A stretch of 51,539 nucleotides of DNA, taken from assembly GCA_030145395.1 (NCBI GenBank), contig JAQYVR010000119.1, positions 1 through 51,539 of the forward strand. The letters run 5' to 3'. The stretch's first letter is position 1, and the number at the start of each line of letters is the position of its first letter. Position numbers and translations under genes: made by a program. The notes under the pieces are model-generated. The model searched no databases. It saw only the letters and a program-made list of their open reading frames with translations, and was not told where the DNA came from. Origin of the DNA: Desulfobacteria bacterium. Lineage in GTDB: Bacteria; Desulfobacterota; Desulfobacteria; Desulfobacterales; C00003060. Of this stretch, positions 1-51,539 are shown in pieces.

Positions 1-1
1 C

Positions 2-193
2 CCTGACGACAAGTGTAGTGCCCTGAGGGAGAAATTCAAGGTTTCGGGGTTGCCCACCATACTCTTCATTGGCGCTGACGGGCAGGAACGTCGTGGTTTA
101 AGAGCTGTTGGTTACTTGGGGCCGGCAGAGATGTTAAAGAAGATGGGGGCGGCCATTCCACGGTCGACAGGGAGTGAAGCCTCCCCGTCCTAA
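2..193 (+). CDS. 3' end of a thioredoxin-fold / DsbD-like thiol:disulfide interchange protein (5' part lies outside the window)
   Basis: The frame is open from the window edge to TAA at 191-193. The translation ...KFKVSGLPTILFIGADGQERRGLRAVGYLGPAEMLKKM... resembles the C-terminal GxPT..F strand/helix of thioredoxin-like domains. It is absent from the ORF track because it has no start codon. Confidence 0.4.
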   Translation, partial: PDDKCSALREKFKVSGLPTILFIGADGQERRGLRAVGYLGPAEMLKKMGAAIPRSTGSEASPS

Positions 194-434
194 AAGGGCG
201 GGGGAGGGTCGGCGGGCTTGCCGCTGTTGTCGGTTTCTTTGCCCTTGCCATCCTCCTCCCCATGTGGGATAGAAACACATTGATATGACAAAAGCGGAAC
301 TTAGACCTTTCCGGGTTAGGAGCTAAATCTTGACTCCTGCCTGGTTTTTTCCACCTTTCGGCTTTGGTTTGTTAACTTTGGCCTATGTCTCACATCCGCT
401 AACCACGAACAACTGAGCACCAACCACTTATTCT

Positions 435-1772
435 GTGAAACAGACACGCTTTCGCATCAGCCTTCACGTCATAATCCCGATCATCTTTGCCGGATTTGCC
501 TCTCTGGCAGCCATCTTGGTCTTTCGCGTCATACAATACGCCATCAGGCACGGCTTGGATTCTATGTGGCCTATTTTCTGGTCAGTCATCATTATTGTAA
601 CCAGCGCACTTATATCCGGCCTGTTGGTGACTCGGCTCATCCTGCGGCCAGTGGAGAAGTTTGTGAAAAGGGCAAAAGAGCTTCCTGCCATGGCCACGTC
701 CTCGCCCGATGTTGGAAGTGATGAAGGAACAGCCCGGGATGACATGGAGCACTTTGCCCAGGTTTTTGACCAGGTCGCGGACGTTCTTAGTAAGGTGGAG
801 GCCCAACAGCATTTCCCCAAGATTATTGGCCAGAACAGGAACATCCGTGGGGTCTTCAACCAGATCCTCAAAGTGGCACCGACAGATTCGACGGTTCTCA
901 TTTCAGGAGAGAGTGGAACAGGCAAGGAACTCGTCGCCACCAGCCTTTACGAGCACAGCCTACGCAAGGACAAACCGTTTGTTAAGCTCAACTGTGTGGC
1001 AATCCCCGAAGGGCTTTTGGAAAGCGAGCTTTTCGGCCATGAAAAGGGGGCCTTTACCGGCGCGAATGGCAAGAAGCTTGGGAAGTTTGAAAAGGCGAAT
1101 GAGGGGACCCTTTTCTTGGATGAGATTGCGGATATGCCCTTGACCACCCAGGCCAAAATACTTCGCGCTCTCCAGGAAAAAGAATTCGAGACAGTAGGGG
1201 GAACCGACTCGATCAAGGTGGATGTCCGATTTATTGCTGCCACCAACAAAGATATTACAAGAATGGTCAAAGAGGGAGCGTTTCGGGAAGATCTTTACTA
1301 CCGCCTGAACGTCATTTCCATCTACCTCCCGCCGTTGAGAGACAGGAAGAGAGATATTCCCCTACTGGTGGATCATTTCCTCAAAAATGCATCAAAACCG
1401 GCTCAGGTCTCCTCAGTAGCCTTGGAACTGCTAATGGCCTACTCTTGGCCGGGAAATGTCAGAGAACTCCAAAATATCATTGAGCGTGCCGCAGTCATGT
1501 CAGACGGCTTGATCCAGCCTTCTCATGTCCCCCCACACATTGTTGGGGACCTGGAAAGCCAGATGGTCATGCCCTCCCTGTCAGAAAACGTGTCAATGAA
1601 TGAGCGGCTCCGGGAGATCGAAAAGGCGATGATCATCCAGGCGCTAAGAAAGACAAGGGGAGTCCAGGCGCGGGCAGCCGAACTACTGGGCCTCACGCAA
1701 AGGAGCATGTGGCACAAGGTAAGGAAACACGACATAGATGTTCAGTCTTTCAAAAATGGCAAAACTCGATGA
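435..1772 (+). CDS. sigma-54-dependent transcriptional activator (bacterial enhancer-binding protein), membrane-anchored
   Basis: The AAA+ sigma-54 interaction domain has Walker A GESGTGKE, the GAFTGA loop (EKGAFTGA) and Walker B LFLDEI. The C-terminus carries a Fis-type HTH (AAELLGLTQRSMWHKVRKH). Two N-terminal hydrophobic helices are present and no receiver domain. The start codon is GTG. Confidence 0.9.
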   Translation: MKQTRFRISLHVIIPIIFAGFASLAAILVFRVIQYAIRHGLDSMWPIFWSVIIIVTSALISGLLVTRLILRPVEKFVKRAKELPAMATSSPDVGSDEGTARDDMEHFAQVFDQVADVLSKVEAQQHFPKIIGQNRNIRGVFNQILKVAPTDSTVLISGESGTGKELVATSLYEHSLRKDKPFVKLNCVAIPEGLLESELFGHEKGAFTGANGKKLGKFEKANEGTLFLDEIADMPLTTQAKILRALQEKEFETVGGTDSIKVDVRFIAATNKDITRMVKEGAFREDLYYRLNVISIYLPPLRDRKRDIPLLVDHFLKNASKPAQVSSVALELLMAYSWPGNVRELQNIIERAAVMSDGLIQPSHVPPHIVGDLESQMVMPSLSENVSMNERLREIEKAMIIQALRKTRGVQARAAELLGLTQRSMWHKVRKHDIDVQSFKNGKTR

Positions 1773-1809
1773 TTGAACTACCATAGCCTATCCCGAGTGA
1801 TCTGAAATC

Positions 1810-2844
1810 TTGTGTCAGGCCACGAAGTATCTTGTGAAAACCAAAACCTTGAACGATCTCGGCGAAGCCGGCATCATCCAACTCATCCAGGGAAAAGGAC
1901 CCGCCAGGCTCCCATCTCATTTAAAGAAGGGCATTGGTGACGATTGCGCTGTTCTACAGACCACGGGAGATAGGGTTCTTCTCGTCACCACAGACACCCT
2001 GATCGAAGGGATACACTTCACTGTTGAGTTGCTTCCCCCGGAAGCTCTTGGTTGGAAAGCCCTTGCCGTCAGTATTAGCGACATTGCTTCCATGGGCGGC
2101 ACCCCTCACACGGCCTTTCTCTCCGTTGGGATGAAGCCTGAAACAGAGGTAAGCTTCATAGAAACATTCATGGCCGGATTCCAGGCCCTTGCCGGCAGGA
2201 CCGACATTGTACTAGCCGGAGGCGACACTGTGGAAAGCCCATCTTCGGCTGTCATCACCGTCACCCTCTTGGGAGACTGCCTACCAGAGCACGTGGTCTA
2301 TCGCTCCGGCGCCGTGGTGGGGGACGATGTGTGGGTAACCGGCCCCTTGGGCAATGCAGCTGCAGGTCTATTTCTCCTCCTGAACAAAAAAGCTTCCGAA
2401 TTGTCCGGGTACGAAACAATAGTTTTAGCACACCAGAAGCCGACACCTCGCCTCAACACGGGGAAGGCTCTGGGAAAAAGCGGCCTCGCACACGCCATGA
2501 TCGATATCTCGGATGGTATCGCCAAAGACCTTGGCCATATCTGTGAACAGAGTGGCATTGGGGCTTTGCTCAAAACCGCATCTATACCCATGTCAGAGGA
2601 AATACAGAGACTTGGGTCTGAGGTAGAGAAAAGCCCTCTGGAGTGGGCTCTGCATGGTGGTGAAGACTACGAGCTGCTTTTTACTGCATCCCCTGCACAC
2701 GAGGAAAAGATTATGTCTCTCACAGCCGAGGTCTCCGGCAGCCCCGCGACAAAGATAGGCACTATCATTCCCGAAGACGGCATCTGGCTTGAGACGGACA
2801 AGGGCAAAAGGCCCCTTCAGCCCGGTGGCTACGTACACTTTTGA
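1810..2844 (+). CDS. thiL: thiamine-monophosphate kinase
   Basis: PurM-superfamily/ThiL signature stretches are present: GIGDDCAVL, DTLIEGIHF, ISDIASMGG, LAGGDT, IDISDG and GGEDYELLFT. The start is uncertain (TTG 1810 or GTG 1834). Confidence 0.85.
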   Translation: MCQATKYLVKTKTLNDLGEAGIIQLIQGKGPARLPSHLKKGIGDDCAVLQTTGDRVLLVTTDTLIEGIHFTVELLPPEALGWKALAVSISDIASMGGTPHTAFLSVGMKPETEVSFIETFMAGFQALAGRTDIVLAGGDTVESPSSAVITVTLLGDCLPEHVVYRSGAVVGDDVWVTGPLGNAAAGLFLLLNKKASELSGYETIVLAHQKPTPRLNTGKALGKSGLAHAMIDISDGIAKDLGHICEQSGIGALLKTASIPMSEEIQRLGSEVEKSPLEWALHGGEDYELLFTASPAHEEKIMSLTAEVSGSPATKIGTIIPEDGIWLETDKGKRPLQPGGYVHF

Positions 2845-2966
2845 AGGTTCCCGCAGGCCCGACAAATCCCGATACTTCGGGACAAGTCATGGCAAGGAAT
2901 GCGATAGCTGTTGCAGTCTAACACAGGTCCGCTTGCCCACCGCAGCCCCGCTGATTGGATTTTTGC

Positions 2967-2995
2967 TTGACGCAGCCTTCTTGCTTCCCTAATAA
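2967..2995 (+). promoter_or_regulatory. sigma-70-like promoter upstream of the HIT gene
   Basis: TTGACG (2967-2972), a 17-nt spacer, then TAATAA (2990-2995), about 55 nt upstream of ATG 3050. Confidence 0.4.
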
Positions 2996-3049
2996 TGACG
3001 GATTCGCAAAAAGCCATCAAACGGCTTCTTTTGTACAAGGAGAACAAAT

Positions 3050-3463
3050 ATGGACTGCATCTTTTGTAAAATCGTTAGGAACGAAATTCCATCAGTAAAA
3101 GTTTATGAAGATGACAGGGTGTTTGCTTTTTTGGACATCAACCCTCTCAATGACGGCCACCTTCTGGTAATTCCAAAGGCCCATGCTGAGAACATCCACG
3201 AAATCACCGAAGCCGATTTCGTGGCAGTGGCTTCTGCCACACACAAGCTGGCTGCTGCTGTCAAGAAGGCCTTGAATCCCGAAGGGATCAATTTAATGCA
3301 ACTTAACGGCAAGGCCGCCAATCAAGTTGTACCCCATCTGCATGTGCACATCGTTCCCCGGTGGTCAGGTGACGGATTAACTATCTGCAAGTGGGAACTG
3401 ACTGCAGGGGATATGGAAAGGGTTACGGCCATAGGGGAGCAGATTCAACAGGCCATGGAATAA
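3050..3463 (+). CDS. HIT-family nucleotide hydrolase/transferase
   Basis: 137 aa with the histidine triad HLHVHIVP and the N-terminal CIFCKI motif typical of HIT/Hint proteins. Confidence 0.9.
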   Translation: MDCIFCKIVRNEIPSVKVYEDDRVFAFLDINPLNDGHLLVIPKAHAENIHEITEADFVAVASATHKLAAAVKKALNPEGINLMQLNGKAANQVVPHLHVHIVPRWSGDGLTICKWELTAGDMERVTAIGEQIQQAME

Positions 3464-3529
3464 GGGAACCCTGAAACAAAGTTAACTATATTTCACCTTA
3501 GACCACTTAAGGCACTGTGTTACTGAACA

Positions 3530-5806
3530 ATGAGCTCAATTCTAGACACCATAGGCCACACACCACTCGTTGAAATCAAGCGGCTCAATCCCAACCCCAA
3601 AGTCAAGCTGCTGGCCAAGTTGGAGTATTTCAACCCGGGTGGTTCTGTAAAAGATCGTATTGCCAAGGCCATGATCGAAGCAGGAGAGGCCTCAGGATCC
3701 CTGACACACGACAAGATCGTGCTTGAGGCAACCAGTGGCAATACAGGGATTGGACTGGCCCTGGTTTGCGCGGTCAAGGGGTACCGGCTTCATTTGACGA
3801 TGTCTGAATCGGCCAGCCTGGAACGCCGCAAGATCCTACACGCCATGGGGGCCGAAATCAGTCTCACCCCGGATTTTCTTGGGACCGACGGCGCCATAGA
3901 GGAAGCGTATCGCCTTGCCCGCGAACATCCTGAAACATATTTTTTGACGGACCAATTCAACAGCGAAGCTAACTGGCGTGCCCACTACGATGGGACCGGC
4001 CCGGAAATCTGGGAACAGACATCCGGAAAATTGACTGTACTGGTTGCAACCATGGGGACCACCGGAACGCTCATGGGGACCTCCAGACGTTTGAAGGAAT
4101 ACAATCCCGAAATAAAGATTATCGGCGTCGAGCCTTATCTAGGACACAAGATTCAGGGTCTGAAAAATCTAAAGGAATCATACCAACCCGAGATTTATGA
4201 AAAGGAACGCTTGGACAAGAAGGTCAACGTCGATGATGAGGCCGCCTTTGAAATGACCCGACGCCTGGCTCGGGAAGAAGGCATCTTTGGGGGTATGAGT
4301 GCCGGCGCGGCCATGGCCGTCGCCGAAGAAGAAGTCAAATCTCTGTCCGAGGGTGTGATGGTAGTGATTTTGCCTGATGGTGGAGAGCGCTATCTCAGCA
4401 CACCGCTCTTTGCAATACAGGAAGAGACCAACCTTAGATTTTACAATACCCTGACTCATGCCAAAGAGCCCTTCGTGCCTCTACAACCGGGCAAGATATC
4501 CATCTATTCTTCCGGGCCCACTGTTCACGATAGAATGCACGTCGGAGAATGGCGCCGTTTTGTCCTGGCTGACCTTGTTCGACGGTACCTGGAATTCAAG
4601 ACATATGCGGTTACACATATCGTTAACATCTCTGACCTGAATGACAAGACAATCGTAGGGGCCGAAGAAGCCGGCATGCCTCTAAAACCCTTTACGGATA
4701 AGCACCTGCAAGCCTTTATGGAAGATGTGGAAACCCTGGGTATAAAACCGGCAACACAGTACCCCAGGGCGAGTGATCATGTTGAAGACATGGTAGCACT
4801 CACCGGACGACTAGTCGAAAAAGGTTTTGCTTATGAAAAGCTACGGTCTGTTTATTTTGACATCTCCCGATATGCTGACTATGGCAAGCTTTCCGGAATC
4901 GATCTGGATAAGATCAGGCTGGGGGCTACGGTTGACCTGGATGAATACGTGAAAGAAAACCCAAGGGATTTTGCACTCCTCAAGCGAGCCAAGCTTTCTG
5001 AACTAAAACAAGGTATCTACGCGAAAACCGAATGGGGTCAGATAAGACCAAGCTGGCATATTGAGTCTGCTGCAATGGCGATGAAGTATCTCGGTGAAAC
5101 ATTTGATATTTACACAAGCAGCCGTGATTTGATCTTTCCTCACCACGAAAATGAGATAGCCGTCAGTGGCGCTCTGACCGGAAAACCCCTGGCAAGAAAC
5201 TGGATATTATCCGAACAAGTGCTGTCAGGAGGAAAAAAGGCAGACCGCGATGCTGCTATCCCTAATATCCGGGACCTATTAGAACGTGGATATAGCGGCA
5301 GGGTGATTCGATACTGGCTTCTTTCCAATCATTATCGGAAACCCTTGAATCTGTCTTACGAAGCATTGGACCAGGCCAGCCAAGCCATCCGCCGAATTGA
5401 CGAATGCATTTCCGGCTTGGCCAGTTTGGAAGGCGGACGTTCTTATCCTGATCTGGACCAGCTTCTCTATGATATGAAAACGGGCTTTTCAGATGCCATG
5501 GATGATGATCTGAATGTGTCATCTGCCACAGCCACGATCTTCCGGATGGCCAGACGAGTGAACGGTCTTATCGTTAACAATGAGATGGACCAGACCGGGG
5601 CAAGACGAATCATTGATGCCTTCAAGAAGGTTGACACAGTGCTGAACGTTTTTGATTTTGCAAAGGCGCCGGAAGATCCCGAGGTTCAGAAGCTCAAGCG
5701 TGAGCGTGAAGAGGCCAGGCGCAGGAAGGACTGGAAGCTGGCAGACCAGCTTAGAGAGCGCCTCGTGGCTATGGGGGCCGAGATCAGAGACAAGAAGATA
5801 ATGTGA
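3530..5806 (+). CDS. fusion protein: CysM/CysK-type PLP-dependent cysteine synthase (res 1-~297) joined to a full-length cysteinyl-tRNA-synthetase-like module with degenerate catalytic motifs (res ~301-758)
   Basis: The N-terminal half has FNPGGSVKDR (PLP lysine), TSGNTGIGLA, MGTTGTLMG and a GERYLSTPLF end. The C-terminal half aligns by eye to CysRS (LRFYNTLT..KEPF.P, WHIE, FPHHENEIA, IRYWLL..HYRKPLN.S and a C-terminal ..KDWKLADQLRERL..G). However, HIGH is HVGE, KMSKS is KKADR, and the two zinc-ligand cysteines are serines. Confidence 0.85.
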   Translation: MSSILDTIGHTPLVEIKRLNPNPKVKLLAKLEYFNPGGSVKDRIAKAMIEAGEASGSLTHDKIVLEATSGNTGIGLALVCAVKGYRLHLTMSESASLERRKILHAMGAEISLTPDFLGTDGAIEEAYRLAREHPETYFLTDQFNSEANWRAHYDGTGPEIWEQTSGKLTVLVATMGTTGTLMGTSRRLKEYNPEIKIIGVEPYLGHKIQGLKNLKESYQPEIYEKERLDKKVNVDDEAAFEMTRRLAREEGIFGGMSAGAAMAVAEEEVKSLSEGVMVVILPDGGERYLSTPLFAIQEETNLRFYNTLTHAKEPFVPLQPGKISIYSSGPTVHDRMHVGEWRRFVLADLVRRYLEFKTYAVTHIVNISDLNDKTIVGAEEAGMPLKPFTDKHLQAFMEDVETLGIKPATQYPRASDHVEDMVALTGRLVEKGFAYEKLRSVYFDISRYADYGKLSGIDLDKIRLGATVDLDEYVKENPRDFALLKRAKLSELKQGIYAKTEWGQIRPSWHIESAAMAMKYLGETFDIYTSSRDLIFPHHENEIAVSGALTGKPLARNWILSEQVLSGGKKADRDAAIPNIRDLLERGYSGRVIRYWLLSNHYRKPLNLSYEALDQASQAIRRIDECISGLASLEGGRSYPDLDQLLYDMKTGFSDAMDDDLNVSSATATIFRMARRVNGLIVNNEMDQTGARRIIDAFKKVDTVLNVFDFAKAPEDPEVQKLKREREEARRRKDWKLADQLRERLVAMGAEIRDKKIM

Positions 5807-5807
5807 T

Positions 5808-6887
5808 ATGAAATTCCCAATCTTATCCCCCGTCTATTTCCCTTTTACCTTCATGTCTCCCTTGTTGGTGGAAGCCATTTCGCTCTGTTTCGACCGGCTG
5901 GTTGTCTACCAGCCTGCTTTTGCCAAGCCTCAACAGGCCCTTCAGCCTTGGGTTGACACAGGCGTCCTGGACTTACGCAGCCCTTTCGAAAGCATCATCG
6001 ATAAGGGACCATTAGAGGCAGCACTACGGGATTTCAGAAGCTGGGGCCTCCTCCACCAGCACACTGATATGACTTATCTGAAGATGGCTGGAAACGGTGT
6101 TGCACCAATAGATCCGGAAATAGCAAGAACCGCTTCTGCTATCAGGGGCAAGGTTGAAGAACCGCCCAACACATCTGAAGAGAATGACCTTTCCCTGCAG
6201 CTGTTCCTTCATCTCGCCCAGGAGTTTGATGAAAACTCTTGGGAATTGAGAGATCAACTGAATCGCGTTAATTACCAGTATCATGCCCTGCAAAGTGCAT
6301 TTCGCCAGGACCAAAACGGCAAAGCGCACGAACCAGCCCTAAAAGACCTTCCCGCTCGTGTTGCCGATGATGACCTTGGGAGTTTTATGATCGAAAAGAG
6401 GATGGCAGCCTGGAACAATCTCTTCCAGAACGATCCAGATGACACCGGTCTTCTGTTTACAGATTCTCATTCAGCGTTCGCCTACCTCCTTGACGAAGTT
6501 CAGAATAAGGTAGAAGTCCTGAAGTTCAGTTTCACATACAACCCAGCCGAGTCAAAAGGGGAGCCCAAGAAGCATCCCAATTGGGTGAATCACCTTCAAG
6601 AGATCTTCAATACGGTGATCACCATGCCATGGAGCCGGACATTGCAGGAAGAGATTCGGCAGGCGAGCCATGAAATAGAGGCGAGGATTGATGACTGGCA
6701 AAGGTCAACCATGAAACCTGATGACCGAAGCATATCATTCCGCTGGTATGTGGTGCCGGACCATGTCGCCCATACTATGTTGAATCGACGTTGCGACATG
6801 GAAAGTGAACATGCTGAAAATAAGGCTCCGAAGCTAAAGAACACTCTGGTCGGAATGATTGAAGAGGGCCGACCAGCAGTGTTGTGA
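5808..6887 (+). CDS. hypothetical protein (359 aa), translationally coupled to the CysM-CysRS-like gene
   Basis: Its ATG lies 1 nt after the upstream TGA (5804-5806). It is a long ORF with no competing frame, and I recognise no motif in it. Confidence 0.6.
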   Translation: MKFPILSPVYFPFTFMSPLLVEAISLCFDRLVVYQPAFAKPQQALQPWVDTGVLDLRSPFESIIDKGPLEAALRDFRSWGLLHQHTDMTYLKMAGNGVAPIDPEIARTASAIRGKVEEPPNTSEENDLSLQLFLHLAQEFDENSWELRDQLNRVNYQYHALQSAFRQDQNGKAHEPALKDLPARVADDDLGSFMIEKRMAAWNNLFQNDPDDTGLLFTDSHSAFAYLLDEVQNKVEVLKFSFTYNPAESKGEPKKHPNWVNHLQEIFNTVITMPWSRTLQEEIRQASHEIEARIDDWQRSTMKPDDRSISFRWYVVPDHVAHTMLNRRCDMESEHAENKAPKLKNTLVGMIEEGRPAVL

Positions 6888-6949
6888 ACGAACCAAGATC
6901 CTGCTTTCTTGCCATAGGAAATCACCACCAATTACAAGAAAAAGAAAAC

Positions 6950-6978
6950 TTGACGGTTTCAAATAATTGGTGTAATAC
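6950..6978 (+). promoter_or_regulatory. sigma-70-like promoter for the ferredoxin gene
   Basis: TTGACG (6950-6955), a 17-nt spacer, then TAATAC (6973-6978). An AAAGGAGG Shine-Dalgarno sequence lies just before ATG 7057. Confidence 0.45.
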
Positions 6979-7056
6979 GTCATAACTCAGAATCACGAAC
7001 GACATAGTTCTGGATATAGAACCTGTTGAAAAAACAAAGAAAGGAGGCGCGTTATT

Positions 7057-7242
7057 ATGTTTGTACCGGCTGTGGACAAGGACAAGTGCACCGGCTGTGG
7101 AGAGTGTGTTGAAGTTTGCCCCGTTGAAGTTTTCGAGCTTGAAGACGAAAAATCTGAGCCTGTCAATGCAGACGAGTGTTTAGGATGTGAAAGCTGCATT
7201 GAGGTTTGTGAGGCAGAGGCAATAACAGTCGAAGAAACATAG
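7057..7242 (+). CDS. fdx: 2x[4Fe-4S] ferredoxin
   Basis: 61 aa with two cluster motifs, CTGCGECVEVCP and CLGCESCIEVCE, and a strong RBS. Confidence 0.85.
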   Translation: MFVPAVDKDKCTGCGECVEVCPVEVFELEDEKSEPVNADECLGCESCIEVCEAEAITVEET

Positions 7243-7263
7243 AATTATCCCAATTACTGGTAT

Positions 7264-7302
7264 CTGGTCCCTGATTCCGATGAAGCTGGAATCAGGGACC
7301 AG
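7264..7302 (+). terminator. perfect 15-bp stem-loop downstream of the ferredoxin gene
   Basis: CTGGTCCCTGATTCC (7264-7278) pairs with GGAATCAGGGACCAG (7288-7302) around a 9-nt loop. No U-tract follows, so intrinsic-terminator function is uncertain. Confidence 0.5.
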
Positions 7303-7388
7303 CTTCCCACCTACTCTCCATAAGTATCCGAAGGAATTCCTGTCCCGCCTTAGCTTCAAACAAACCTCGCTTTTTACCCGCTGGAGGC

Positions 7389-7673
7389 ATGAAAATGGAA
7401 GACAAACCGATTGCCCGCTGCGAGGCCAATGGCGTGGATGCCTATAAGTATCCCTTTTTCGTAAAACCTGCGCACGGAATGGAACCCGCCTACGTTTTTC
7501 TGGAAGAGCATGTTTACAATTTCACCACCGAGGAGATCGAAGAGATCATGACCCACCTTGTCCGCATTGAAGATGAAAAGGATCTTCAGGCCCTCGGATA
7601 CAAAAGAAATGAAGAGGGGATTTACATCTTATCAACATCAGAGGAACCGTGGTCTCCCGGAGGCGAATCATGA
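7389..7673 (+). CDS. hypothetical small protein (94 aa)
   Basis: The stop TGA (7671-7673) overlaps the hbd ATG (7670) in an ATGA coupling arrangement. The protein is acidic and I recognise no motif. Confidence 0.5.
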
Positions 7674-8515
7674 TCAAGAACATTGGCGTTGTTGGCGCTG
7701 GCCAGATGGGGGCAGGAATTGCCCAGGTGGCGGCCATGAACGAATTCAAGATCATCTTGAATGACACCTCCGAAACGTTTCTCGATCGCGGCATGCAGAG
7801 GATCGACAAGAGCCTTTCGAGTTTCTTGAAAAAAGGACGCATCACCGAGGAGGAAAAGAATGCAGCCCTCGGACGGATTGAAACCACCGTCGAACTCAAG
7901 GCCTTTAAATCTGCAGACTTTGTCGTGGAGGCCGTGATTGAAGACGAGAGCCTGAAACTCGATGTCTTCAGGCAGCTGGATGAGATCTGCAGGCCGGGGG
8001 TGGTCCTGGCAAGCAACACCTCTTCCATTCCTATCACACGAATGGCATCTGCCACCAAGCGACCGTCAGAAGTAATCGGTATGCATTTCATGAATCCCGT
8101 CCCTCTGATGAAACTGGTCGAAGTCATCCGAGGACTGTCCACATCTGATGAAACCTTCGAGACAACCAAGGACCTGGCAATAAAGCTCAAGAAAACGCCT
8201 GTTGCGGCTAATGACTCTCCCGGCTTTATATCCAATCGGATCCTCTTGCCCATGATAAACGAGGCCATATTTGCCTTGCACGAAGATGTGGGTACAACAG
8301 AGGCTATTGATTCGGTCATGAAACTGGGCATGAACCATCCAATGGGGCCCCTTGAGCTAGCGGACCTGATCGGTTTGGACACGTGCCTGTCGATCTTAGA
8401 AGTCCTGCATGAAGGATTTGGAGATCCTAAATACCGGCCGTGCCCTCTGCTCAGAAAATACGTTGACGCCGGATACTTGGGCCGCAAAACAGGCCGCGGA
8501 TTTTACACATACTAA
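7670..8515 (+). CDS. hbd: 3-hydroxybutyryl-CoA / 3-hydroxyacyl-CoA dehydrogenase
   Basis: [20 protein letters not shown] forms an NAD-binding Rossmann fold, followed by a 3HCDH C-terminal domain ([27 protein letters not shown]). ATG 7670 is preferred over the ORF-track start at 7649. Confidence 0.9.
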
Positions 8516-8518
8516 CCT

Positions 8519-9787
8519 ATGCTTTTTCCTGAAATGGCCATAGTTCGGCAAGAACTCCACGCCGAAAAGATTGAAGACATCCCTGCAGCTGTAAGCAATG
8601 CCCTTCAGCCCCTTCAGCTCGACTCACAAACAAAACCCGGCGCATCCGTGGCAGTGGCCGTTGGAAGCCGGGGAATCAGCCACATTGCTGTCATTGTTTC
8701 TGAATGCGTGAAGTCGTTAACCGACAGCGGCTTGGAGCCCTTTATTGTCCCTGCTATGGGGAGTCACGGGGGAAACACACCCGAGGGTGAACGCTCGGTT
8801 CTATCAAGGCTTGGCATTACTGAATCATCAGTTAATGCCCCCATACTTGCGGCTAAGGATGTGGTCAAAATTGGAACTTTGGACATTGGCGTACCCATTC
8901 TCATGGACAAACGTGCAGCCGAAGCCGACCACATTGTAGTAATCAACCGGGTGAAGCCCCATACGAAATTCCACGGGCCGATTGAAAGCGGCCTGACCAA
9001 GATACTCACGGTCGGACTCGGGAAAGGGGAAGGAGCAGTTCTGTATCACCGGGCTGCCGTCCAGCACACTTTTGGCATATTGCAGGACGCTGCCCGAAAT
9101 ATCCTGGAAAACCGTTCAGTCCTCTTTGGGCTTGCCATACTTGAAGACGGTTACAGGAATGTCTCTCGACTCAGTGCTGTAAGGCCCGAAAACTGGTTTG
9201 AATCAGAACGTGCCCTGCTCGATGAGACACGTATGATGACCCCACGCATCCCGTTTGACGGGGTCGATATTCTGATCATAGATGAAATAGGAAAAGAGAT
9301 CAGCGGTATCGGCATGGATTCGAACGTGACTGGAAGACACAGGGACATAGTAGGCGACTTTCTCACTGCCCCGAACGTAAAGCGGATCTTCGTGAGAGAT
9401 TTGAGCCCTGAATCGGACGGCAATGGAAATGGCATCGGACTGGCGGACGTGACCACACGACGTCTCGTGGATGCCCTCGATCTTGAAAAGACTTATACGA
9501 ATGCCCTGACAGCCATCTCTCCGGAAAAGGCGGCTATTCCCATGACTTTCGAGACAGACCGTGAATGCATAGAGGCCTGTCTCAATACCATCGGTCTGGT
9601 GCAGCCTGAGGAAGTGCGGATAATTCGTATCAAAAACACCGCCACGCTGGAGACGCTCTGGGCCTCAAGGGCCTTTGAAGGCGATGTCACGCTCAATCCG
9701 AACCTGAAGATTCTGAGAAAATGGGAGCCGATGGCCTTTGATGATACCGGGAATCTATTCGATTTCGGATTGAAGATTGAAAGATGA
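8519..9787 (+). CDS. conserved protein of unknown function (possibly LarA_N/DUF2088- or DUF362-like)
   Basis: The 422-aa ORF starts 4 nt after the hbd stop. The family assignment rests only on a general resemblance (..VPAMGSHGG.., ..NRVKPHTKFHG..GLTK..) and is weak. Confidence 0.6.
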   Translation: MLFPEMAIVRQELHAEKIEDIPAAVSNALQPLQLDSQTKPGASVAVAVGSRGISHIAVIVSECVKSLTDSGLEPFIVPAMGSHGGNTPEGERSVLSRLGITESSVNAPILAAKDVVKIGTLDIGVPILMDKRAAEADHIVVINRVKPHTKFHGPIESGLTKILTVGLGKGEGAVLYHRAAVQHTFGILQDAARNILENRSVLFGLAILEDGYRNVSRLSAVRPENWFESERALLDETRMMTPRIPFDGVDILIIDEIGKEISGIGMDSNVTGRHRDIVGDFLTAPNVKRIFVRDLSPESDGNGNGIGLADVTTRRLVDALDLEKTYTNALTAISPEKAAIPMTFETDRECIEACLNTIGLVQPEEVRIIRIKNTATLETLWASRAFEGDVTLNPNLKILRKWEPMAFDDTGNLFDFGLKIER

Positions 9788-9843
9788 CTAAGATTAATGA
9801 ACGACCCAAGTTTCAATCATAAATCGTCCAGCGCCGTTGACGA

Positions 9844-10398
9844 ATGACCAATGCTGTGAAATCCAAATTCGAATTCCGCAATCCGCAATCCGAATTAGTA
9901 TACCACATATGCCTCACAGCATTTGGGTCTGCCGCCATCTTGTTTCAAACACGTCCATTCCTTGTAAAACGACTCTTGCTGCCCCGTTCACACAAAATCG
10001 CCCTAACAAAAGAGATACATAGAATCGGTCCAGCCAAACCGGGACAGACAAAGGCTGTTCTTGATATGTGCAGAGATATGAAGGCCTATTTTGAAGGGGT
10101 CCCCCTAAAGACTCCCTGGAGATTTCTCGATCTGGGCAGGCTGACGCCCTTGCAACGCTCGGTGCTGGAAACCGTGGCAAGCGTCCCCCACGGACAGGTT
10201 CGATCTTATGGCGAAATAGCTGCTCAGGTCGGACACCCACAGGCCTGTCGTTTCGTGGGTACCACCCTTGCCCGGAATCCCTTCCCAATCTTCATCCCAT
10301 GTCATCGCGTCGTACGGGCTGATGGCTCATTAGGCGGCTTTGGCGGCGGAACCGAGTTGAAGAAGCGTATGCTTTCGCTGGAAAAACAAAACGCATGA
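9844..10398 (+). CDS. ogt: methylated-DNA--protein-cysteine methyltransferase
   Basis: Active-site IPCHRVV and the DNA-binding helix SYGEIAAQVGHPQACRFVG are present. The only in-frame starts (ATG 9844, GTG 9856) place the heptamer array 9859-9900 inside the first ~19 codons. Confidence 0.8.
   Translation: MTNAVKSKFEFRNPQSELVYHICLTAFGSAAILFQTRPFLVKRLLLPRSHKIALTKEIHRIGPAKPGQTKAVLDMCRDMKAYFEGVPLKTPWRFLDLGRLTPLQRSVLETVASVPHGQVRSYGEIAAQVGHPQACRFVGTTLARNPFPIFIPCHRVVRADGSLGGFGGGTELKKRMLSLEKQNA
9859..9900. repeat. 7-nt periodic array (6 units)
   Basis: AAATCCA AATTCGA ATTCCGC AATCCGC AATCCGA ATTAGTA. The unit ATTCCGC also occurs in the array at 22573-22628. Confidence 0.8.
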
Positions 10399-10605
10399 GC
10401 CGCTGACCCCACCCAGCGTGGCAGGTCAAAGGTTTAATGAAGGAACGTGCCGAGATGCTGAAGAAACAGCCCTCGTCAACCGATGTGACCTTTCCTCCAA
10501 AGTAGTCCTTCTTTTAGTTGACGCCCCCTCCTGACTGACACGCGTTGACCCAAATCCACCGTCTGATTTATGTATTGATAATGATATCAGGCTGTTTTGG
10601 GGTAT

Positions 10606-10734
10606 TCCTGATCGCCAGCAAGGCATTAGATGCAAGGCGCCGAGGAGCAACGACTGAGGCGTATGAGCAATACTCCGCAAGGAGGAGCGATCGAAGGCAA
10701 CGCCGCAGATGATGCCTTGATGGTGGATCAGGGA
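10606..10734 (-). repeat. structured intergenic element, family copy A (reverse orientation)
   Basis: The outer inverted repeat is TCCTGATCGCCAGCAAGGCAT (10606-10626) with ATGCCTTGATGGTGGATCAGGGA (10712-10734). On the minus strand the core reads CATCTGCGGCGTTGC...ACGCCTC...GGCGCCTTGCATCT. Confidence 0.75.
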
Positions 10735-10876
10735 TGATATGTTTTGTTGCTATTGTACTTGAATCGTATTATGAGAGTGGTTCTTAGAACTATGTTCGGA
10801 TTGACATAGCTCTGATGGCTTTCTTCATCGTTTGTTTGCTCCCAAAACGGCGGAACTCAACTATAGTAGATAAGGG

Positions 10877-11782
10877 ATGCAACTGGTGTTGACACGTATT
10901 CTATTACTGGCGGTCACTTTCTTTATGGTTCCGGCAATGACTCAGGCTGGTGAAAAGCTCCTGAAGATGTCCACCACGACCAGCACAGAGAACTCCGGAC
11001 TCCTCAACGTATTGCTCCCTGAATTCGATGTGGACACTGGTATTCAGGTCAAGGTCTTCGCCAAGGGAACCGGCGCGGCAATCCGGGACGGCATTGACGG
11101 GAATGTGGATGTCATACTAGTACATGCCAAAGAGAGCGAGGAAAAGTTCGTGGCCAATGGCTACGGTGCGTATCGGTTGGATGTAATGCATAACGACTTC
11201 GTGATCATCGGTCCTACTATTGATCCTGCAGGGATTGATGGAATGCGTGATGCTGCCATGGCGATGAGGAAGATTGCCCGAAGCAGGTCGGTATTTGTAT
11301 CTCGGGGCGATGACAGTGGGACGCATACCAAAGAACAGGAACTGTGGAAGGCCACCGGGATGGGGCTGCGAACAGAGACCGTGGAGGTAATCAAAAAGCG
11401 GAAAAAGCAACGCTTTTTTTCACAGCATCCAGAAGAATTCGGGGCGCAATACCTTTCGATTGGACAGGGCATGGGCAAAACGTTGGCGTACGCGGAGCAG
11501 AAGCAGGCATACACACTGGCGGACCGGGGAACCTATTTGAACTACAAGTTCGGTAGAAAAGAAGGTTTGGATCTCAAGATTCTGTGCCAAGGGGACTCGA
11601 AACTGTATAACCCTTATGGAATCATCCCGATTAGTCAGAAAAAGCATCCCCACGTCAAGTTCCAGTGGGCGGATCGGTTTGCCAAATGGTTGACGTCGCA
11701 AAAGGCGCAAAGTCTCATTGGCCGTTACCAGATCGAGGGCCAACAGGCATTCTTCCCAGACGCAATTCCCAACGCAAAGTAG
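10877..11782 (+). CDS. tupA: tungstate ABC transporter substrate-binding protein (TupA-like)
   Basis: It has a signal peptide, a periplasmic-binding-protein fold and the TTTS anion-binding motif (MSTTTSTENSGLL) described for TupA. Permease and ATPase genes follow it. Confidence 0.75.
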   Translation: MQLVLTRILLLAVTFFMVPAMTQAGEKLLKMSTTTSTENSGLLNVLLPEFDVDTGIQVKVFAKGTGAAIRDGIDGNVDVILVHAKESEEKFVANGYGAYRLDVMHNDFVIIGPTIDPAGIDGMRDAAMAMRKIARSRSVFVSRGDDSGTHTKEQELWKATGMGLRTETVEVIKKRKKQRFFSQHPEEFGAQYLSIGQGMGKTLAYAEQKQAYTLADRGTYLNYKFGRKEGLDLKILCQGDSKLYNPYGIIPISQKKHPHVKFQWADRFAKWLTSQKAQSLIGRYQIEGQQAFFPDAIPNAK

Positions 11783-11831
11783 TTTGTCCTAAGTCGGCAA
11801 ACTATCTGATGATGGTTGAAGGATTCATTGT

Positions 11832-12527
11832 ATGGATTTTCTAATAGATGGCCTTCTATCCGCCTTATTACTCATCTGGTCGCTTGATCCTGGACTCATT
11901 GAGATTGTTTGGGTGTCCCTGAAGGTGAGTTCAACTTCCACGCTCATCGCCAGTTTAGTGGGTGTTCCGGCTGGCTTTCTTATCGCCTTCGGCGAGTTCT
12001 CAGGGAAACGTTTTGTCATAACGTTGCTCAACACATTGCTCGCGCTGCCCACAGTAGCAGTAGGTCTCCTTGTATACACCTTTATCTGCAGGAGAGGAAT
12101 CTTTGGCGGCTTTGATCTACTCTATACACAGAAAGCCATAATTATCGGCCAAGTGATTCTGATCATTCCCATAGTTGCCACTTTCACGATCTCTGCCGTC
12201 AGCCGCCTCGATGACCGGTACCGCAAAACAGCCCTGACTGTTGGAGCCAATGCTATTCAAACCGCCTGGGTGATTGTCCGTGAAGTCCGTTTCGGGATTG
12301 CAGCCGCCATTATTGCCGCCTTCGGAAGGGTCATCGCTGAGGTTGGGATCAGCATGATGTTGGGCGGCAACGCCAAGGGGTTCACCCGGACTATGACAAC
12401 AGCTATGGCACTGGAATATGATAAGGGGTTGTTCGAGTTGAGTGTTGCCTTGGGGATTGCACTCCTTGCCGTGAGTTTTGCGGTAAACGTTTTTTTCCAC
12501 TACTTTCAGGGCAGAGTAAGGGAGTGA
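11832..12527 (+). CDS. tupB: ABC transporter permease (TupB-like)
   Basis: 231 aa with multiple hydrophobic helices. Its position between the binding protein and the ATPase fits, and it overlaps the next gene by 4 nt. Confidence 0.75.
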   Translation: MDFLIDGLLSALLLIWSLDPGLIEIVWVSLKVSSTSTLIASLVGVPAGFLIAFGEFSGKRFVITLLNTLLALPTVAVGLLVYTFICRRGIFGGFDLLYTQKAIIIGQVILIIPIVATFTISAVSRLDDRYRKTALTVGANAIQTAWVIVREVRFGIAAAIIAAFGRVIAEVGISMMLGGNAKGFTRTMTTAMALEYDKGLFELSVALGIALLAVSFAVNVFFHYFQGRVRE

Positions 12528-13540
12528 GTGCTGTGGTCTATGAGCTAAGAAACATAACCAAGACCTTTGAACAACGAACCGTTCTGAATCTGGAAAGGCT
12601 TTCGGTGAAGAAGGGAAAGATTCTTGGTCTCCTGGGACCCAACGGTGCGGGAAAAACCACGCTCTTGGAAATCATGGCCTTTCTGTCCAGCCCAACTTCA
12701 GGTGGGATGTGGTTCAATCAACAGAAGGTTGATTTCACTGGCGGCAAACTCAAAGACCTGCGGCGAAGGGTTGTACTCGTTCAACAGGATTCTATACTGT
12801 TTTCCACATCGGTTTCCAATAATGTCGATTTCCCTCTGAGGATACGCAAGGCACCAAAGGCAAAACGAGAGCAGATCGTGGGAGAATTGCTAGACATGGT
12901 GGGAATGCGAGACTTCGGCCATGCACCAGCACATAAACTGTCGAGCGGGGAAACACAGCGCGTCGCCATTGCGCGGGCTTTGGCCTGTTTTCCTGAGGTC
13001 ATTCTTCTGGACGAACCCACGGCCAACGTTGACGTAGAAAACCAGATCGCCATAGAGCGCATCATCCGGGAGATCAACCGGACAAAAGGCATTTCTGTGG
13101 TCTTTACAACTCACAATATGATTCAGGCGTCGAGGCTGGCTGATGAGACCGTCTTCCTGTATGAAGGAAAGGTTGCGCGATCCATCTATGAAAACATCTT
13201 CAGTGGTCGCATTCAAACTGACGAAAGCGGTCGGCAACTGTGTGTGGCCCAGAATGGACTGAGATTACACGTTCAGCATGACAAATCGGGTCCGGTGCGT
13301 ATATCTATTGATCCTGCTATCGTAGAAATCAGCCGAAACGGAAACGAGTTTTCTGAAGACAACACCTTCAAGGGAAGGCTCATCCAGCTTACGGACGAGC
13401 AGGGACGGGTGAGAGCGTTGGTAGATGTAGGAGTACCACTCAGTGTTTTGATACCCAAAGAGGTCTTCCGCAGTCTAGGTTTGGGCATAGGAGATGACGT
13501 GTGGCTCAACTGCCCGGCAAAAAGCATTGAAATCTTTTGA
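12524..13540 (+). CDS. tupC: ABC transporter ATP-binding protein with C-terminal TOBE-like domain (TupC-like)
   Basis: Walker A GPNGAGKTT, signature LSSGETQRVAIARAL and Walker B ILLDEPT are present. A ~100-aa C-terminal extension resembles those of molybdate/tungstate ATPases. Confidence 0.8.
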   Translation: MSAVVYELRNITKTFEQRTVLNLERLSVKKGKILGLLGPNGAGKTTLLEIMAFLSSPTSGGMWFNQQKVDFTGGKLKDLRRRVVLVQQDSILFSTSVSNNVDFPLRIRKAPKAKREQIVGELLDMVGMRDFGHAPAHKLSSGETQRVAIARALACFPEVILLDEPTANVDVENQIAIERIIREINRTKGISVVFTTHNMIQASRLADETVFLYEGKVARSIYENIFSGRIQTDESGRQLCVAQNGLRLHVQHDKSGPVRISIDPAIVEISRNGNEFSEDNTFKGRLIQLTDEQGRVRALVDVGVPLSVLIPKEVFRSLGLGIGDDVWLNCPAKSIEIF

Positions 13541-13550
13541 AGGCAGAACC

Positions 13551-13568
13551 CCCGCCCTTCAAGGCGGG
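13551..13568. terminator. GC hairpin between convergent tupC and ubiE
   Basis: CCCGCC (13551-13556), loop CTTCAA, GGCGGG (13563-13568). It lies between the two stop codons (13540 and 13597). Confidence 0.5.
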
Positions 13569-13596
13569 CAGGCTTCACACAGTCTGAAAAAGTCCG

Positions 13597-14403
13597 TTAA
13601 GCAGGCTTTTCTCCTTGATAAATCACGGGCAATCCGAATCGAAAGGGATGTGCCACCACAGCTGTAAAGGAAGCAGCCTTCAGCAAATCACAAAAAGCCT
13701 CCCCGCACGGAAACGTCTCAATGGTCTCATTCAAGTATCGGTAGGCATACGGGTCTCCGGACACGAACGCCCCCACGCGCGGCAGGACATGCCGCAGGTA
13801 GATGAGCCCGACACACCGCATGAAACGGTTTTGGGGTACAGAGAACTCCAGAATAAGCACACGCCCTCCCGGTTTTAGCACTCTATATATTTCCCGAAGC
13901 GCCCTGTCGACATCCGTGACGTTCCGTATGCCAAAGGAAATAGTGACAGCATCGAACTGACAGGCACGTGCGGGGATATCCATTGCATCACCAACCATCA
14001 GAGTAGTCACCCCGGAAAGTCCAAGTCTCCTAATCTTGACCCGTCCAATCTCGAGCATCTTTTCAGCCAGGTCCATCCCAATGGCAGATTTGATTCTGTC
14101 GCTTTTCTCAAAAAGGGCATGGATTTGGTCTGCTGTACCTGTGGCAAGGTCCAATACACGTTGGCTGTGGTGTTTGGGAAGAAAACCTGCCATCTTATTG
14201 CGCCACATAACGTCCGTGCCGAAGGAGAGGAGCCGGTTCACAATATCATAGCGTCGAGCAATACGGTCGAACATCTTCGACACTTCATTCCGTGATAGCC
14301 CTTGAGGTTCATCAGGGGCGCTGTCAGGTATTACGTTATTTGCGTTCAGGAAGGGCATCTGCGAACAGTAAATCCTCTCTATGCTTTCAGCAACTGGCTG
14401 CAA
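13597..14403 (-). CDS. ubiE: demethylmenaquinone / ubiquinone C-methyltransferase
   Basis: It has the FDRIARRYDIVNRLLSFGTDVMWR N-terminal signature, the SAM motif VLDLATGTAD and LKPGGRVLILEFS. The real start may be an internal Met (e.g. 14358). Confidence 0.85.
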   Translation of the reverse strand: MQPVAESIERIYCSQMPFLNANNVIPDSAPDEPQGLSRNEVSKMFDRIARRYDIVNRLLSFGTDVMWRNKMAGFLPKHHSQRVLDLATGTADQIHALFEKSDRIKSAIGMDLAEKMLEIGRVKIRRLGLSGVTTLMVGDAMDIPARACQFDAVTISFGIRNVTDVDRALREIYRVLKPGGRVLILEFSVPQNRFMRCVGLIYLRHVLPRVGAFVSGDPYAYRYLNETIETFPCGEAFCDLLKAASFTAVVAHPFRFGLPVIYQGEKPA

Positions 14404-14475
14404 ATCCGCTCCATGTCATCAGCTCATCCTTTTAGGTCATGCCTACATAAGACCACGCCACTTGTGTGTCAATGA

Positions 14476-14661
14476 AAAAAGGGTGATTTTTATCTGGGCA
14501 AGCTACCGATTAAAATCATCTCAGACGTCAGAGTAGTCAAGACAACATCTGCAGATGAAATAACTCTGAGAGAATGTTGGGTGGAATTCGAGAAGCTCAC
14601 GCCTCAGCAAGAGGCCAAGCTGAAAGAGTTCATCGAAACCCACACCGTGGGTGAAGTCTGA
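14476..14661 (+). pseudogene. start-less small ORF (61 codons) that is in frame with ATG 14472 only after a +1 shift in an A6 run
   Basis: The frame is open from 14476 to TGA 14659-14661 and has protein-like composition (..VVKTTSADEITLRECWVEFEKLTPQQEAKLKEFIETHTVGEV). ATG 14472 followed by A6 (14475-14480) reads atg aaa aaa ggg tga in its own frame. Confidence 0.3.
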
Positions 14662-14677
14662 GTTCAACGAAGGTGAG

Positions 14678-16375
14678 TTATTTACAGACCCCGCAAACCT
14701 TGCAGCGGCCCACGTCACATGGCGGAGAGGTCTCTTCGCGGAGGGCTTTCTCATATTCCTCAATTAGAAAGGCTTTGTTGATGCCATGGTCTATGAAGTC
14801 CCAGGGCAGGATTTCATCCATAGATCGCTCTCTGTAGACATAAAAATCCGGATTGATCACAGAAGCCTTGAGGGTCTTTGGCCAGTTTCCATTGTTTTCG
14901 TGTGCTGCCGATAATAGCTCAGCCACTCGACGATCCCCACGTGAAAGCAGTGCCTGGATGTACGCCCATCTCGGCACGTCTGCGTGCACGCGTACATTTG
15001 CCACTCGCCTCAACCCGTCCTTCACATGTTTGATCTTGGTCTTCAGGATTTTGAGGTCTTCCAAAGGAACCCACTGAAAAGGCGTGAAAGGCTTGGGGAT
15101 AAACGAGTTTAGACTCACGCTTATCTGCCCGATCCTTTTTTTTGTACGACTGGCCTTTAGGAATCTGTGTTTGATCTGCTTGCAAAACACCACAATCGCT
15201 TCAACATCGGACATGGTCTCGGTAGGAAGACCTACCATAAAATAGAGCTTCAGATTTGGTATCCCCACGTCAACCAGAAGATCAACAGCTTGCAGTACAT
15301 CTTGTTCAGTAATTCCCTTATTGATAACACGACGCAAACGTTCTGAGCCTGTATCTGGAGCAATTGAAACAGTCTTCAGACCGCTTTGTCTGAGAATACT
15401 CAGGAGTTCCGGTGTGAGCCTATCCGCTCTCAACGAGCTGAAGGAAAGTTCAAGACCTTTATCCAGAGCCTCTTGACAAAGCTCTTCTACATACGGCACA
15501 TCTGTGACCGCGGCAGCCATGAGGCCGACACGATGCGAACCCAGCGCTCCCCTATTTATGCTACTCTGTAATGCGTCCTTGGCCCTGAACCGTGGCGGCC
15601 GATAAACAAACCCGGCTGCACAAAAACGGCATCCATGGGGACAACCACGCGCTGCTTCTACAAGGTAGGTATCAGAAAAAGTTGTGTGTGGCGTCAGGAT
15701 GGTGCTGCAGGTGTCCCAGGCAGAAAGTTCTTCTGCCGCCACCCGCTGAACCTTCTCAGGAGCCCCGGGCTCTGGTCTGAACTCGGCAAGGGTGCCATCC
15801 GGATTGTAGGTTGCATCATATAACTCCGGTACATAGACACCTGGTACATTCACAGCCAAGGCTTTGAGAAGGTCATTTTTCTCTGAGTGTTTTCTATATA
15901 CGTCAAGAAAAACTTCGAGAATCGGCTCAGCCTCCCCAATCAGGAAGGAATCCACAAACGGTGCTATGGGTTCGGGGTTTAGGAAAGCCGTCACCCCCCC
16001 GGCGATTACCAGAGGTTGGGGGGGACTTCGCTCTGATGACCACCGGGGGATGCCGGCCTCTGTTAGGAGGGTTAGGAGGTTAGGATAATCATTTTCAAAG
16101 GAAATGGAAAACGCAATGATGTCAAAATTGTCCAGGGGTCTTTGGGACTCTGTGGATCGAACACCGCCATGGATTGTACCCGTCTCCTCGGGGAGAAAGA
16201 CCCTTTCACACACTACATCCTGATAATCGTTCAGCAGGCGGTATATGGCATGAAAACCCAGATTTGACATCCCAACATGGTAGTGGTTGGGATATGTCAA
16301 GGCAATCCGGATCTTTCCGGCCCAGTCTTTTCTGACGGTGCCTCTCTCTGCTGCCAGAAACGCCTTATTCGTCAT
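14678..16375 (-). CDS. B12-binding-domain radical SAM protein (TIGR03960-like)
   Basis: The N-terminus LTYPNHYHVGMSNLGFHAIYRLLN and the radical SAM cluster motif CPHGCRFCAAG are present. 565 aa. Confidence 0.85.
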   Translation of the reverse strand: MTNKAFLAAERGTVRKDWAGKIRIALTYPNHYHVGMSNLGFHAIYRLLNDYQDVVCERVFLPEETGTIHGGVRSTESQRPLDNFDIIAFSISFENDYPNLLTLLTEAGIPRWSSERSPPQPLVIAGGVTAFLNPEPIAPFVDSFLIGEAEPILEVFLDVYRKHSEKNDLLKALAVNVPGVYVPELYDATYNPDGTLAEFRPEPGAPEKVQRVAAEELSAWDTCSTILTPHTTFSDTYLVEAARGCPHGCRFCAAGFVYRPPRFRAKDALQSSINRGALGSHRVGLMAAAVTDVPYVEELCQEALDKGLELSFSSLRADRLTPELLSILRQSGLKTVSIAPDTGSERLRRVINKGITEQDVLQAVDLLVDVGIPNLKLYFMVGLPTETMSDVEAIVVFCKQIKHRFLKASRTKKRIGQISVSLNSFIPKPFTPFQWVPLEDLKILKTKIKHVKDGLRRVANVRVHADVPRWAYIQALLSRGDRRVAELLSAAHENNGNWPKTLKASVINPDFYVYRERSMDEILPWDFIDHGINKAFLIEEYEKALREETSPPCDVGRCKVCGVCK

Positions 16376-16459
16376 TGGTCAATAGTCATTCGTTACTCAA
16401 TACTATTTGATAGGTACTCGCTATTTGCCATTTATTATTCGTTATTGGTCATTTACGTA
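16376..16459. repeat. 7-nt periodic array (12 units) abutting the radical SAM start codon
   Basis: TGGTCAA TAGTCAT TCGTTAC TCAATAC TATTTGA TAGGTAC TCGCTAT TTGCCAT TTATTAT TCGTTAT TGGTCAT TTACGTA. T occupies position 1 in 12/12 units and A occupies position 6 in 10/12. Confidence 0.85.
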
Positions 16460-16512
16460 GGCCGATACACAGTCCGTTGTTTCCGGTTCGTGCTCTTTTG
16501 GCACTCTTCCCG

Positions 16513-16547
16513 CCAATGACTAATGGCCAGTGACTATTGACGAACTT
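16513..16547. repeat. 7-nt periodic array (5 units) abutting the ftsZ stop codon
   Basis: CCAATGA CTAATGG CCAGTGA CTATTGA CGAACTT. The ftsZ TAA is the complement of 16546-16548. Confidence 0.75.
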
Positions 16548-17715
16548 AATCCGCCTTTCGCCGCATGAACGTGGGAACTTCCAGATCCTGGCCGTCCAGG
16601 ATAATCCCACGATAGCCTCTGTACTGGGCCCCACCAGATTCGCCCACTGCCTTTTCTTGACGGATGAAAGTCGGTTGATCAAGGTCGACTGCCCGCGTAT
16701 GGTCGGCCGGCGTAATGTCACGAACCTTGCCTGAGGTTTGAATCACATCTTCCTCCTCTTTCGTGCCGATCCCGGTGGCAATGACCGTAACTCTGAGTTC
16801 ATTCTCTATGTTGTCATCCAAGACAGTACCCCAGATAATATCCGCATCTTCACCAACCTCGGCGTGGATACGATCTGACGCTTCTGTCATCTCCGCCATG
16901 GTCAGCTCCGGTCCACAGGTAATGTTCATCAAGACGCCCCGTGCCCCGTTAATAGAAACACCCTCGAGAAGCGGATGGGAAATCGCCTTTTCGGCTGCCT
17001 CAACTGCCCGATTCTCTCCGCTGGCAATGCCAGTACCCATGATGGCCAAGCCTGCCTTCGACATGGTTGTCCTTACATCTGAAAAATCAAGGTTAACCAG
17101 CCCCGGCATCATGATCAGGTCAGTTATTCCCCTCACAGCGTGAAGCAGGACTTCATCGGCCCTCTTGAACATTTCGAGAGCGGTTGCGTTCCTTGACGCC
17201 AGGCCTCTAAGTCGGTCATTAGGAATCACAATCACCGTGTCTGCCACGTCCTTAAGGTTTTCCAGGCCGGCCTCGGCCTGTCTGGCTCGCTTTTTTCCCT
17301 CAAAACCGAAGGGCTTGGTAACCACTGCCACACTCAGAGCACCAGCATCTTTGCAGGCTTCGGCGATGACGGGTGCTGCCCCTGTGCCAGTGCCCCCACC
17401 CAGCCCAGCCGTAATAAAGACCATGTGGCTGTCTTCAAGCGAGCTTCGCACAGGGTCTACGCTTTCCAGGGCAGCCTGTCTCCCGATTTCCGGATTAGCC
17501 CCGGCCCCAAGGCCCTCGGTCAGCATTTCCCCTATCTGAATCTTAACCGGTGCCCTTGATGCCTCAAGGTCCTGCGCATCGGTGTTAACGGCAATGAACT
17601 TGCAGCCCTGGAGCCTAGCATTAATCATGTTGTTCACGGCGTTTCCACCAGCGCCCCCCACACCGACCACTTTGATCTTGGCCGATTTTTCGTTTTCCAC
17701 GAAACTGAACATCAT
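16546..17715 (-). CDS. ftsZ: cell division GTPase FtsZ
   Basis: IKVVGVGGAGGNAV and the tubulin signature GGGTGTGAAPV are present. ATG 17715 is preferred because AGGAGG lies 8 nt upstream; the ORF track starts at GTG 17724. Confidence 0.97.
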   Translation of the reverse strand: MMFSFVENEKSAKIKVVGVGGAGGNAVNNMINARLQGCKFIAVNTDAQDLEASRAPVKIQIGEMLTEGLGAGANPEIGRQAALESVDPVRSSLEDSHMVFITAGLGGGTGTGAAPVIAEACKDAGALSVAVVTKPFGFEGKKRARQAEAGLENLKDVADTVIVIPNDRLRGLASRNATALEMFKRADEVLLHAVRGITDLIMMPGLVNLDFSDVRTTMSKAGLAIMGTGIASGENRAVEAAEKAISHPLLEGVSINGARGVLMNITCGPELTMAEMTEASDRIHAEVGEDADIIWGTVLDDNIENELRVTVIATGIGTKEEEDVIQTSGKVRDITPADHTRAVDLDQPTFIRQEKAVGESGGAQYRGYRGIILDGQDLEVPTFMRRKAD

Positions 17716-17793
17716 AGTCCCCACCTCCTGTTGTTTTTGTTTCCACTACTCCACCATTCCACTAACCCAAACAAGGCTGCCCCCCTTCCCATT

Positions 17794-19020
17794 TTAAATG
17801 ATGTCCTTAAACCACTTCTTCATACGGGCCATGACGTGATCAAAGATGTTGCTGTCTCGGATCCTGAATTTCTTCTTGGGCTGAGACCTTGCGCCAAATA
17901 GTACTAACCCAACGCCCGTGGCATACATTGGGTTGTTCACCACATCAACCAATCCGCTGATCCCTCCGGGTTTTCCAATCCGTGTGGGAAGATTGAACAC
18001 CGACTCCGCGATATCCACAACGCCTTCCAGCAGGGAGGACCCTCCGGTGACTACTACTCCCGAAGTTATTGAATCCTCCATGTCAGAGCCATAAACTTCC
18101 CTTTGGACTAGATTGAAGATCTCTTCGACTCTGGGTTCGAGGATCTCGCCCAGTATTTGCCTTGAAAGTGTTCTTGGCTTGCGTCCGCCCACACCTGCAA
18201 CCTCAATAGTCTCGTCGCTGCCAATCTTACTCGTAAGACAGCTCCCATACTTTATCTTGATCTTTTCTGCCTCTCCCATGGGTGTCCTCAGCCCCACGGA
18301 AATATCATGGGTAAGATTGTTCCCTCCCAGGGCCAGGACCGAAGTGTGTTTGATGCTATTCCCCTTCAGAACCGCCAGGTCGGTAGTTCCTCCCCCAAAG
18401 TCAATCAGGGCCGCACCCAGGGCCTTCTCCTCTTCGGTCAGCACGGCCTCACTTGATGCAAGGGATTGAAGCACAATATCACACACATCAAGTCCGGCAC
18501 GGTTGGCACACTTTATGATGTTTTGAGCGGAGGTGACGGCTCCGGTCACGATGTGTACCCTCGCCTCCAGCCGAACTCCTGACATGCCGAGTGGATCCTG
18601 GATTCCGTCCTGCTCATCCACAATAAACTCCTGGGGCAGCACATGAATCACCTCACGGTCCATGGGAATGGCTACTGCCCTGGCTGCATCAATCACGCGT
18701 TCGATGTCCTTTTCAGTGACCTCATTGCCCTTTATGGCAACGATTCCGTGGCTGTTAAAACCCTTGATATGCCCACCGGCAATCCCCGCATAGACAGACC
18801 TGATCTCGCAGCCAGCCATGAGTTCGGCTTCTTCTACGGCTTTTTGAATAGAGTCAACGGTCGATTCGATATTTACGACCACGCCTTTGCGCAGCCCGAC
18901 AGATGCATGGGTTCCAGTGCCTACAATGTCGGTCCCCTCACGCGTTACACTCCCCACCACAGCACAAATCTTGGTGGTCCCGATGTCTAAACCTACTGTC
19001 AGTTCCCCATCACCCTGCAC
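17794..19020 (-). CDS. ftsA: cell division protein FtsA
   Basis: It has an actin-like ATPase fold (VGLDIGTTKICAVV, DFGGGTTD). GTG 19020 is preferred: AAGGAGG lies 7 nt upstream and the start is 2 nt after the ftsQ TGA. The ORF track starts at 19059. Confidence 0.93.
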   Translation of the reverse strand: MQGDGELTVGLDIGTTKICAVVGSVTREGTDIVGTGTHASVGLRKGVVVNIESTVDSIQKAVEEAELMAGCEIRSVYAGIAGGHIKGFNSHGIVAIKGNEVTEKDIERVIDAARAVAIPMDREVIHVLPQEFIVDEQDGIQDPLGMSGVRLEARVHIVTGAVTSAQNIIKCANRAGLDVCDIVLQSLASSEAVLTEEEKALGAALIDFGGGTTDLAVLKGNSIKHTSVLALGGNNLTHDISVGLRTPMGEAEKIKIKYGSCLTSKIGSDETIEVAGVGGRKPRTLSRQILGEILEPRVEEIFNLVQREVYGSDMEDSITSGVVVTGGSSLLEGVVDIAESVFNLPTRIGKPGGISGLVDVVNNPMYATGVGLVLFGARSQPKKKFRIRDSNIFDHVMARMKKWFKDII

Positions 19021-19022
19021 TA

Positions 19023-19991
19023 TCACACCTCCTTTCGCTTGCCCAACCAATGGTCGCATCCCTCGGCAACCGAGCGTCCTTCAGCCTGCCCGGTCGGCAA
19101 CGGCCTGACCACAACCCGATCTGGGTCGATCAGGTCGATGAACTGAAGATTCAATATCCCGCTTTTCTCTCTCAAATAAGAAACCATATATTCAAGTCGG
19201 TTGAATTTTGATTCATAGCCTCCAAAACCCACCTTGATTGCAACGTCACTTGGAGCGGCCTGTGCCTGCCCCTGCAGGTTGCTTGCGCAGGCAGGCGCAT
19301 ACAAGGGCTTGGCAGAGAGGTTGTGCGGATCAAGCGAGGTATAAAGAGTGAGTCCCGTCTCCCTGTCGATCCGAACACGGTGCAACGCATAGAAGGGAAT
19401 CGCATCTTCATGAAGTCGGCTCAAGCGAAGCGCCTCCATAAGAGTCCTGAACAGCCGCGAACGCCAGGGGTCTTGCAAATCAATATCTGAAGCGGATAGG
19501 CCGGTCACCACAGGCACCATCGCCTTGTCTGAAGATTCCACCGGTTTAAAGATATTCCCCTTTTCGTCAAGATAAAAAAGCCTGTCCAGGTCGACTATCG
19601 CCACGGGGACTCGCTCTTTTACCCGAATATGAATGGTGTCAGGCAACTCTCGTTCGACCTCGGCACCAGCAACCCATGGATGTGCCATAAGTCGGTAACG
19701 GATCGTATTTACATTCACAGAAAGAATGTTGTCATACCGCTTCAGCCCGGTCCGCTTCAAAATGGTCCCCTTTGACAGCCTTTTGTTTCCCTCAACGGTT
19801 ATCTCGTGGGCTTCAAAGTAGGAAGTCTGGGTCACGGCATCATAGGCCAGTATGAGGAGCAGGCTCGTTCCGGCCATGCCTCCCATCAACAACATGATTT
19901 TGAGGCCCAGGAGCCAGCGTCTTATGATCTGCTGTCTTCTTTGTGCCCGGCTGTTTTTATAATAGTTCTTATGAATCCTTTTCCTGGCCAA
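19023..19991 (-). CDS. ftsQ: cell division protein FtsQ (POTRA domain)
   Basis: A basic N-terminus and a single TM helix are followed by a POTRA-like ITVEGNKRLSKGTILKRTGL. It occupies the conserved position between murB and ftsA. Confidence 0.8.
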   Translation of the reverse strand: MARKRIHKNYYKNSRAQRRQQIIRRWLLGLKIMLLMGGMAGTSLLLILAYDAVTQTSYFEAHEITVEGNKRLSKGTILKRTGLKRYDNILSVNVNTIRYRLMAHPWVAGAEVERELPDTIHIRVKERVPVAIVDLDRLFYLDEKGNIFKPVESSDKAMVPVVTGLSASDIDLQDPWRSRLFRTLMEALRLSRLHEDAIPFYALHRVRIDRETGLTLYTSLDPHNLSAKPLYAPACASNLQGQAQAAPSDVAIKVGFGGYESKFNRLEYMVSYLREKSGILNLQFIDLIDPDRVVVRPLPTGQAEGRSVAEGCDHWLGKRKEV

Positions 19992-20904
19992 CGATGGTTA
20001 CCTCCGGCTCTAAGTTAACACCGAACCCTTCAAATACACTCTCCTGTATCTGTTTCATCAGGTCAATAACGTCGGAAGCTTTGGCATGCCCCTTGTTCAC
20101 AATAAAATTGGCGTGTTTTGTTGAAACCTCAGCTTCCCCAACGGAAAGCCCCTTCAATCCTGCCTGATCAATAAGCTCACCAGCGGCCTTTTGCCCTTGT
20201 GGATTTTGAAACACACACCCAGCACTGGGAAGGGCAAGCGGTTGACTCAACCTTCGTTTCTTTTGCAGGCGAATGGCCTCCTCTTGGAGGGTCTCCCGAT
20301 CTGTCCGTTTCAACTTGAACTGGCCACTCAAGACAATGGTCCTTTTTCCCAGATCCAGCCTCCTGTAAGAGAATTGAAGTTGGTCACGATGCAGGCTGGT
20401 AATCTCTCCATTTTGATCAAGGACTCTAATCGAACTGGTGCTGTCCGCCATACATCGTCCCCAGGCCCCTGCGTTCGTTAGCAGTGCCCCTCCTACCGTT
20501 CCAGGAATACCGAGTGCAAAGTTGAACCCTGATAGACCTTGGTCGAGAGCATATTTGCCGAGTCGACGAACCAGGACTGCTGCGCCTGCGTTCACCGTCG
20601 CGCTGCTGTCATTGGCCCCTGATACAAGCTGAATTGCCTCAAAGTCATCGGCTAATCTAAGCATCAGGCCTCGAACGCCACCGTCTCGGACCAGGAGGTT
20701 GGTTCCTTCGCCCAAGATCATAATAGGGTGATTCTTGTCGTCAGCCCACAAGACTACATCCCTTATCTCTTGCTCGGTCTTCACACTGACCAGTGCGTCC
20801 ACTGGTCCTCCTATTCTGAGGGTCGTGTGACGCCACATCGGTTCGTCAAGCAAGACGTTTGTGCCAAAACGTTCTGTCAGCCAGTCTTTGTCTGATTGAT
20901 TCAT
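19969..20904 (-). CDS. murB: UDP-N-acetylenolpyruvoylglucosamine reductase
   Basis: It has the FAD-binding RIGGP and GEGTNLLV motifs and the C-terminal SAGCVFQNP and VSTKHANFIVN motifs. Confidence 0.93.
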   Translation of the reverse strand: MNQSDKDWLTERFGTNVLLDEPMWRHTTLRIGGPVDALVSVKTEQEIRDVVLWADDKNHPIMILGEGTNLLVRDGGVRGLMLRLADDFEAIQLVSGANDSSATVNAGAAVLVRRLGKYALDQGLSGFNFALGIPGTVGGALLTNAGAWGRCMADSTSSIRVLDQNGEITSLHRDQLQFSYRRLDLGKRTIVLSGQFKLKRTDRETLQEEAIRLQKKRRLSQPLALPSAGCVFQNPQGQKAAGELIDQAGLKGLSVGEAEVSTKHANFIVNKGHAKASDVIDLMKQIQESVFEGFGVNLEPEVTIVGQEKDS

Positions 20905-21081
20905 ATAAATATCTCGCTCTCAACTCACGTTCGCTTCAGGCGGAAAACCGTCACCTAATTGGCGTGTTAGAGTATTAAGAACGGCATAAGGCTCAAGGCC
21001 GGATGGCCTCTCCGTACACATTCTGCCTTTGGCCTTACGCCAACTGTTCTTCACCCATCACTCCATTGCTTCACGACTCAA

Positions 21082-22452
21082 TTACTCCAGCTCTTTGAGC
21101 ACCCTCTCTCCAACATGCCAGACATCTCCGGCGCCCAGGGTCAACAGAACATCCCCTTCCTTCAAGGTTTCTTTCAGATACGATACGGCCGCGTCGTGTC
21201 CATCATGGAAGACAACATCTTTGTGGCCGTGTTCACGGATCTCTTCACACAGGCTCTGGCCATCTATGCTTTCCATAGGGGCCTCGCCTGCCGAATAGAT
21301 GGGAAGGACCAAAACGCTGTCCGCGTCGTAAAAGGCCCGCGTAAAATCGTCAAAAAGCGCAGCAACCCGCGAGTAGCGATGAGGCTGAAACACCACAACA
21401 ATCCGGCTATCAGGCCAGCACTGGCGTGCAGCCTGGAGCGTGAGTCTGATCTCTGTTGGGTGGTGCCCATAGTCATCAACTACAGTCACACCTCTTGACG
21501 TCCCCTTTACCTCGAGCCTGCGCTGAACCCCTTCAATATCCTTGAGCGCACGCTGGATATCGTCAAAGGCAATTCCGAGTTCCATGCCAATTGCTATGCT
21601 CGCCATGGAGTTGTATACATTGTGAATGCCCGGAAGGTTTAACTGTACGGAACCCAAGGGTTCACCTCGATGCGTTACAACGTACTGGCTCGTCAGCCCG
21701 TCAAAGGTTACATCTTTGGCCTGATAATCCGCCTGAGAGGTCATGCCGTATGTAGTAAACCTTTTTTCAATCTTCGGAATAAGGTCTTGAATCCCCTCGT
21801 TGTCCAAACAGAGCACGGTCATGCCGTAAAAGGGTACCTTGTTGATGAAATCGAGAAACACCTCTTTGATTCTTTCCAGGTTCCCATAGAAATCGAGGTG
21901 TTCAGCGTTGATGTTCGTTACTACACCGATGGTCGGGGTGAGCTTCAAGAAAGAGCCATCGCTTTCGTCGGCTTCAGCTACAATGAATTCTCCCTGGCCC
22001 AGACGGGCGTTCGTTCCCAAGCTGTCGAGCTTTCCTCCGATGACCACCGTAGGATCGAGGCCCCCGTGGTCAAGGACCGAAGCAATGATCCACGTCGTTG
22101 TGGTCTTGCCATGGGCACCAGCCACAGCGATGCTGTATTTCAGCCGCATTAGTTCTGAGAGCATCTCTGCTCTGGGGATAACCGGAATAACGGCATCTCT
22201 GGCAGCCACAACCTCAGGGTTATCTGCCTTCACGGCCGAGGAAATCACCACTACATCCGCTCCTTGAATCTGCTCCGGACGATGGCCCTCAAATATCCTG
22301 CCCCCCAGTTGAGCCAGGCGTCTCGTAATCTCAGTTGACCGCAGGTCTGACCCGCTGACCATATAATCAAGGTTCAAGAGGAGCTCGGCGATCCCACTCA
22401 TTCCGATGCCGCCGATGCCAACAAAATGGATGTTATACTTCTTCTGATACAA
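21082..22452 (-). CDS. murC: UDP-N-acetylmuramate--L-alanine ligase
   Basis: IHFVGIGGIGMSGIAE, the Mur ligase P-loop GAHGKTTTT and DDYGHHPTE are present. The start codon is TTG. Confidence 0.95.
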   Translation of the reverse strand: MYQKKYNIHFVGIGGIGMSGIAELLLNLDYMVSGSDLRSTEITRRLAQLGGRIFEGHRPEQIQGADVVVISSAVKADNPEVVAARDAVIPVIPRAEMLSELMRLKYSIAVAGAHGKTTTTWIIASVLDHGGLDPTVVIGGKLDSLGTNARLGQGEFIVAEADESDGSFLKLTPTIGVVTNINAEHLDFYGNLERIKEVFLDFINKVPFYGMTVLCLDNEGIQDLIPKIEKRFTTYGMTSQADYQAKDVTFDGLTSQYVVTHRGEPLGSVQLNLPGIHNVYNSMASIAIGMELGIAFDDIQRALKDIEGVQRRLEVKGTSRGVTVVDDYGHHPTEIRLTLQAARQCWPDSRIVVVFQPHRYSRVAALFDDFTRAFYDADSVLVLPIYSAGEAPMESIDGQSLCEEIREHGHKDVVFHDGHDAAVSYLKETLKEGDVLLTLGAGDVWHVGERVLKELE

Positions 22453-22572
22453 GTTAAGTCCCTAAAGTGAGCTAAAGTGCCTGAAGTTGACGCACAAAAC
22501 AACGTTCACCGAGTCATTACTCATTGATGTCAGACATTCTTGGTTTCGACTTGCAGACCTCCAGTTCTCTTC

Positions 22573-22628
22573 ATTCCGCATTCCGTATTCCCCGTTCCAC
22601 ACTCCCTATTCGATTCACTCGATAATCG
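22573..22628. repeat. 7-nt periodic array (8 units) in the murG-murC spacer
   Basis: ATTCCGC ATTCCGT ATTCCCC GTTCCAC ACTCCCT ATTCGAT TCACTCG ATAATCG. A decamer triplet CTAAAGTGAG CTAAAGTGCC TGAAGTTGAC lies at 22462-22491. Confidence 0.75.
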
Positions 22629-22665
22629 GTTGCGGGTATCCGGCAACCAGTACCTACAACGACTA

Positions 22666-23742
22666 TTAACTCAGGACTAACAGCCTCTGACATTCCTCAA
22701 CAATAACGTCCGCAGCATCGGGACGCGCAAGGGCTAATGTGCATTTTGCCATATCCCTCAGGGTTTGAGAGTCTGACACAAAATGATCGAGTCTGTCTGC
22801 CAACACAGCACCTTTCAGATCCTTTTCCAGGATGACCTCTGCACCGCCGGCATCCGCCACATACCGTGCATTTAGCTCCTGGTGGTTATTTGCTGCAAAG
22901 GGGAAGGGGACGAAGATGGCGGGCTTCCCCAAGGCCATCAACTCTGACACTGTCGTTGCTCCGGCCCTGCACACAACCAAATCTGCGTTGCTGTAGGGGC
23001 CTGCCATGTCTTCAAAAAACGGACCGACCGTAGCGTTGATGCGCCGGCTCTTGTAGGCCTGTGCAACCCATGCTGCATCCTTGGCACCTGTCTGATGGAT
23101 AAACTTCATCTGGGCAGGGCCCTTCAGATGATAAAGGGCTTCAACCATGACACGGTTTATTGCGTGAGCCCCCTGGCTGCCACCTAGAATTAGAACCGTA
23201 AATGGACCGGGTGCCTTCTCACCCGCTTTACTTGCAAGGAGCTCCTGTCGTACAGGGTTTCCTGTCATAACAGTCTTCGATGGCCTGAATACACCGTACC
23301 TATCTGGGAACGAGATGAATACCCGGTCAACAAAACGCCCCAGCATCTTATTAGTCAAACCTGGCAGAATGTTCTGTTCATGGATAACTATCTTTTTACG
23401 GGTGAGCCTTGCCGCTAAGGCCACAGGTCCGGAGGCATATCCCCCAAGACCAATGATGACGTCAGGATCAAACCGCCAGATAATTCGCAAGGCTTGCCAC
23501 ACCCCGATCGGGATCTTGAACAACGATCGGAACTGTCGCCACAGCCCTCGTCCTTTTAGGCCTTCCGCTACAATGCCCACGTGATCAAATCCATTCTTTG
23601 AAAGGGTGGATACCTCCATTGGATTCCCCGTCCCCACAAACAATATCTTAGCCTCAAGCTCCTTAACCCTGAATGACTGGGCAATCGCAATCCCGGGGAA
23701 AAGATGACCTCCCGTTCCGCCCCCGGCAATAAGGGCCCTCAT
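22666..23742 (-). CDS. murG: undecaprenyldiphospho-muramoylpentapeptide beta-N-acetylglucosaminyltransferase
   Basis: MRALIAGGGTGGHLFPGIAIAQ is the canonical N-terminus. The start at 23742 lies 2 nt after the ftsW TGA. The ORF-track extension to 24012 overlaps ftsW and is rejected. Confidence 0.93.
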   Translation of the reverse strand: MRALIAGGGTGGHLFPGIAIAQSFRVKELEAKILFVGTGNPMEVSTLSKNGFDHVGIVAEGLKGRGLWRQFRSLFKIPIGVWQALRIIWRFDPDVIIGLGGYASGPVALAARLTRKKIVIHEQNILPGLTNKMLGRFVDRVFISFPDRYGVFRPSKTVMTGNPVRQELLASKAGEKAPGPFTVLILGGSQGAHAINRVMVEALYHLKGPAQMKFIHQTGAKDAAWVAQAYKSRRINATVGPFFEDMAGPYSNADLVVCRAGATTVSELMALGKPAIFVPFPFAANNHQELNARYVADAGGAEVILEKDLKGAVLADRLDHFVSDSQTLRDMAKCTLALARPDAADVIVEECQRLLVLS

Positions 23743-23744
23743 TG

Positions 23745-24860
23745 TCACACCGCCTGTCTGGCTGATATATTCATCAATATTCCAATGGCAGCGGCATTCA
23801 TCAACAGGGATGTGCCTCCGTAGCTTACGAACGGCAATGTCAGTCCCTTCGTGGGCAACAAACCCATGACAACACCTAAGTTGATACACACTTGCAGTCC
23901 AAGAGCAGAAATCAAACCTACAGCCAAATAGATTGCGAAGAGATCCCGGGCCCTCATAGCCACAACGATCCCCCGCCAGACGAGCATGAGATAAAGACCC
24001 ACTACAATGCACACCCCCACAAGACCTAGTTCCTCTCCCAGCACTGAAAAGACAAAGTCAGTATGGGGTTCCGGCAGATAAAAAAGCTTCTGGTAACTGT
24101 TTCCGATGCCTGACCCCACGATTCCCCCTGATCCAAAGGCCATCAGTGAATGCACAATCTGATACCCTGCGTCGCTCTCATATCTCCAGGGGTCGAGAAA
24201 GCTCATGAGTCGTCTTGCGCGGTATCCCACATGCACTACCAAGTAATAAGCAACCGGAAGGATTGCCGCCAGTGCCGTGAAAAGATGAAACAGACGTACA
24301 CCTCCTACAAAGAGCATCGTCCACGTAACCAACGCGAGGATTACCGCCGTTCCAAAGTCCGGTTGCATAACTACTAAGGCTCCAAGACTCGTAAGGACAA
24401 TGACATGAGGAAGAAAACCTATGGCAAACACCTTTATGTTCTCCTGTTTCTTGCTCATGGAATAGGCCAAATAGATAATCAGGGCCAGCCTTGCAAGCTC
24501 TGATGGTTGAAAAGAAACCCCGGAAACCTTCAACCATCGTCTGGCGCCTCCAACTGCGTGTCCCACCCCGGGCAAGTACAGGACAATGAGCAACAAAAAA
24601 GTGACCGCAAGAATAGGGTATGCCATCTTCCTATAAATGGTGTATGGCACGTGGCGGCAGGTTATTAGAACCACAATTGCTGCGAGGGCATAGACCACCT
24701 GCCTTTTGAAGAAGTAGGCGTCGCTTCCAAATCGCTTTAGGGCAACAGCTGAGCTGGCACTGTAGACCATTACCACCCCAATCGCGAGCAGCGACAGCGT
24801 ACCCCATAGGAGAAAATGATCACAGCCACCACTCTCCTTTTTCTGTTTGGCTCTTGCCAT
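23745..24860 (-). CDS. ftsW: SEDS-family peptidoglycan glycosyltransferase FtsW
   Basis: It is a polytopic membrane protein with the SEDS signatures QPSELAR, LPEPHTDF and PTKG.TLPF.SYGG. Confidence 0.93.
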   Translation of the reverse strand: MARAKQKKESGGCDHFLLWGTLSLLAIGVVMVYSASSAVALKRFGSDAYFFKRQVVYALAAIVVLITCRHVPYTIYRKMAYPILAVTFLLLIVLYLPGVGHAVGGARRWLKVSGVSFQPSELARLALIIYLAYSMSKKQENIKVFAIGFLPHVIVLTSLGALVVMQPDFGTAVILALVTWTMLFVGGVRLFHLFTALAAILPVAYYLVVHVGYRARRLMSFLDPWRYESDAGYQIVHSLMAFGSGGIVGSGIGNSYQKLFYLPEPHTDFVFSVLGEELGLVGVCIVVGLYLMLVWRGIVVAMRARDLFAIYLAVGLISALGLQVCINLGVVMGLLPTKGLTLPFVSYGGTSLLMNAAAIGILMNISARQAV

Positions 24861-24899
24861 AAGTGATCGTTCCCTAAACTAAAACCTCCGAGGCCGAAC

Positions 24900-26258
24900 T
24901 CAATCGCCTTTCGTCAATCCTCTCACAGCCTCACGGAATGCCTCGCCACGCTCGGCATAGTCTGTGAACATATCAAAACTTGAGCACCCCGGAGAGAGGA
25001 GCACTGTGTCACCAGGTGCTGCTGCTTGGTGGGCCACGTTGACCGCCTCCTCCATGGTCCTTGCCCCTTCACTACGCGTCAGGCCTCCCAAGGCAACAAG
25101 AATCTTTTCGCGCGCCTCCCCAATGGCAATGAGTCTCTTGACCCTCTCCTTTATGAGTCCATTCAGGAGTGAATAGCTTCCACCCTTGTCACGGCCTCCC
25201 ATAATCAAGATTACCTGGGAACCAAAACTCTCCAGGGAACGTTTGACGGCGTCAACATTGGTAGCCTTGGAGTCGTTGTAGTACTGCACACCCTTCTCGT
25301 CTTTGACATATTCCATCCGGTGATGCAGGCCCTCAAAGGTATCGAGCGCCGTCTGGATACCTGTCTGATCGCCGCCTGCAACCAGCGCTGCCAGACTGGC
25401 AGCGGCAGCATTCTCCAGGTTGTGTCCCCCCGCGAGCTTAAACTTGGCCAATCTGAAGACAACAGGGGCCTTTTCGGATAGGCTGCAAGTCATCTCCTTG
25501 CCACGGATTACCGCTCCTCGCGCCGATGAGTTGTCGCTGTTGAAGTAAAGTCTTTGGCTGTCAATAAGCGGTTCAAGTTCGGAAACGGAGGGGTCCATCC
25601 CGTTTAAAACCGCTACGTCACTGCTTTGTTGATTCTTGAACAGCATTCCCTTTGATCTCACATAGCCACCAAAATTGTCGTATCGATCAAGGTGGTCTGC
25701 TGTAATATTCAAGAGAACACCTACTTTGGGTCTGAAGTTCTCGATAGTATCAAGTTGGAAGCTGCTTATCTCGGCTACAACCATTTCCGCACGTCTGTCG
25801 GAATTAACGTAGTCTATGAGTGGAGCACCTATATTGCCTCCAACAAAAACCTCACGACCGGAAGCCTCCAACATCTGTCCGATAAGACTGGTAGTAGTGG
25901 TCTTACCATTGGTCCCTGTTATGGCTACTATTGGTTGTTCTATATATCGAGAAGCCAATTCAACCTCACCGATCACCGGTATCCCTGCTGTCCTTGCCGC
26001 CTCCAGAGGCGCTATGGTGTGCGGCACACCCGGACTCAGCACAACAAGGTCTGAACCGGTAAAACATTCAATTTCGTGTGCCCCAAGCTTCAGAGCAATG
26101 CCCATGGCAGTGGCCTCTTGGGCATAGGAACCAAGTTCATCCCTTCTCTTCAGGTCGGTTGCCGTAACGTATGCCCCACGATCTTTCAAGAACCGGGCGA
26201 CCGCGAGGCCGGTTTTGGCTAAGCCAACGACTAAGACCTTTTTGTTCTCAAAATTCAA
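24900..26258 (-). CDS. murD: UDP-N-acetylmuramoylalanine--D-glutamate ligase
   Basis: VLVVGLAKTGLAVARFL and the P-loop GTNGKTTTT are present, and the gene occupies the conserved dcw position. The start codon is TTG. Confidence 0.95.
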   Translation of the reverse strand: MNFENKKVLVVGLAKTGLAVARFLKDRGAYVTATDLKRRDELGSYAQEATAMGIALKLGAHEIECFTGSDLVVLSPGVPHTIAPLEAARTAGIPVIGEVELASRYIEQPIVAITGTNGKTTTTSLIGQMLEASGREVFVGGNIGAPLIDYVNSDRRAEMVVAEISSFQLDTIENFRPKVGVLLNITADHLDRYDNFGGYVRSKGMLFKNQQSSDVAVLNGMDPSVSELEPLIDSQRLYFNSDNSSARGAVIRGKEMTCSLSEKAPVVFRLAKFKLAGGHNLENAAAASLAALVAGGDQTGIQTALDTFEGLHHRMEYVKDEKGVQYYNDSKATNVDAVKRSLESFGSQVILIMGGRDKGGSYSLLNGLIKERVKRLIAIGEAREKILVALGGLTRSEGARTMEEAVNVAHQAAAPGDTVLLSPGCSSFDMFTDYAERGEAFREAVRGLTKGD

Positions 26259-26300
26259 ATCAGTGACAATCTCAACGTGAACGGACTACTAACATTCAGG

Positions 26301-27380
26301 TTATCGCAACTTCAACGTGCTGACTGCCATCAGGCCCAGGATAATGGCGATGATCCAGAACCTGACGATCACCTTGGGCTCAGGCCAGCCCTTTAGCTCA
26401 AAGTGGTGATGAATCGGAGCCATCTTGAAAATACGACGTCCATTGGTGACCTTAAAAAAACTCACCTGAAAGATCACGGACAGAGCCTCCACAACAAAAA
26501 TACCTCCCACGAGCACCAGGAGAATCTCATGCCTTGTAATCACTGCAACCGTTCCAAGCGCTCCACCCAAAGGAAGAGACCCCACGTCTCCCATGAATAT
26601 CTGGGCCGGATATGAGTTGTACCAAAGGAATCCCATTCCTGCCCCGAAAAGGGCGCCGCAAAAGACAGCGAGTTCACCACTCCCTGCCATGTACTGAATT
26701 TGAAGATATTGCGCGATCTTCACATGGCCTGCTACATATGAGAGGATAACAAAGGTAGCGGCAGCCACAGTCACGGGTCCGATTGCAAGACCATCCAGAC
26801 CGTCTGTCAAATTCACTGCATTAGACGTTCCCACTATAACCGTGGTGGCAAAAAGGATATAGGTCCAGCCAAGATCAGGCACCACCTGTTTGAAAAAGGG
26901 AATGGTCACGTGTGTATCAAAATCAGCACGTGCATATAGGAGGCCGGCCACGAGCAGGCCTACGGCGACCTGGATCAAAATCTTGATTCGTCCCGGAAGC
27001 CCTCTGCTTTCCTTCTTCACCTGCATCAAGTAGTCATCTATAAACCCTATGGCGCCATAGCTAATCATCACTAGGAGGACGATCCACACAAAAGGGTTGG
27101 TCAGGTTAGCCCACAGAAGTGTGGCTGTAACCGTTGCAAAAAGGATTAAGAGTCCTCCCATAGTCGGCGTGCCAGTCTTTGTCTGGTGAGCCGGAGGGCC
27201 GTCAGTCCTCACATATTGACCTATCTGTCGTTCTGCAAGCTTTCGTATGGTCCATGGTCCCAACAACCAACAGATCAAGAGAGCGGTGAGGCTGGCATAG
27301 ATCGTCCGAAAGGTGATATAGCGAAATACGTTAAAGGCCGAAAAGGCTGTATGCAGAGGGTATAGTAAGTGGTAAAGCAT
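26301..27380 (-). CDS. mraY: phospho-N-acetylmuramoyl-pentapeptide transferase
   Basis: Kxx[19 protein letters not shown], the GD.GS motif and the HHHFE motif are all present. Confidence 0.96.
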
Positions 27381-27390
27381 GTCAGACTCT

Positions 27391-27453
27391 TTGCTGGTTA
27401 CTGGTTACTCGTTGTCGGTCAACAGTCAATAGACAATCTTCAATCTGCAATTT
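27391..27453. repeat. 7-nt periodic array (9 units) filling the murF-mraY spacer and overlapping the murF stop
   Basis: TTGCTGG TTACTGG TTACTCG TTGTCGG TCAACAG TCAATAG ACAATCT TCAATCT GCAATTT. The murF TGA is the complement of 27440-27442, which lies inside unit 8. Confidence 0.8.
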
Positions 27454-28846
27454 TCAGTCTTTCAACCACCTTGTCCATGGCCATTAGGCGGGATCCCTTT
27501 ACAAGGACCCAATCTCCGGGTCCCAGTCGATCCTTGAGAACCTTTACGATTTCTTCTCGGGTCCCAGTAAAGATCTTTTTTTGATCCATACCTGCCCCTG
27601 TCGCGCCCTCGGCCACTGTGCCCGCAAAATTACCAGTAGCGTAGAGACCAGACATGCCGGCACGTGCCGCTAGGATTCCAATCTGCTTGTGGGCACTTTC
27701 GGAGTGTTCCCCGAGTTCCAACATGTCTCCAATAACAAAAATGCCCCTCCCGCTACCCTTTAAGGAACCCAATGTCTGAATAGCTACTGCCACAGAGCCA
27801 GGATTGGCGTTATATGTATCATTGACCAGGTGAGTGCCCGCAGGAAGCGTCAAGATTTCCATACGTCCCGGGAGCGGGTCCATGGATTCCAAACCTTGCT
27901 TTACCTCCTCCATTGATAGGCCTACGCGAAGTCCCACTGCTGCTGCTGCCAGGGCGTTGAAGATGGCACCCTCTCCTGGAATCTTCAGGGATACATGTGC
28001 TGACTCGTCATACCAGTTAAGCTCAAAGGAAGAGCCTGTGCGGCTCTGAGACACCGGAGTTCCCGATACCTCTGCCGAACCGTGAATACCGAAAGTCACC
28101 ACACGTCCGCTGAACCCCTTGGCCAGTCTGCAAACTCTCTCGTCGTCAACATTCAGAACAGCGATCCCGTCTTGACCCAGCCCCTCAAGGAGTTCACCTT
28201 TGGCCGCCATGACCCCGTCGATATCTTTCACACCCTCCAGATGACCGGCTTCTATATTGGTAATCACGCCGAGGTCCGGGCCGGCGATCTCGGAAAGTCG
28301 GCGGATTTCACCCGGATGATTCATTGCAAGTTCCAGGACAGCCCACTCATGGCTATCGTTCAATCCAAAGAGAGTGAGGGGCAGTCCGATCAGGTTGTTG
28401 AAGTTGCCGGGCGTTTTCAACACCGAAGTGGTCTGGCCCAGCACCGCCGCCGTCATCTCCTTGGTCGTAGTTTTGCCATTAGTCCCGGTTATGGCTACGA
28501 CTGACACATTGCTATGTCGGCGACGAAAGGCAGCCAGGTCTCCAAGGGCCCTTAGAGTATCCGGCACAGCTATCCAGAATTCGTCTTCCTTGGACACGGG
28601 CGCTTTCTTGCCAACATAGTCCTGGTCTACCAGAACACCGTGGGCCCCTCTATCAAAGGCATTCTGCAAGAAGTCGTGCCCATCGTGGTTTGGCCCTGTA
28701 ATAGCTACAAAGAGATCGCCGACCTTGGTGGTTCGGGAATCAGTGGAAATAGTCTGAAATCGAGCCGCCTCATTCCCAAGCATTAGGCGTCCGTCTGTTG
28801 CCTGCAAGACATCTGAAACAGTCCAGGGTTTTGAGTTGTCAGTCAT
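27440..28846 (-). CDS. murF: UDP-N-acetylmuramoyl-tripeptide--D-alanyl-D-alanine ligase
   Basis: The Mur ligase P-loop GTNGKTTTKEM and the NDTYNANP motif are present, and the gene occupies the conserved dcw position. Confidence 0.93.
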   Translation of the reverse strand: MTDNSKPWTVSDVLQATDGRLMLGNEAARFQTISTDSRTTKVGDLFVAITGPNHDGHDFLQNAFDRGAHGVLVDQDYVGKKAPVSKEDEFWIAVPDTLRALGDLAAFRRRHSNVSVVAITGTNGKTTTKEMTAAVLGQTTSVLKTPGNFNNLIGLPLTLFGLNDSHEWAVLELAMNHPGEIRRLSEIAGPDLGVITNIEAGHLEGVKDIDGVMAAKGELLEGLGQDGIAVLNVDDERVCRLAKGFSGRVVTFGIHGSAEVSGTPVSQSRTGSSFELNWYDESAHVSLKIPGEGAIFNALAAAAVGLRVGLSMEEVKQGLESMDPLPGRMEILTLPAGTHLVNDTYNANPGSVAVAIQTLGSLKGSGRGIFVIGDMLELGEHSESAHKQIGILAARAGMSGLYATGNFAGTVAEGATGAGMDQKKIFTGTREEIVKVLKDRLGPGDWVLVKGSRLMAMDKVVERLKIAD

Positions 28847-29042
28847 CAGCGAAACTGTGCTAAAGTGATCTAAACCTCAAATTCTCAAATCCGCATTGCG
28901 CCTGTCGGCTCAAAAACATTCTCTCAATCGACAATCGTCCATCACTCCTCGGCCCTGCTCTATGCCCTGTGCGCTTTGCTCTTTCCCTTACGCCGTAAGC
29001 CATACGCCTTTCTCTTATGTCTTTGAGCTTTCAACTCTGTTG

Positions 29043-29077
29043 CCTACTCCCTACTGCCTACTGCTTACTGCCTACTG
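29043..29077. repeat. tandem heptamer (CCTACTG)x5 overlapping the murE stop codon
   Basis: CCTACTC CCTACTG CCTACTG CTTACTG CCTACTG. On the coding strand this reads CAGTAGG/CAGTAAG, placing TAG/TAA in all three frames within three consecutive units. The murE TAG is the complement of 29058-29060. Confidence 0.9.
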
Positions 29078-30596
29078 CATAGAGTTGCTTTAGTACTTGC
29101 CTAGCCTCTGCCCTGTCATCAAAAGGCGCAGTTGTCTCACCTGTGATCTGATAGGTTTCGTGCCCCTTGCCGGCAATAATCACGGTGTCTCCGGACTTGG
29201 CCGCGCCAAGCCCCAACGCAATGGCCTTCCTCCGATCTGGTTCAACAACATAGCCTGGGGCCTCAAATCCCTTTGCCAATTCATGAGATTCGTATTGGTG
29301 ACTCTGAATAGCGGCAATCCCCTGGACAATATCCGCCAGTATCGCCTCTGGTGCTTCAGTGCGCGGGTTGTCAGAAGTCAATACCACAAGATCACTGAGT
29401 CGGCCCGCGGCAGCGCCCATCATGGGGCGTTTGTATCTATCCCGATCCCCGCCACAACCGAATATGGTGATCGTTCGGCCGGCTGTGAGCGCTCTCATAA
29501 CAGTCAATACGTTTTCCAAGGCGTCCGGCGTATGGGCATAGTCTACAAAGACTGAAAGTCCTAATTCGTTGGCCACGCACTCAAGCCGGCCTGGCACCCC
29601 CCGGAGTTCGGCTATTCCTTTCTGAATCGTCTCCAAGGGTAAACCAAGTGCTATTGCAACACCTGTCGCAGATAGAATGTTGTATACGTTGTGCTTTCCA
29701 ACGAGAGAAGAAGTGAAATCAAATTCGCCTTCTGGAGTCCTTACCCTGCCTGAAACAGCTTCTTTGGTGAGACGTATATCTTTGGCAAAGATTTCGCAAT
29801 CGTCTGAAAACCCTGTACGCATGCAAGGTACCGACACGTCTGCACATAGCCCCTTTCCCTTGGGGTCATCCCAGTTAATGACTGCAGTGGCCCCTTCCTG
29901 CTTTGATCCGACCCCCAGTCGCCCTATGCAAAGCTCCCGTTTACATTGCCAGTAGGTATCCATGTCGTGGTGATAGTCCAGGTGGTCTCTTGACAGATTG
30001 GTGAAAACCCCCACATCAAAATCGCAGCAGGCTACCCGATGGAGATCAAGCGCGTGGGACGAAACTTCAAGTACCACGTGAGTAACCTCGCTGTCGGCCA
30101 TGCTGCGCAAAAGCCGCATTAGATCAAGGGACTCGGGTGTGGTAACTGGACTGGCAAAGCTTTGCCCTCCAAATCGGTAATCAATGGTACCAATGACGCC
30201 GACTTTCAGGGCTGCGGCAGTCAAGATAGACTCCATCAAATAGGCTGTGGTTGTCTTACCGTTTGTGCCGGTAATACCGATCATGAAGAGCTCTCGGCAT
30301 GGATCCCCATAGAATGCTGACGAAACTGCAGCCAGGGCCAGTCGGGCATTGTCGACTTGAACCACACTAATTGATGGCCGTCCAGGCCATTCCTTTTCTG
30401 CCAGAACAGCAATGGCTCCATTTTCAATTGCTTCTTCAATATAGGTATATCCATCCGAGCGATGGCCCTGGATCGCCACAAATAATCCTCCAGGCGTCAC
30501 AGTGCGCGAATCATAGTGAACAGAGTCGATAATCCGGCCTTCCTGTCCTGCAAAACGCAGAACCGGTAAAGACTCCAAGAGAAGGCCCAGTTTCAC
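29058..30596 (-). CDS. murE: UDP-N-acetylmuramoyl-L-alanyl-D-glutamate--2,6-diaminopimelate ligase
   Basis: It has the P-loop GTNGKTTT, YAHTPDALE and a DNPR motif (TSDNPRTE) consistent with meso-DAP-adding MurE enzymes. It overlaps ftsI by 4 nt. Confidence 0.95.
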   Translation of the reverse strand: MKLGLLLESLPVLRFAGQEGRIIDSVHYDSRTVTPGGLFVAIQGHRSDGYTYIEEAIENGAIAVLAEKEWPGRPSISVVQVDNARLALAAVSSAFYGDPCRELFMIGITGTNGKTTTAYLMESILTAAALKVGVIGTIDYRFGGQSFASPVTTPESLDLMRLLRSMADSEVTHVVLEVSSHALDLHRVACCDFDVGVFTNLSRDHLDYHHDMDTYWQCKRELCIGRLGVGSKQEGATAVINWDDPKGKGLCADVSVPCMRTGFSDDCEIFAKDIRLTKEAVSGRVRTPEGEFDFTSSLVGKHNVYNILSATGVAIALGLPLETIQKGIAELRGVPGRLECVANELGLSVFVDYAHTPDALENVLTVMRALTAGRTITIFGCGGDRDRYKRPMMGAAAGRLSDLVVLTSDNPRTEAPEAILADIVQGIAAIQSHQYESHELAKGFEAPGYVVEPDRRKAIALGLGAAKSGDTVIIAGKGHETYQITGETTAPFDDRAEARQVLKQLYAVGSKQ

Positions 30597-32410
30597 CCCA
30601 TTTTCGGCTCCTCATTTGAAACTCTGAGAGGCTCTTCCGGACCCCGACGGATATCCTTTTGAGGGCTATTGAAGTGAGGGTCCGCATGCTCCGGGGTGAC
30701 CACTTCCGGAGGCACCTTCAAGTACCTGAGCGTTTCACGGACGATGCGTCTGAACACAGGGGCGGAAACCACACCCCCATAATGCTCTTCTTGAGGCTCG
30801 TCAATGGCCACGAGCACAACAATCTCCGGGTTTTCAGCAGGCGCGAATCCCACGAATGAGGCAACATATTTCCCCGCCGCATACCCCCCTGCCGCCGGAT
30901 CTGCCTTCTGGGCCGTTCCCGTCTTGCCGGCAACGTGGTAGCCTCTCACAGCCGCTTTGACACCCGTGCCATCCTCTTCTTCCACGGTTCTCATCATCAT
31001 GCGGGTCAGACGACGGGCATTTTCGCGTGAAATGACCCTTCGTAGAAGAGTGGGTTCAAAACTCTTGATTGTATGGCCCTGTATGTCAGCTATCTTCTGC
31101 ACCAAATACGGCTTCATCATCAGCCCGCCATTGGCTACGGTAGATACTGCAACACCCAGCTGCAACGCTGAAAGAGAGACCCCCTGTCCAAAACAGATCG
31201 TCGCGGCATCAATCTCTGTCCAGCTTCCGACAGGCAGTAAGCTGCCCGGGGTCTCCCCAGGACAGTCGATACCAGATTTTTCTCCAAGACCGAATTCCTC
31301 GAGTTTATGATGGAGGTATGCAGGTCCGACCTTCTTGCCTACCTTGGCGGCCCCTATGTTGCTCGAGTATTTCACAATATCCCGAAGCGAAAGTGTCTCG
31401 TGGGGATGAGTATCGTGCACCACATTCCTGCCGACTCGATAGGCCCCCTCCTCGCAATAGAACTCTGAATCAGGTGTGCACATCCCCGATTCAAGCGCTG
31501 CGGCCACAAGCAATATCTTGAACGTGGAACCCGGCTCAAACGAGTCCGTGAGCGCACGGTTTCGCCACAGCCATCGTTCATACTGGCCAAAAGCATTTGG
31601 GTTAAACCGAGGCACATGGGCAACTGCCAGGATGGCCCCAGTGCTGGGAACTATGACTAGTGCTATGCCGGACCTGGCCCTAGACTTCCTTACTCCTTCA
31701 GAAAGGGCCTCTTCGGCAATATATTGAATGTTCTTATCAAGATTCAGAATTAAGTTATAACCGGGCTTCCCTTCAGAAGAAGATTCCCCGGCAAAAGACC
31801 GGCCAAGGGCGTCTTTTATAATCGTCCCGGAACTCTCACGGCCTTTCAGGTAGGCGTCATAGCGGAATTCCAGTCCCTCCAAACCGTTTCCATCAGTCCC
31901 GCAAAACCCTATTACCTGCGCAGCCAGGCTCTTGAGAGGATAGAATCGGCGGCTCTCGGTCCGAAAGCCGATTCCGTCCAGCTTCAACGCTCTGACCGCC
32001 GAGACCTTCGCAGGGTTTACCTGCCTCTTGACGTAGACAAAGCTCCTGCCCGAACGTAGCTTCTTTGACAGAGACGCTTGCTTCAAGTTTAAGGCCCGAG
32101 CGAGGGGCCTGGCTATCTGTTTTGGAGATGAGATCTTAGTCGGATCAGCACAGATGGATTCCACATCGAGGCTAAGAGCCAGTTCTGTGTGATTCCGGTC
32201 ATAGATCGTTCCCCTTTTTGATGTATTGCAAAAGGCCTTTGTGTATCGATCTTCAGCCTTGGACTGAAGCTGCCTTCCCTCAACCACCTGCAATTGAAAC
32301 GCGCGGGCCACCACAAGGGCAAAACAGACCCCCAAAACAGCCCCCACGATGATAATCCGAAACCGAACCCATTTTAATGGATTCGGTTTCTTTGATCTGC
32401 CGATCCTCAT
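30593..32410 (-). CDS. ftsI: class B penicillin-binding protein / peptidoglycan D,D-transpeptidase FtsI
   Basis: It has an N-terminal TM anchor, the active-site STFK (GSTFKIL), SSN (YSSNIGA) and KTG (AGKTGTA). Confidence 0.9.
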   Translation of the reverse strand: MRIGRSKKPNPLKWVRFRIIIVGAVLGVCFALVVARAFQLQVVEGRQLQSKAEDRYTKAFCNTSKRGTIYDRNHTELALSLDVESICADPTKISSPKQIARPLARALNLKQASLSKKLRSGRSFVYVKRQVNPAKVSAVRALKLDGIGFRTESRRFYPLKSLAAQVIGFCGTDGNGLEGLEFRYDAYLKGRESSGTIIKDALGRSFAGESSSEGKPGYNLILNLDKNIQYIAEEALSEGVRKSRARSGIALVIVPSTGAILAVAHVPRFNPNAFGQYERWLWRNRALTDSFEPGSTFKILLVAAALESGMCTPDSEFYCEEGAYRVGRNVVHDTHPHETLSLRDIVKYSSNIGAAKVGKKVGPAYLHHKLEEFGLGEKSGIDCPGETPGSLLPVGSWTEIDAATICFGQGVSLSALQLGVAVSTVANGGLMMKPYLVQKIADIQGHTIKSFEPTLLRRVISRENARRLTRMMMRTVEEEDGTGVKAAVRGYHVAGKTGTAQKADPAAGGYAAGKYVASFVGFAPAENPEIVVLVAIDEPQEEHYGGVVSAPVFRRIVRETLRYLKVPPEVVTPEHADPHFNSPQKDIRRGPEEPLRVSNEEPKMG

Positions 32411-32697
32411 GGGATTACCCTAACCTGTTTTGAATCAGGCATCACCAGCCCTCGTTGCTGCGCTATGCGCATGATGCGCTCAGGGGATCTCAGACTGGCT
32501 TCCTCAACCTTTAATCTCCTGTAAAGTTCCGCTAAGCGCTGATGCTCCTTGGTGGCTTCAGTAATCTCATATCCGATGCGCACATACTGTACTCTGCACC
32601 AGGTATAGACTAAGAGTTCTGCCATAAGGACCACCATGAGCGCGATCCCTATCGCCACCATTGGATGGCGCCACGTGGAAACCTTCCCTATTTTCAT
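32407..32697 (-). CDS. ftsL: cell division protein FtsL
   Basis: 96 aa starting at MKIGKVS, with a single TM helix followed by a coiled-coil-like region. ATGA overlaps occur with both rsmH (32694) and ftsI (32410). The longer ORF-track form, which begins at 32931, overlaps rsmH. Confidence 0.6.
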   Translation of the reverse strand: MKIGKVSTWRHPMVAIGIALMVVLMAELLVYTWCRVQYVRIGYEITEATKEHQRLAELYRRLKVEEASLRSPERIMRIAQQRGLVMPDSKQVRVIP

Positions 32698-33644
32698 GCT
32701 TCCTCCTCTGTCAGGCGTTCTGCGGCCCTTAACTTGGCGCTTCGAGCCATGGGATTTCTCATAATCTCTTCCGGACCGGGTCGCACGGGCCGCTTTGTTA
32801 GGATAGACACCTGGGGTGTTTTTTGGCACACACACTTCGGAAATCGAGGCGGGCAGATGCACTCCTTGGCAAGGGTTTTGAAACGCTCTTTGACAATACG
32901 GTCTTCCAGGGAATGGAACGACATGACGCAAAGCCGTCCCCCTGGATTCAGAAGATCAACTGCCTTATCCAAGAATTCTTCCAAGGCCTCCAGTTCCTGG
33001 TTCACTGCTATCCTTAAGGCTTGAAATGTCCGCGTGGCCGGATGGCTTCGCCCCCGCCTATACCGGACTGGAACAGCCTTCCTGACAATATCTGCAAGTT
33101 GCAGGCTCGACATGATCGCTTGCTGACGACGGCTCTCTACAATGCGTTTTGCAATACGAACGGCCTTGGGCTCCTCTCCATAGCGATATAGAAGGTCTGC
33201 GAGGTCTTTTTCCGATAGCCTGTTTACCAGTGCTCCAGCCGTATGACCTTGCGTCGGGTTCATACGCATGTCCAAAGGCTCGTCCCGCATGAAGCTGAAA
33301 CCACGGCCACTCCCTTCCAGGTGGTAGAGGGAAAGCCCCAAATCGAGCAAAATCCCATCGACGTTGGTAAGGCGTAATCGCGAAAGAATTTGTGGGAGAT
33401 GAGTGAAGTCTTCGTGAAAGATTTGAAGGTTTGGTTGAAATGAATGGAGGGATTGCCCGGCATGGGCAATCGAATCCGGGTCTCGATCGATCCCGAGCAG
33501 CAAGCCGTCCGGACCGATGGCCTCCAAAATCGCCTTGGCATGGCCACCCCCCCCTAAGGTACCATCCACATATGTCTTGCCGGGTGAGCAGTTTAGATAG
33601 CCAAGAACCTCATTGACCATAACCGGGACATGGCGATATTGCAT
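32694..33644 (-). CDS. rsmH: 16S rRNA (cytosine1402-N4)-methyltransferase
   Basis: HVPVMVNEVL, DGTLGGGGHA, the DLG.S..Q-type motif and SFHSLEDR are present, and the gene is next to mraZ. Confidence 0.95.
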   Translation of the reverse strand: MQYRHVPVMVNEVLGYLNCSPGKTYVDGTLGGGGHAKAILEAIGPDGLLLGIDRDPDSIAHAGQSLHSFQPNLQIFHEDFTHLPQILSRLRLTNVDGILLDLGLSLYHLEGSGRGFSFMRDEPLDMRMNPTQGHTAGALVNRLSEKDLADLLYRYGEEPKAVRIAKRIVESRRQQAIMSSLQLADIVRKAVPVRYRRGRSHPATRTFQALRIAVNQELEALEEFLDKAVDLLNPGGRLCVMSFHSLEDRIVKERFKTLAKECICPPRFPKCVCQKTPQVSILTKRPVRPGPEEIMRNPMARSAKLRAAERLTEEEA

Positions 33645-33656
33645 GGCCCACTCACC

Positions 33657-34103
33657 CTAAAGCCCCAGTTCAGCGACCTCGTTTCTAAGATCCTCAGTCT
33701 TCAGATCATTCTGAAGTTTCTTGTCCTCCTGGGTCCAGCTTTCCTTGGCCCAGACCTCAAAATGATCCAACACTCCTATGAGTACAGCCTCCTTCTTCAG
33801 ACCAGCACGCGTCCGGAGGCTTGGTGGAATCAGAATTCTTCCCTGCTTGTCGAGCAGACATTCATGGGCACCGCCTATAAAGATGCGTCTGAAACGCCTC
33901 ATGTGTTCGCTCTTCACGGCGAGGTCGAGAATTCGCCGTTCTATCTTGCGCCATTCTTCAAAAGTATAACAAGACAAGGCGCCATCCATAGTTGAGATCA
34001 TGAGCCCGTCCACACTGCTCTGCCTGAGCGCATCTCGAAAACGGGCCGGTATAATCAATCGACCTTTTGGATCTATGTTATGGAATGAACTTCCCCGAAA
34101 CAT
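33657..34103 (-). CDS. mraZ: transcriptional regulator MraZ
   Basis: It has the MFRG start, D.KGR..IP in the first repeat and D.QGR..IP in the second. 148 aa, first gene of the dcw cluster. Confidence 0.95.
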   Translation of the reverse strand: MFRGSSFHNIDPKGRLIIPARFRDALRQSSVDGLMISTMDGALSCYTFEEWRKIERRILDLAVKSEHMRRFRRIFIGGAHECLLDKQGRILIPPSLRTRAGLKKEAVLIGVLDHFEVWAKESWTQEDKKLQNDLKTEDLRNEVAELGL

Positions 34104-34129
34104 TTCTTGATCCTAACCGCCTTTTTCCA

Positions 34130-34181
34130 TCCACTTTAAACCACTATTTGGCTTAATATAGATACCAGGTGGCAATGTCAA
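34130..34181 (-). promoter_or_regulatory. Pmra-like promoter plus GTGG[TA] direct repeats (candidate MraZ boxes)
   Basis: On the minus strand, TTGACA (34181-34176), a 17-nt spacer, then TATTAA (34158-34153). These are followed by GTGGT (34144-34140) and GTGGA (34134-30) spaced exactly 10 nt apart, and a degenerate GGCGG (34121-17). mraZ starts at 34103. Confidence 0.55.
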
Positions 34182-34373
34182 GAAAAAAATGCAGGCGAGA
34201 TGATTATTTTATTAATAATTCATGGGATTTAAAATTTATCAGAATGGAGAGCCATGGGTGGTTTTTTGTGGATGATTTTTGGCGTGCAGCATATAGCGGT
34301 ATTGCTGGTAGAAGCATACAATATGAGCCGCGCTTCACTCTGTTGAAGCCAAAGACAAGAATCTGCTGACCGC

Positions 34374-35402
34374 CTAAGGTACGCGGGGCTGGTATTGTCT
34401 CACCATCTGGTTGTGTTCACTCAGGGTGCGGGAAAAGTGGTGGGAGCCGTTATTCTTCGATACAAAGTAGAGGAAGGGTCCTTCGGATGGATAAAGCACG
34501 GCCCCAATGGACGCCCGCCCAGGATTGGCGATGGGTCCCGGTGGTAGGCCCTTTATCTGGTAGGTGTTATAGGGAGTCGGAGTTTTAAGGTCTTTTCGAG
34601 TAAGGTTTCCATTAAAGTCTTTCATCCCATAGATGACAGTAGGATCGCTCTCAAGACGCATGCCCCGTTTGAGCCGATTCAGAAACACAGCTGCAATTAG
34701 TGGCCGCTCTTGAGGTGCTGCCGTCTCTTTTTCAACAATAGAGGCAAGGGTTACCACTTCATGGGTGGTAAGGCCTATGGCTTCCGCCCGCTCGATCCAA
34801 GTGGGTGTGAAAACCGAGCGAAAATGGTCAACCATCTTATCTATGACTTCCCGAGGAGTAACTCCCTTGGGAAAATGATACGTCTCTGGAAAAAGATATC
34901 CTTCAAAAGTATTTCCCTTTAGGCCAAGGTCCTCTACCAGGCGCGGGTCCTCGGCTGCATACAGAAATGCTTCCTGTGACATAAGTCCAGCTCTTTCCAG
35001 GGTCCTGCCTATGTGAAAGAGAGTGGACCCCTCCGGAATAACGACTTTATGCAGGAGGACCTCACCGCTGACCAAAGTATCCAGGATTGCATTCGGCGAC
35101 ATGGAAGGACGAAGAACGTATTCCCCGGCTCGAATATGCCTGTCATCTCCCCTCAGCCTGGCAAGCCAGCGAAACTTTTGCGGGTGCCGTACTAGGCCGC
35201 GTTCTTGAAGTTGGGCAACTGTTCCCGAGAAGCTCTGGCCAGATCTTATCCACACAACAGCACTCGTTTCGCTGGTCTGTCTGGGCGACACTGCGTATCG
35301 ATAAAAGTACAGCCCCAGACCTCCAGCAATAAAGCAAACGCAGGATATCGCCAGGCCTATGATCGTTGTTGATTTCACGCGTATGCCCATCTTTATGAAC
35401 AT
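34374..35402 (-). CDS. mltG: endolytic murein transglycosylase MltG (YceG family)
   Basis: A TM anchor is followed by a YceG domain with the catalytic-region motif FEGYLFPETYHF. The start is uncertain; the ORF is open to 35540, and Met at 35402 precedes the TM helix. Confidence 0.85.
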   Translation of the reverse strand: MFIKMGIRVKSTTIIGLAISCVCFIAGGLGLYFYRYAVSPRQTSETSAVVWIRSGQSFSGTVAQLQERGLVRHPQKFRWLARLRGDDRHIRAGEYVLRPSMSPNAILDTLVSGEVLLHKVVIPEGSTLFHIGRTLERAGLMSQEAFLYAAEDPRLVEDLGLKGNTFEGYLFPETYHFPKGVTPREVIDKMVDHFRSVFTPTWIERAEAIGLTTHEVVTLASIVEKETAAPQERPLIAAVFLNRLKRGMRLESDPTVIYGMKDFNGNLTRKDLKTPTPYNTYQIKGLPPGPIANPGRASIGAVLYPSEGPFLYFVSKNNGSHHFSRTLSEHNQMVRQYQPRVP

Positions 35403-35691
35403 ATGTGAAGCATACACCTTGGTCAAGGCATAAACGCCTGTCCCAAGAGACCCCAAAGTCGGCATTCGTCTTCTCTTGTGGCGAGTCCGCGCCCACAACA
35501 AATTAAGCTTGAATAGACTTTGCTGCAATCCCAATAGCATTGGAAGGGAGTATCTGTGACGTAAGCAGTGACATCCCCTCCATTGGCCGCCCGCGACGGG
35601 CTCACTTCGGTCTTAGCCTTGAACACGAGCTCAGTCCGAGTGGCTCAGGGTTGAAGGCAGCCGTGTTGGATGGGACTCTGGGGAGTGGATA

Positions 35692-36159
35692 CTAAGGCAT
35701 GAGGTAGAACCCTAAGGCCTTATCAAATTTCGAGGGGTCCGTAAATTCACACCCGACATACTTGTCCTCGATCACTCTCACGACGACGTCTTTTTCTATC
35801 TTTGACTGTTTCGCATCGTCGAGTGTGAATGTCACCCGGACTTCTGAACTCTTCATGAGATTGTGCGGGGCAAAAGTAGCAAATCCGATCCCGGTCTGGG
35901 AGATATTCTTGACCAGCATACCGTGCGACTCTTTACACGCGGGAAGCCTGCTGTAATACCCTTTCAGGTTTGTCTTTTTGCGGTGGGCCCTTCTGAATTC
36001 AAAGGAAACAGAAAAAGTCGACTGGCACTTGCACCTTATCTTTAACGAATCCCTGCGGGCCTTGAACTTCGCGACACTGATATTCTTTGACAATCCGCAG
36101 TTCGGGCATACAAGGACCGCTGTATCGTCTTGATTCACATAGACCTTTTGTGTTTCCAC
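35692..36159 (-). CDS. zinc-ribbon + PilZ domain protein (putative c-di-GMP receptor)
   Basis: The N-terminus has CPNCG...CKC. The PilZ motifs are RRAHR (RxxxR) and NISQTG ((D/N)xSxxG), about 30 aa apart. The start codon is GTG. Confidence 0.8.
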   Translation of the reverse strand: METQKVYVNQDDTAVLVCPNCGLSKNISVAKFKARRDSLKIRCKCQSTFSVSFEFRRAHRKKTNLKGYYSRLPACKESHGMLVKNISQTGIGFATFAPHNLMKSSEVRVTFTLDDAKQSKIEKDVVVRVIEDKYVGCEFTDPSKFDKALGFYLMP

Positions 36160-36189
36160 CGGAGGTATTCCCTCTCAAACCTATCTAGT

Positions 36190-36328
36190 TTCCATCCATA
36201 AATGGCCCTTTTCCCGATGAGCGGCGTTCTCCGCGGGTTTCCGTCTGCGAAGTACGATCTGTACGCCTCGACGAAAACCCTTGTGCGGCCTTGCTCATCA
36301 GAAAAATTCCTCGTTTATGAATTGGAAA
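36190..36328 (+). repeat. structured intergenic element, family copy D
   Basis: The outer inverted repeats are TTTCCATCCATAAATGG with CGTTTATGAATTGGAAA, and TTTTCCCGATGAGC with GCTCATCAGAAAAA. The core reads GAGCGGCGTTCTC...GTACGCCTCG...GTGCGGCCTTGCTC. Confidence 0.75.
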
Positions 36329-36432
36329 CTTACGCGGTGCCCAACACTTGTTACGTTATTTATGGATAGGCACCATCTAAACGAAAGAAACATTTCGCTA
36401 ACGTAAACCTCAAATCACAAGGAGCTATCCGG

Positions 36433-36666
36433 TCAATTAGAACGTGAAATACTCTTTCGGCGTTTCTTGGACTTCCCTGGCGTCTTGAGATCAACCTTGC
36501 CCATCAGTTCAACCTTCACAACATCGTCTTCCTCTTTAACTCTGCCCTCTTTCAGTGCCACATCAAGTTCTTTTTTGCTAAATATATCAATCACAATATC
36601 ATCCCCATTCTCGTCTCTACCTCTGAGCAGCAGATACCGCTTTGCGCCCTTGACCATTTTTGCCAT
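36433..36666 (-). CDS. hypothetical small protein (77 aa) with basic C-terminal tail
   Basis: A GGAGGAG RBS lies 4 nt before the ATG and the gene has its own promoter. The C-terminus is KTPGKSKKRRKSISRSN. I recognise no family. Confidence 0.55.
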   Translation of the reverse strand: MAKMVKGAKRYLLLRGRDENGDDIVIDIFSKKELDVALKEGRVKEEDDVVKVELMGKVDLKTPGKSKKRRKSISRSN

Positions 36667-36699
36667 GGTTCTCCTCCCCTTTTACATTGAAGATTGATG

Positions 36700-36729
36700 A
36701 TTAATATATCTCCCCCGTTTTAGCTGTCA
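36700..36729 (-). promoter_or_regulatory. sigma-70-like promoter for the 77-aa gene, preceded by a GATTAGn heptamer triplet
   Basis: On the minus strand, TTGACA (36729-36724), an 18-nt spacer, then TATTAA (36705-36700). The -35 element is the last unit of GATTAGT GATTAGC GATTGAC (36745-36725). Confidence 0.5.
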
Positions 36730-36987
36730 ATCGCTAATCACTAATCCCCAGGAACCTCTTGGAGTCATCCGCGGCCAACCTCTTTATCCCTTAAATTATG
36801 CTATTTGATGTTTCTTGGAGTTTTTTTCTGTATCGGGAAGGATCCTGCCGAGCACAGGTTGGCTTCTCGTAAGGCCGTCGCAACATGTAAGATATGAGTT
36901 CTTATTGGTTCAGAACCTGACTCAAGTACTGCCGGTTGCATAGCGCTGCCGACAGACAGCCCCCACCTTACATGGCGGAAATAGTGT

Positions 36988-37401
36988 CTAAAGCAGGCCT
37001 TTACCTAACCGGGCCCGTAAGCCCGCAAAGGGAAACCGCACCCTGCAAGCGGAGAGCTTCACTTCCGACTTCTCTGTTTCTAAAAGGGCCATCTTTAATG
37101 TAGCATGAACACCGTCTTCCCATGGCCAAATCATGGCTATCACGGTAACATCTTTAAATTCTTTCCTAAATAGCGTCTGACCAACCCACATTCCACCGTA
37201 GTCTTTTGTCAAAAGAAGATGTTCTTTGTTAGGTTTTTTCCCAGCAGGTTTCACCGCAGGCCCCAACACGTCAGCAAATATCTTGTACCACTCGTCTATG
37301 TCCTTCTTGTAGAAAACGAGCTCACTGTACTTATCACTTTTGCATCGTTCTTCATCAACTCCCAGCTTTTTACATCTTTCTGTGATCTCCCGCAACGTCA
37401 T
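36988..37401 (-). CDS. hypothetical protein (137 aa)
   Basis: ATG 37401 has GGAGG 8 nt upstream. A perfect TATAAT (37458-37453, minus strand) lies inside the longer ORF-track version, which argues for the shorter form. I recognise no motif. Confidence 0.55.
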   Translation of the reverse strand: MTLREITERCKKLGVDEERCKSDKYSELVFYKKDIDEWYKIFADVLGPAVKPAGKKPNKEHLLLTKDYGGMWVGQTLFRKEFKDVTVIAMIWPWEDGVHATLKMALLETEKSEVKLSACRVRFPFAGLRARLGKGLL

Positions 37402-37775
37402 AGCCACTCCCTCCACACAAAATAATGGGTGTTCTGGTTGCTTGGTCGGGCCATTATACAAAAAGGAGCCCTATTGTGCGTCCAAGCACAAAGAGACACC
37501 TCTCTGGCACCAAAAATCATGCACACGAGTGTGTGTACATGAAAGAAGTGTGCCAAAAAACAGGCTGGAGCCTCATAACATTCTGACACCTTGCATCAAG
37601 TTGAGGTTGCAAAAGCAGAACAGACAAGAACCACACGTTGAAAAGAAGGCTATCACATTAATCTTGTGATGTTGGCCAACACGACCTCTGACTAGCGTCA
37701 AAATAATGACAAAAAACAGGGGATTGAACAGTCTTAGGGCCCACAAGAAAACGATATGCCCTCATGATCGCACCC

Positions 37776-38366
37776 CTATTTCTCAGCCTCGTCATCTTCG
37801 GTGAGAATCATCCCCTCACCAGAATAGACCATGCGCTCCTCGTGAGGCGTGGCCTTTATAACTTCCGGCCAATGCCCGGGTTGGGGCTCGGACCCTTCTT
37901 GTGCGACAGCTGACGGCCTTTTGTCCCTCATCTTCGGATGTTTCCTGATATTCACACCCGGTACCGGGGCGCTGAACTCAATGGGGATGTTGTTAGGATC
38001 GAAGGAGTAGATGGAGTGGATGAATCCGTGATTGATGACCTCGGAAACCCAGACTTCAGCGGCTTCCAATCTATCTTTCAGCTCCCACAGATCCTCCTCG
38101 CTTTCCACCTCGAATGAGACATGGTCGAAGACAAACGGACCCTTTACAGGTACACCGTGATCCTTCTCGGGAACCTTGTCCACGTCCGGCCACTCGAAAA
38201 AGGCAATCATGTCGTGCTCGGATATCTCGAAGAAATAGTGTCTGTATCCGAGCCTTCCAAGGCTCGCCACCAAACGCATACCGAGCAAATCCCGCCAGAA
38301 GCGGGTGGTGGTATCCATATCTCTCGTAGCCATTGCCAAGTGATTGACTCCGCTGTATTTGACCAT
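37776..38366 (-). CDS. VOC-family (glyoxalase/bleomycin-resistance/dioxygenase fold) protein
   Basis: VNHLAMATRDMDTTTRFWRDLLGMRLV and the later HVSFEV.. strand pattern are typical of vicinal-oxygen-chelate proteins. Confidence 0.8.
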   Translation of the reverse strand: MVKYSGVNHLAMATRDMDTTTRFWRDLLGMRLVASLGRLGYRHYFFEISEHDMIAFFEWPDVDKVPEKDHGVPVKGPFVFDHVSFEVESEEDLWELKDRLEAAEVWVSEVINHGFIHSIYSFDPNNIPIEFSAPVPGVNIRKHPKMRDKRPSAVAQEGSEPQPGHWPEVIKATPHEERMVYSGEGMILTEDDEAEK

Positions 38367-38901
38367 GTTAGGACTCCCGCAAGAGCATAATCTTTCTGCT
38401 ATACGCAGAAGCTTCCGCCCCCGTCACTGACCCTTGATCTTGTTTTGAAAAGAGGAATGGATAGGAAATGCAATTCGTCAGGATGGAAGATAACCGGGAA
38501 GTGGCTTCCCGTAAATTGACGAGCCATTACAAGATAAACTTGTATGCCTTGTCGTTCCGTGTGTTTTGACCGTAATGTGTGACCTGCCAACTGCTGACGT
38601 TACCCTTTAGTTGCATAAACAACATGCAGAAGGTTCTAAAAACCAACCATAGCCCTTCTCCACTAGATATTTGAACGATTTTGTGGAATTCACTGCGGGT
38701 GATATCCAGAAAACCAGAAAAACAGCCATGTTGTTTACCCTTCGGGAAAGCCAATGATACTGTATCTCCCCGGTGGGCGGGATCTGACGACCTGCGCTTG
38801 CCCGCCTCTGGCGGGTTGCCAAGGGTTCGGCGTAGCCTACTACAGCCTCACCCTTGCACGCCTTGGATCTACAGCACCCTCGGCTTTTGCAACGTTAGGG
38901 T

Positions 38902-39447
38902 CTATTGACCGTTCGACGCTCCATCTTCCGCAGATTCCCCAGCGCCCTCCATTACTCGATTCCTTTCATCTTCCTCTATTCGAGATTGAACCGGCATGTA
39001 TTTATAACCGACTTCACCCGTTTCTGTGAGTTCATCATAGTCCAGGGTTACGCTGGCAGTACCTCCCGCCCAATAGTAATGTCTGTCGAAGTACTGCCGT
39101 CCCTCGGGCTTGCCGTACATATGGAGAAACTCTGCCCGTATTCTGTTGAAATTGGAAAGACCCGCAAACTCAATACGGACACAATAAAACTGGCCTTTGT
39201 AAAAGACATATTGGATGCTGCGCAGTTTCGCATCTCCCATCACCATATCGTCACTCTTCTTTGTGTAGGCCTTCAAATCACCACCGTCCACGGTAAGCAC
39301 CATGCCCGCCAGTTTATCGATCTTGGTTCCCCACTTTATCCCCCGGAAATCATAGGGCTCATTTTGGTAGGCGAACGCACAAACTGACAACATGACCGAT
39401 ATAGTTGCGGTCAAAACGAGGAACATTTTCTTTGGAAAACGACGCAT
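38902..39447 (-). CDS. secreted hypothetical protein (181 aa)
   Basis: The N-terminal signal peptide is MRRFPKKMFLVLTATISVMLSVCAFA, and the C-terminal tail is acidic. I recognise no family. Confidence 0.6.
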   Translation of the reverse strand: MRRFPKKMFLVLTATISVMLSVCAFAYQNEPYDFRGIKWGTKIDKLAGMVLTVDGGDLKAYTKKSDDMVMGDAKLRSIQYVFYKGQFYCVRIEFAGLSNFNRIRAEFLHMYGKPEGRQYFDRHYYWAGGTASVTLDYDELTETGEVGYKYMPVQSRIEEDERNRVMEGAGESAEDGASNGQ

Positions 39448-39487
39448 AGCGCCCTCCTTCTTTCAAGAAGCTTAGTAAAGAATCCAG

Positions 39488-39796
39488 GCCCAGAGGACCC
39501 GGCTTTGGTATAACCCCTGGAAGAGGATAATTTACTACCCGGCCGTTACAAAACTCGAAATCCGAATATCGGCACGAAGTGAAGCTTTGCGCTAATCCTA
39601 AACAAATCCGAATTACAAAATGTTCCAATGACCGAAACAAAACAAACCATGCCTTACAAACTCTTCTGTTTGAATCATTTGAATTTCTGTCATTTGATAT
39701 TGTTTCGTGTTTCGAATTTCGAGTTTCGGATTTATCGCTGCATCTTACAAAAGGCAAAGCCAATCGCCTCTGACCTAGCCCAGAGGACCAGGTTTT
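39488..39796. repeat. ~300-bp AT-rich insert bounded by 19-nt direct repeats
   Basis: GCCCAGAGGACCCGGCTTT (39488-39506) and GCCCAGAGGACCAGGTTTT (39778-39796) match at 17/19. The interior carries the 7-nt periodic tract 39667-39736 (..GTTTCGT GTTTCGA ATTTCGA GTTTCGG ATTTATC) and its approximate inverse AAAACTCGAAATCCGAATATCGG (39549-39571). Confidence 0.6.
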
Positions 39797-39921
39797 TCAA
39801 GATGAAATAAATCCCACGCGGAGCAGCCGATCATCTTGAACCCTGCTGCAGCGGGAAACGTTTTGCAGAGGTCTCAATATTCCAGCCCAAGCTCGAAAGG
39901 TCTTGGTGCGGTACTCCCTGA

Positions 39922-41322
39922 TTAATGACCACTGCTCCTGCCGGGGCTAAGAACAAGTCGGCTATTTTCACTATCAATCTGTACTTTATACTTGTTCAGC
40001 AAATCCATGCCAAGAATGGCATCAAACTTTCTTTCCTCTCCGCTGGGTAAGTCTGATATTGCTACACGAAAGTTGTTTTCGATCAGGTCTCCGACTTGAA
40101 TGGAATCGAGCGTTGCCAACTGTGCCTGGATGTCCACGGCCATTGTTTTCAGTGTTATGCCATGGCCCGGTTCTTCTGCCAATTGGAGCCTCTGTGCCAG
40201 CTCTCTTGAAAGAACCGTGATTCCAGCTCCTGTATCGACAAGGACCCTTGCCTCGAGGAAACCATTAAAGACGACCGGCACTACCACGTGTCCATCAACG
40301 GGTAGAAACTTGACAACGGTCAGCACTTCTTCGCTTGTCTCCTCGCCCTCCTCACTAACAGACTCGCCTGTCTCCTCTTCGTCTTCTGAAGGGGTTTCTT
40401 CTTCGGCCCCCTCAGTTTCCGACGTTGTTTCTCCCTCCGTCTCTTCTCCTTCCGCAGCTGGTTCTTCTTCCAGCTCCTCGGCTTCCAGGGGTGTTTCTTC
40501 CCCCGTCTTTTCAGCCTCCAACCCTTCTTCTTCCTCCACCTCTTCGGCTTCCGGCGAGGTCTCTTCTTCCACCCCTTCTTCTGGCGCTTTCTCTGCTACT
40601 TGCTCCCCAGACAGTCTTTCCACGTCGTATGGAGAATAATAGACGTAGATGTCGTAGGCTGCCCTGTCCTCTTCAGAAGCGTATTTGAGAAACTTGGCGA
40701 ATTGCTGATCAGCCAACTCATGGTTGGCCCGGCGATAATAAATGGCACCAAGACGATACAAGGCAGGCACAAATTCAGGGTCCAATTTGATGGCCTTTTC
40801 ATAGTATTCTATTTCGGCCTCAGACTCATCATCGAGCGCCCTGCCTCTTTCAAACCATTCTGCCGGCGTGAACGTCTCAGTTTGCCGCTTGCCAGGCAAC
40901 TCGGCCTTTTGCTGGTCCAAGTCGCGTTCAGCGCCCCTGTCGGACCTGTCTTCACCTCTGTCACGCCTAAAAGATGATGCCTCTCGCGACTGACCTGGAC
41001 GGCGTAAGTCTCTTCTTCCTTGGGTCTGCGGTTTATACTTGGCTGCAGGCCGGCCCCGCCTGGACTTCGAGGCAGTAATCCCCTTGGTCTGAACCCTATC
41101 CTTCTCATCGCTGTATATGGGAACCTGCTCAGGGGTTTTTGCGCGATAAACGGAGATCAGATACGCGCCTGTGGAGAGAGTGGCAAAGGCTATCAGGGCA
41201 GTCAGCAAATACGCTTTATTACGCTTCTTTCTTATTTGCTGTTCATATTTCTTAACGTCTATCCCACAAAACGCACAATATGCCTCATCTGGTTGGTCAA
41301 ATCTGCACTTTGGGCATATCAT
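39922..41322 (-). CDS. multidomain membrane protein: zinc ribbon - TM helix - basic linker - TPR - ~90-aa poly-Glu tract - retropepsin-like aspartic protease domain
   Basis: The N-terminus has CPKCRF..CAFCG, followed by the TM helix AYLLTALIAFATLSTGAYLISVY. A TPR-like segment reads EIEYYEKAIKLDPEFVPALYRLGAIYYRRANHELADQQF. An E-rich tract covers res ~243-332 (nt 40327-40596). The C-terminal domain has the VLVDTGAGITVLS catalytic DTG (clan AA, retropepsin-like). Confidence 0.8.
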   Translation of the reverse strand: MICPKCRFDQPDEAYCAFCGIDVKKYEQQIRKKRNKAYLLTALIAFATLSTGAYLISVYRAKTPEQVPIYSDEKDRVQTKGITASKSRRGRPAAKYKPQTQGRRDLRRPGQSREASSFRRDRGEDRSDRGAERDLDQQKAELPGKRQTETFTPAEWFERGRALDDESEAEIEYYEKAIKLDPEFVPALYRLGAIYYRRANHELADQQFAKFLKYASEEDRAAYDIYVYYSPYDVERLSGEQVAEKAPEEGVEEETSPEAEEVEEEEGLEAEKTGEETPLEAEELEEEPAAEGEETEGETTSETEGAEEETPSEDEEETGESVSEEGEETSEEVLTVVKFLPVDGHVVVPVVFNGFLEARVLVDTGAGITVLSRELAQRLQLAEEPGHGITLKTMAVDIQAQLATLDSIQVGDLIENNFRVAISDLPSGEERKFDAILGMDLLNKYKVQIDSENSRLVLSPGRSSGH

Positions 41323-41349
41323 CTTACCAGATCTTCCTCAGAAACTGTC

Positions 41350-41565
41350 TTAGGACCTCGGGTGACACAGATGGCCCAGGACACCGCTGTGAGTATAACG
41401 TGAAAAGCCACCATTCTTATTTGACACGATATTCCACTTAGTGTCAACATCGAAAAGCCGCTCAGGCAAAGATCCTTTGAATGGTCCCCCGATGAATTTG
41501 TTCAGGCCTCCATAGCACGACTCCATCCGTGCGATGCACCCTTGACACCCGGGCGTCTTTTTCAT
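41350..41565 (-). CDS. possible small Cys-rich protein (71 aa)
   Basis: An AAGGA RBS lies 5 nt before the ATG, and the ORF ends 27 nt upstream of the retropepsin-domain gene on the same strand. The N-terminus reads CQGCIARMESC. I recognise no family, so it may be spurious. Confidence 0.4.
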   Translation of the reverse strand: MKKTPGCQGCIARMESCYGGLNKFIGGPFKGSLPERLFDVDTKWNIVSNKNGGFSRYTHSGVLGHLCHPRS

Positions 41566-41617
41566 ATTATCCTTTCGTGAAAAAGCGGTTTACTGTCCTA
41601 AACTAAAGGAGGATGTG

Positions 41618-42184
41618 ATGATCAAGAGACTAATCATTATTATATTGGCCTTTCTGATGGTTACTCCATTTGCCGTCGCTAAGGAAATTGGGGGTGCCAA
41701 ACTGCCTGATTCCATGACTGCAGGCAAGGACGAACTGGTCCTAAATGGGGCCGGCCTGCGCAAGAAGTTCAGGTTTGTCAAGGTTTATGTGGGCGGCCTC
41801 TACCTCACACAAAAGAATGCCGACCCTCAAAAGATCATAGAGGCAGATGAATCTATGGCAGTCAAAATGCATTTTATTTACGATGGTGTTTCCGGCGAGA
41901 AGTTGATAGATGGCTGGAACGAAGGTTTTGGCAAGGCAACTGGCGGAAATGTCCTTCCCATCAAAAAGGAGATAGACAAATTCAATTCGTTCTTCACGGA
42001 AGAGGCAAAGAAAGACGACGTATACGACATAATCTACAATCCGGGGCAGGGAGTAAGCGTATTCATGAAGGGAACGCTTAAAGGGACCATAAGGGGGCTT
42101 GATTTCAAGAAGGCCCTCTTTTCCATTTGGCTCGGCAACAAACCAGCCGACTCAGCGCTTAAAAAGGGAATGCTTGGCAAGTAG
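41618..42184 (+). CDS. chalcone-isomerase-like family protein, secreted
   Basis: It has a signal peptide, and LNGAGLRKKFRFVKVYVGGLYL is the hallmark stretch of bacterial CHI-like proteins. ATG 41618 (AAGGAGG 5 nt upstream) is preferred to GTG 41615. Confidence 0.75.
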   Translation: MIKRLIIIILAFLMVTPFAVAKEIGGAKLPDSMTAGKDELVLNGAGLRKKFRFVKVYVGGLYLTQKNADPQKIIEADESMAVKMHFIYDGVSGEKLIDGWNEGFGKATGGNVLPIKKEIDKFNSFFTEEAKKDDVYDIIYNPGQGVSVFMKGTLKGTIRGLDFKKALFSIWLGNKPADSALKKGMLGK

Positions 42185-42317
42185 TGGATAACACTTTCTC
42201 CGCTGATCTGTGTGAAGCCAATATGCTCCCAGTGTGCTTCGATAAAGCGTTCAAAGGCACTTCGAGTCACCAGGCGAGAAAATGAAATAGTCGTCTGGAA
42301 AATGATAGGCAGGTGTT

Positions 42318-43175
42318 GTGCAAAAGGTACTGGCCTTGGTGGGTTCGCCCCGCAAACTCGGAAATAGCGAGTTGATAGCAAAGCAGATCAGCCGCCACAT
42401 CCCTGAGCCTCATAGCCTTCTACTCATACGCCTGCCACAGATGGATATCGGGCCGTGCCTGGCCTGTTATACCTGTCTCTTTGATACGTGTCCACAGCAG
42501 GACGATTTCTCGGAAATAGTTGAAGCATTACTCGAATCTGATGCCCTCATTCTTGTGGCACCAACCTATCTTCTATCTGCAAACGCCAGTCTCAAGAAAC
42601 TCATGGACAGGGGTCTTTCCTTTTACCCCCACTTCCAACGGCTCTGGGACAAGCCTGCGGTAGCAGTTGCCGTAGCCGGCATCCCCGGCATGGAGGGCTA
42701 CACCAAGCTTTGCCTGGAGAGCGCCGTCCGCCTGATGGGTGGGCAACTCAAGGGGAGTGAAGTCGTGTACGGAGCCCTACCGGGAGAGGTCTTCATGAAC
42801 CATGAAAACCTTCAGGTAGTTGAGACCCTGGCTAAAGCCCTTTTCGGTCCTGCTCCGGATTGGCAGGCAAGCCCCTGGCGCTGTCCTGCCTGCGGAGGTG
42901 ACACCTTCCGATTCTTAGCACCTCACCAGGTCCGCTGTATGACATGCAGTAGCCCGGGCAAGGTTCAGATCAGCAATGGGAGTATCTCTTTTGCCGTAGA
43001 TCCTCCCGAGGACCATTTTTTCTTGACTCTTGAGGGTGCTCGGCGACACCTGGAATGGCTGCGGGGCATGAAACAACGATTTCTTGAGAAGAAGCGGGAA
43101 TTGAAGGACATCTGTCTGGATTACCGCAACGAGGGCGAATGGCTGCAAAGCCGACAAGAAAAAAAGGCCATGTGA
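42318..43175 (+). CDS. iron-sulfur flavoprotein (Isf)/NADPH-dependent FMN reductase-like protein with C-terminal zinc-ribbon extension
   Basis: It has a flavodoxin-like start KVLALVGSPRKLGNSE and a compact cysteine motif CLACYTCLFDTC (CX2CX2CX4C) as in Isf proteins. The C-terminal extension contains CPACGG...CMTC. The start codon is GTG. Confidence 0.7.
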   Translation: MQKVLALVGSPRKLGNSELIAKQISRHIPEPHSLLLIRLPQMDIGPCLACYTCLFDTCPQQDDFSEIVEALLESDALILVAPTYLLSANASLKKLMDRGLSFYPHFQRLWDKPAVAVAVAGIPGMEGYTKLCLESAVRLMGGQLKGSEVVYGALPGEVFMNHENLQVVETLAKALFGPAPDWQASPWRCPACGGDTFRFLAPHQVRCMTCSSPGKVQISNGSISFAVDPPEDHFFLTLEGARRHLEWLRGMKQRFLEKKRELKDICLDYRNEGEWLQSRQEKKAM

Positions 43176-43211
43176 GCTGCGGGAGCTTCAATCGATCAAG
43201 GGGGTTACTCC

Positions 43212-45644
43212 ATGAATAAAAGGATACGAAAGGCCGGTGTGATCGGAGCCGGTGTCATGGGCGCAGCTATCGCCGCCCAAATGGCCAATGTCGGTATCGA
43301 GGTCATTCTTCTCGATATAGTGCCGCCTGAGTTTACAGGGGACGACGAGAAGAAAGGGTACACCAAGGAGAGCAAAGAATTCAGGAACAAATTCATAAAA
43401 AAGGGGCTGGATACAGCACTGAAGTCAAAACCGGCATCCTTTTACCTGCCTGAAAACGCCAAGCTGATCGCTATCGGCAACATGGAGGACGACATAGGGC
43501 TGTTGAGCGAGGTAGATTGGATCGTCGAGGTCGTGGTGGAGCGCCTTGATATCAAGAAGAGTGTTTTCGAAAAGATTGAAGCTGTCATGAACACCGGCAC
43601 CATAATCACCTCCAATACTTCAGGCATATTGGCGCAGGCACTGTGTGAGGGTCGGTCGGAAGACTTCCGAAGACATTTTGCCATTACCCATTTCTTCAAC
43701 CCTCCGAGATATATGAAGCTAATGGAAATTGTACCGGGGCCTGACACACTACCTGAAGTTATGGAAATCCTTGCCGAGACAAGTGAAAAGGTATTGGGAA
43801 AAGGGGTGGTTTTTGCCAAGGACACACCCAATTTTGTGGCAAATCGAATCGGCGTCTTCAGCGTGCTGCATGTCATCCGAATCATGATGGACCTGGGATT
43901 GACTATTGAGGCAGTAGATAAGCTGACCGGTCCCGTCATAGGCCATCCCAAAAGTGCCTCTTTCAGGACAGCGGACCTCGTGGGTCTGGATACGCTGGTT
44001 CATGTGGCAGACAATGTATACGATGGAGCACCTTCCGATGAGAAACGGGAGGTGTTCAAGTCACCGGAACTGGTAGACCGGATGATTGAAAACAAGCTCC
44101 TCGGTGAAAAGAGCAAACAAGGCTTCTACAAAAAAGATAGAGACAGTGAAGGGAGTAGAATCATCCTCTCACTGGATTACAATACCCTTGAGCATGGCCC
44201 CCAAGAAAAGGTCAAGCTGGCGTCTTTGGAAACAGCCAAAACCATTTCCGGCACTGCCCAGAAGATCAAGTCCTTGTATTACGCGGAAGATGTCGGGGGA
44301 CAGTTTACCTTTCGTACCTTGACGGAAACCCTCATTTACTCGGCCAACCGGATTCCAGAAATTGCTGATGATATCGTAAATGTTGATAACGCCATGAAAT
44401 GGGGCTTCGGGTGGAAAATGGGGCCCTTTGAAACCTGGGACGTGCTCGGGGTAGACGACTCGGTGACCAAAATGAAGGAGGCCGGCTGCGAGATCCCTGT
44501 ATGGGTTCAGGAGATGCTTGATGCCGGGCATGCCTCTTTTTACAAGACAGACGAAGGTGTGGCCTACTACTATGATCCTGCTTCAAAGGAATACGCTGTA
44601 GTTCCTGTGAAGCCGGAGATCATTTTCTTGCCCTCCCTCAAGGAACGAGAGAAAAAGGTGGCTGGAAATACCGGGGCCTCCCTTATAGACATTGGGGATG
44701 GCGTGGCATGTTTGGAGTTTCACACCAAGATGAATGCCATGGGCGACGATATCATCAACATGGTGATGCAGGCCGCAGAAATCGTCAGCAAAGATTTTGA
44801 GGGCCTGGTGATTGCTAATCATGCGGTGAATTTCTCGGTTGGGGCGAACCTGCCTCTGGTTCTTTTCACGGCCCAGGAAGAGGAGTGGGACGACCTGGAT
44901 TGGATGATCAAAAGATTCCAGGACGCATTCATGAAGCTGAAGTGTCTCGACAAACCTGTTGTGGCCGCTCCAGCGGGGATGGCCTTAGGCGGTGGTTGTG
45001 AAATCTGTCTGGCTTCGGATCGCGTACGCTATGCTGCCGAGACCTACATGGGCCTGGTGGAAGCCGGCGTCGGTCTGATCCCGGCTGGGGGTGGAACCAA
45101 AGAGATGCTGCTTCGGAACACAGAAAACCTCTTTGAGGTTCAAAAAGGCGGACTCTATCAGCAGCAAATTGAGTTGATGCCGTTCATTGCCAGGGCCTTT
45201 GAAACGATTGCCATGGCCAAGGTATCGACCTCCGGCCCTGAAGCGGTAAAACTTGGATATCTGAAGCCTGTGGATAAGATGACGGCCAATCGAGATTACC
45301 TCATGGAAGACGCAAAGAAGACGGTCCGGGCCATGAATATGGAGGGATATGTGCCACCAAGGCCAAGGGATGACATCCGCGCAGCTGGTGAGAATGCCTT
45401 TGCCACGATAAAATTCGGTCTATGGTCCATGCACGAGGCTGGCTATATCACCGAACACGACGCCACGGTTGCCGGCAAGGCCGGATACGTCCTGTGCGGC
45501 GGGAACGTCCACGCAAACACGTTGGTCAGCGAGCAGTACCTCCTGAATCTTGAGAGAGAGGCCTTTTTGAGCCTGTGTGGCGAACCAAAGACCCACGCCA
45601 GGATTCAGCACATGTTGACTACCGGCAAACCCCTCAGGAATTAA
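43212..45644 (+). CDS. fadN: bifunctional 3-hydroxyacyl-CoA dehydrogenase / enoyl-CoA hydratase (FadN-type domain order)
   Basis: The N-terminus has the NAD-binding motif [18 protein letters not shown] plus 3HCDH domains. The C-terminus has a crotonase fold ([19 protein letters not shown]). 810 aa. Confidence 0.9.
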
Positions 45645-45691
45645 GATTAGTAAATGACGGTATAACTCTTGACAACGGGAAGGAAGATAAG

Positions 45692-46873
45692 ATGAGAGAC
45701 GCCGTGATTGTTGCCGCCTGCAGAACGGCAGTCGGGAGGGCTCCACGTGGAACCCTGACGCACACTCGCCCCGAGCAGATGGGATGCACTGTATTGGACG
45801 ATCTGCTGAGGAGGGCCTCGGATCTGGATCCTATGCTCATTGATGATGTCATCATTGGATGCAGTTTTCCGGAGGCTACGCAGGGGCTTAACCTGGGTCG
45901 GGTGTTAGTCATGTCTGCGGGTTGGCCTGATCGGATTCCAGGGATGACGGTAAACAGATTCTGTGCCTCCGGACTTCAGGCCATCGCCATCGGTGCTGAA
46001 AAAATCATGTGTGGATTCAGTGATGTGGTGATTGCCGGTGGAGTGGAAAGCATGAGCCAGATTCCCATGGGCGGCAACTTGATGTATCCTAATCCTGCCC
46101 TGGTGGATACCAGACCCGGGTCGTTCACGGGGATGGGGCTGACTGCCGAAAATGTTGCTGAGCGTTATAATATCACGCGGGAGCAACAGGATGAATTTGG
46201 AGCAAGAAGCCAGCAGAGGGCTGAGGCGGCCATCAATGCAGGTCGCTTCAAAAGTCAGATCGTTCCCTTGAAGGTTAAGAAACAAAAAGAATTGCCTAAC
46301 GGGCATTTTGAGTTTGAAGAAGAAGTCTTTGAAATAGATGAAGGCGTGCGACCGGGCACGACCGTAGAGAGCATCTCGCAGATTCGGCCGGCTTTCAAAC
46401 CCAACGGAACCGTTACTGCGGGCAATTCTTCACAGATGAGCGATGGCGCAGCAGGGGTTGTGTTAATGTCCAAAGACAAGGCCAAAGAACTGGGTCTGAA
46501 ACCGATGGCTACATTTCGATACTATGCTGTGGAGGGCTGCGAACCCGAACACATGGGTGTGGGTCCCACGGTCGCCATACCCAAGGTGCTGGCACTTGCC
46601 GGCATGACTCTTGACCAGATCGAATTGATTGAACTGAACGAGGCCTTTGCCGCCCAGGCCACCTATTGCATCCAGAAGCTCGGCATTAACGAAGAGATTA
46701 CCAACGTAAACGGCGGCGCCATTGCATTAGGACACCCTTTGGGTTGCACGGGCGCGAAGTTAACGACCCAACTCATTTATGAAATGCAAGAGAGAAAACT
46801 TCAATGGGGGTTGGTCTCCATGTGCATAGGCTTTGGGATGGGAGCGGCAGGTATATTTGAGATAGAAAACTGA
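45692..46873 (+). CDS. fadA: acetyl-CoA C-acyltransferase (3-ketoacyl-CoA thiolase)
   Basis: [17 protein letters not shown] start, active-site [10 protein letters not shown] and the C-terminal [16 protein letters not shown] are present. The start at 45692 has a GGAAGGA RBS; the ORF-track start at 45575 overlaps fadN. Confidence 0.93.
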
Positions 46874-47006
46874 TGGTCTCGTAAAAACTAGTAAAGAACT
46901 ATGGCCTAACCGGGCTGAAGGCATCGAGTAATGGAGTGTTGGAGTTAGGTGAGCCTCTACACGCAGGTAGAGAAAAGGCGAAGAACAAATAACAAGGAGT
47001 AAGGCA

Positions 47007-48791
47007 ATGGCAGACAAGAAGATCTTTGCAGGTGGAGAGTTTCTTATTACCGACGCAAGTCCTGAACAGGTGTTCACTCCTGAAGATTTCAAGGAAGAAC
47101 ACAGAATGATCTATGAAACCACTAAGGATTTCGTAAACAGGGAGATTCTGCCAAACCAAGATAAGATTGAGGAAAAGGATAAGGACGTGGTGCTCGGTAT
47201 TTTGGCCAAGGCGGGCGAGTTGGGGCTCCTTGCCACGGACATACCCGAGCAGTATGGAGGACTGGGTCTAGACAAAGTAAGCACCACTGTTGTGACTGAA
47301 GCCACCGGAACGACCGGTTCCTTTACTGCAATCTATGGAGCCCATACAGGGATTGGAAGCCTGCCCATTGTATATTTTGGCAATGAGGATCAGAAGAAAA
47401 AGTATCTGCCGAAATTGGCGTCGGGAGAATGGTGCGGAGCCTACTGCCTCACGGAAGCGGATGCCGGCTCTGATGCCCTGAATGCAAAAACAAAGGCTGT
47501 TCTCTCGGAAGACGGCAAATACTATATCCTGAACGGGACGAAGATGTTCGTTACCAATGGCGGTTGGGCCAGCAGTTTCATTGTGTATGCCAAGGTAGAC
47601 GGTGAGCACTTCACCGGTTTTATCGTGGAACGAGATTTCCCTGGTGTATCTACGGGCGCTGAAGAGAAGAAAATGGGAATGGATGGCTCCTCCACGCGAC
47701 CGCTGATACTGGAAGATGCTGAGGTGCCCGTCGAGAATGTGCTCTTTGAAATCGGCAAAGGACACAAGATTGCCTTTAACGTTCTGAATTTAGGCCGCTG
47801 GAAACTCGGCGCTGCCACAGTGGGCGGATGTAAAGGCTGTGTTATAGAGGCTGTGAAGTACGCCAATAGTCGGATCCAGTTCAACGTGCCCATCAGTTCT
47901 TTTGGTATGATTAAGACCAAATTAGCCAATATGGCTATCCTCACCTTCATAAGCGAGAGCATGATGTATCGTCTGGCAGGGGTCTTTGACGACAAGTTAG
48001 CCACCCTGGATGAAGAGGCCAAGAAGAGCGGTGCCGAGAATGCAAAAGCGATCGGGGAGTATGCCGCCGAATGTTCCATTACCAAAGTCTATGGTTCAGA
48101 GAGCCTCGATTATTGTGTGGATGAGTATGTCCAGATCTTGGGAGGATACGGCTACTGTGCAGAGTATCCTGCCGAACGTTACTACCGGGACTCTAGGATC
48201 AACCGCATATGGGAGGGAACCAACGAGATCAATCGTTTGCTTGTTCCCGGCACTTTGATGCGAAGGGCCTTAAAAGGCCGCCTGGCCCTGTTCCCGGCTG
48301 CACAGGCGATCGCGGGAGAACTCATGAATTACTCACCCCTCTCTGTACAGCTCCCTGACACGGCACTTGCACTGCAGGAGCATATGGTAAAAATGAGCAA
48401 GAAGATTGGCCTTATGGTAGCTGGTGTGGCTGCCCAGAAATTTCAGCAGAAGCTGGTGCACGAACAGGAGGTCATGGCAGGGATTGCTGATATCGTGATC
48501 GAAGTCTTTGCCATGGAGAGCGGGCTTTTAAGAACCCTGAAAATGATTTCGAGGGATGGTGAAGAGAAAGCCAAATACCAAATTGCCGCAGTCAAGGCAT
48601 ACATAGATGAAGGTATACCGAAGATAGAGATGTGGGCTAAGCAGATACTGGCCTATATGGAAGAAGGGGATATGCTCCGGACCCAGTTGGCAGGTGTCAA
48701 GAAGCTGGCACGTTATCAACCCATTGACGCTGTGAGCCTGAAGAGGCAGATTGCGGACAGGATTATAGAGCTTGAATCATACCCCTTCTAG
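47007..48791 (+). CDS. fadE: long-form acyl-CoA dehydrogenase (FadE-type, 594 aa)
   Basis: It has the ACAD N-terminal, middle and C-terminal domains (CLTEADAGSDA, YRDSRINRIWEGTNEI) plus a ~150-aa C-terminal extension. Confidence 0.9.
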   Translation: MADKKIFAGGEFLITDASPEQVFTPEDFKEEHRMIYETTKDFVNREILPNQDKIEEKDKDVVLGILAKAGELGLLATDIPEQYGGLGLDKVSTTVVTEATGTTGSFTAIYGAHTGIGSLPIVYFGNEDQKKKYLPKLASGEWCGAYCLTEADAGSDALNAKTKAVLSEDGKYYILNGTKMFVTNGGWASSFIVYAKVDGEHFTGFIVERDFPGVSTGAEEKKMGMDGSSTRPLILEDAEVPVENVLFEIGKGHKIAFNVLNLGRWKLGAATVGGCKGCVIEAVKYANSRIQFNVPISSFGMIKTKLANMAILTFISESMMYRLAGVFDDKLATLDEEAKKSGAENAKAIGEYAAECSITKVYGSESLDYCVDEYVQILGGYGYCAEYPAERYYRDSRINRIWEGTNEINRLLVPGTLMRRALKGRLALFPAAQAIAGELMNYSPLSVQLPDTALALQEHMVKMSKKIGLMVAGVAAQKFQQKLVHEQEVMAGIADIVIEVFAMESGLLRTLKMISRDGEEKAKYQIAAVKAYIDEGIPKIEMWAKQILAYMEEGDMLRTQLAGVKKLARYQPIDAVSLKRQIADRIIELESYPF

Positions 48792-48932
48792 AACCCATCT
48801 CAAAAATGCGTCTAAGGCCCCATGGCGGCGTTGCGGGTCGGCTCAAAATGCTCACATACTACCGTGTATGCTGCGCTTTTTCGCCGCCCCGCGCCTTGCC
48901 CTGAACCCTGATTCACATCTTTGAGATGGGTT
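48792..48932 (+). repeat. structured intergenic element, family copy C1 (starts at the first nt after the fadE stop)
   Basis: A perfect 13-bp outer stem pairs AACCCATCTCAAA (48792-48804) with TTTGAGATGGGTT (48920-48932). The core reads CATGGCGGCGTTGCGGG...CCCCGCGCCTTGCCC. Confidence 0.8.
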
Positions 48933-48933
48933 A

Positions 48934-49252
48934 TAGTGTCGTGTCCCGGGAATAACTTTCATTAGTTATCGGCCGCCGAAAGCCTTTTCCGAGCGACATT
49001 GAGCATTTTCGGGCACGTAGTGCCTCTGTTCAAGCCGTCAGGCGCAACCTTTGCGCTATAAGACGTCAACTGAGTGCAGCGTTAAGAATCATAAGCTGTT
49101 TGAGGGCCTCAGGCCCGAGTTGTAGCGCTCCACTTCACTGCGTGCATGATTCAGTGAAACGAAGCTGACGTCCCGAAAATGCTCACGGAGCAAGGAAAAT
49201 GGCCTGATGGCGAAACCATATTTCTTGAACAAACTTCTGAGACACAACACTA
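48934..49252. repeat. ~320-bp long imperfect palindrome (MITE-like)
   Basis: The arm pairs are nested: TAGTGTCGTGTC (48934-45) with GACACAACACTA (49241-52); CCTTTTCCGAGCG.. with ..GGAGCAAGGAAAATGG; and TGAGCATTTTCGGGCACGT (49000-18) with ACGTCCCGAAAATGCTCA (49168-85). The AAAATGCTCAC motif also occurs inside copy C1. Confidence 0.75.
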
Positions 49253-49283
49253 GTTGAGAGGGTAAAGCTTAAGAACGATGGAA

Positions 49284-49329
49284 GGCTTTTTGTTGAGGCG
49301 TACACGTAGTGCGCCGCAGACGGAAAGCC
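49284..49329 (-). repeat. miniature copy of the structured-element family (reverse orientation)
   Basis: The minus strand reads GGCTTT-ccgt-CTGCGGCGC-actacgt-GTACGCCTC-aacaa-AAAGCC, i.e. box 1 and box 2 inside a 6-bp flanking inverted repeat. Confidence 0.55.
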
Positions 49330-49394
49330 GTGTAGAACGCCGCTCATCGAAAAAAGAGCCGTTTGTGGATCGGAACTAACAAAGGAGGCACATT

Positions 49395-51077
49395 ATGACC
49401 GCAGCGGAAAGACCCTGGCTTAAGTTTTACGAAGAAGGGGTTCCAGAGAGTGTGGAGTTCGAAGAGATATGCCTTCCTGATATCCTTGACAGGAGCGCCC
49501 AGATGTTTCCCGACAACATGGCCCTGCTATTTCAGGGATACCAGGTCACCTATGCGGAGCTTAAGGAGATGGTCGACCGCTTTGCCACTATCCTTGTTGG
49601 ATTCGGAATCAAGAAGGGAGACAGCGTGGCCATTCTACTTCCGAACCTCATCCCCTGTGTTGTGGCCTATTATGCCATCCTCAAGATTGGGGGGGTGGCG
49701 GTGATGAACAATCCGCTGTATTCGAATCGGGAACTGGGTCACCAGTTCACTGACTCAGAGGCAAAGCTCCTGGTGACCCTTGATCTTCTGGGAAACCGAA
49801 TGATAGATTTGCGACCTCAGACAAATATCAAAGAGATCATTTACACGTCCATCGGCGATTACCTCCCCTTTCCCAAGAGTCTCTTGTTTCCCCTCGTTGC
49901 CAAAAAGAAAAAGCTGGCCGCAGATGTGAAGTCAGCCCCGGATGTCTACAAATGGAAAAAGCTCTTAGCTGGTGCCCAACCCAACCCTCCCCAGGTGTCT
50001 CTCAAATTCGACGATGTGGCTATGTACCAGTATACCGGAGGGACGACCGGTGTTTCCAAGGGAGCAGTCCTGACCCAGGAAAACCTTGTGAAAAACGTTC
50101 AGCAGCTTGCTGCCTGGTTCCCGCGCTTTAAGAAGGGAGAAGAAATCATGCTGGGGGCCCTCCCCTTCTTCCATGTCTTCGGACTCACGACATCAATGAA
50201 TTTTGCCGTATACATGGGATGGGGAAATGTACTGGTCCCTAAACCCCAGCCCCAGCCGCTTTTGGAGGCGATCCGAAAATTCAAACCGAGCTTTGCTCCT
50301 CTCGTTCCTGCCATGTTTGTCGGCATTCTAAACCACCCGGACATCAAAAAGACCGATATGACCTGTTTGAAAGGATGTTTTTCCGGGAGTGCCCCTCTCC
50401 CCGTGGAGGTGATACGTGAGTTTGAAGAGATGACAGGAGCCGTGATCGTAGAAGGCTACGGACTCACAGAATCCTCCCCGGCAACTCACATCAATCCCTT
50501 TGAAGGCCGTCGAAAGGTGGGCAGCATTGGCATACCTCTCTCTGATACTTACTGTAAACTTGTGGACGTGAACGAAGCCGAAAAGGAGGTCCCCATAGGA
50601 GAGCGGGGAGAGATAGCAATCAGGGGGCCCCAGGTGATGCAAGGCTATCGGAACATGCCCGAAGAGACTGCCTTAACGATCAAAGACGGCTGGCTCCATA
50701 CCGGGGACATCGCTACCATGGACGAGGAGGGGTATTTCTACATTGTGGATCGGAAGAAAGACATGATCATCTGTGGGGGATGTAATGTCTATCCCCGTGA
50801 TATCGATGAGGTGTTTTATGAGCATCCAAAGGTGAAGGAAGCCTGTGCGATTGGGATCCCCCACCCCACCCGGGGGGAAGCCGTCAAATGCTGTGTGGTC
50901 TTGAAGGAAGGGGAAACAGCAACGGCCGAAGAGATGATTGAGTTTTGCAAAGGAAAACTCGCTGTTTACAAACTCCCCACAGAGGTGGAATTCCGCGCTG
51001 AGTTGCCCAAGACCAATGTGGGGAAGATATTAAGGAAGGCACTTCGGGCCGAAGACGAGGCAAAGAGAAAGACTTGA
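49395..51077 (+). CDS. fadD: long-chain fatty-acid--CoA ligase
   Basis: The AMP-binding motifs YTGGTTGVSKGA, GYGLTE and GWLHTGD and the C-terminal ..LPKTNVGKILRK are present. An AAAGGAGG RBS precedes the gene. Confidence 0.93.
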   Translation: MTAAERPWLKFYEEGVPESVEFEEICLPDILDRSAQMFPDNMALLFQGYQVTYAELKEMVDRFATILVGFGIKKGDSVAILLPNLIPCVVAYYAILKIGGVAVMNNPLYSNRELGHQFTDSEAKLLVTLDLLGNRMIDLRPQTNIKEIIYTSIGDYLPFPKSLLFPLVAKKKKLAADVKSAPDVYKWKKLLAGAQPNPPQVSLKFDDVAMYQYTGGTTGVSKGAVLTQENLVKNVQQLAAWFPRFKKGEEIMLGALPFFHVFGLTTSMNFAVYMGWGNVLVPKPQPQPLLEAIRKFKPSFAPLVPAMFVGILNHPDIKKTDMTCLKGCFSGSAPLPVEVIREFEEMTGAVIVEGYGLTESSPATHINPFEGRRKVGSIGIPLSDTYCKLVDVNEAEKEVPIGERGEIAIRGPQVMQGYRNMPEETALTIKDGWLHTGDIATMDEEGYFYIVDRKKDMIICGGCNVYPRDIDEVFYEHPKVKEACAIGIPHPTRGEAVKCCVVLKEGETATAEEMIEFCKGKLAVYKLPTEVEFRAELPKTNVGKILRKALRAEDEAKRKT

Positions 51078-51083
51078 CGGCTT

Positions 51084-51270
51084 CGTAAAAAGTCCATCTG
51101 CGGCGTTGCACTTCATCCCCGCCCTGTTAAATTCTCGCTGCGCGAGACGGCGGAGCCGATTTAACAGGGTGAATCGTTGCGACGTACCATAAGTACGCCT
51201 CGCTCCTCAAGGTTTGCGCGCCTTGCATCTGGAGCTTGCTACTGTGCCGTCTGTTTGCTGACTTTTTGCG
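51084..51270 (+). repeat. structured intergenic element, family copy E (starts 7 nt after the fadD stop)
   Basis: The outer stem pairs CGTAAAAAGTC (51084-94) with GACTTTTTGCG (51260-70). The core reads CATCTGCGGCGTTGCAC...[inner hairpin CCCTGTTAAAT..ATTTAACAGGG]...GTACGCCTCGCTCCTC...GCGCGCCTTGCATCTGG. Confidence 0.8.
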
Positions 51271-51391
51271 GGTCCATCTGACTTAGACGACTAACGAATA
51301 ATGTCGAATTGTGTGCCTGTACATAGGCTATAACTCACCATTTTCTATGGGAATTGTGGAAGCGGGCTTTTCGATTTTAGGAAGATTGTAC

Positions 51392-51420
51392 TTGACATTT
51401 AGGTGCTGATTCCCTATACG
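51392..51420 (+). promoter_or_regulatory. sigma-70-like promoter reading out of the window
   Basis: TTGACA (51392-97), a 17-nt spacer, then TATACG (51415-20). A 9-bp stem follows: GCAGCCCTC (51438-46) with GAGGGCTGC (51476-84). Confidence 0.4.
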
Positions 51421-51539
51421 CACTAGGCAAATTGCTTGCAGCCCTCTGGGCAAATGAGTATTTATAGGGCACCCTGAGGGCTGCCTGCGTGAAGGATACA
51501 ACTGGTAAACATCTGACCTTTTGGAACTGCAACCACAAC

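Follow-up and report, generated by a model that had tools for sequence, protein, structure and literature searches.

Time and again, new regulation or chemistry has come to light in aminoacyl-tRNA synthetase paralogs that have departed from translation, such as HisZ, GCN2, MshC, YadB, and the cyclodipeptide synthases. Two examples without aminoacylation activity are HisZ, the regulatory subunit of ATP-phosphoribosyltransferase, and, within GCN2, a HisRS-like domain. Both sense an amino acid or uncharged tRNA, and each is joined to an enzyme that acts in the pathway of, or the response to, the matching amino acid. Canonical cysteinyl-tRNA synthetase (CysRS; TIGR00435; Escherichia coli CysS, PDB 1LI5/1U0B) is built, in order, from a Rossmann core, a CP insertion, a DALR_2 domain, and an anticodon-binding domain. 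Its paralog MshC (cysteine:GlcN-Ins ligase, TIGR03447) has a nontranslational role and requires ATP activation of cysteine. SepCysS, which works with SepRS on Sep-tRNA(Cys), is a PLP enzyme of fold type I, which is not the fold type of the PALP enzymes. In Desulfobacterales, a second CysRS paralog, CysRS*, has a changed CP1 acceptor-stem region (Mukai et al. 2017, PMC5389517). CysRS* has no anticodon-binding domain, is still catalytically functional, and adjoins selC*/selB* (PMC5389517).

Here, we describe a gene in which a predicted CysM-like cysteine synthase is joined to a CysRS-derived module. It lies in a 51.5-kb stretch of DNA, the whole of which is called the window below. The features are as follows.

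3530..5806, + strand: whole fusion gene, 758 aa, predicted CysM-like PLP cysteine synthase plus degenerate CysRS-like module
3530..4420, + strand: predicted PLP (PALP, fold type II) cysteine synthase domain, residues 1 to 297
4421..4438, + strand: short junction linker, residues 298 to 303 (...FAIQEETNLRFYNTL...)
4439..5380, + strand: CysRS-derived Rossmann/CP catalytic core with degenerate motifs, residues ~304 to 617
5381..5803, + strand: helical DALR_2 and CysS_C anticodon-binding domains, residues ~618 to 758
5808..6887, + strand: conserved orphan partner gene, 359 aa

A sequence-only reading of this DNA had described a single uninterrupted ORF of 758 codons, seamlessly fusing the two enzymes, and had proposed HMM scans for PALP, tRNA-synt_1e, and DALR_2. 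The ORF at 3530..5806 (+) indeed contains zero internal stops, and all three domains were matched (PALP at residues 5 to 283, 2e-69; tRNA-synt_1e at 315 to 617, 9e-78; DALR_2 at 653 to 708), followed by CysS_C at 716 to 756. The AlphaFold2 model of the full-length fusion (pLDDT of 61 and pTM of 0.41, with a pLDDT of <50 for the CysRS-like core) is too poor for judging how the halves pack.

The N-terminal half looks, by sequence, like an intact cysteine synthase, as had been claimed for residues 1 to ~297. It shares all catalytic motifs with the CysK/CysM O-acetylserine (or O-phosphoserine) sulfhydrylases (TIGR01136), scoring 354.4 bits against the NCBIfam cysKM model (cutoff, 344.15), and falls short of the equivalog models for CysM (342 bits; cutoff, 394) and CysK (307 bits; cutoff, 351). 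It is 46% identical to E. coli CysK and 42% identical to CysM; the loop insertion of CysK is absent, and the short loop and the GTTGT motif are as in CysM. The PLP lysine K41 (in GGSVKDR), the asparagine loop TSGNTG (68 to 73), and the phosphate loop GTTGT (176 to 180) were found where the earlier reading had placed them, and K41, TSGNTG, Q142, GTTGT, and GMS257, with its Ser for the PLP N1, are invariant or nearly so across the fusion family. The invariant TSGNTG carboxylate-binding loop fits a free amino acid substrate, not an ester-linked one. What sets the fusion apart from CysK/CysM is the added C-terminal CysRS-like extension of 460 aa.

The CysRS-like module follows the canonical fold order. 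Its best PDB match is 8QHP, and it is ~36% identical to E. coli CysRS, with W205, H206, H234, E238, R427, W432, D436, and R439 common to both. Against the NCBIfam cysS model TIGR00435, the fusion scored 344.4 bits, barely over the cutoff of 340. Among 87 positions conserved in 99 canonical CysRS proteins, 58 are also kept here, and most of the 29 that changed fall within or close to the motifs of the ATP and zinc sites. Unlike canonical CysRS, the fusion has lost HIGH, DIHGGG, and KMSKS, carries Ser in place of C28 and C209, lacks the last ~10 residues, and has a PLP enzyme attached; its module is probably not a ligase.

The earlier proposal that the aminoacylation hallmarks are lost proved correct, and the loss is family-wide. 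HIGH (signature H-[ILV]-G-[HN]) is replaced by HVGE at residues 337 to 340 (nt 4538 to 4549), as had been noted, and the fourth position is E (HxGE) in 107 of 120 family members, with a new Cys directly after HxGE in 79 of 120. The loss of KMSKS was also seen rightly; its position had been given as KKADR (569 to 573), whereas both the HMMER and the MAFFT alignments place it at K570 to D574 (KADRD). Across the family, the first K of this loop alone is conserved and the remainder varies. A third ATP-site motif, overlooked in the earlier reading, is also gone: DIHGGGxD has become DIYTSSRD (DIYTSS at 526 to 531), and the substitutions H224>Y, G226>S, and G227>S are conserved.

The zinc site has changed as well. 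The ligands C28, C209, H234, and E238 of E. coli correspond to S328, S513, H538, and E542 in the window protein (YSSGPTVHD at 326 to 334, WHIES at 509 to 513, and FPHHENE at 536 to 542), so that the two Cys-to-Ser changes and the retained His/Glu pair reported earlier both stand. The C28 equivalent is still Cys in 100 of 120 family members, with S328 peculiar to the subclade of the window protein, and the C209 equivalent is Ser in 99 of 120 and Cys in 21. Ser and Cys thus interchange at both former zinc-ligand positions in the family, and in the window's own subclade every Cys zinc ligand is gone. W205, H206, H234, H235, N237, and E238 (E. coli numbering) are invariant in the pocket, and the family-specific residues H333, T467, Y497, S508, and S530 are themselves conserved. 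T467 corresponds to E. coli R168, which lies in CP1 close to the site where the acceptor stem is recognized. Because both the ATP site and the thiol-selecting zinc site are dismantled, the module is probably unable to activate cysteine, and we infer that aminoacylation has been lost.

The same features separate the module from the other CysRS paralogs. An MshC-like ligase, one of the options raised earlier, is unlikely because such an enzyme depends on activation by ATP, and none of the three ATP motifs remains; against TIGR03447 the fusion scored 147.6 bits, far under the cutoff of 485.1. CysRS* and the fusion module are both CysRS paralogs of the same bacterial order with CP1 acceptor-stem changes. 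Unlike CysRS*, the fusion has DALR_2 and CysS_C, has lost the catalytic motifs, has PALP attached, and lies near neither a tRNA gene nor a selB gene.

The C-terminal region gave a different picture from the catalytic core. E. coli CysRS contacts the anticodon through R427, W432, D436, and R439 (PMC13449415), and their equivalents (R730, W735, D739, and R742 in the window protein) are identical in 21 of 21 aligned fusions; the D451 equivalent is likewise kept in the window protein. This identity lends support to the earlier suggestion of a tRNA(Cys)-binding scaffold and points to tRNA binding by the module. The module had also been called full-length, and this was not borne out: it ends in ...RDKKIM, and the canonical last ~10 residues (the GxxGTxWKR end) are missing. 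With this C-terminal hairpin of the anticodon-binding domain deleted and R168 changed to T, tRNA binding may be altered or lost. A CysE-like tail with a conserved terminal Ile plugging the CysK active site was also considered and was rejected, since the tails differ in length and end residue.

The same architecture was recovered, at an E value of 0, in more than 120 protein clusters and in ~34 GTDB species-level genomes, which confirms the seamless fusion and supplies the phylogenetic survey that had been suggested. All carriers are MAGs of Desulfobacterales or other Thermodesulfobacteriota, CP070769.1 among them. The junction is conserved across independent JGI, ENA, NCBI, and Logan assemblies, and this recurrence answers the earlier concern that it might be an artifact. 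Relative to five relatives, dN/dS was 0.04 to 0.10 for the degenerate core, 0.04 to 0.08 for the PLP domain, and 0.10 to 0.21 for the C-terminal part; the degenerate CysRS core is under purifying selection. Since the motif loss is shared and dN/dS is this low in the core, the degenerate state is family-wide and selected and does not reflect decay.

Relatives of the fusion, which had escaped the sequence-only reading in their near-canonical and split forms, make up a series, fused or split, with motifs ranging from near-canonical (HLGN/KMSRS) to degenerate. Fusions with near-canonical motifs are P0121 and, of the Ca. Desulfofervidaceae type, L036 and L038, and one fusion from Nanoarchaeota, P0131, has canonical motifs. 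In a neighbor-joining tree, the PALP-associated CysRS-like proteins form one clade apart from P0131, with the degenerate forms nested inside, and P0131 looks like an independent fusion. P0131, P0121, P0380, L032 to L038, and the split P0129 in L088 have the same two-domain combination as the degenerate fusion; unlike it, they have a complete set of zinc ligands, KMSRS/KMSKS, and an untruncated C terminus and have no orphan partner gene. At the junction in L088, the linker gives way to a stop codon and, 3 nt from it, a new start codon. A split PALP and CysRS-like pair shares one 269,753-nt contig with a canonical CysRS, and therefore the CysRS-like gene is an extra paralog in that genome; this co-occurrence concerns a split, intermediate-type pair in one related genome. 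No second CysRS or CysK was found in the 51.5-kb window or in 39 related loci. With the canonical P0167 as the query, no homolog closer than 52% identity was found, and no contig was shared with a degenerate fusion.

Directly downstream of the fusion, and also overlooked before, is a conserved orphan partner gene that starts 1 nt past the fusion stop codon. It directly follows degenerate-type fusions in 26 related loci; members of the degenerate clade are nearly always followed by this gene (about 350 aa), and it follows in 0 of the informative intermediate-type loci. In the scaffolded MAG chromosome CP070668, an N-gap lies exactly upstream of it. The orphan protein matched nothing in Pfam, NCBIfam, PADLOC, or the PDB sequences, and its predicted model (pLDDT of 79, fair) had no Foldseek match against PDB at an E value of ≤0.001. 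Searches of the window and of 27 related loci revealed neither tRNA genes nor SepRS or SepCysS, and no selB-like neighbor of the fusion gene was found. A promoter and terminator scan returned sites no more often than chance.

Overall, the earlier interpretation survives in part: the fusion, the intact look of the PLP domain, and the lost hallmarks hold, the scaffold option gains support, and the MshC-like and SepCysS-like options are not supported. The reading that we favor, tentatively and at somewhat less than an even chance, is that of a working cysteine synthase carrying a noncatalytic, probably tRNA(Cys)-binding CysRS-derived domain as a regulator or scaffold. The fusion would then be a CysM-type cysteine synthase whose C-terminal two-thirds is a CysRS-derived pseudo-synthetase, kept by strong selection as a noncatalytic binding domain, most likely for the tRNA(Cys) anticodon arm. 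Cysteine synthesis could thereby be coupled to or regulated by the state of tRNA(Cys); alternatively, the pseudo-synthetase may scaffold a complex with the orphan protein, whose gene is predicted to be cotranscribed. A regulatory or scaffold role of this kind, which we infer, would follow a logic like that of the GCN2 HisRS-like domain and HisZ. The likeness lies in a synthetase fold that has lost its catalytic motifs and is still under purifying selection; the synthetase class and the amino acid are different, and the module is attached to the enzyme that completes cysteine synthesis.

A rather unlikely alternative is that the module is an oligomerization domain or a sensor of a non-tRNA ligand, in effect the HisZ model without tRNA. 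The remodeled cysteine/ATP pocket would bind cysteine, O-acetylserine, sulfide, a metal, or the orphan partner and control the synthase allosterically. The invariant pocket residues, the conserved new residues, and the Cys that 79 of 120 members have gained behind HxGE fit this proposal, as do the deleted C-terminal tail and the presence of the orphan gene only with the degenerate type. However, it leaves the identity of the anticodon-contact residues in 21 of 21 aligned fusions unexplained, and the pocket is not uniform in the family, as the window's subclade without any Cys ligand demonstrates.

More doubtful still is a reading in which the degenerate module would be dedicated to reading tRNA(Cys) and would render cysteine synthesis tRNA dependent, in a three-part system with the 359-aa orphan. 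Such a reader could be a bacterial counterpart of GCN2, with uncharged tRNA(Cys) switching on the fused synthase, or it could present aminoacyl-tRNA(Cys) to the PLP domain or the orphan partner for on-tRNA chemistry.

It is improbable that the fusion is a still-working, unusual CysRS, possibly the only one of the cell, that channels new cysteine onto tRNA(Cys). The score over the TIGR00435 cutoff, the PGAP name "cysteine--tRNA ligase," the retained tRNA contacts, and the lack of a second cysS within the 51.5-kb window speak for it, and canonical (P0131) and near-canonical (P0121, L036, and L038) fusions do exist; these may channel fresh cysteine onto tRNA(Cys). In the degenerate type, however, three ATP-site motifs are gone, with an acidic residue at the fourth HIGH position and an unconserved KMSKS loop, the zinc ligands are lost, and one genome has a canonical CysRS alongside a related split pair. 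The PGAP name is probably wrong for this fusion.

An equally low probability is given to tRNA-dependent chemistry. The pseudo-CysRS might dock Sep-, Ser-, or Cys-tRNA(Cys) while the PLP domain converts the tRNA-bound residue, as a SepCysS analog would, or a Ser or Cys of the former active site might act as the nucleophile and transfer the residue without ATP, in the manner of cyclodipeptide synthases. Anticodon contacts kept with ATP motifs lost is the pattern of class I synthetase descendants that use aminoacyl-tRNA (PMC2922099), and the Ser/Cys interchange at both former zinc-ligand positions and the CysM-like PLP domain are also compatible with it. On the other hand, the invariant TSGNTG loop fits a free amino acid, the window and 27 related loci hold no SepRS, SepCysS, or tRNA gene, and the fold type of SepCysS differs; the SepCysS-like route suggested earlier has no positive evidence. 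Finally, an assembly or frameshift artifact or a decaying pseudogene can be dismissed, given the identical junction in more than 120 clusters from JGI, ENA, NCBI, and Logan and in ~34 species-level genomes and a dN/dS of about 0.04 to 0.10.

Literature searches for a PALP-CysRS fusion found no characterized member, in agreement with the sequence-only reading, and the SepRS/SepCysS literature does not mention such a fusion. The fusion is an undescribed synthetase-like paralog. When metabolism is reconstructed from Desulfobacterales MAGs, the "cysteine--tRNA ligase" label given by annotation pipelines can mask the fact that the true CysRS is missing or is a different one. The graded series of fused and split forms, near-canonical at one end and degenerate at the other, offers a natural experiment on the loss of catalysis by a synthetase that retains its tRNA contacts. 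If the favored reading is true, a cysteine-specific case would be added to the known paralogs, with a pseudo-CysRS joined, in sulfur-living anaerobes, to the enzyme for the final step of cysteine synthesis and an orphan partner inherited together with it. Should the module prove to be a dedicated tRNA(Cys) reader, it would form, with the orphan 359-aa protein, a previously unrecognized three-part system.

The gene at window positions 3530..5806 (+) was a single ORF of 758 codons, and Pfam recognized both halves, confirming the seamless PALP-CysRS fusion proposed in the sequence-only reading: PALP at residues 5-283 (2e-69), tRNA-synt_1e at 315-617 (9e-78), DALR_2 at 653-708, and CysS_C at 716-756. 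In NCBIfam, the N-terminal part belonged to the cysKM subfamily (354 bits versus a cut-off of 344), and the C-terminal part barely passed the CysRS equivalog (344 bits; cut-off, 340). The closest solved structures were CysRS 8QHP (3e-99) and several cysteine synthases. The PLP-domain motifs were found where they had been placed (K41 in GGSVKDR, TSGNTG, and GTTGT). All catalytic motifs of this domain were unchanged, and it was CysM-like, without the CysK loop insertion.

In the CysRS-like module, HVGE replaced HIGH at residues 337-340 (nt 4538-4549), and serines replaced two zinc ligands, S328 for C28 and S513 (in WHIES) for C209 (E. coli CysRS numbering). The FPHHENE pair was retained, with equivalents of H234 and E238 present; all of this had been called correctly. 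KMSKS was lost, as claimed, at a position that had to be corrected, because the motif aligned to KADRD at residues 570-574. A third ATP-site motif was also gone (DIHGGG to DIYTSS). The module had been described as full length; the protein in fact ends ~10 residues before the canonical C terminus.

The best 120 matches in a collection of 5.8 billion proteins, drawn from JGI, ENA, NCBI, and Logan assemblies, were 100% to 65% identical to the fusion. Each contained PALP and CysRS domains, and the length was ~758 aa save for a few truncated entries. When one genome per GTDB species was scanned, the full fusion was present in ~34 genomes, all MAGs of Desulfobacterales, Desulfobacteraceae, and other Thermodesulfobacteriota (including Ca. 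Desulfofervidaceae and Thermodesulfobacteriales) with a single exception. This was a MAG labelled Methanococcoides sp. (L022, JAIORJ010000191.1) with a Desulfobacterales-type fusion of 65% identity, which is probably bin contamination. Between the window and five relatives, dN/dS was 0.04-0.08 in the PLP domain, 0.04-0.10 in the degenerate CysRS-like core, and 0.10-0.21 in the C-terminal part. Because the fusion recurs across independent assemblies and genomes at such low dN/dS, the junction is almost certainly genuine rather than a product of assembly, and the module is not in decay.

Across 120 family members, the fourth HIGH position was Glu in 107, the C209 position was Ser in 99, and a new Cys immediately followed HxGE in 79. 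Only the first Lys of KMSKS was conserved, the remaining loop being freely variable. C28 was retained in 100 of the 120; its change to Ser was restricted to the window's own subclade (S328, W341, S513), in which no Cys ligand remains. The family was then compared with 99 canonical CysRS representatives at the 87 positions that are ≥85% conserved in canonical CysRS. Two-thirds of these (58) were retained, including W205, H206, H234, H235, N237, E238, and, toward the C terminus, R423, R427, D436, R439, G446, and D451. Most of the 29 changed positions fell within or close to the motifs of the ATP and zinc sites; the changes were Y33>H, R168>T, W184>L, W194>Y, G201>V, G204>S, C209>S, S210>A, H224>Y, G226>S, G227>S, Q241>V, the KMSKS loop, and deletion of G455, among others. 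R427, W432, D436, and R439 have been targeted as anticodon contacts of E. coli CysRS, in which R427 hydrogen-bonds G34 (PMC13449415); their equivalents were identical in 21/21 fusions aligned. Mukai et al. (PMC5389517) link the CP1 region, which contains R168, to how the first acceptor base pair is recognized. Deletion of the C-terminal hairpin together with R168>T argues that tRNA handling by the module would be at least altered.

A search of the C-terminal module against 1.84 billion representatives, followed by motif typing, sorted the proteins into four groups. The first, degenerate fusions, comprised the window's family plus P0122-P0124 and had an HxGE-like motif, no KMSKS, and a truncated tail; in one of them, P0124, a long low-complexity (GNGVP)n stretch was inserted into the helical domain. 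Intermediate forms, either fused (P0121, P0126, P0380, and L032-L038) or split (P0129), combined HLG[NLV] or HIG[LT] with KMSRS/KMARS/KMSHT, the entire set of zinc ligands, and a complete tail. One canonical fusion, the 768-aa P0131 from a Nanoarchaeota MAG, had HIGN, KMSKS, and canonical zinc ligands. CysRS of the ordinary, unfused kind made up the fourth group. In a neighbour-joining tree without bootstrap, the PALP-associated forms save P0131 made up one clade, with the degenerate forms monophyletic and nested inside it; P0131 fell outside the Desulfobacterota clade, which suggests an independent fusion. On a JGI contig of 269,753 nt, P0129 was adjacent (3 nt) to a PALP gene whose product shares 60% identity with the PALP domain of the window. 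Since this contig also encodes a canonical CysRS with HIGH and KMSKS (P0167) ~165 kb away, the PALP-associated protein is an extra paralog in that genome and not the housekeeping enzyme.

Other unusual CysRS proteins were seen. P0200 and P0388 (~705-711 aa) joined another cysteine-biosynthesis enzyme, a hexapeptide-repeat serine acetyltransferase (CysE-like), to the N terminus of a fully canonical CysRS. P0381 and P0382 (652 aa) bore PF08915, a tRNA-Thr_ED editing domain reported fused to bacterial SepRS (PMC8762117). The 858-aa P0174, a partial CysRS copy beginning after the HIGH region and then a complete canonical CysRS, either arose by tandem duplication or reflects a mis-assembly.

The following features lie downstream of the fusion in the window.

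5808-6887, + strand: orphan partner, 359 aa, starting 1 nt past the fusion stop codon
7057-7242, + strand: two-cluster ferredoxin, 61 aa, between the orphan gene and hbd
7389-7673, + strand: unannotated ORF, 94 aa, between the orphan gene and hbd
8519-9787, + strand: LarA-like protein, adjoining hbd and ogt (NCBIfam "nickel pincer cofactor-dependent isomerase, group 22," 486 bits; cut-off, 400)
10877-13540, + strand: TupABC-like tungstate ABC transporter, scoring under the equivalog cut-offs
16546-34103, - strand: complete dcw cell-division/cell-wall cluster (mraZ, mraW, ftsI, and mur genes to ftsQ, ftsA, and ftsZ)

The orphan partner had no match in Pfam, NCBIfam, or PADLOC. The family to which it belongs numbers 84 proteins, each labelled hypothetical, among which an N-terminal YFPFT motif is invariant. 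AlphaFold gave a fair model (pLDDT 79, pTM 0.79) that matched no fold in the PDB at E ≤ 0.001; no sequence match was found there either. By family profile search, the orphan lay directly 3' of the fusion in 26 related loci, each with a degenerate-type fusion. Two degenerate lineages (L002/L003 and L022) lacked it, as did all informative intermediate-type or split loci (L032, L034, L036, L037, and L088). The MAG "chromosomes" of loci L087 (CP070668.1) and L007 (CP070769.1) are scaffolds with 100-N gaps, and the L087 gap at 9902-10000 falls exactly at the expected fusion site, upstream of the orphan gene.

The order orphan gene, ferredoxin, ~92-aa ORF, hbd, and LarA-like gene recurred in L004 and L087. 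Upstream of the fusion were a sigma-54 activator, thiL, and a HIT-family gene in the window, and surE, an OB-HD protein, and tmk in other lineages. The remaining window genes were the ferredoxin, hbd, LarA-like isomerase, ogt, tupABC, dcw cluster, and beta-oxidation genes; given the complete dcw cluster, this is an ordinary bacterial chromosomal context. tRNA genes were absent from the window and from 27 related loci.

MshC and CysRS* are the CysRS paralogs named in a 2022 review of duplicated synthetases (PMC9437257), and the fusion fails the defining features of both. The MshC-like ligase considered earlier found no backing, as the MshC model scored 148 bits, far under its cut-off of 485. 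No paper on a PALP-CysRS fusion was found in a full-text collection that covers few subscription journals; the SepRS/SepCysS papers searched and read there made no mention of it.

Judging from its motifs, the N-terminal half would still use a free amino acid as its substrate for making cysteine, and the C-terminal half has probably lost cysteine activation and may be kept for binding something. The anticodon-binding surface for tRNA(Cys) is the sole binding surface with its known determinants fully preserved. We tentatively favor, at slightly below even confidence, a cysteine synthase bearing a tRNA(Cys)-reading pseudo-synthetase whose role would be regulatory or that of a scaffold, probably in concert with the orphan partner, which appears with the degenerate type. 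GCN2 and HisZ are models for such a role. This pseudo-synthetase reading is the most economical of those weighed. A module that binds a ligand or partner without tRNA seems unlikely, with the four anticodon contacts intact. An unusual, still active CysRS is quite improbable; the fusion fails four defining features of CysRS, though it passes the HMM cut-off. Chemistry on aminoacyl-tRNA is given the same low standing.

In general, the fusion family is clear, conserved, and testable, and its function is what we infer. We rate the fusion as a biosynthetic enzyme that has acquired a pseudo-synthetase paralog, and the family is probably mis-annotated.

Follow-up and report, generated by a model that had tools for sequence, protein, structure and literature searches.

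The window, by which we mean the whole 51,539-nt stretch of Desulfobacteria DNA analyzed here, carries elements of four repeat families (A, D, C1 and E), a truncated copy of family D and one copy of a separate repeat family, H (Table 1). Two of the elements are fused to the ends of genes: the fadE stop codon TAG (48789-48791) consists of the duplicated TA and the first G of the C1 element, and the fadD stop codon TGA (51075-51077) consists of the last T of a duplication and the first GA of the E element. An earlier note on this DNA had described three short conserved boxes, and these are present in the sequence at the places given for them; the C1 copy in the window contains boxes 1 and 3 together with a different apical hairpin. 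A covariance model (R1) built from copies in other genomes only recovers five of the six copies that had been claimed, namely A, D, C1, E and a short copy labeled "mini". The sixth, at 38825-38870, lies inside the H-family copy and gives no match in a search of the window at E values up to 5, and three other H-family copies score weakly (E 1e-5 to 1e-3). The short copy is real, although it extends beyond the 49284-49329 assigned to it and is a truncated D element: a repeat search within the window aligns 97 nt of it at 80% identity to 36186-36282, and nhmmer agrees. The A, D and E elements likewise run further than had been described, ending on the right in an additional, outer inverted repeat that the duplications flank.

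Table 1. Repeat elements in the window, with the direct repeats that flank them and their matches to the covariance model R1.
Element	Position	Strand	Length (nt)	Composition	Flanking direct repeats	R1 match (E value)
Family A	10549-10733	minus	185	Full length; left terminal repeat CCCTGATCCACC.., core hairpin, inner and outer right repeats	4 nt, element strand: TCAT 10734-10737, TCAA 10545-10548	10620-10718 (5e-20)
Family D	36188-36373	plus	186	Left repeat GTTTCCATCCATAAAT.., core, inner right repeat CATTTATGAATTGGAAAC, spacer, outer right repeat ..ATTTATGGATAGGCAC	6 bp: TATCTA 36182-36187, CATCTA 36374-36379 (5/6 identical)	36209-36306 (7e-17)
Family H repeat copy	38790-38900	plus		Separate family, about 20 genomic hits; not confirmed as a member		
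Family C1	48791-48933	plus	143	Symmetric terminal repeats GAACCCATCTCAAAAATG	TA: 48789-48790, 48934-48935	48813-48911 (1e-11)
Truncated family D ("mini")	49282-49379	minus	98	Left repeat through box 2 only		49276-49349 (3e-4)
Family E	51076-51278	plus	203	57-nt optional hairpin module (about 51118-51174) within core	6 bp: AGACTT 51070-51075, TGACTT 51279-51284 (5/6 identical)	51088-51238 (9e-10)

Searches of the organism's own assembly with each window copy (nhmmer) returned approximately 6 hits for A, 39 for D, 62 for C1 and 38 for E, together forming 145 non-overlapping intervals that occupy 0.68% of the assembly; these counts depend on a fragmented MAG of 2.87 Mb in 288 contigs, and 25 of the 145 copies are no more than 300 nt away from where a contig ends. 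With R1, at least 69 matches were obtained in the same genome, C1-family copies included, from the 150 of 651 candidates that were scored. The full-length copies align through their flanks, which are therefore family-specific terminal repeats conserved within each family (nhmmer alignments) rather than, as had been proposed, inverted repeats that differ completely from copy to copy. Elements measure 101-320 nt. In A, D, E and their Nitrospira and NC10 relatives, the order of parts is left repeat, core, inner inverted copy, a spacer of 10-80 nt and outer right repeat, with the left repeat pairing with the inner inverted copy to close a long, imperfect hairpin of roughly 100-125 nt, while members of the C1 family have two symmetric ends only, with neither spacer nor outer repeat. 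Optional hairpin modules occur at fixed points in D and E subfamilies and are almost confined to their own family, and E copies without the 57-nt module are found in public run contigs (joint at 51117-51174). Exchange of parts is also evident, as C1 variants retain their left half but carry an exchanged right half, and one copy on contig C267 has the left end of a D element fused to the right half of an E element.

Short direct repeats flank all well-preserved copies. They differ in sequence among copies but match between the two sides of any one copy, the footprint of staggered-cut (DDE-type) insertion. Read copy by copy, the duplications measure 6 bp in family E (AAGTTT, ACCCTT, AGAATT, AAACTT, AAGATT, AATCTT) and family D (CAGCTA, AAGTTA, TAATTA, TAACTA) and 4 bp in family A (TTAA, TCGA, GTTC); in C1 the duplication is TA within YTAR, and in Nitrospira-type copies it is the 4-bp CTAA or CTAG. 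A direct CATCTG repeat around the E core was also considered as a duplication and set aside, as it is missing from D and Nitrospira-type copies and is thus merely a mismatched stem. Relatives that lack the insertions were found at the fadE-fadD spacer, which measures about 45 nt and carries a ribosome-binding site in three congeners (G003, G007 and G021) versus about 600 nt here, made up of the C1 element, sequence of another repeat family (F) and the truncated D copy. Because the congeners are 76-80% identical, the comparison shows absence at this site while an exact excision scar cannot be read. Terminal repeats, duplications and the short spacer in congeners together identify MITE-like mobile elements. 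The idea of a small mobile element therefore holds with respect to mobility but not to extent, since the mobile unit includes the flanks.

This distinction bears directly on the second reading of the earlier note, in which the boxes themselves would form a tiny independent element that landed in hairpins already present, terminators for instance; other MITEs are a further conceivable host. Such an element could account for the same core lying within different termini and duplication lengths, and for C1 variants that keep their termini around other interiors. The core itself, however, is bounded by neither a duplication nor a terminal repeat and never stands alone outside a flanked element in this genome, and the flank helices are homologous across families, with an A-rich tract followed by GNCC beside helix P1. 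In addition, the optional modules, confined as they are to subfamilies, are arm extensions rather than free elements, and recombination at the shared core explains the chimeras better. We found no support for insertion into pre-existing hairpins and consider it very improbable.

The core is common to four families with different ends and to bacteria of many phyla. A composite pattern, GCGGCGTT-N25-45-TACGCCTC-N14-24-GCCTTGC, has 19 matches in this genome and none when reversed; of 24 congeners sampled, 17 carry it, and it also turns up in two further families of the same order. Within a phylum sample the exact pattern is present in 41 of 301 genomes, patchily by family and with up to 76 copies per genome, and the reversed pattern has almost no matches. 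Across 185,579 species genomes we located at least 119 stretches, and the record titles among the matches listed include Nitrospira/Nitrospirota, NC10/Methylomirabilota, Rokuibacteriota, Sulfotelmatobacter, Planctomycetota, Binatia, Peptococcaceae and Hyphomicrobiales as well as Geobacter, Pelotalea chapellei, Smithella, Syntrophales and Desulfobacterales, where single matches in MAGs may represent mis-binned contigs. Two Nitrospira genomes contain 112 and 214 matches to the terminal motif, and one NC10 contig carries 15 successive copies on the same strand. The pattern had no match among plasmids and was present in one viral contig among 2.9 million.

No catalogue or publication that we searched accounts for these sequences. 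Rfam 15 returned nothing at the gathering threshold for the window and four foreign loci, with only chance-level matches at E values up to 5, in agreement with the earlier statement that the boxes match no Rfam family. We found no relevant paper that contains the box strings, which are also absent from the supplements on the Geobacter "multicopy nucleotide sequence", and a literature search for REP or MITE together with Nitrospira yielded nothing specific. What is new here is the unification of the families, their cross-phylum extent and the duplications of each family, together with a formal test of covariation and strand, negative searches for a partner, and an orientation bias at stop codons.

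Folded singly, nearly all copies form one long interrupted hairpin. An anchor-based count made without structural alignment indicates that flank pairs with flank and that the stretch after box 1 pairs with the stretch before box 3, with several pair types per position and a collapse of pairing when the partner is slid by 1-2 positions. In a formal count over 57 diverse copies, 89.4% of cells are paired versus 31-41% when slid, the covariation score is 0.429 versus approximately 0.1 when slid and 0.166 when shuffled (none of 500 shuffles attains 0.429), and 18 of 29 pairs have changes on both sides. The boxes are invariant by construction because the search pattern requires them; it does not require the helices. 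The covarying closing helix that had been suggested is thus borne out by both counts, and the internal helices covary strongly as well. Pairing of GGCGT in box 1 with ACGCC in box 2 is possible and invariant, and competes with the covarying apical helix; RNAalifold applied to a plain MAFFT alignment recovered this invariant pairing only, because the variable helices were misaligned, a problem solved by the anchor-based and minus-strand alignments.

The better-folding strand lies opposite to the orientation given in the earlier note. In 88 of 89 copies the reverse complement has the greater stability, with a mean difference of 10 kcal/mol, and two Gs of box 2 pair with C or T only (33 GC and 24 GU at one, 36 GU and 21 GC at the other); since such G·U pairs would be C·A mismatches on the opposite strand, the reverse complement is the folding strand. 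Read on that strand, the core is P1 - GC - AA bulge - GGC - variable helices - GA - GGCGUA(C) loop (G)UACGYY - GA/GCA - ... - AAC - GCC - GC - P1'. Its conserved letters comprise the AA bulge, the GGC/GCC helix, the AAC loop and a GA/GA (or GA/GCA) loop under the apical stem GGCGUAC...GUACGYY, and they sit at bulges and internal loops, while the helices are kept by compensatory change across phyla. A hammerhead was also entertained on the basis of CTGATGAG on the reverse strand of D, and was rejected because this is a family-specific stem sequence rather than a conserved motif. Covariation on its own does not prove an RNA gene.

The placement and folding direction of the hairpin raise the possibility that the core is a remnant of the left-end hairpin of a parental insertion sequence, which would have served as an outward antisense RNA of the IS10 RNA-OUT kind or as a block to transposase read-through, and which MITEs inherited upon deletion of the gene between the inner and outer right repeats. 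The terminal repeat forms part of the hairpin, which is always located at one end; a gene would formerly have occupied the spacer that separates the two right repeats, inner and outer; and the better-folding strand reads outward through the hairpin end. RNA-OUT, moreover, uses long, mismatch-studded stems, and the stem seen here is of that type. Against this origin, no full-length element with the hairpin beside a transposase gene was present in the loci and genomes examined, C1 has neither spacer nor outer repeat, and conservation in copies devoid of a gene would need another reason. We regard descent from such a hairpin as improbable, and more so than the RNA-centered reading considered below.

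Position relative to genes is strongly asymmetric in this genome. Overall orientation toward neighboring genes shows a mild bias (42 co-directional versus 28 opposite), and the left (hairpin) end lies near a stop codon in 48 of 117 copies versus 6 of 91 for the other end (Fisher p = 8e-9), where an end was counted from -14 to +60 nt of the stop of an ORF of at least 150 aa reading into the element; random 150-nt intervals adjoin a stop in 1.8% of cases. The sense placement directly behind stop codons that had been pointed out for C1 at fadE and E at fadD is thus a genome-wide feature. C1 alone shows the same asymmetry (26/53 versus 2/35) despite its symmetric ends and symmetric TA/CTAG target, while at the multi-phylum loci the asymmetry is weak (63/110 versus 44/103, with a wider window on the right). 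Preference for a TA-rich target explains landing on stop codons and leaves the orientation unexplained; the latter would reflect either selection of one orientation at the 3' ends of mRNAs or a coupling of insertion to transcription or replication. The mRNAs of adjacent genes carry the "+" strand, as in the orientation of the earlier note, and it is the "-" strand that folds better; a near-perfect folding strand may be harmful inside an mRNA, which we suggest as one resolution of this conflict. A simple scan for promoters and terminators returned nothing above shuffled expectation.

Could the element be a functional structured RNA first, with mobility secondary? It would then act as a small or antisense RNA of the "-" strand or at mRNA 3' ends, binding a protein or nuclease via the AA bulge, the AAC loop and the GA/GA loop. 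Such a role would fit the strong covariation in all helices, the strand-specific G·U pairs opposite invariant Gs, the bulge and internal-loop letters conserved across phyla and the strong orientation and position bias at gene ends here. It would also fit metatranscriptome contigs, which cover the repeats at a depth of 20-40 and the flanking genes hardly at all, although these contigs are undirected, the repeat is multi-copy and carry-over of DNA may be involved. However, the element matches nothing in Rfam, has no shared promoter (and in C1 no spacer), and folds on a strand that disagrees with that of the adjacent mRNAs. Templated correction between the arms of a quasi-palindrome can also give compensatory change, and the duplications together with truncated and chimeric copies indicate that copies arise by transposition and not by gene duplication. 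An RNA that is only secondarily mobile is, in our assessment, unlikely.

A mobilizing enzyme was sought in several ways. In this genome, no transposase gene is enclosed by spread element ends, and kilobase-spaced pairs of termini, inspected as candidate autonomous copies, proved to be ordinary genes plus a solo end. Transposases of the IS4/IS5 (PF01609, NF033581) and IS630 (PF13358) types are essentially absent from copy-rich genomes (up to five for each), with one weak IS5-type hit that has no matching ends, and the rve (PF00665) genes present in up to five genomes have ends unrelated to the elements. No recurrent neighbor gene accompanies the 119 foreign copies; the only cluster of neighbors encodes a type II secretion protein F and is not a transposase. 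In Nitrospira, scanning for the outer right end returned few matches, and a heuristic search for distant outer repeats at the 119 loci gave noisy output. It would be unusual for a single transposase type to leave duplications of 2, 4 and 6 bp in families whose cores are homologous, and the simplest guess is one IS family with subgroups that make duplications of different lengths.

The genome does encode one IS200 transposase and three RAYT-like Y1 genes, which directs attention to a REP/REPIN-like or IS200/IS605-like mode in which single-stranded DNA hairpins are handled by a Y1 (HUH) transposase such as RAYT. Imperfect, bulged hairpins with a strand-specific fold are the type of substrate that HUH enzymes use, and the base of the core stem (..GC AA GGCG .. 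CGCC GC ..) presumably resembles the E. coli REP stem (GGAT AA GGCG .. CGCC GC ATCC), a likeness that we treat as a lead only. Y1 enzymes, however, leave no target duplications, and every family here has duplications and terminal inverted repeats that Y1 transposition does not make; the elements are also 140-320 nt long versus 20-40 nt. In the three RAYT-like genes the C-terminus is DnaA_C-like, and the GGGGACG.. inverted repeats around each gene are unlike the element ends; these repeats assign them to the TIRYT class of RAYT-like genes described in PMC6006769. A partnership of RAYT and REP was rejected on the same grounds, as the Y1 genes are TIRYTs with unrelated repeats, and handling of these elements by a Y1 enzyme is, if anything, the least credible of the readings considered.

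Taken together, the repeats are probably non-autonomous DNA transposons (MITEs) of one superfamily with a common hairpin core. They are short, as expected of MITEs (under about 300-400 bp), and multi-copy, their terminal inverted repeats are conserved in full-length alignments, the duplications of each family keep to one fixed length, and they are present here and absent at the orthologous fadE-fadD site of relatives that are 76-80% identical. No autonomous partner with the same termini was found in this genome, four congeners, three Nitrospira and one NC10. They are thus MITEs by every criterion except a known partner; since there are MITEs for which no partner is known, this gap weakens the assignment without overturning it.

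As we picture it, copies would be moved in trans by transposases that recognize the outer repeats, and the core would be retained for acting as a single-stranded hairpin. Our preferred reading is that this hairpin would work in RNA once an element sits within a transcription unit, perhaps as a 3'-end hairpin affecting mRNA processing or stability of the sort demonstrated for Correia and REP elements; the tolerated orientation alone would then survive beside stop codons. A relic of the regulatory hairpin of the parent insertion sequence would be an equal alternative for the core.

Several observations sit uneasily with a plain MITE. Neither G·U covariation specific to one strand nor conservation of bulge sequences across phyla is required by a purely selfish double-stranded DNA element, the autonomous partner is absent from the genomes searched, and the two strand signals ("+" in adjacent mRNAs, "-" in folding) oppose each other. 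A tentative alternative, which we rate as unlikely though slightly ahead of an RNA that came first, is that the core is an undescribed and widespread functional nucleic-acid module, a strand-specific RNA or single-stranded DNA structure that has been captured by or has recruited several sets of transposon ends, with a protein of the host or of the element reading the AA bulge, the AAC loop and the tandem-GA loop. An independent module of this kind would explain the cross-phylum core with changing termini and duplication lengths, the missing transposase partner and the orientation bias.

Under the MITE reading, which we prefer, the pattern of conservation is itself unusual. MITEs are usually pictured as taxon-specific, with conserved ends and a free interior (PMC11602168). 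Here that picture is reversed: a structured interior has been conserved across Desulfobacterota, Nitrospira, NC10, Acidobacteria and Planctomycetes, and it is in their ends and in duplication length that the families differ. If functional, the core would be among the most widespread unannotated structured elements of environmental bacteria, with control of mRNA 3' ends, an antisense regulator or a recognition site for a mobilizing enzyme as the options. The elements also have practical consequences, as they supply stop codons (those of fadE and fadD here), swell intergenic spacers inside operons, break MAG assemblies and yield spurious ORFs, and for these reasons a covariance model would improve annotation.

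Comparison with known systems places the elements beside several classes of repeat. Integron attC sites can be set aside, as the boxes, by reading, are unlike the R''/R' (RYYYAAC ... GTTRRRY) core sites that end the gene cassettes of integron arrays, and the copies are single and dispersed beside unrelated housekeeping genes. An IS200/IS605-derived palindrome-associated element, which would have neither of these features and would insert 3' of a fixed tetra- or pentanucleotide, is likewise rejected, given the terminal repeats and variable duplications. REP and BIME sequences share the character of extragenic, imperfect GC-rich palindromes with conserved mismatches, a mosaic of modules and a frequent location at gene 3' ends; they are nevertheless 20-40 nt long, lack terminal inverted repeats or duplications and are partnered by RAYTs, whereas the elements described here are longer and have duplications. 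The same duplications, and the unrelated GGGGACG.. repeats that flank the Y1 genes, led us to reject assignment to REP/REPIN with RAYT.

Insertion sequences offer two further comparisons. A 4-bp YTAR target is typical of the IS5 group, and the 4-bp CTAA or CTAG of Nitrospira- and NC10-type copies fits it, but D and E make 6-bp duplications, C1 duplicates TA, and IS5-type transposases are essentially absent from five genomes with tens to hundreds of copies each. IS10 RNA-OUT resembles the core in being a long, mismatch-interrupted stem-loop near one transposon end whose better strand reads outward; the analogy is one of position and shape only, with no sequence similarity.

The Correia elements (NEMIS/CREE) of Neisseria are gene-less sequences of about 100-160 bp with terminal inverted repeats and a TA duplication, present in hundreds of copies, mostly near genes and often co-transcribed, and they form long hairpins that are processed in RNA. 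They are not known to have a resident transposase. Correia elements have been named the first bacterial MITEs (PMC11602168). They share no sequence similarity with the elements described here, belong to one genus only and form their hairpin from paired termini, in contrast to a non-terminal, bulged core that crosses phyla and is shared by families with differing termini and duplication lengths.

Two members of the core-bearing families, C1 behind fadE and E behind fadD, lie among further repeats. The repeat that immediately follows C1, family F, has 41 matches in the genome (nhmmer) and is also multi-copy in congeners. Since many C1 copies elsewhere precede the same family F start, GTGTCGTGTC.., C1 and F tend to co-locate. 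Beyond the 3' end of element E lies a stretch whose counterpart on another contig, C163, adjoins another E copy, and it could be part of a larger duplicated unit or a further repeat beside E. A solo E-like end is found ahead of the HIT gene, and seven further places in the genome weakly match the remainder of this spacer (window 2845-3050).

Repeats in the window and in the assembly (G000)
Feature	Location	Strand	Remarks
Family F repeat	window 48936-49255		~320 nt; immediately 3' of C1
Family H copy	window 38790-38900		~111 nt; ~20 matches in genome
Stretch 3' of element E	window 51285-51539		255 nt; 81% identity to C163 1311-1559
Solo E-like end, TGACGGATTCGCAAAAAGCCATCAAACGGC	window 2996-3030		in 205-nt spacer ahead of HIT gene
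Promoter-like site	window 48776-48803	-	10/12 match, 16-nt spacing
Chimeric element	C267, ~13390-13500	-	family D left + family E right
Short CCTTACG/CCTTATG-type heptamer arrays (GCCTTACGCCTTATGCCTTACGCC..)	C60, ~9558-9640
Y1 transposase gene	C17 8512-9555	-
Y1 transposase gene	C161 8817-9824	+
Y1 transposase gene	C176 2155-2868	+

The terminal repeat of C1 carries an outward-facing, -35-like TTGAGA hexamer, which in the promoter-like site is partnered by TATGAT within the 3' end of fadE. Because such a -35-like hexamer is present at both ends of every C1 copy, insertion of C1 could, judging from these motifs, create hybrid promoters.

In the chimera on C267, the left terminus and box 1 of family D are joined to the right half of family E at the apical hairpin, which suggests inter-family recombination or template switching at the shared core. 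Heptamer arrays occur both free and inserted in the apical part of some E elements (C95, C202). Family H may be a distant relative of the core-bearing elements: the copy in the window contains the box-like strings TCGGCGTAG..CTACAGCCTC..CGCCTTGG and has no match to the core covariance model, which scores three other H copies weakly (E 1e-5 to 1e-3). Among foreign loci, that recorded in an NC10 genome (L015; G058 contig C2, 1.08-2.20 Mb) spans 1.1 Mb in which 15 core copies in a row share one strand, a run that points to an orientation bias along the replichore or with gene direction.

Three Y1 transposase genes are present in the genome, that on C17 adjoined by two tRNA-like stretches. The best match of all three is the REP-associated tyrosine transposase (RAYT) model, with scores under its cut-off; the C-termini of their proteins extend further than those of RAYTs, and a DnaA_C/HTH-like match, under the Pfam cut-off, is found only in the C161 protein. 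On either side of each gene lie inverted repeats of its own (GGGGACGCCTATGA.., GGGGACGTTATTGA.. and a repeated AAAAGGTACC), and the three genes belong to the TIRYT class.
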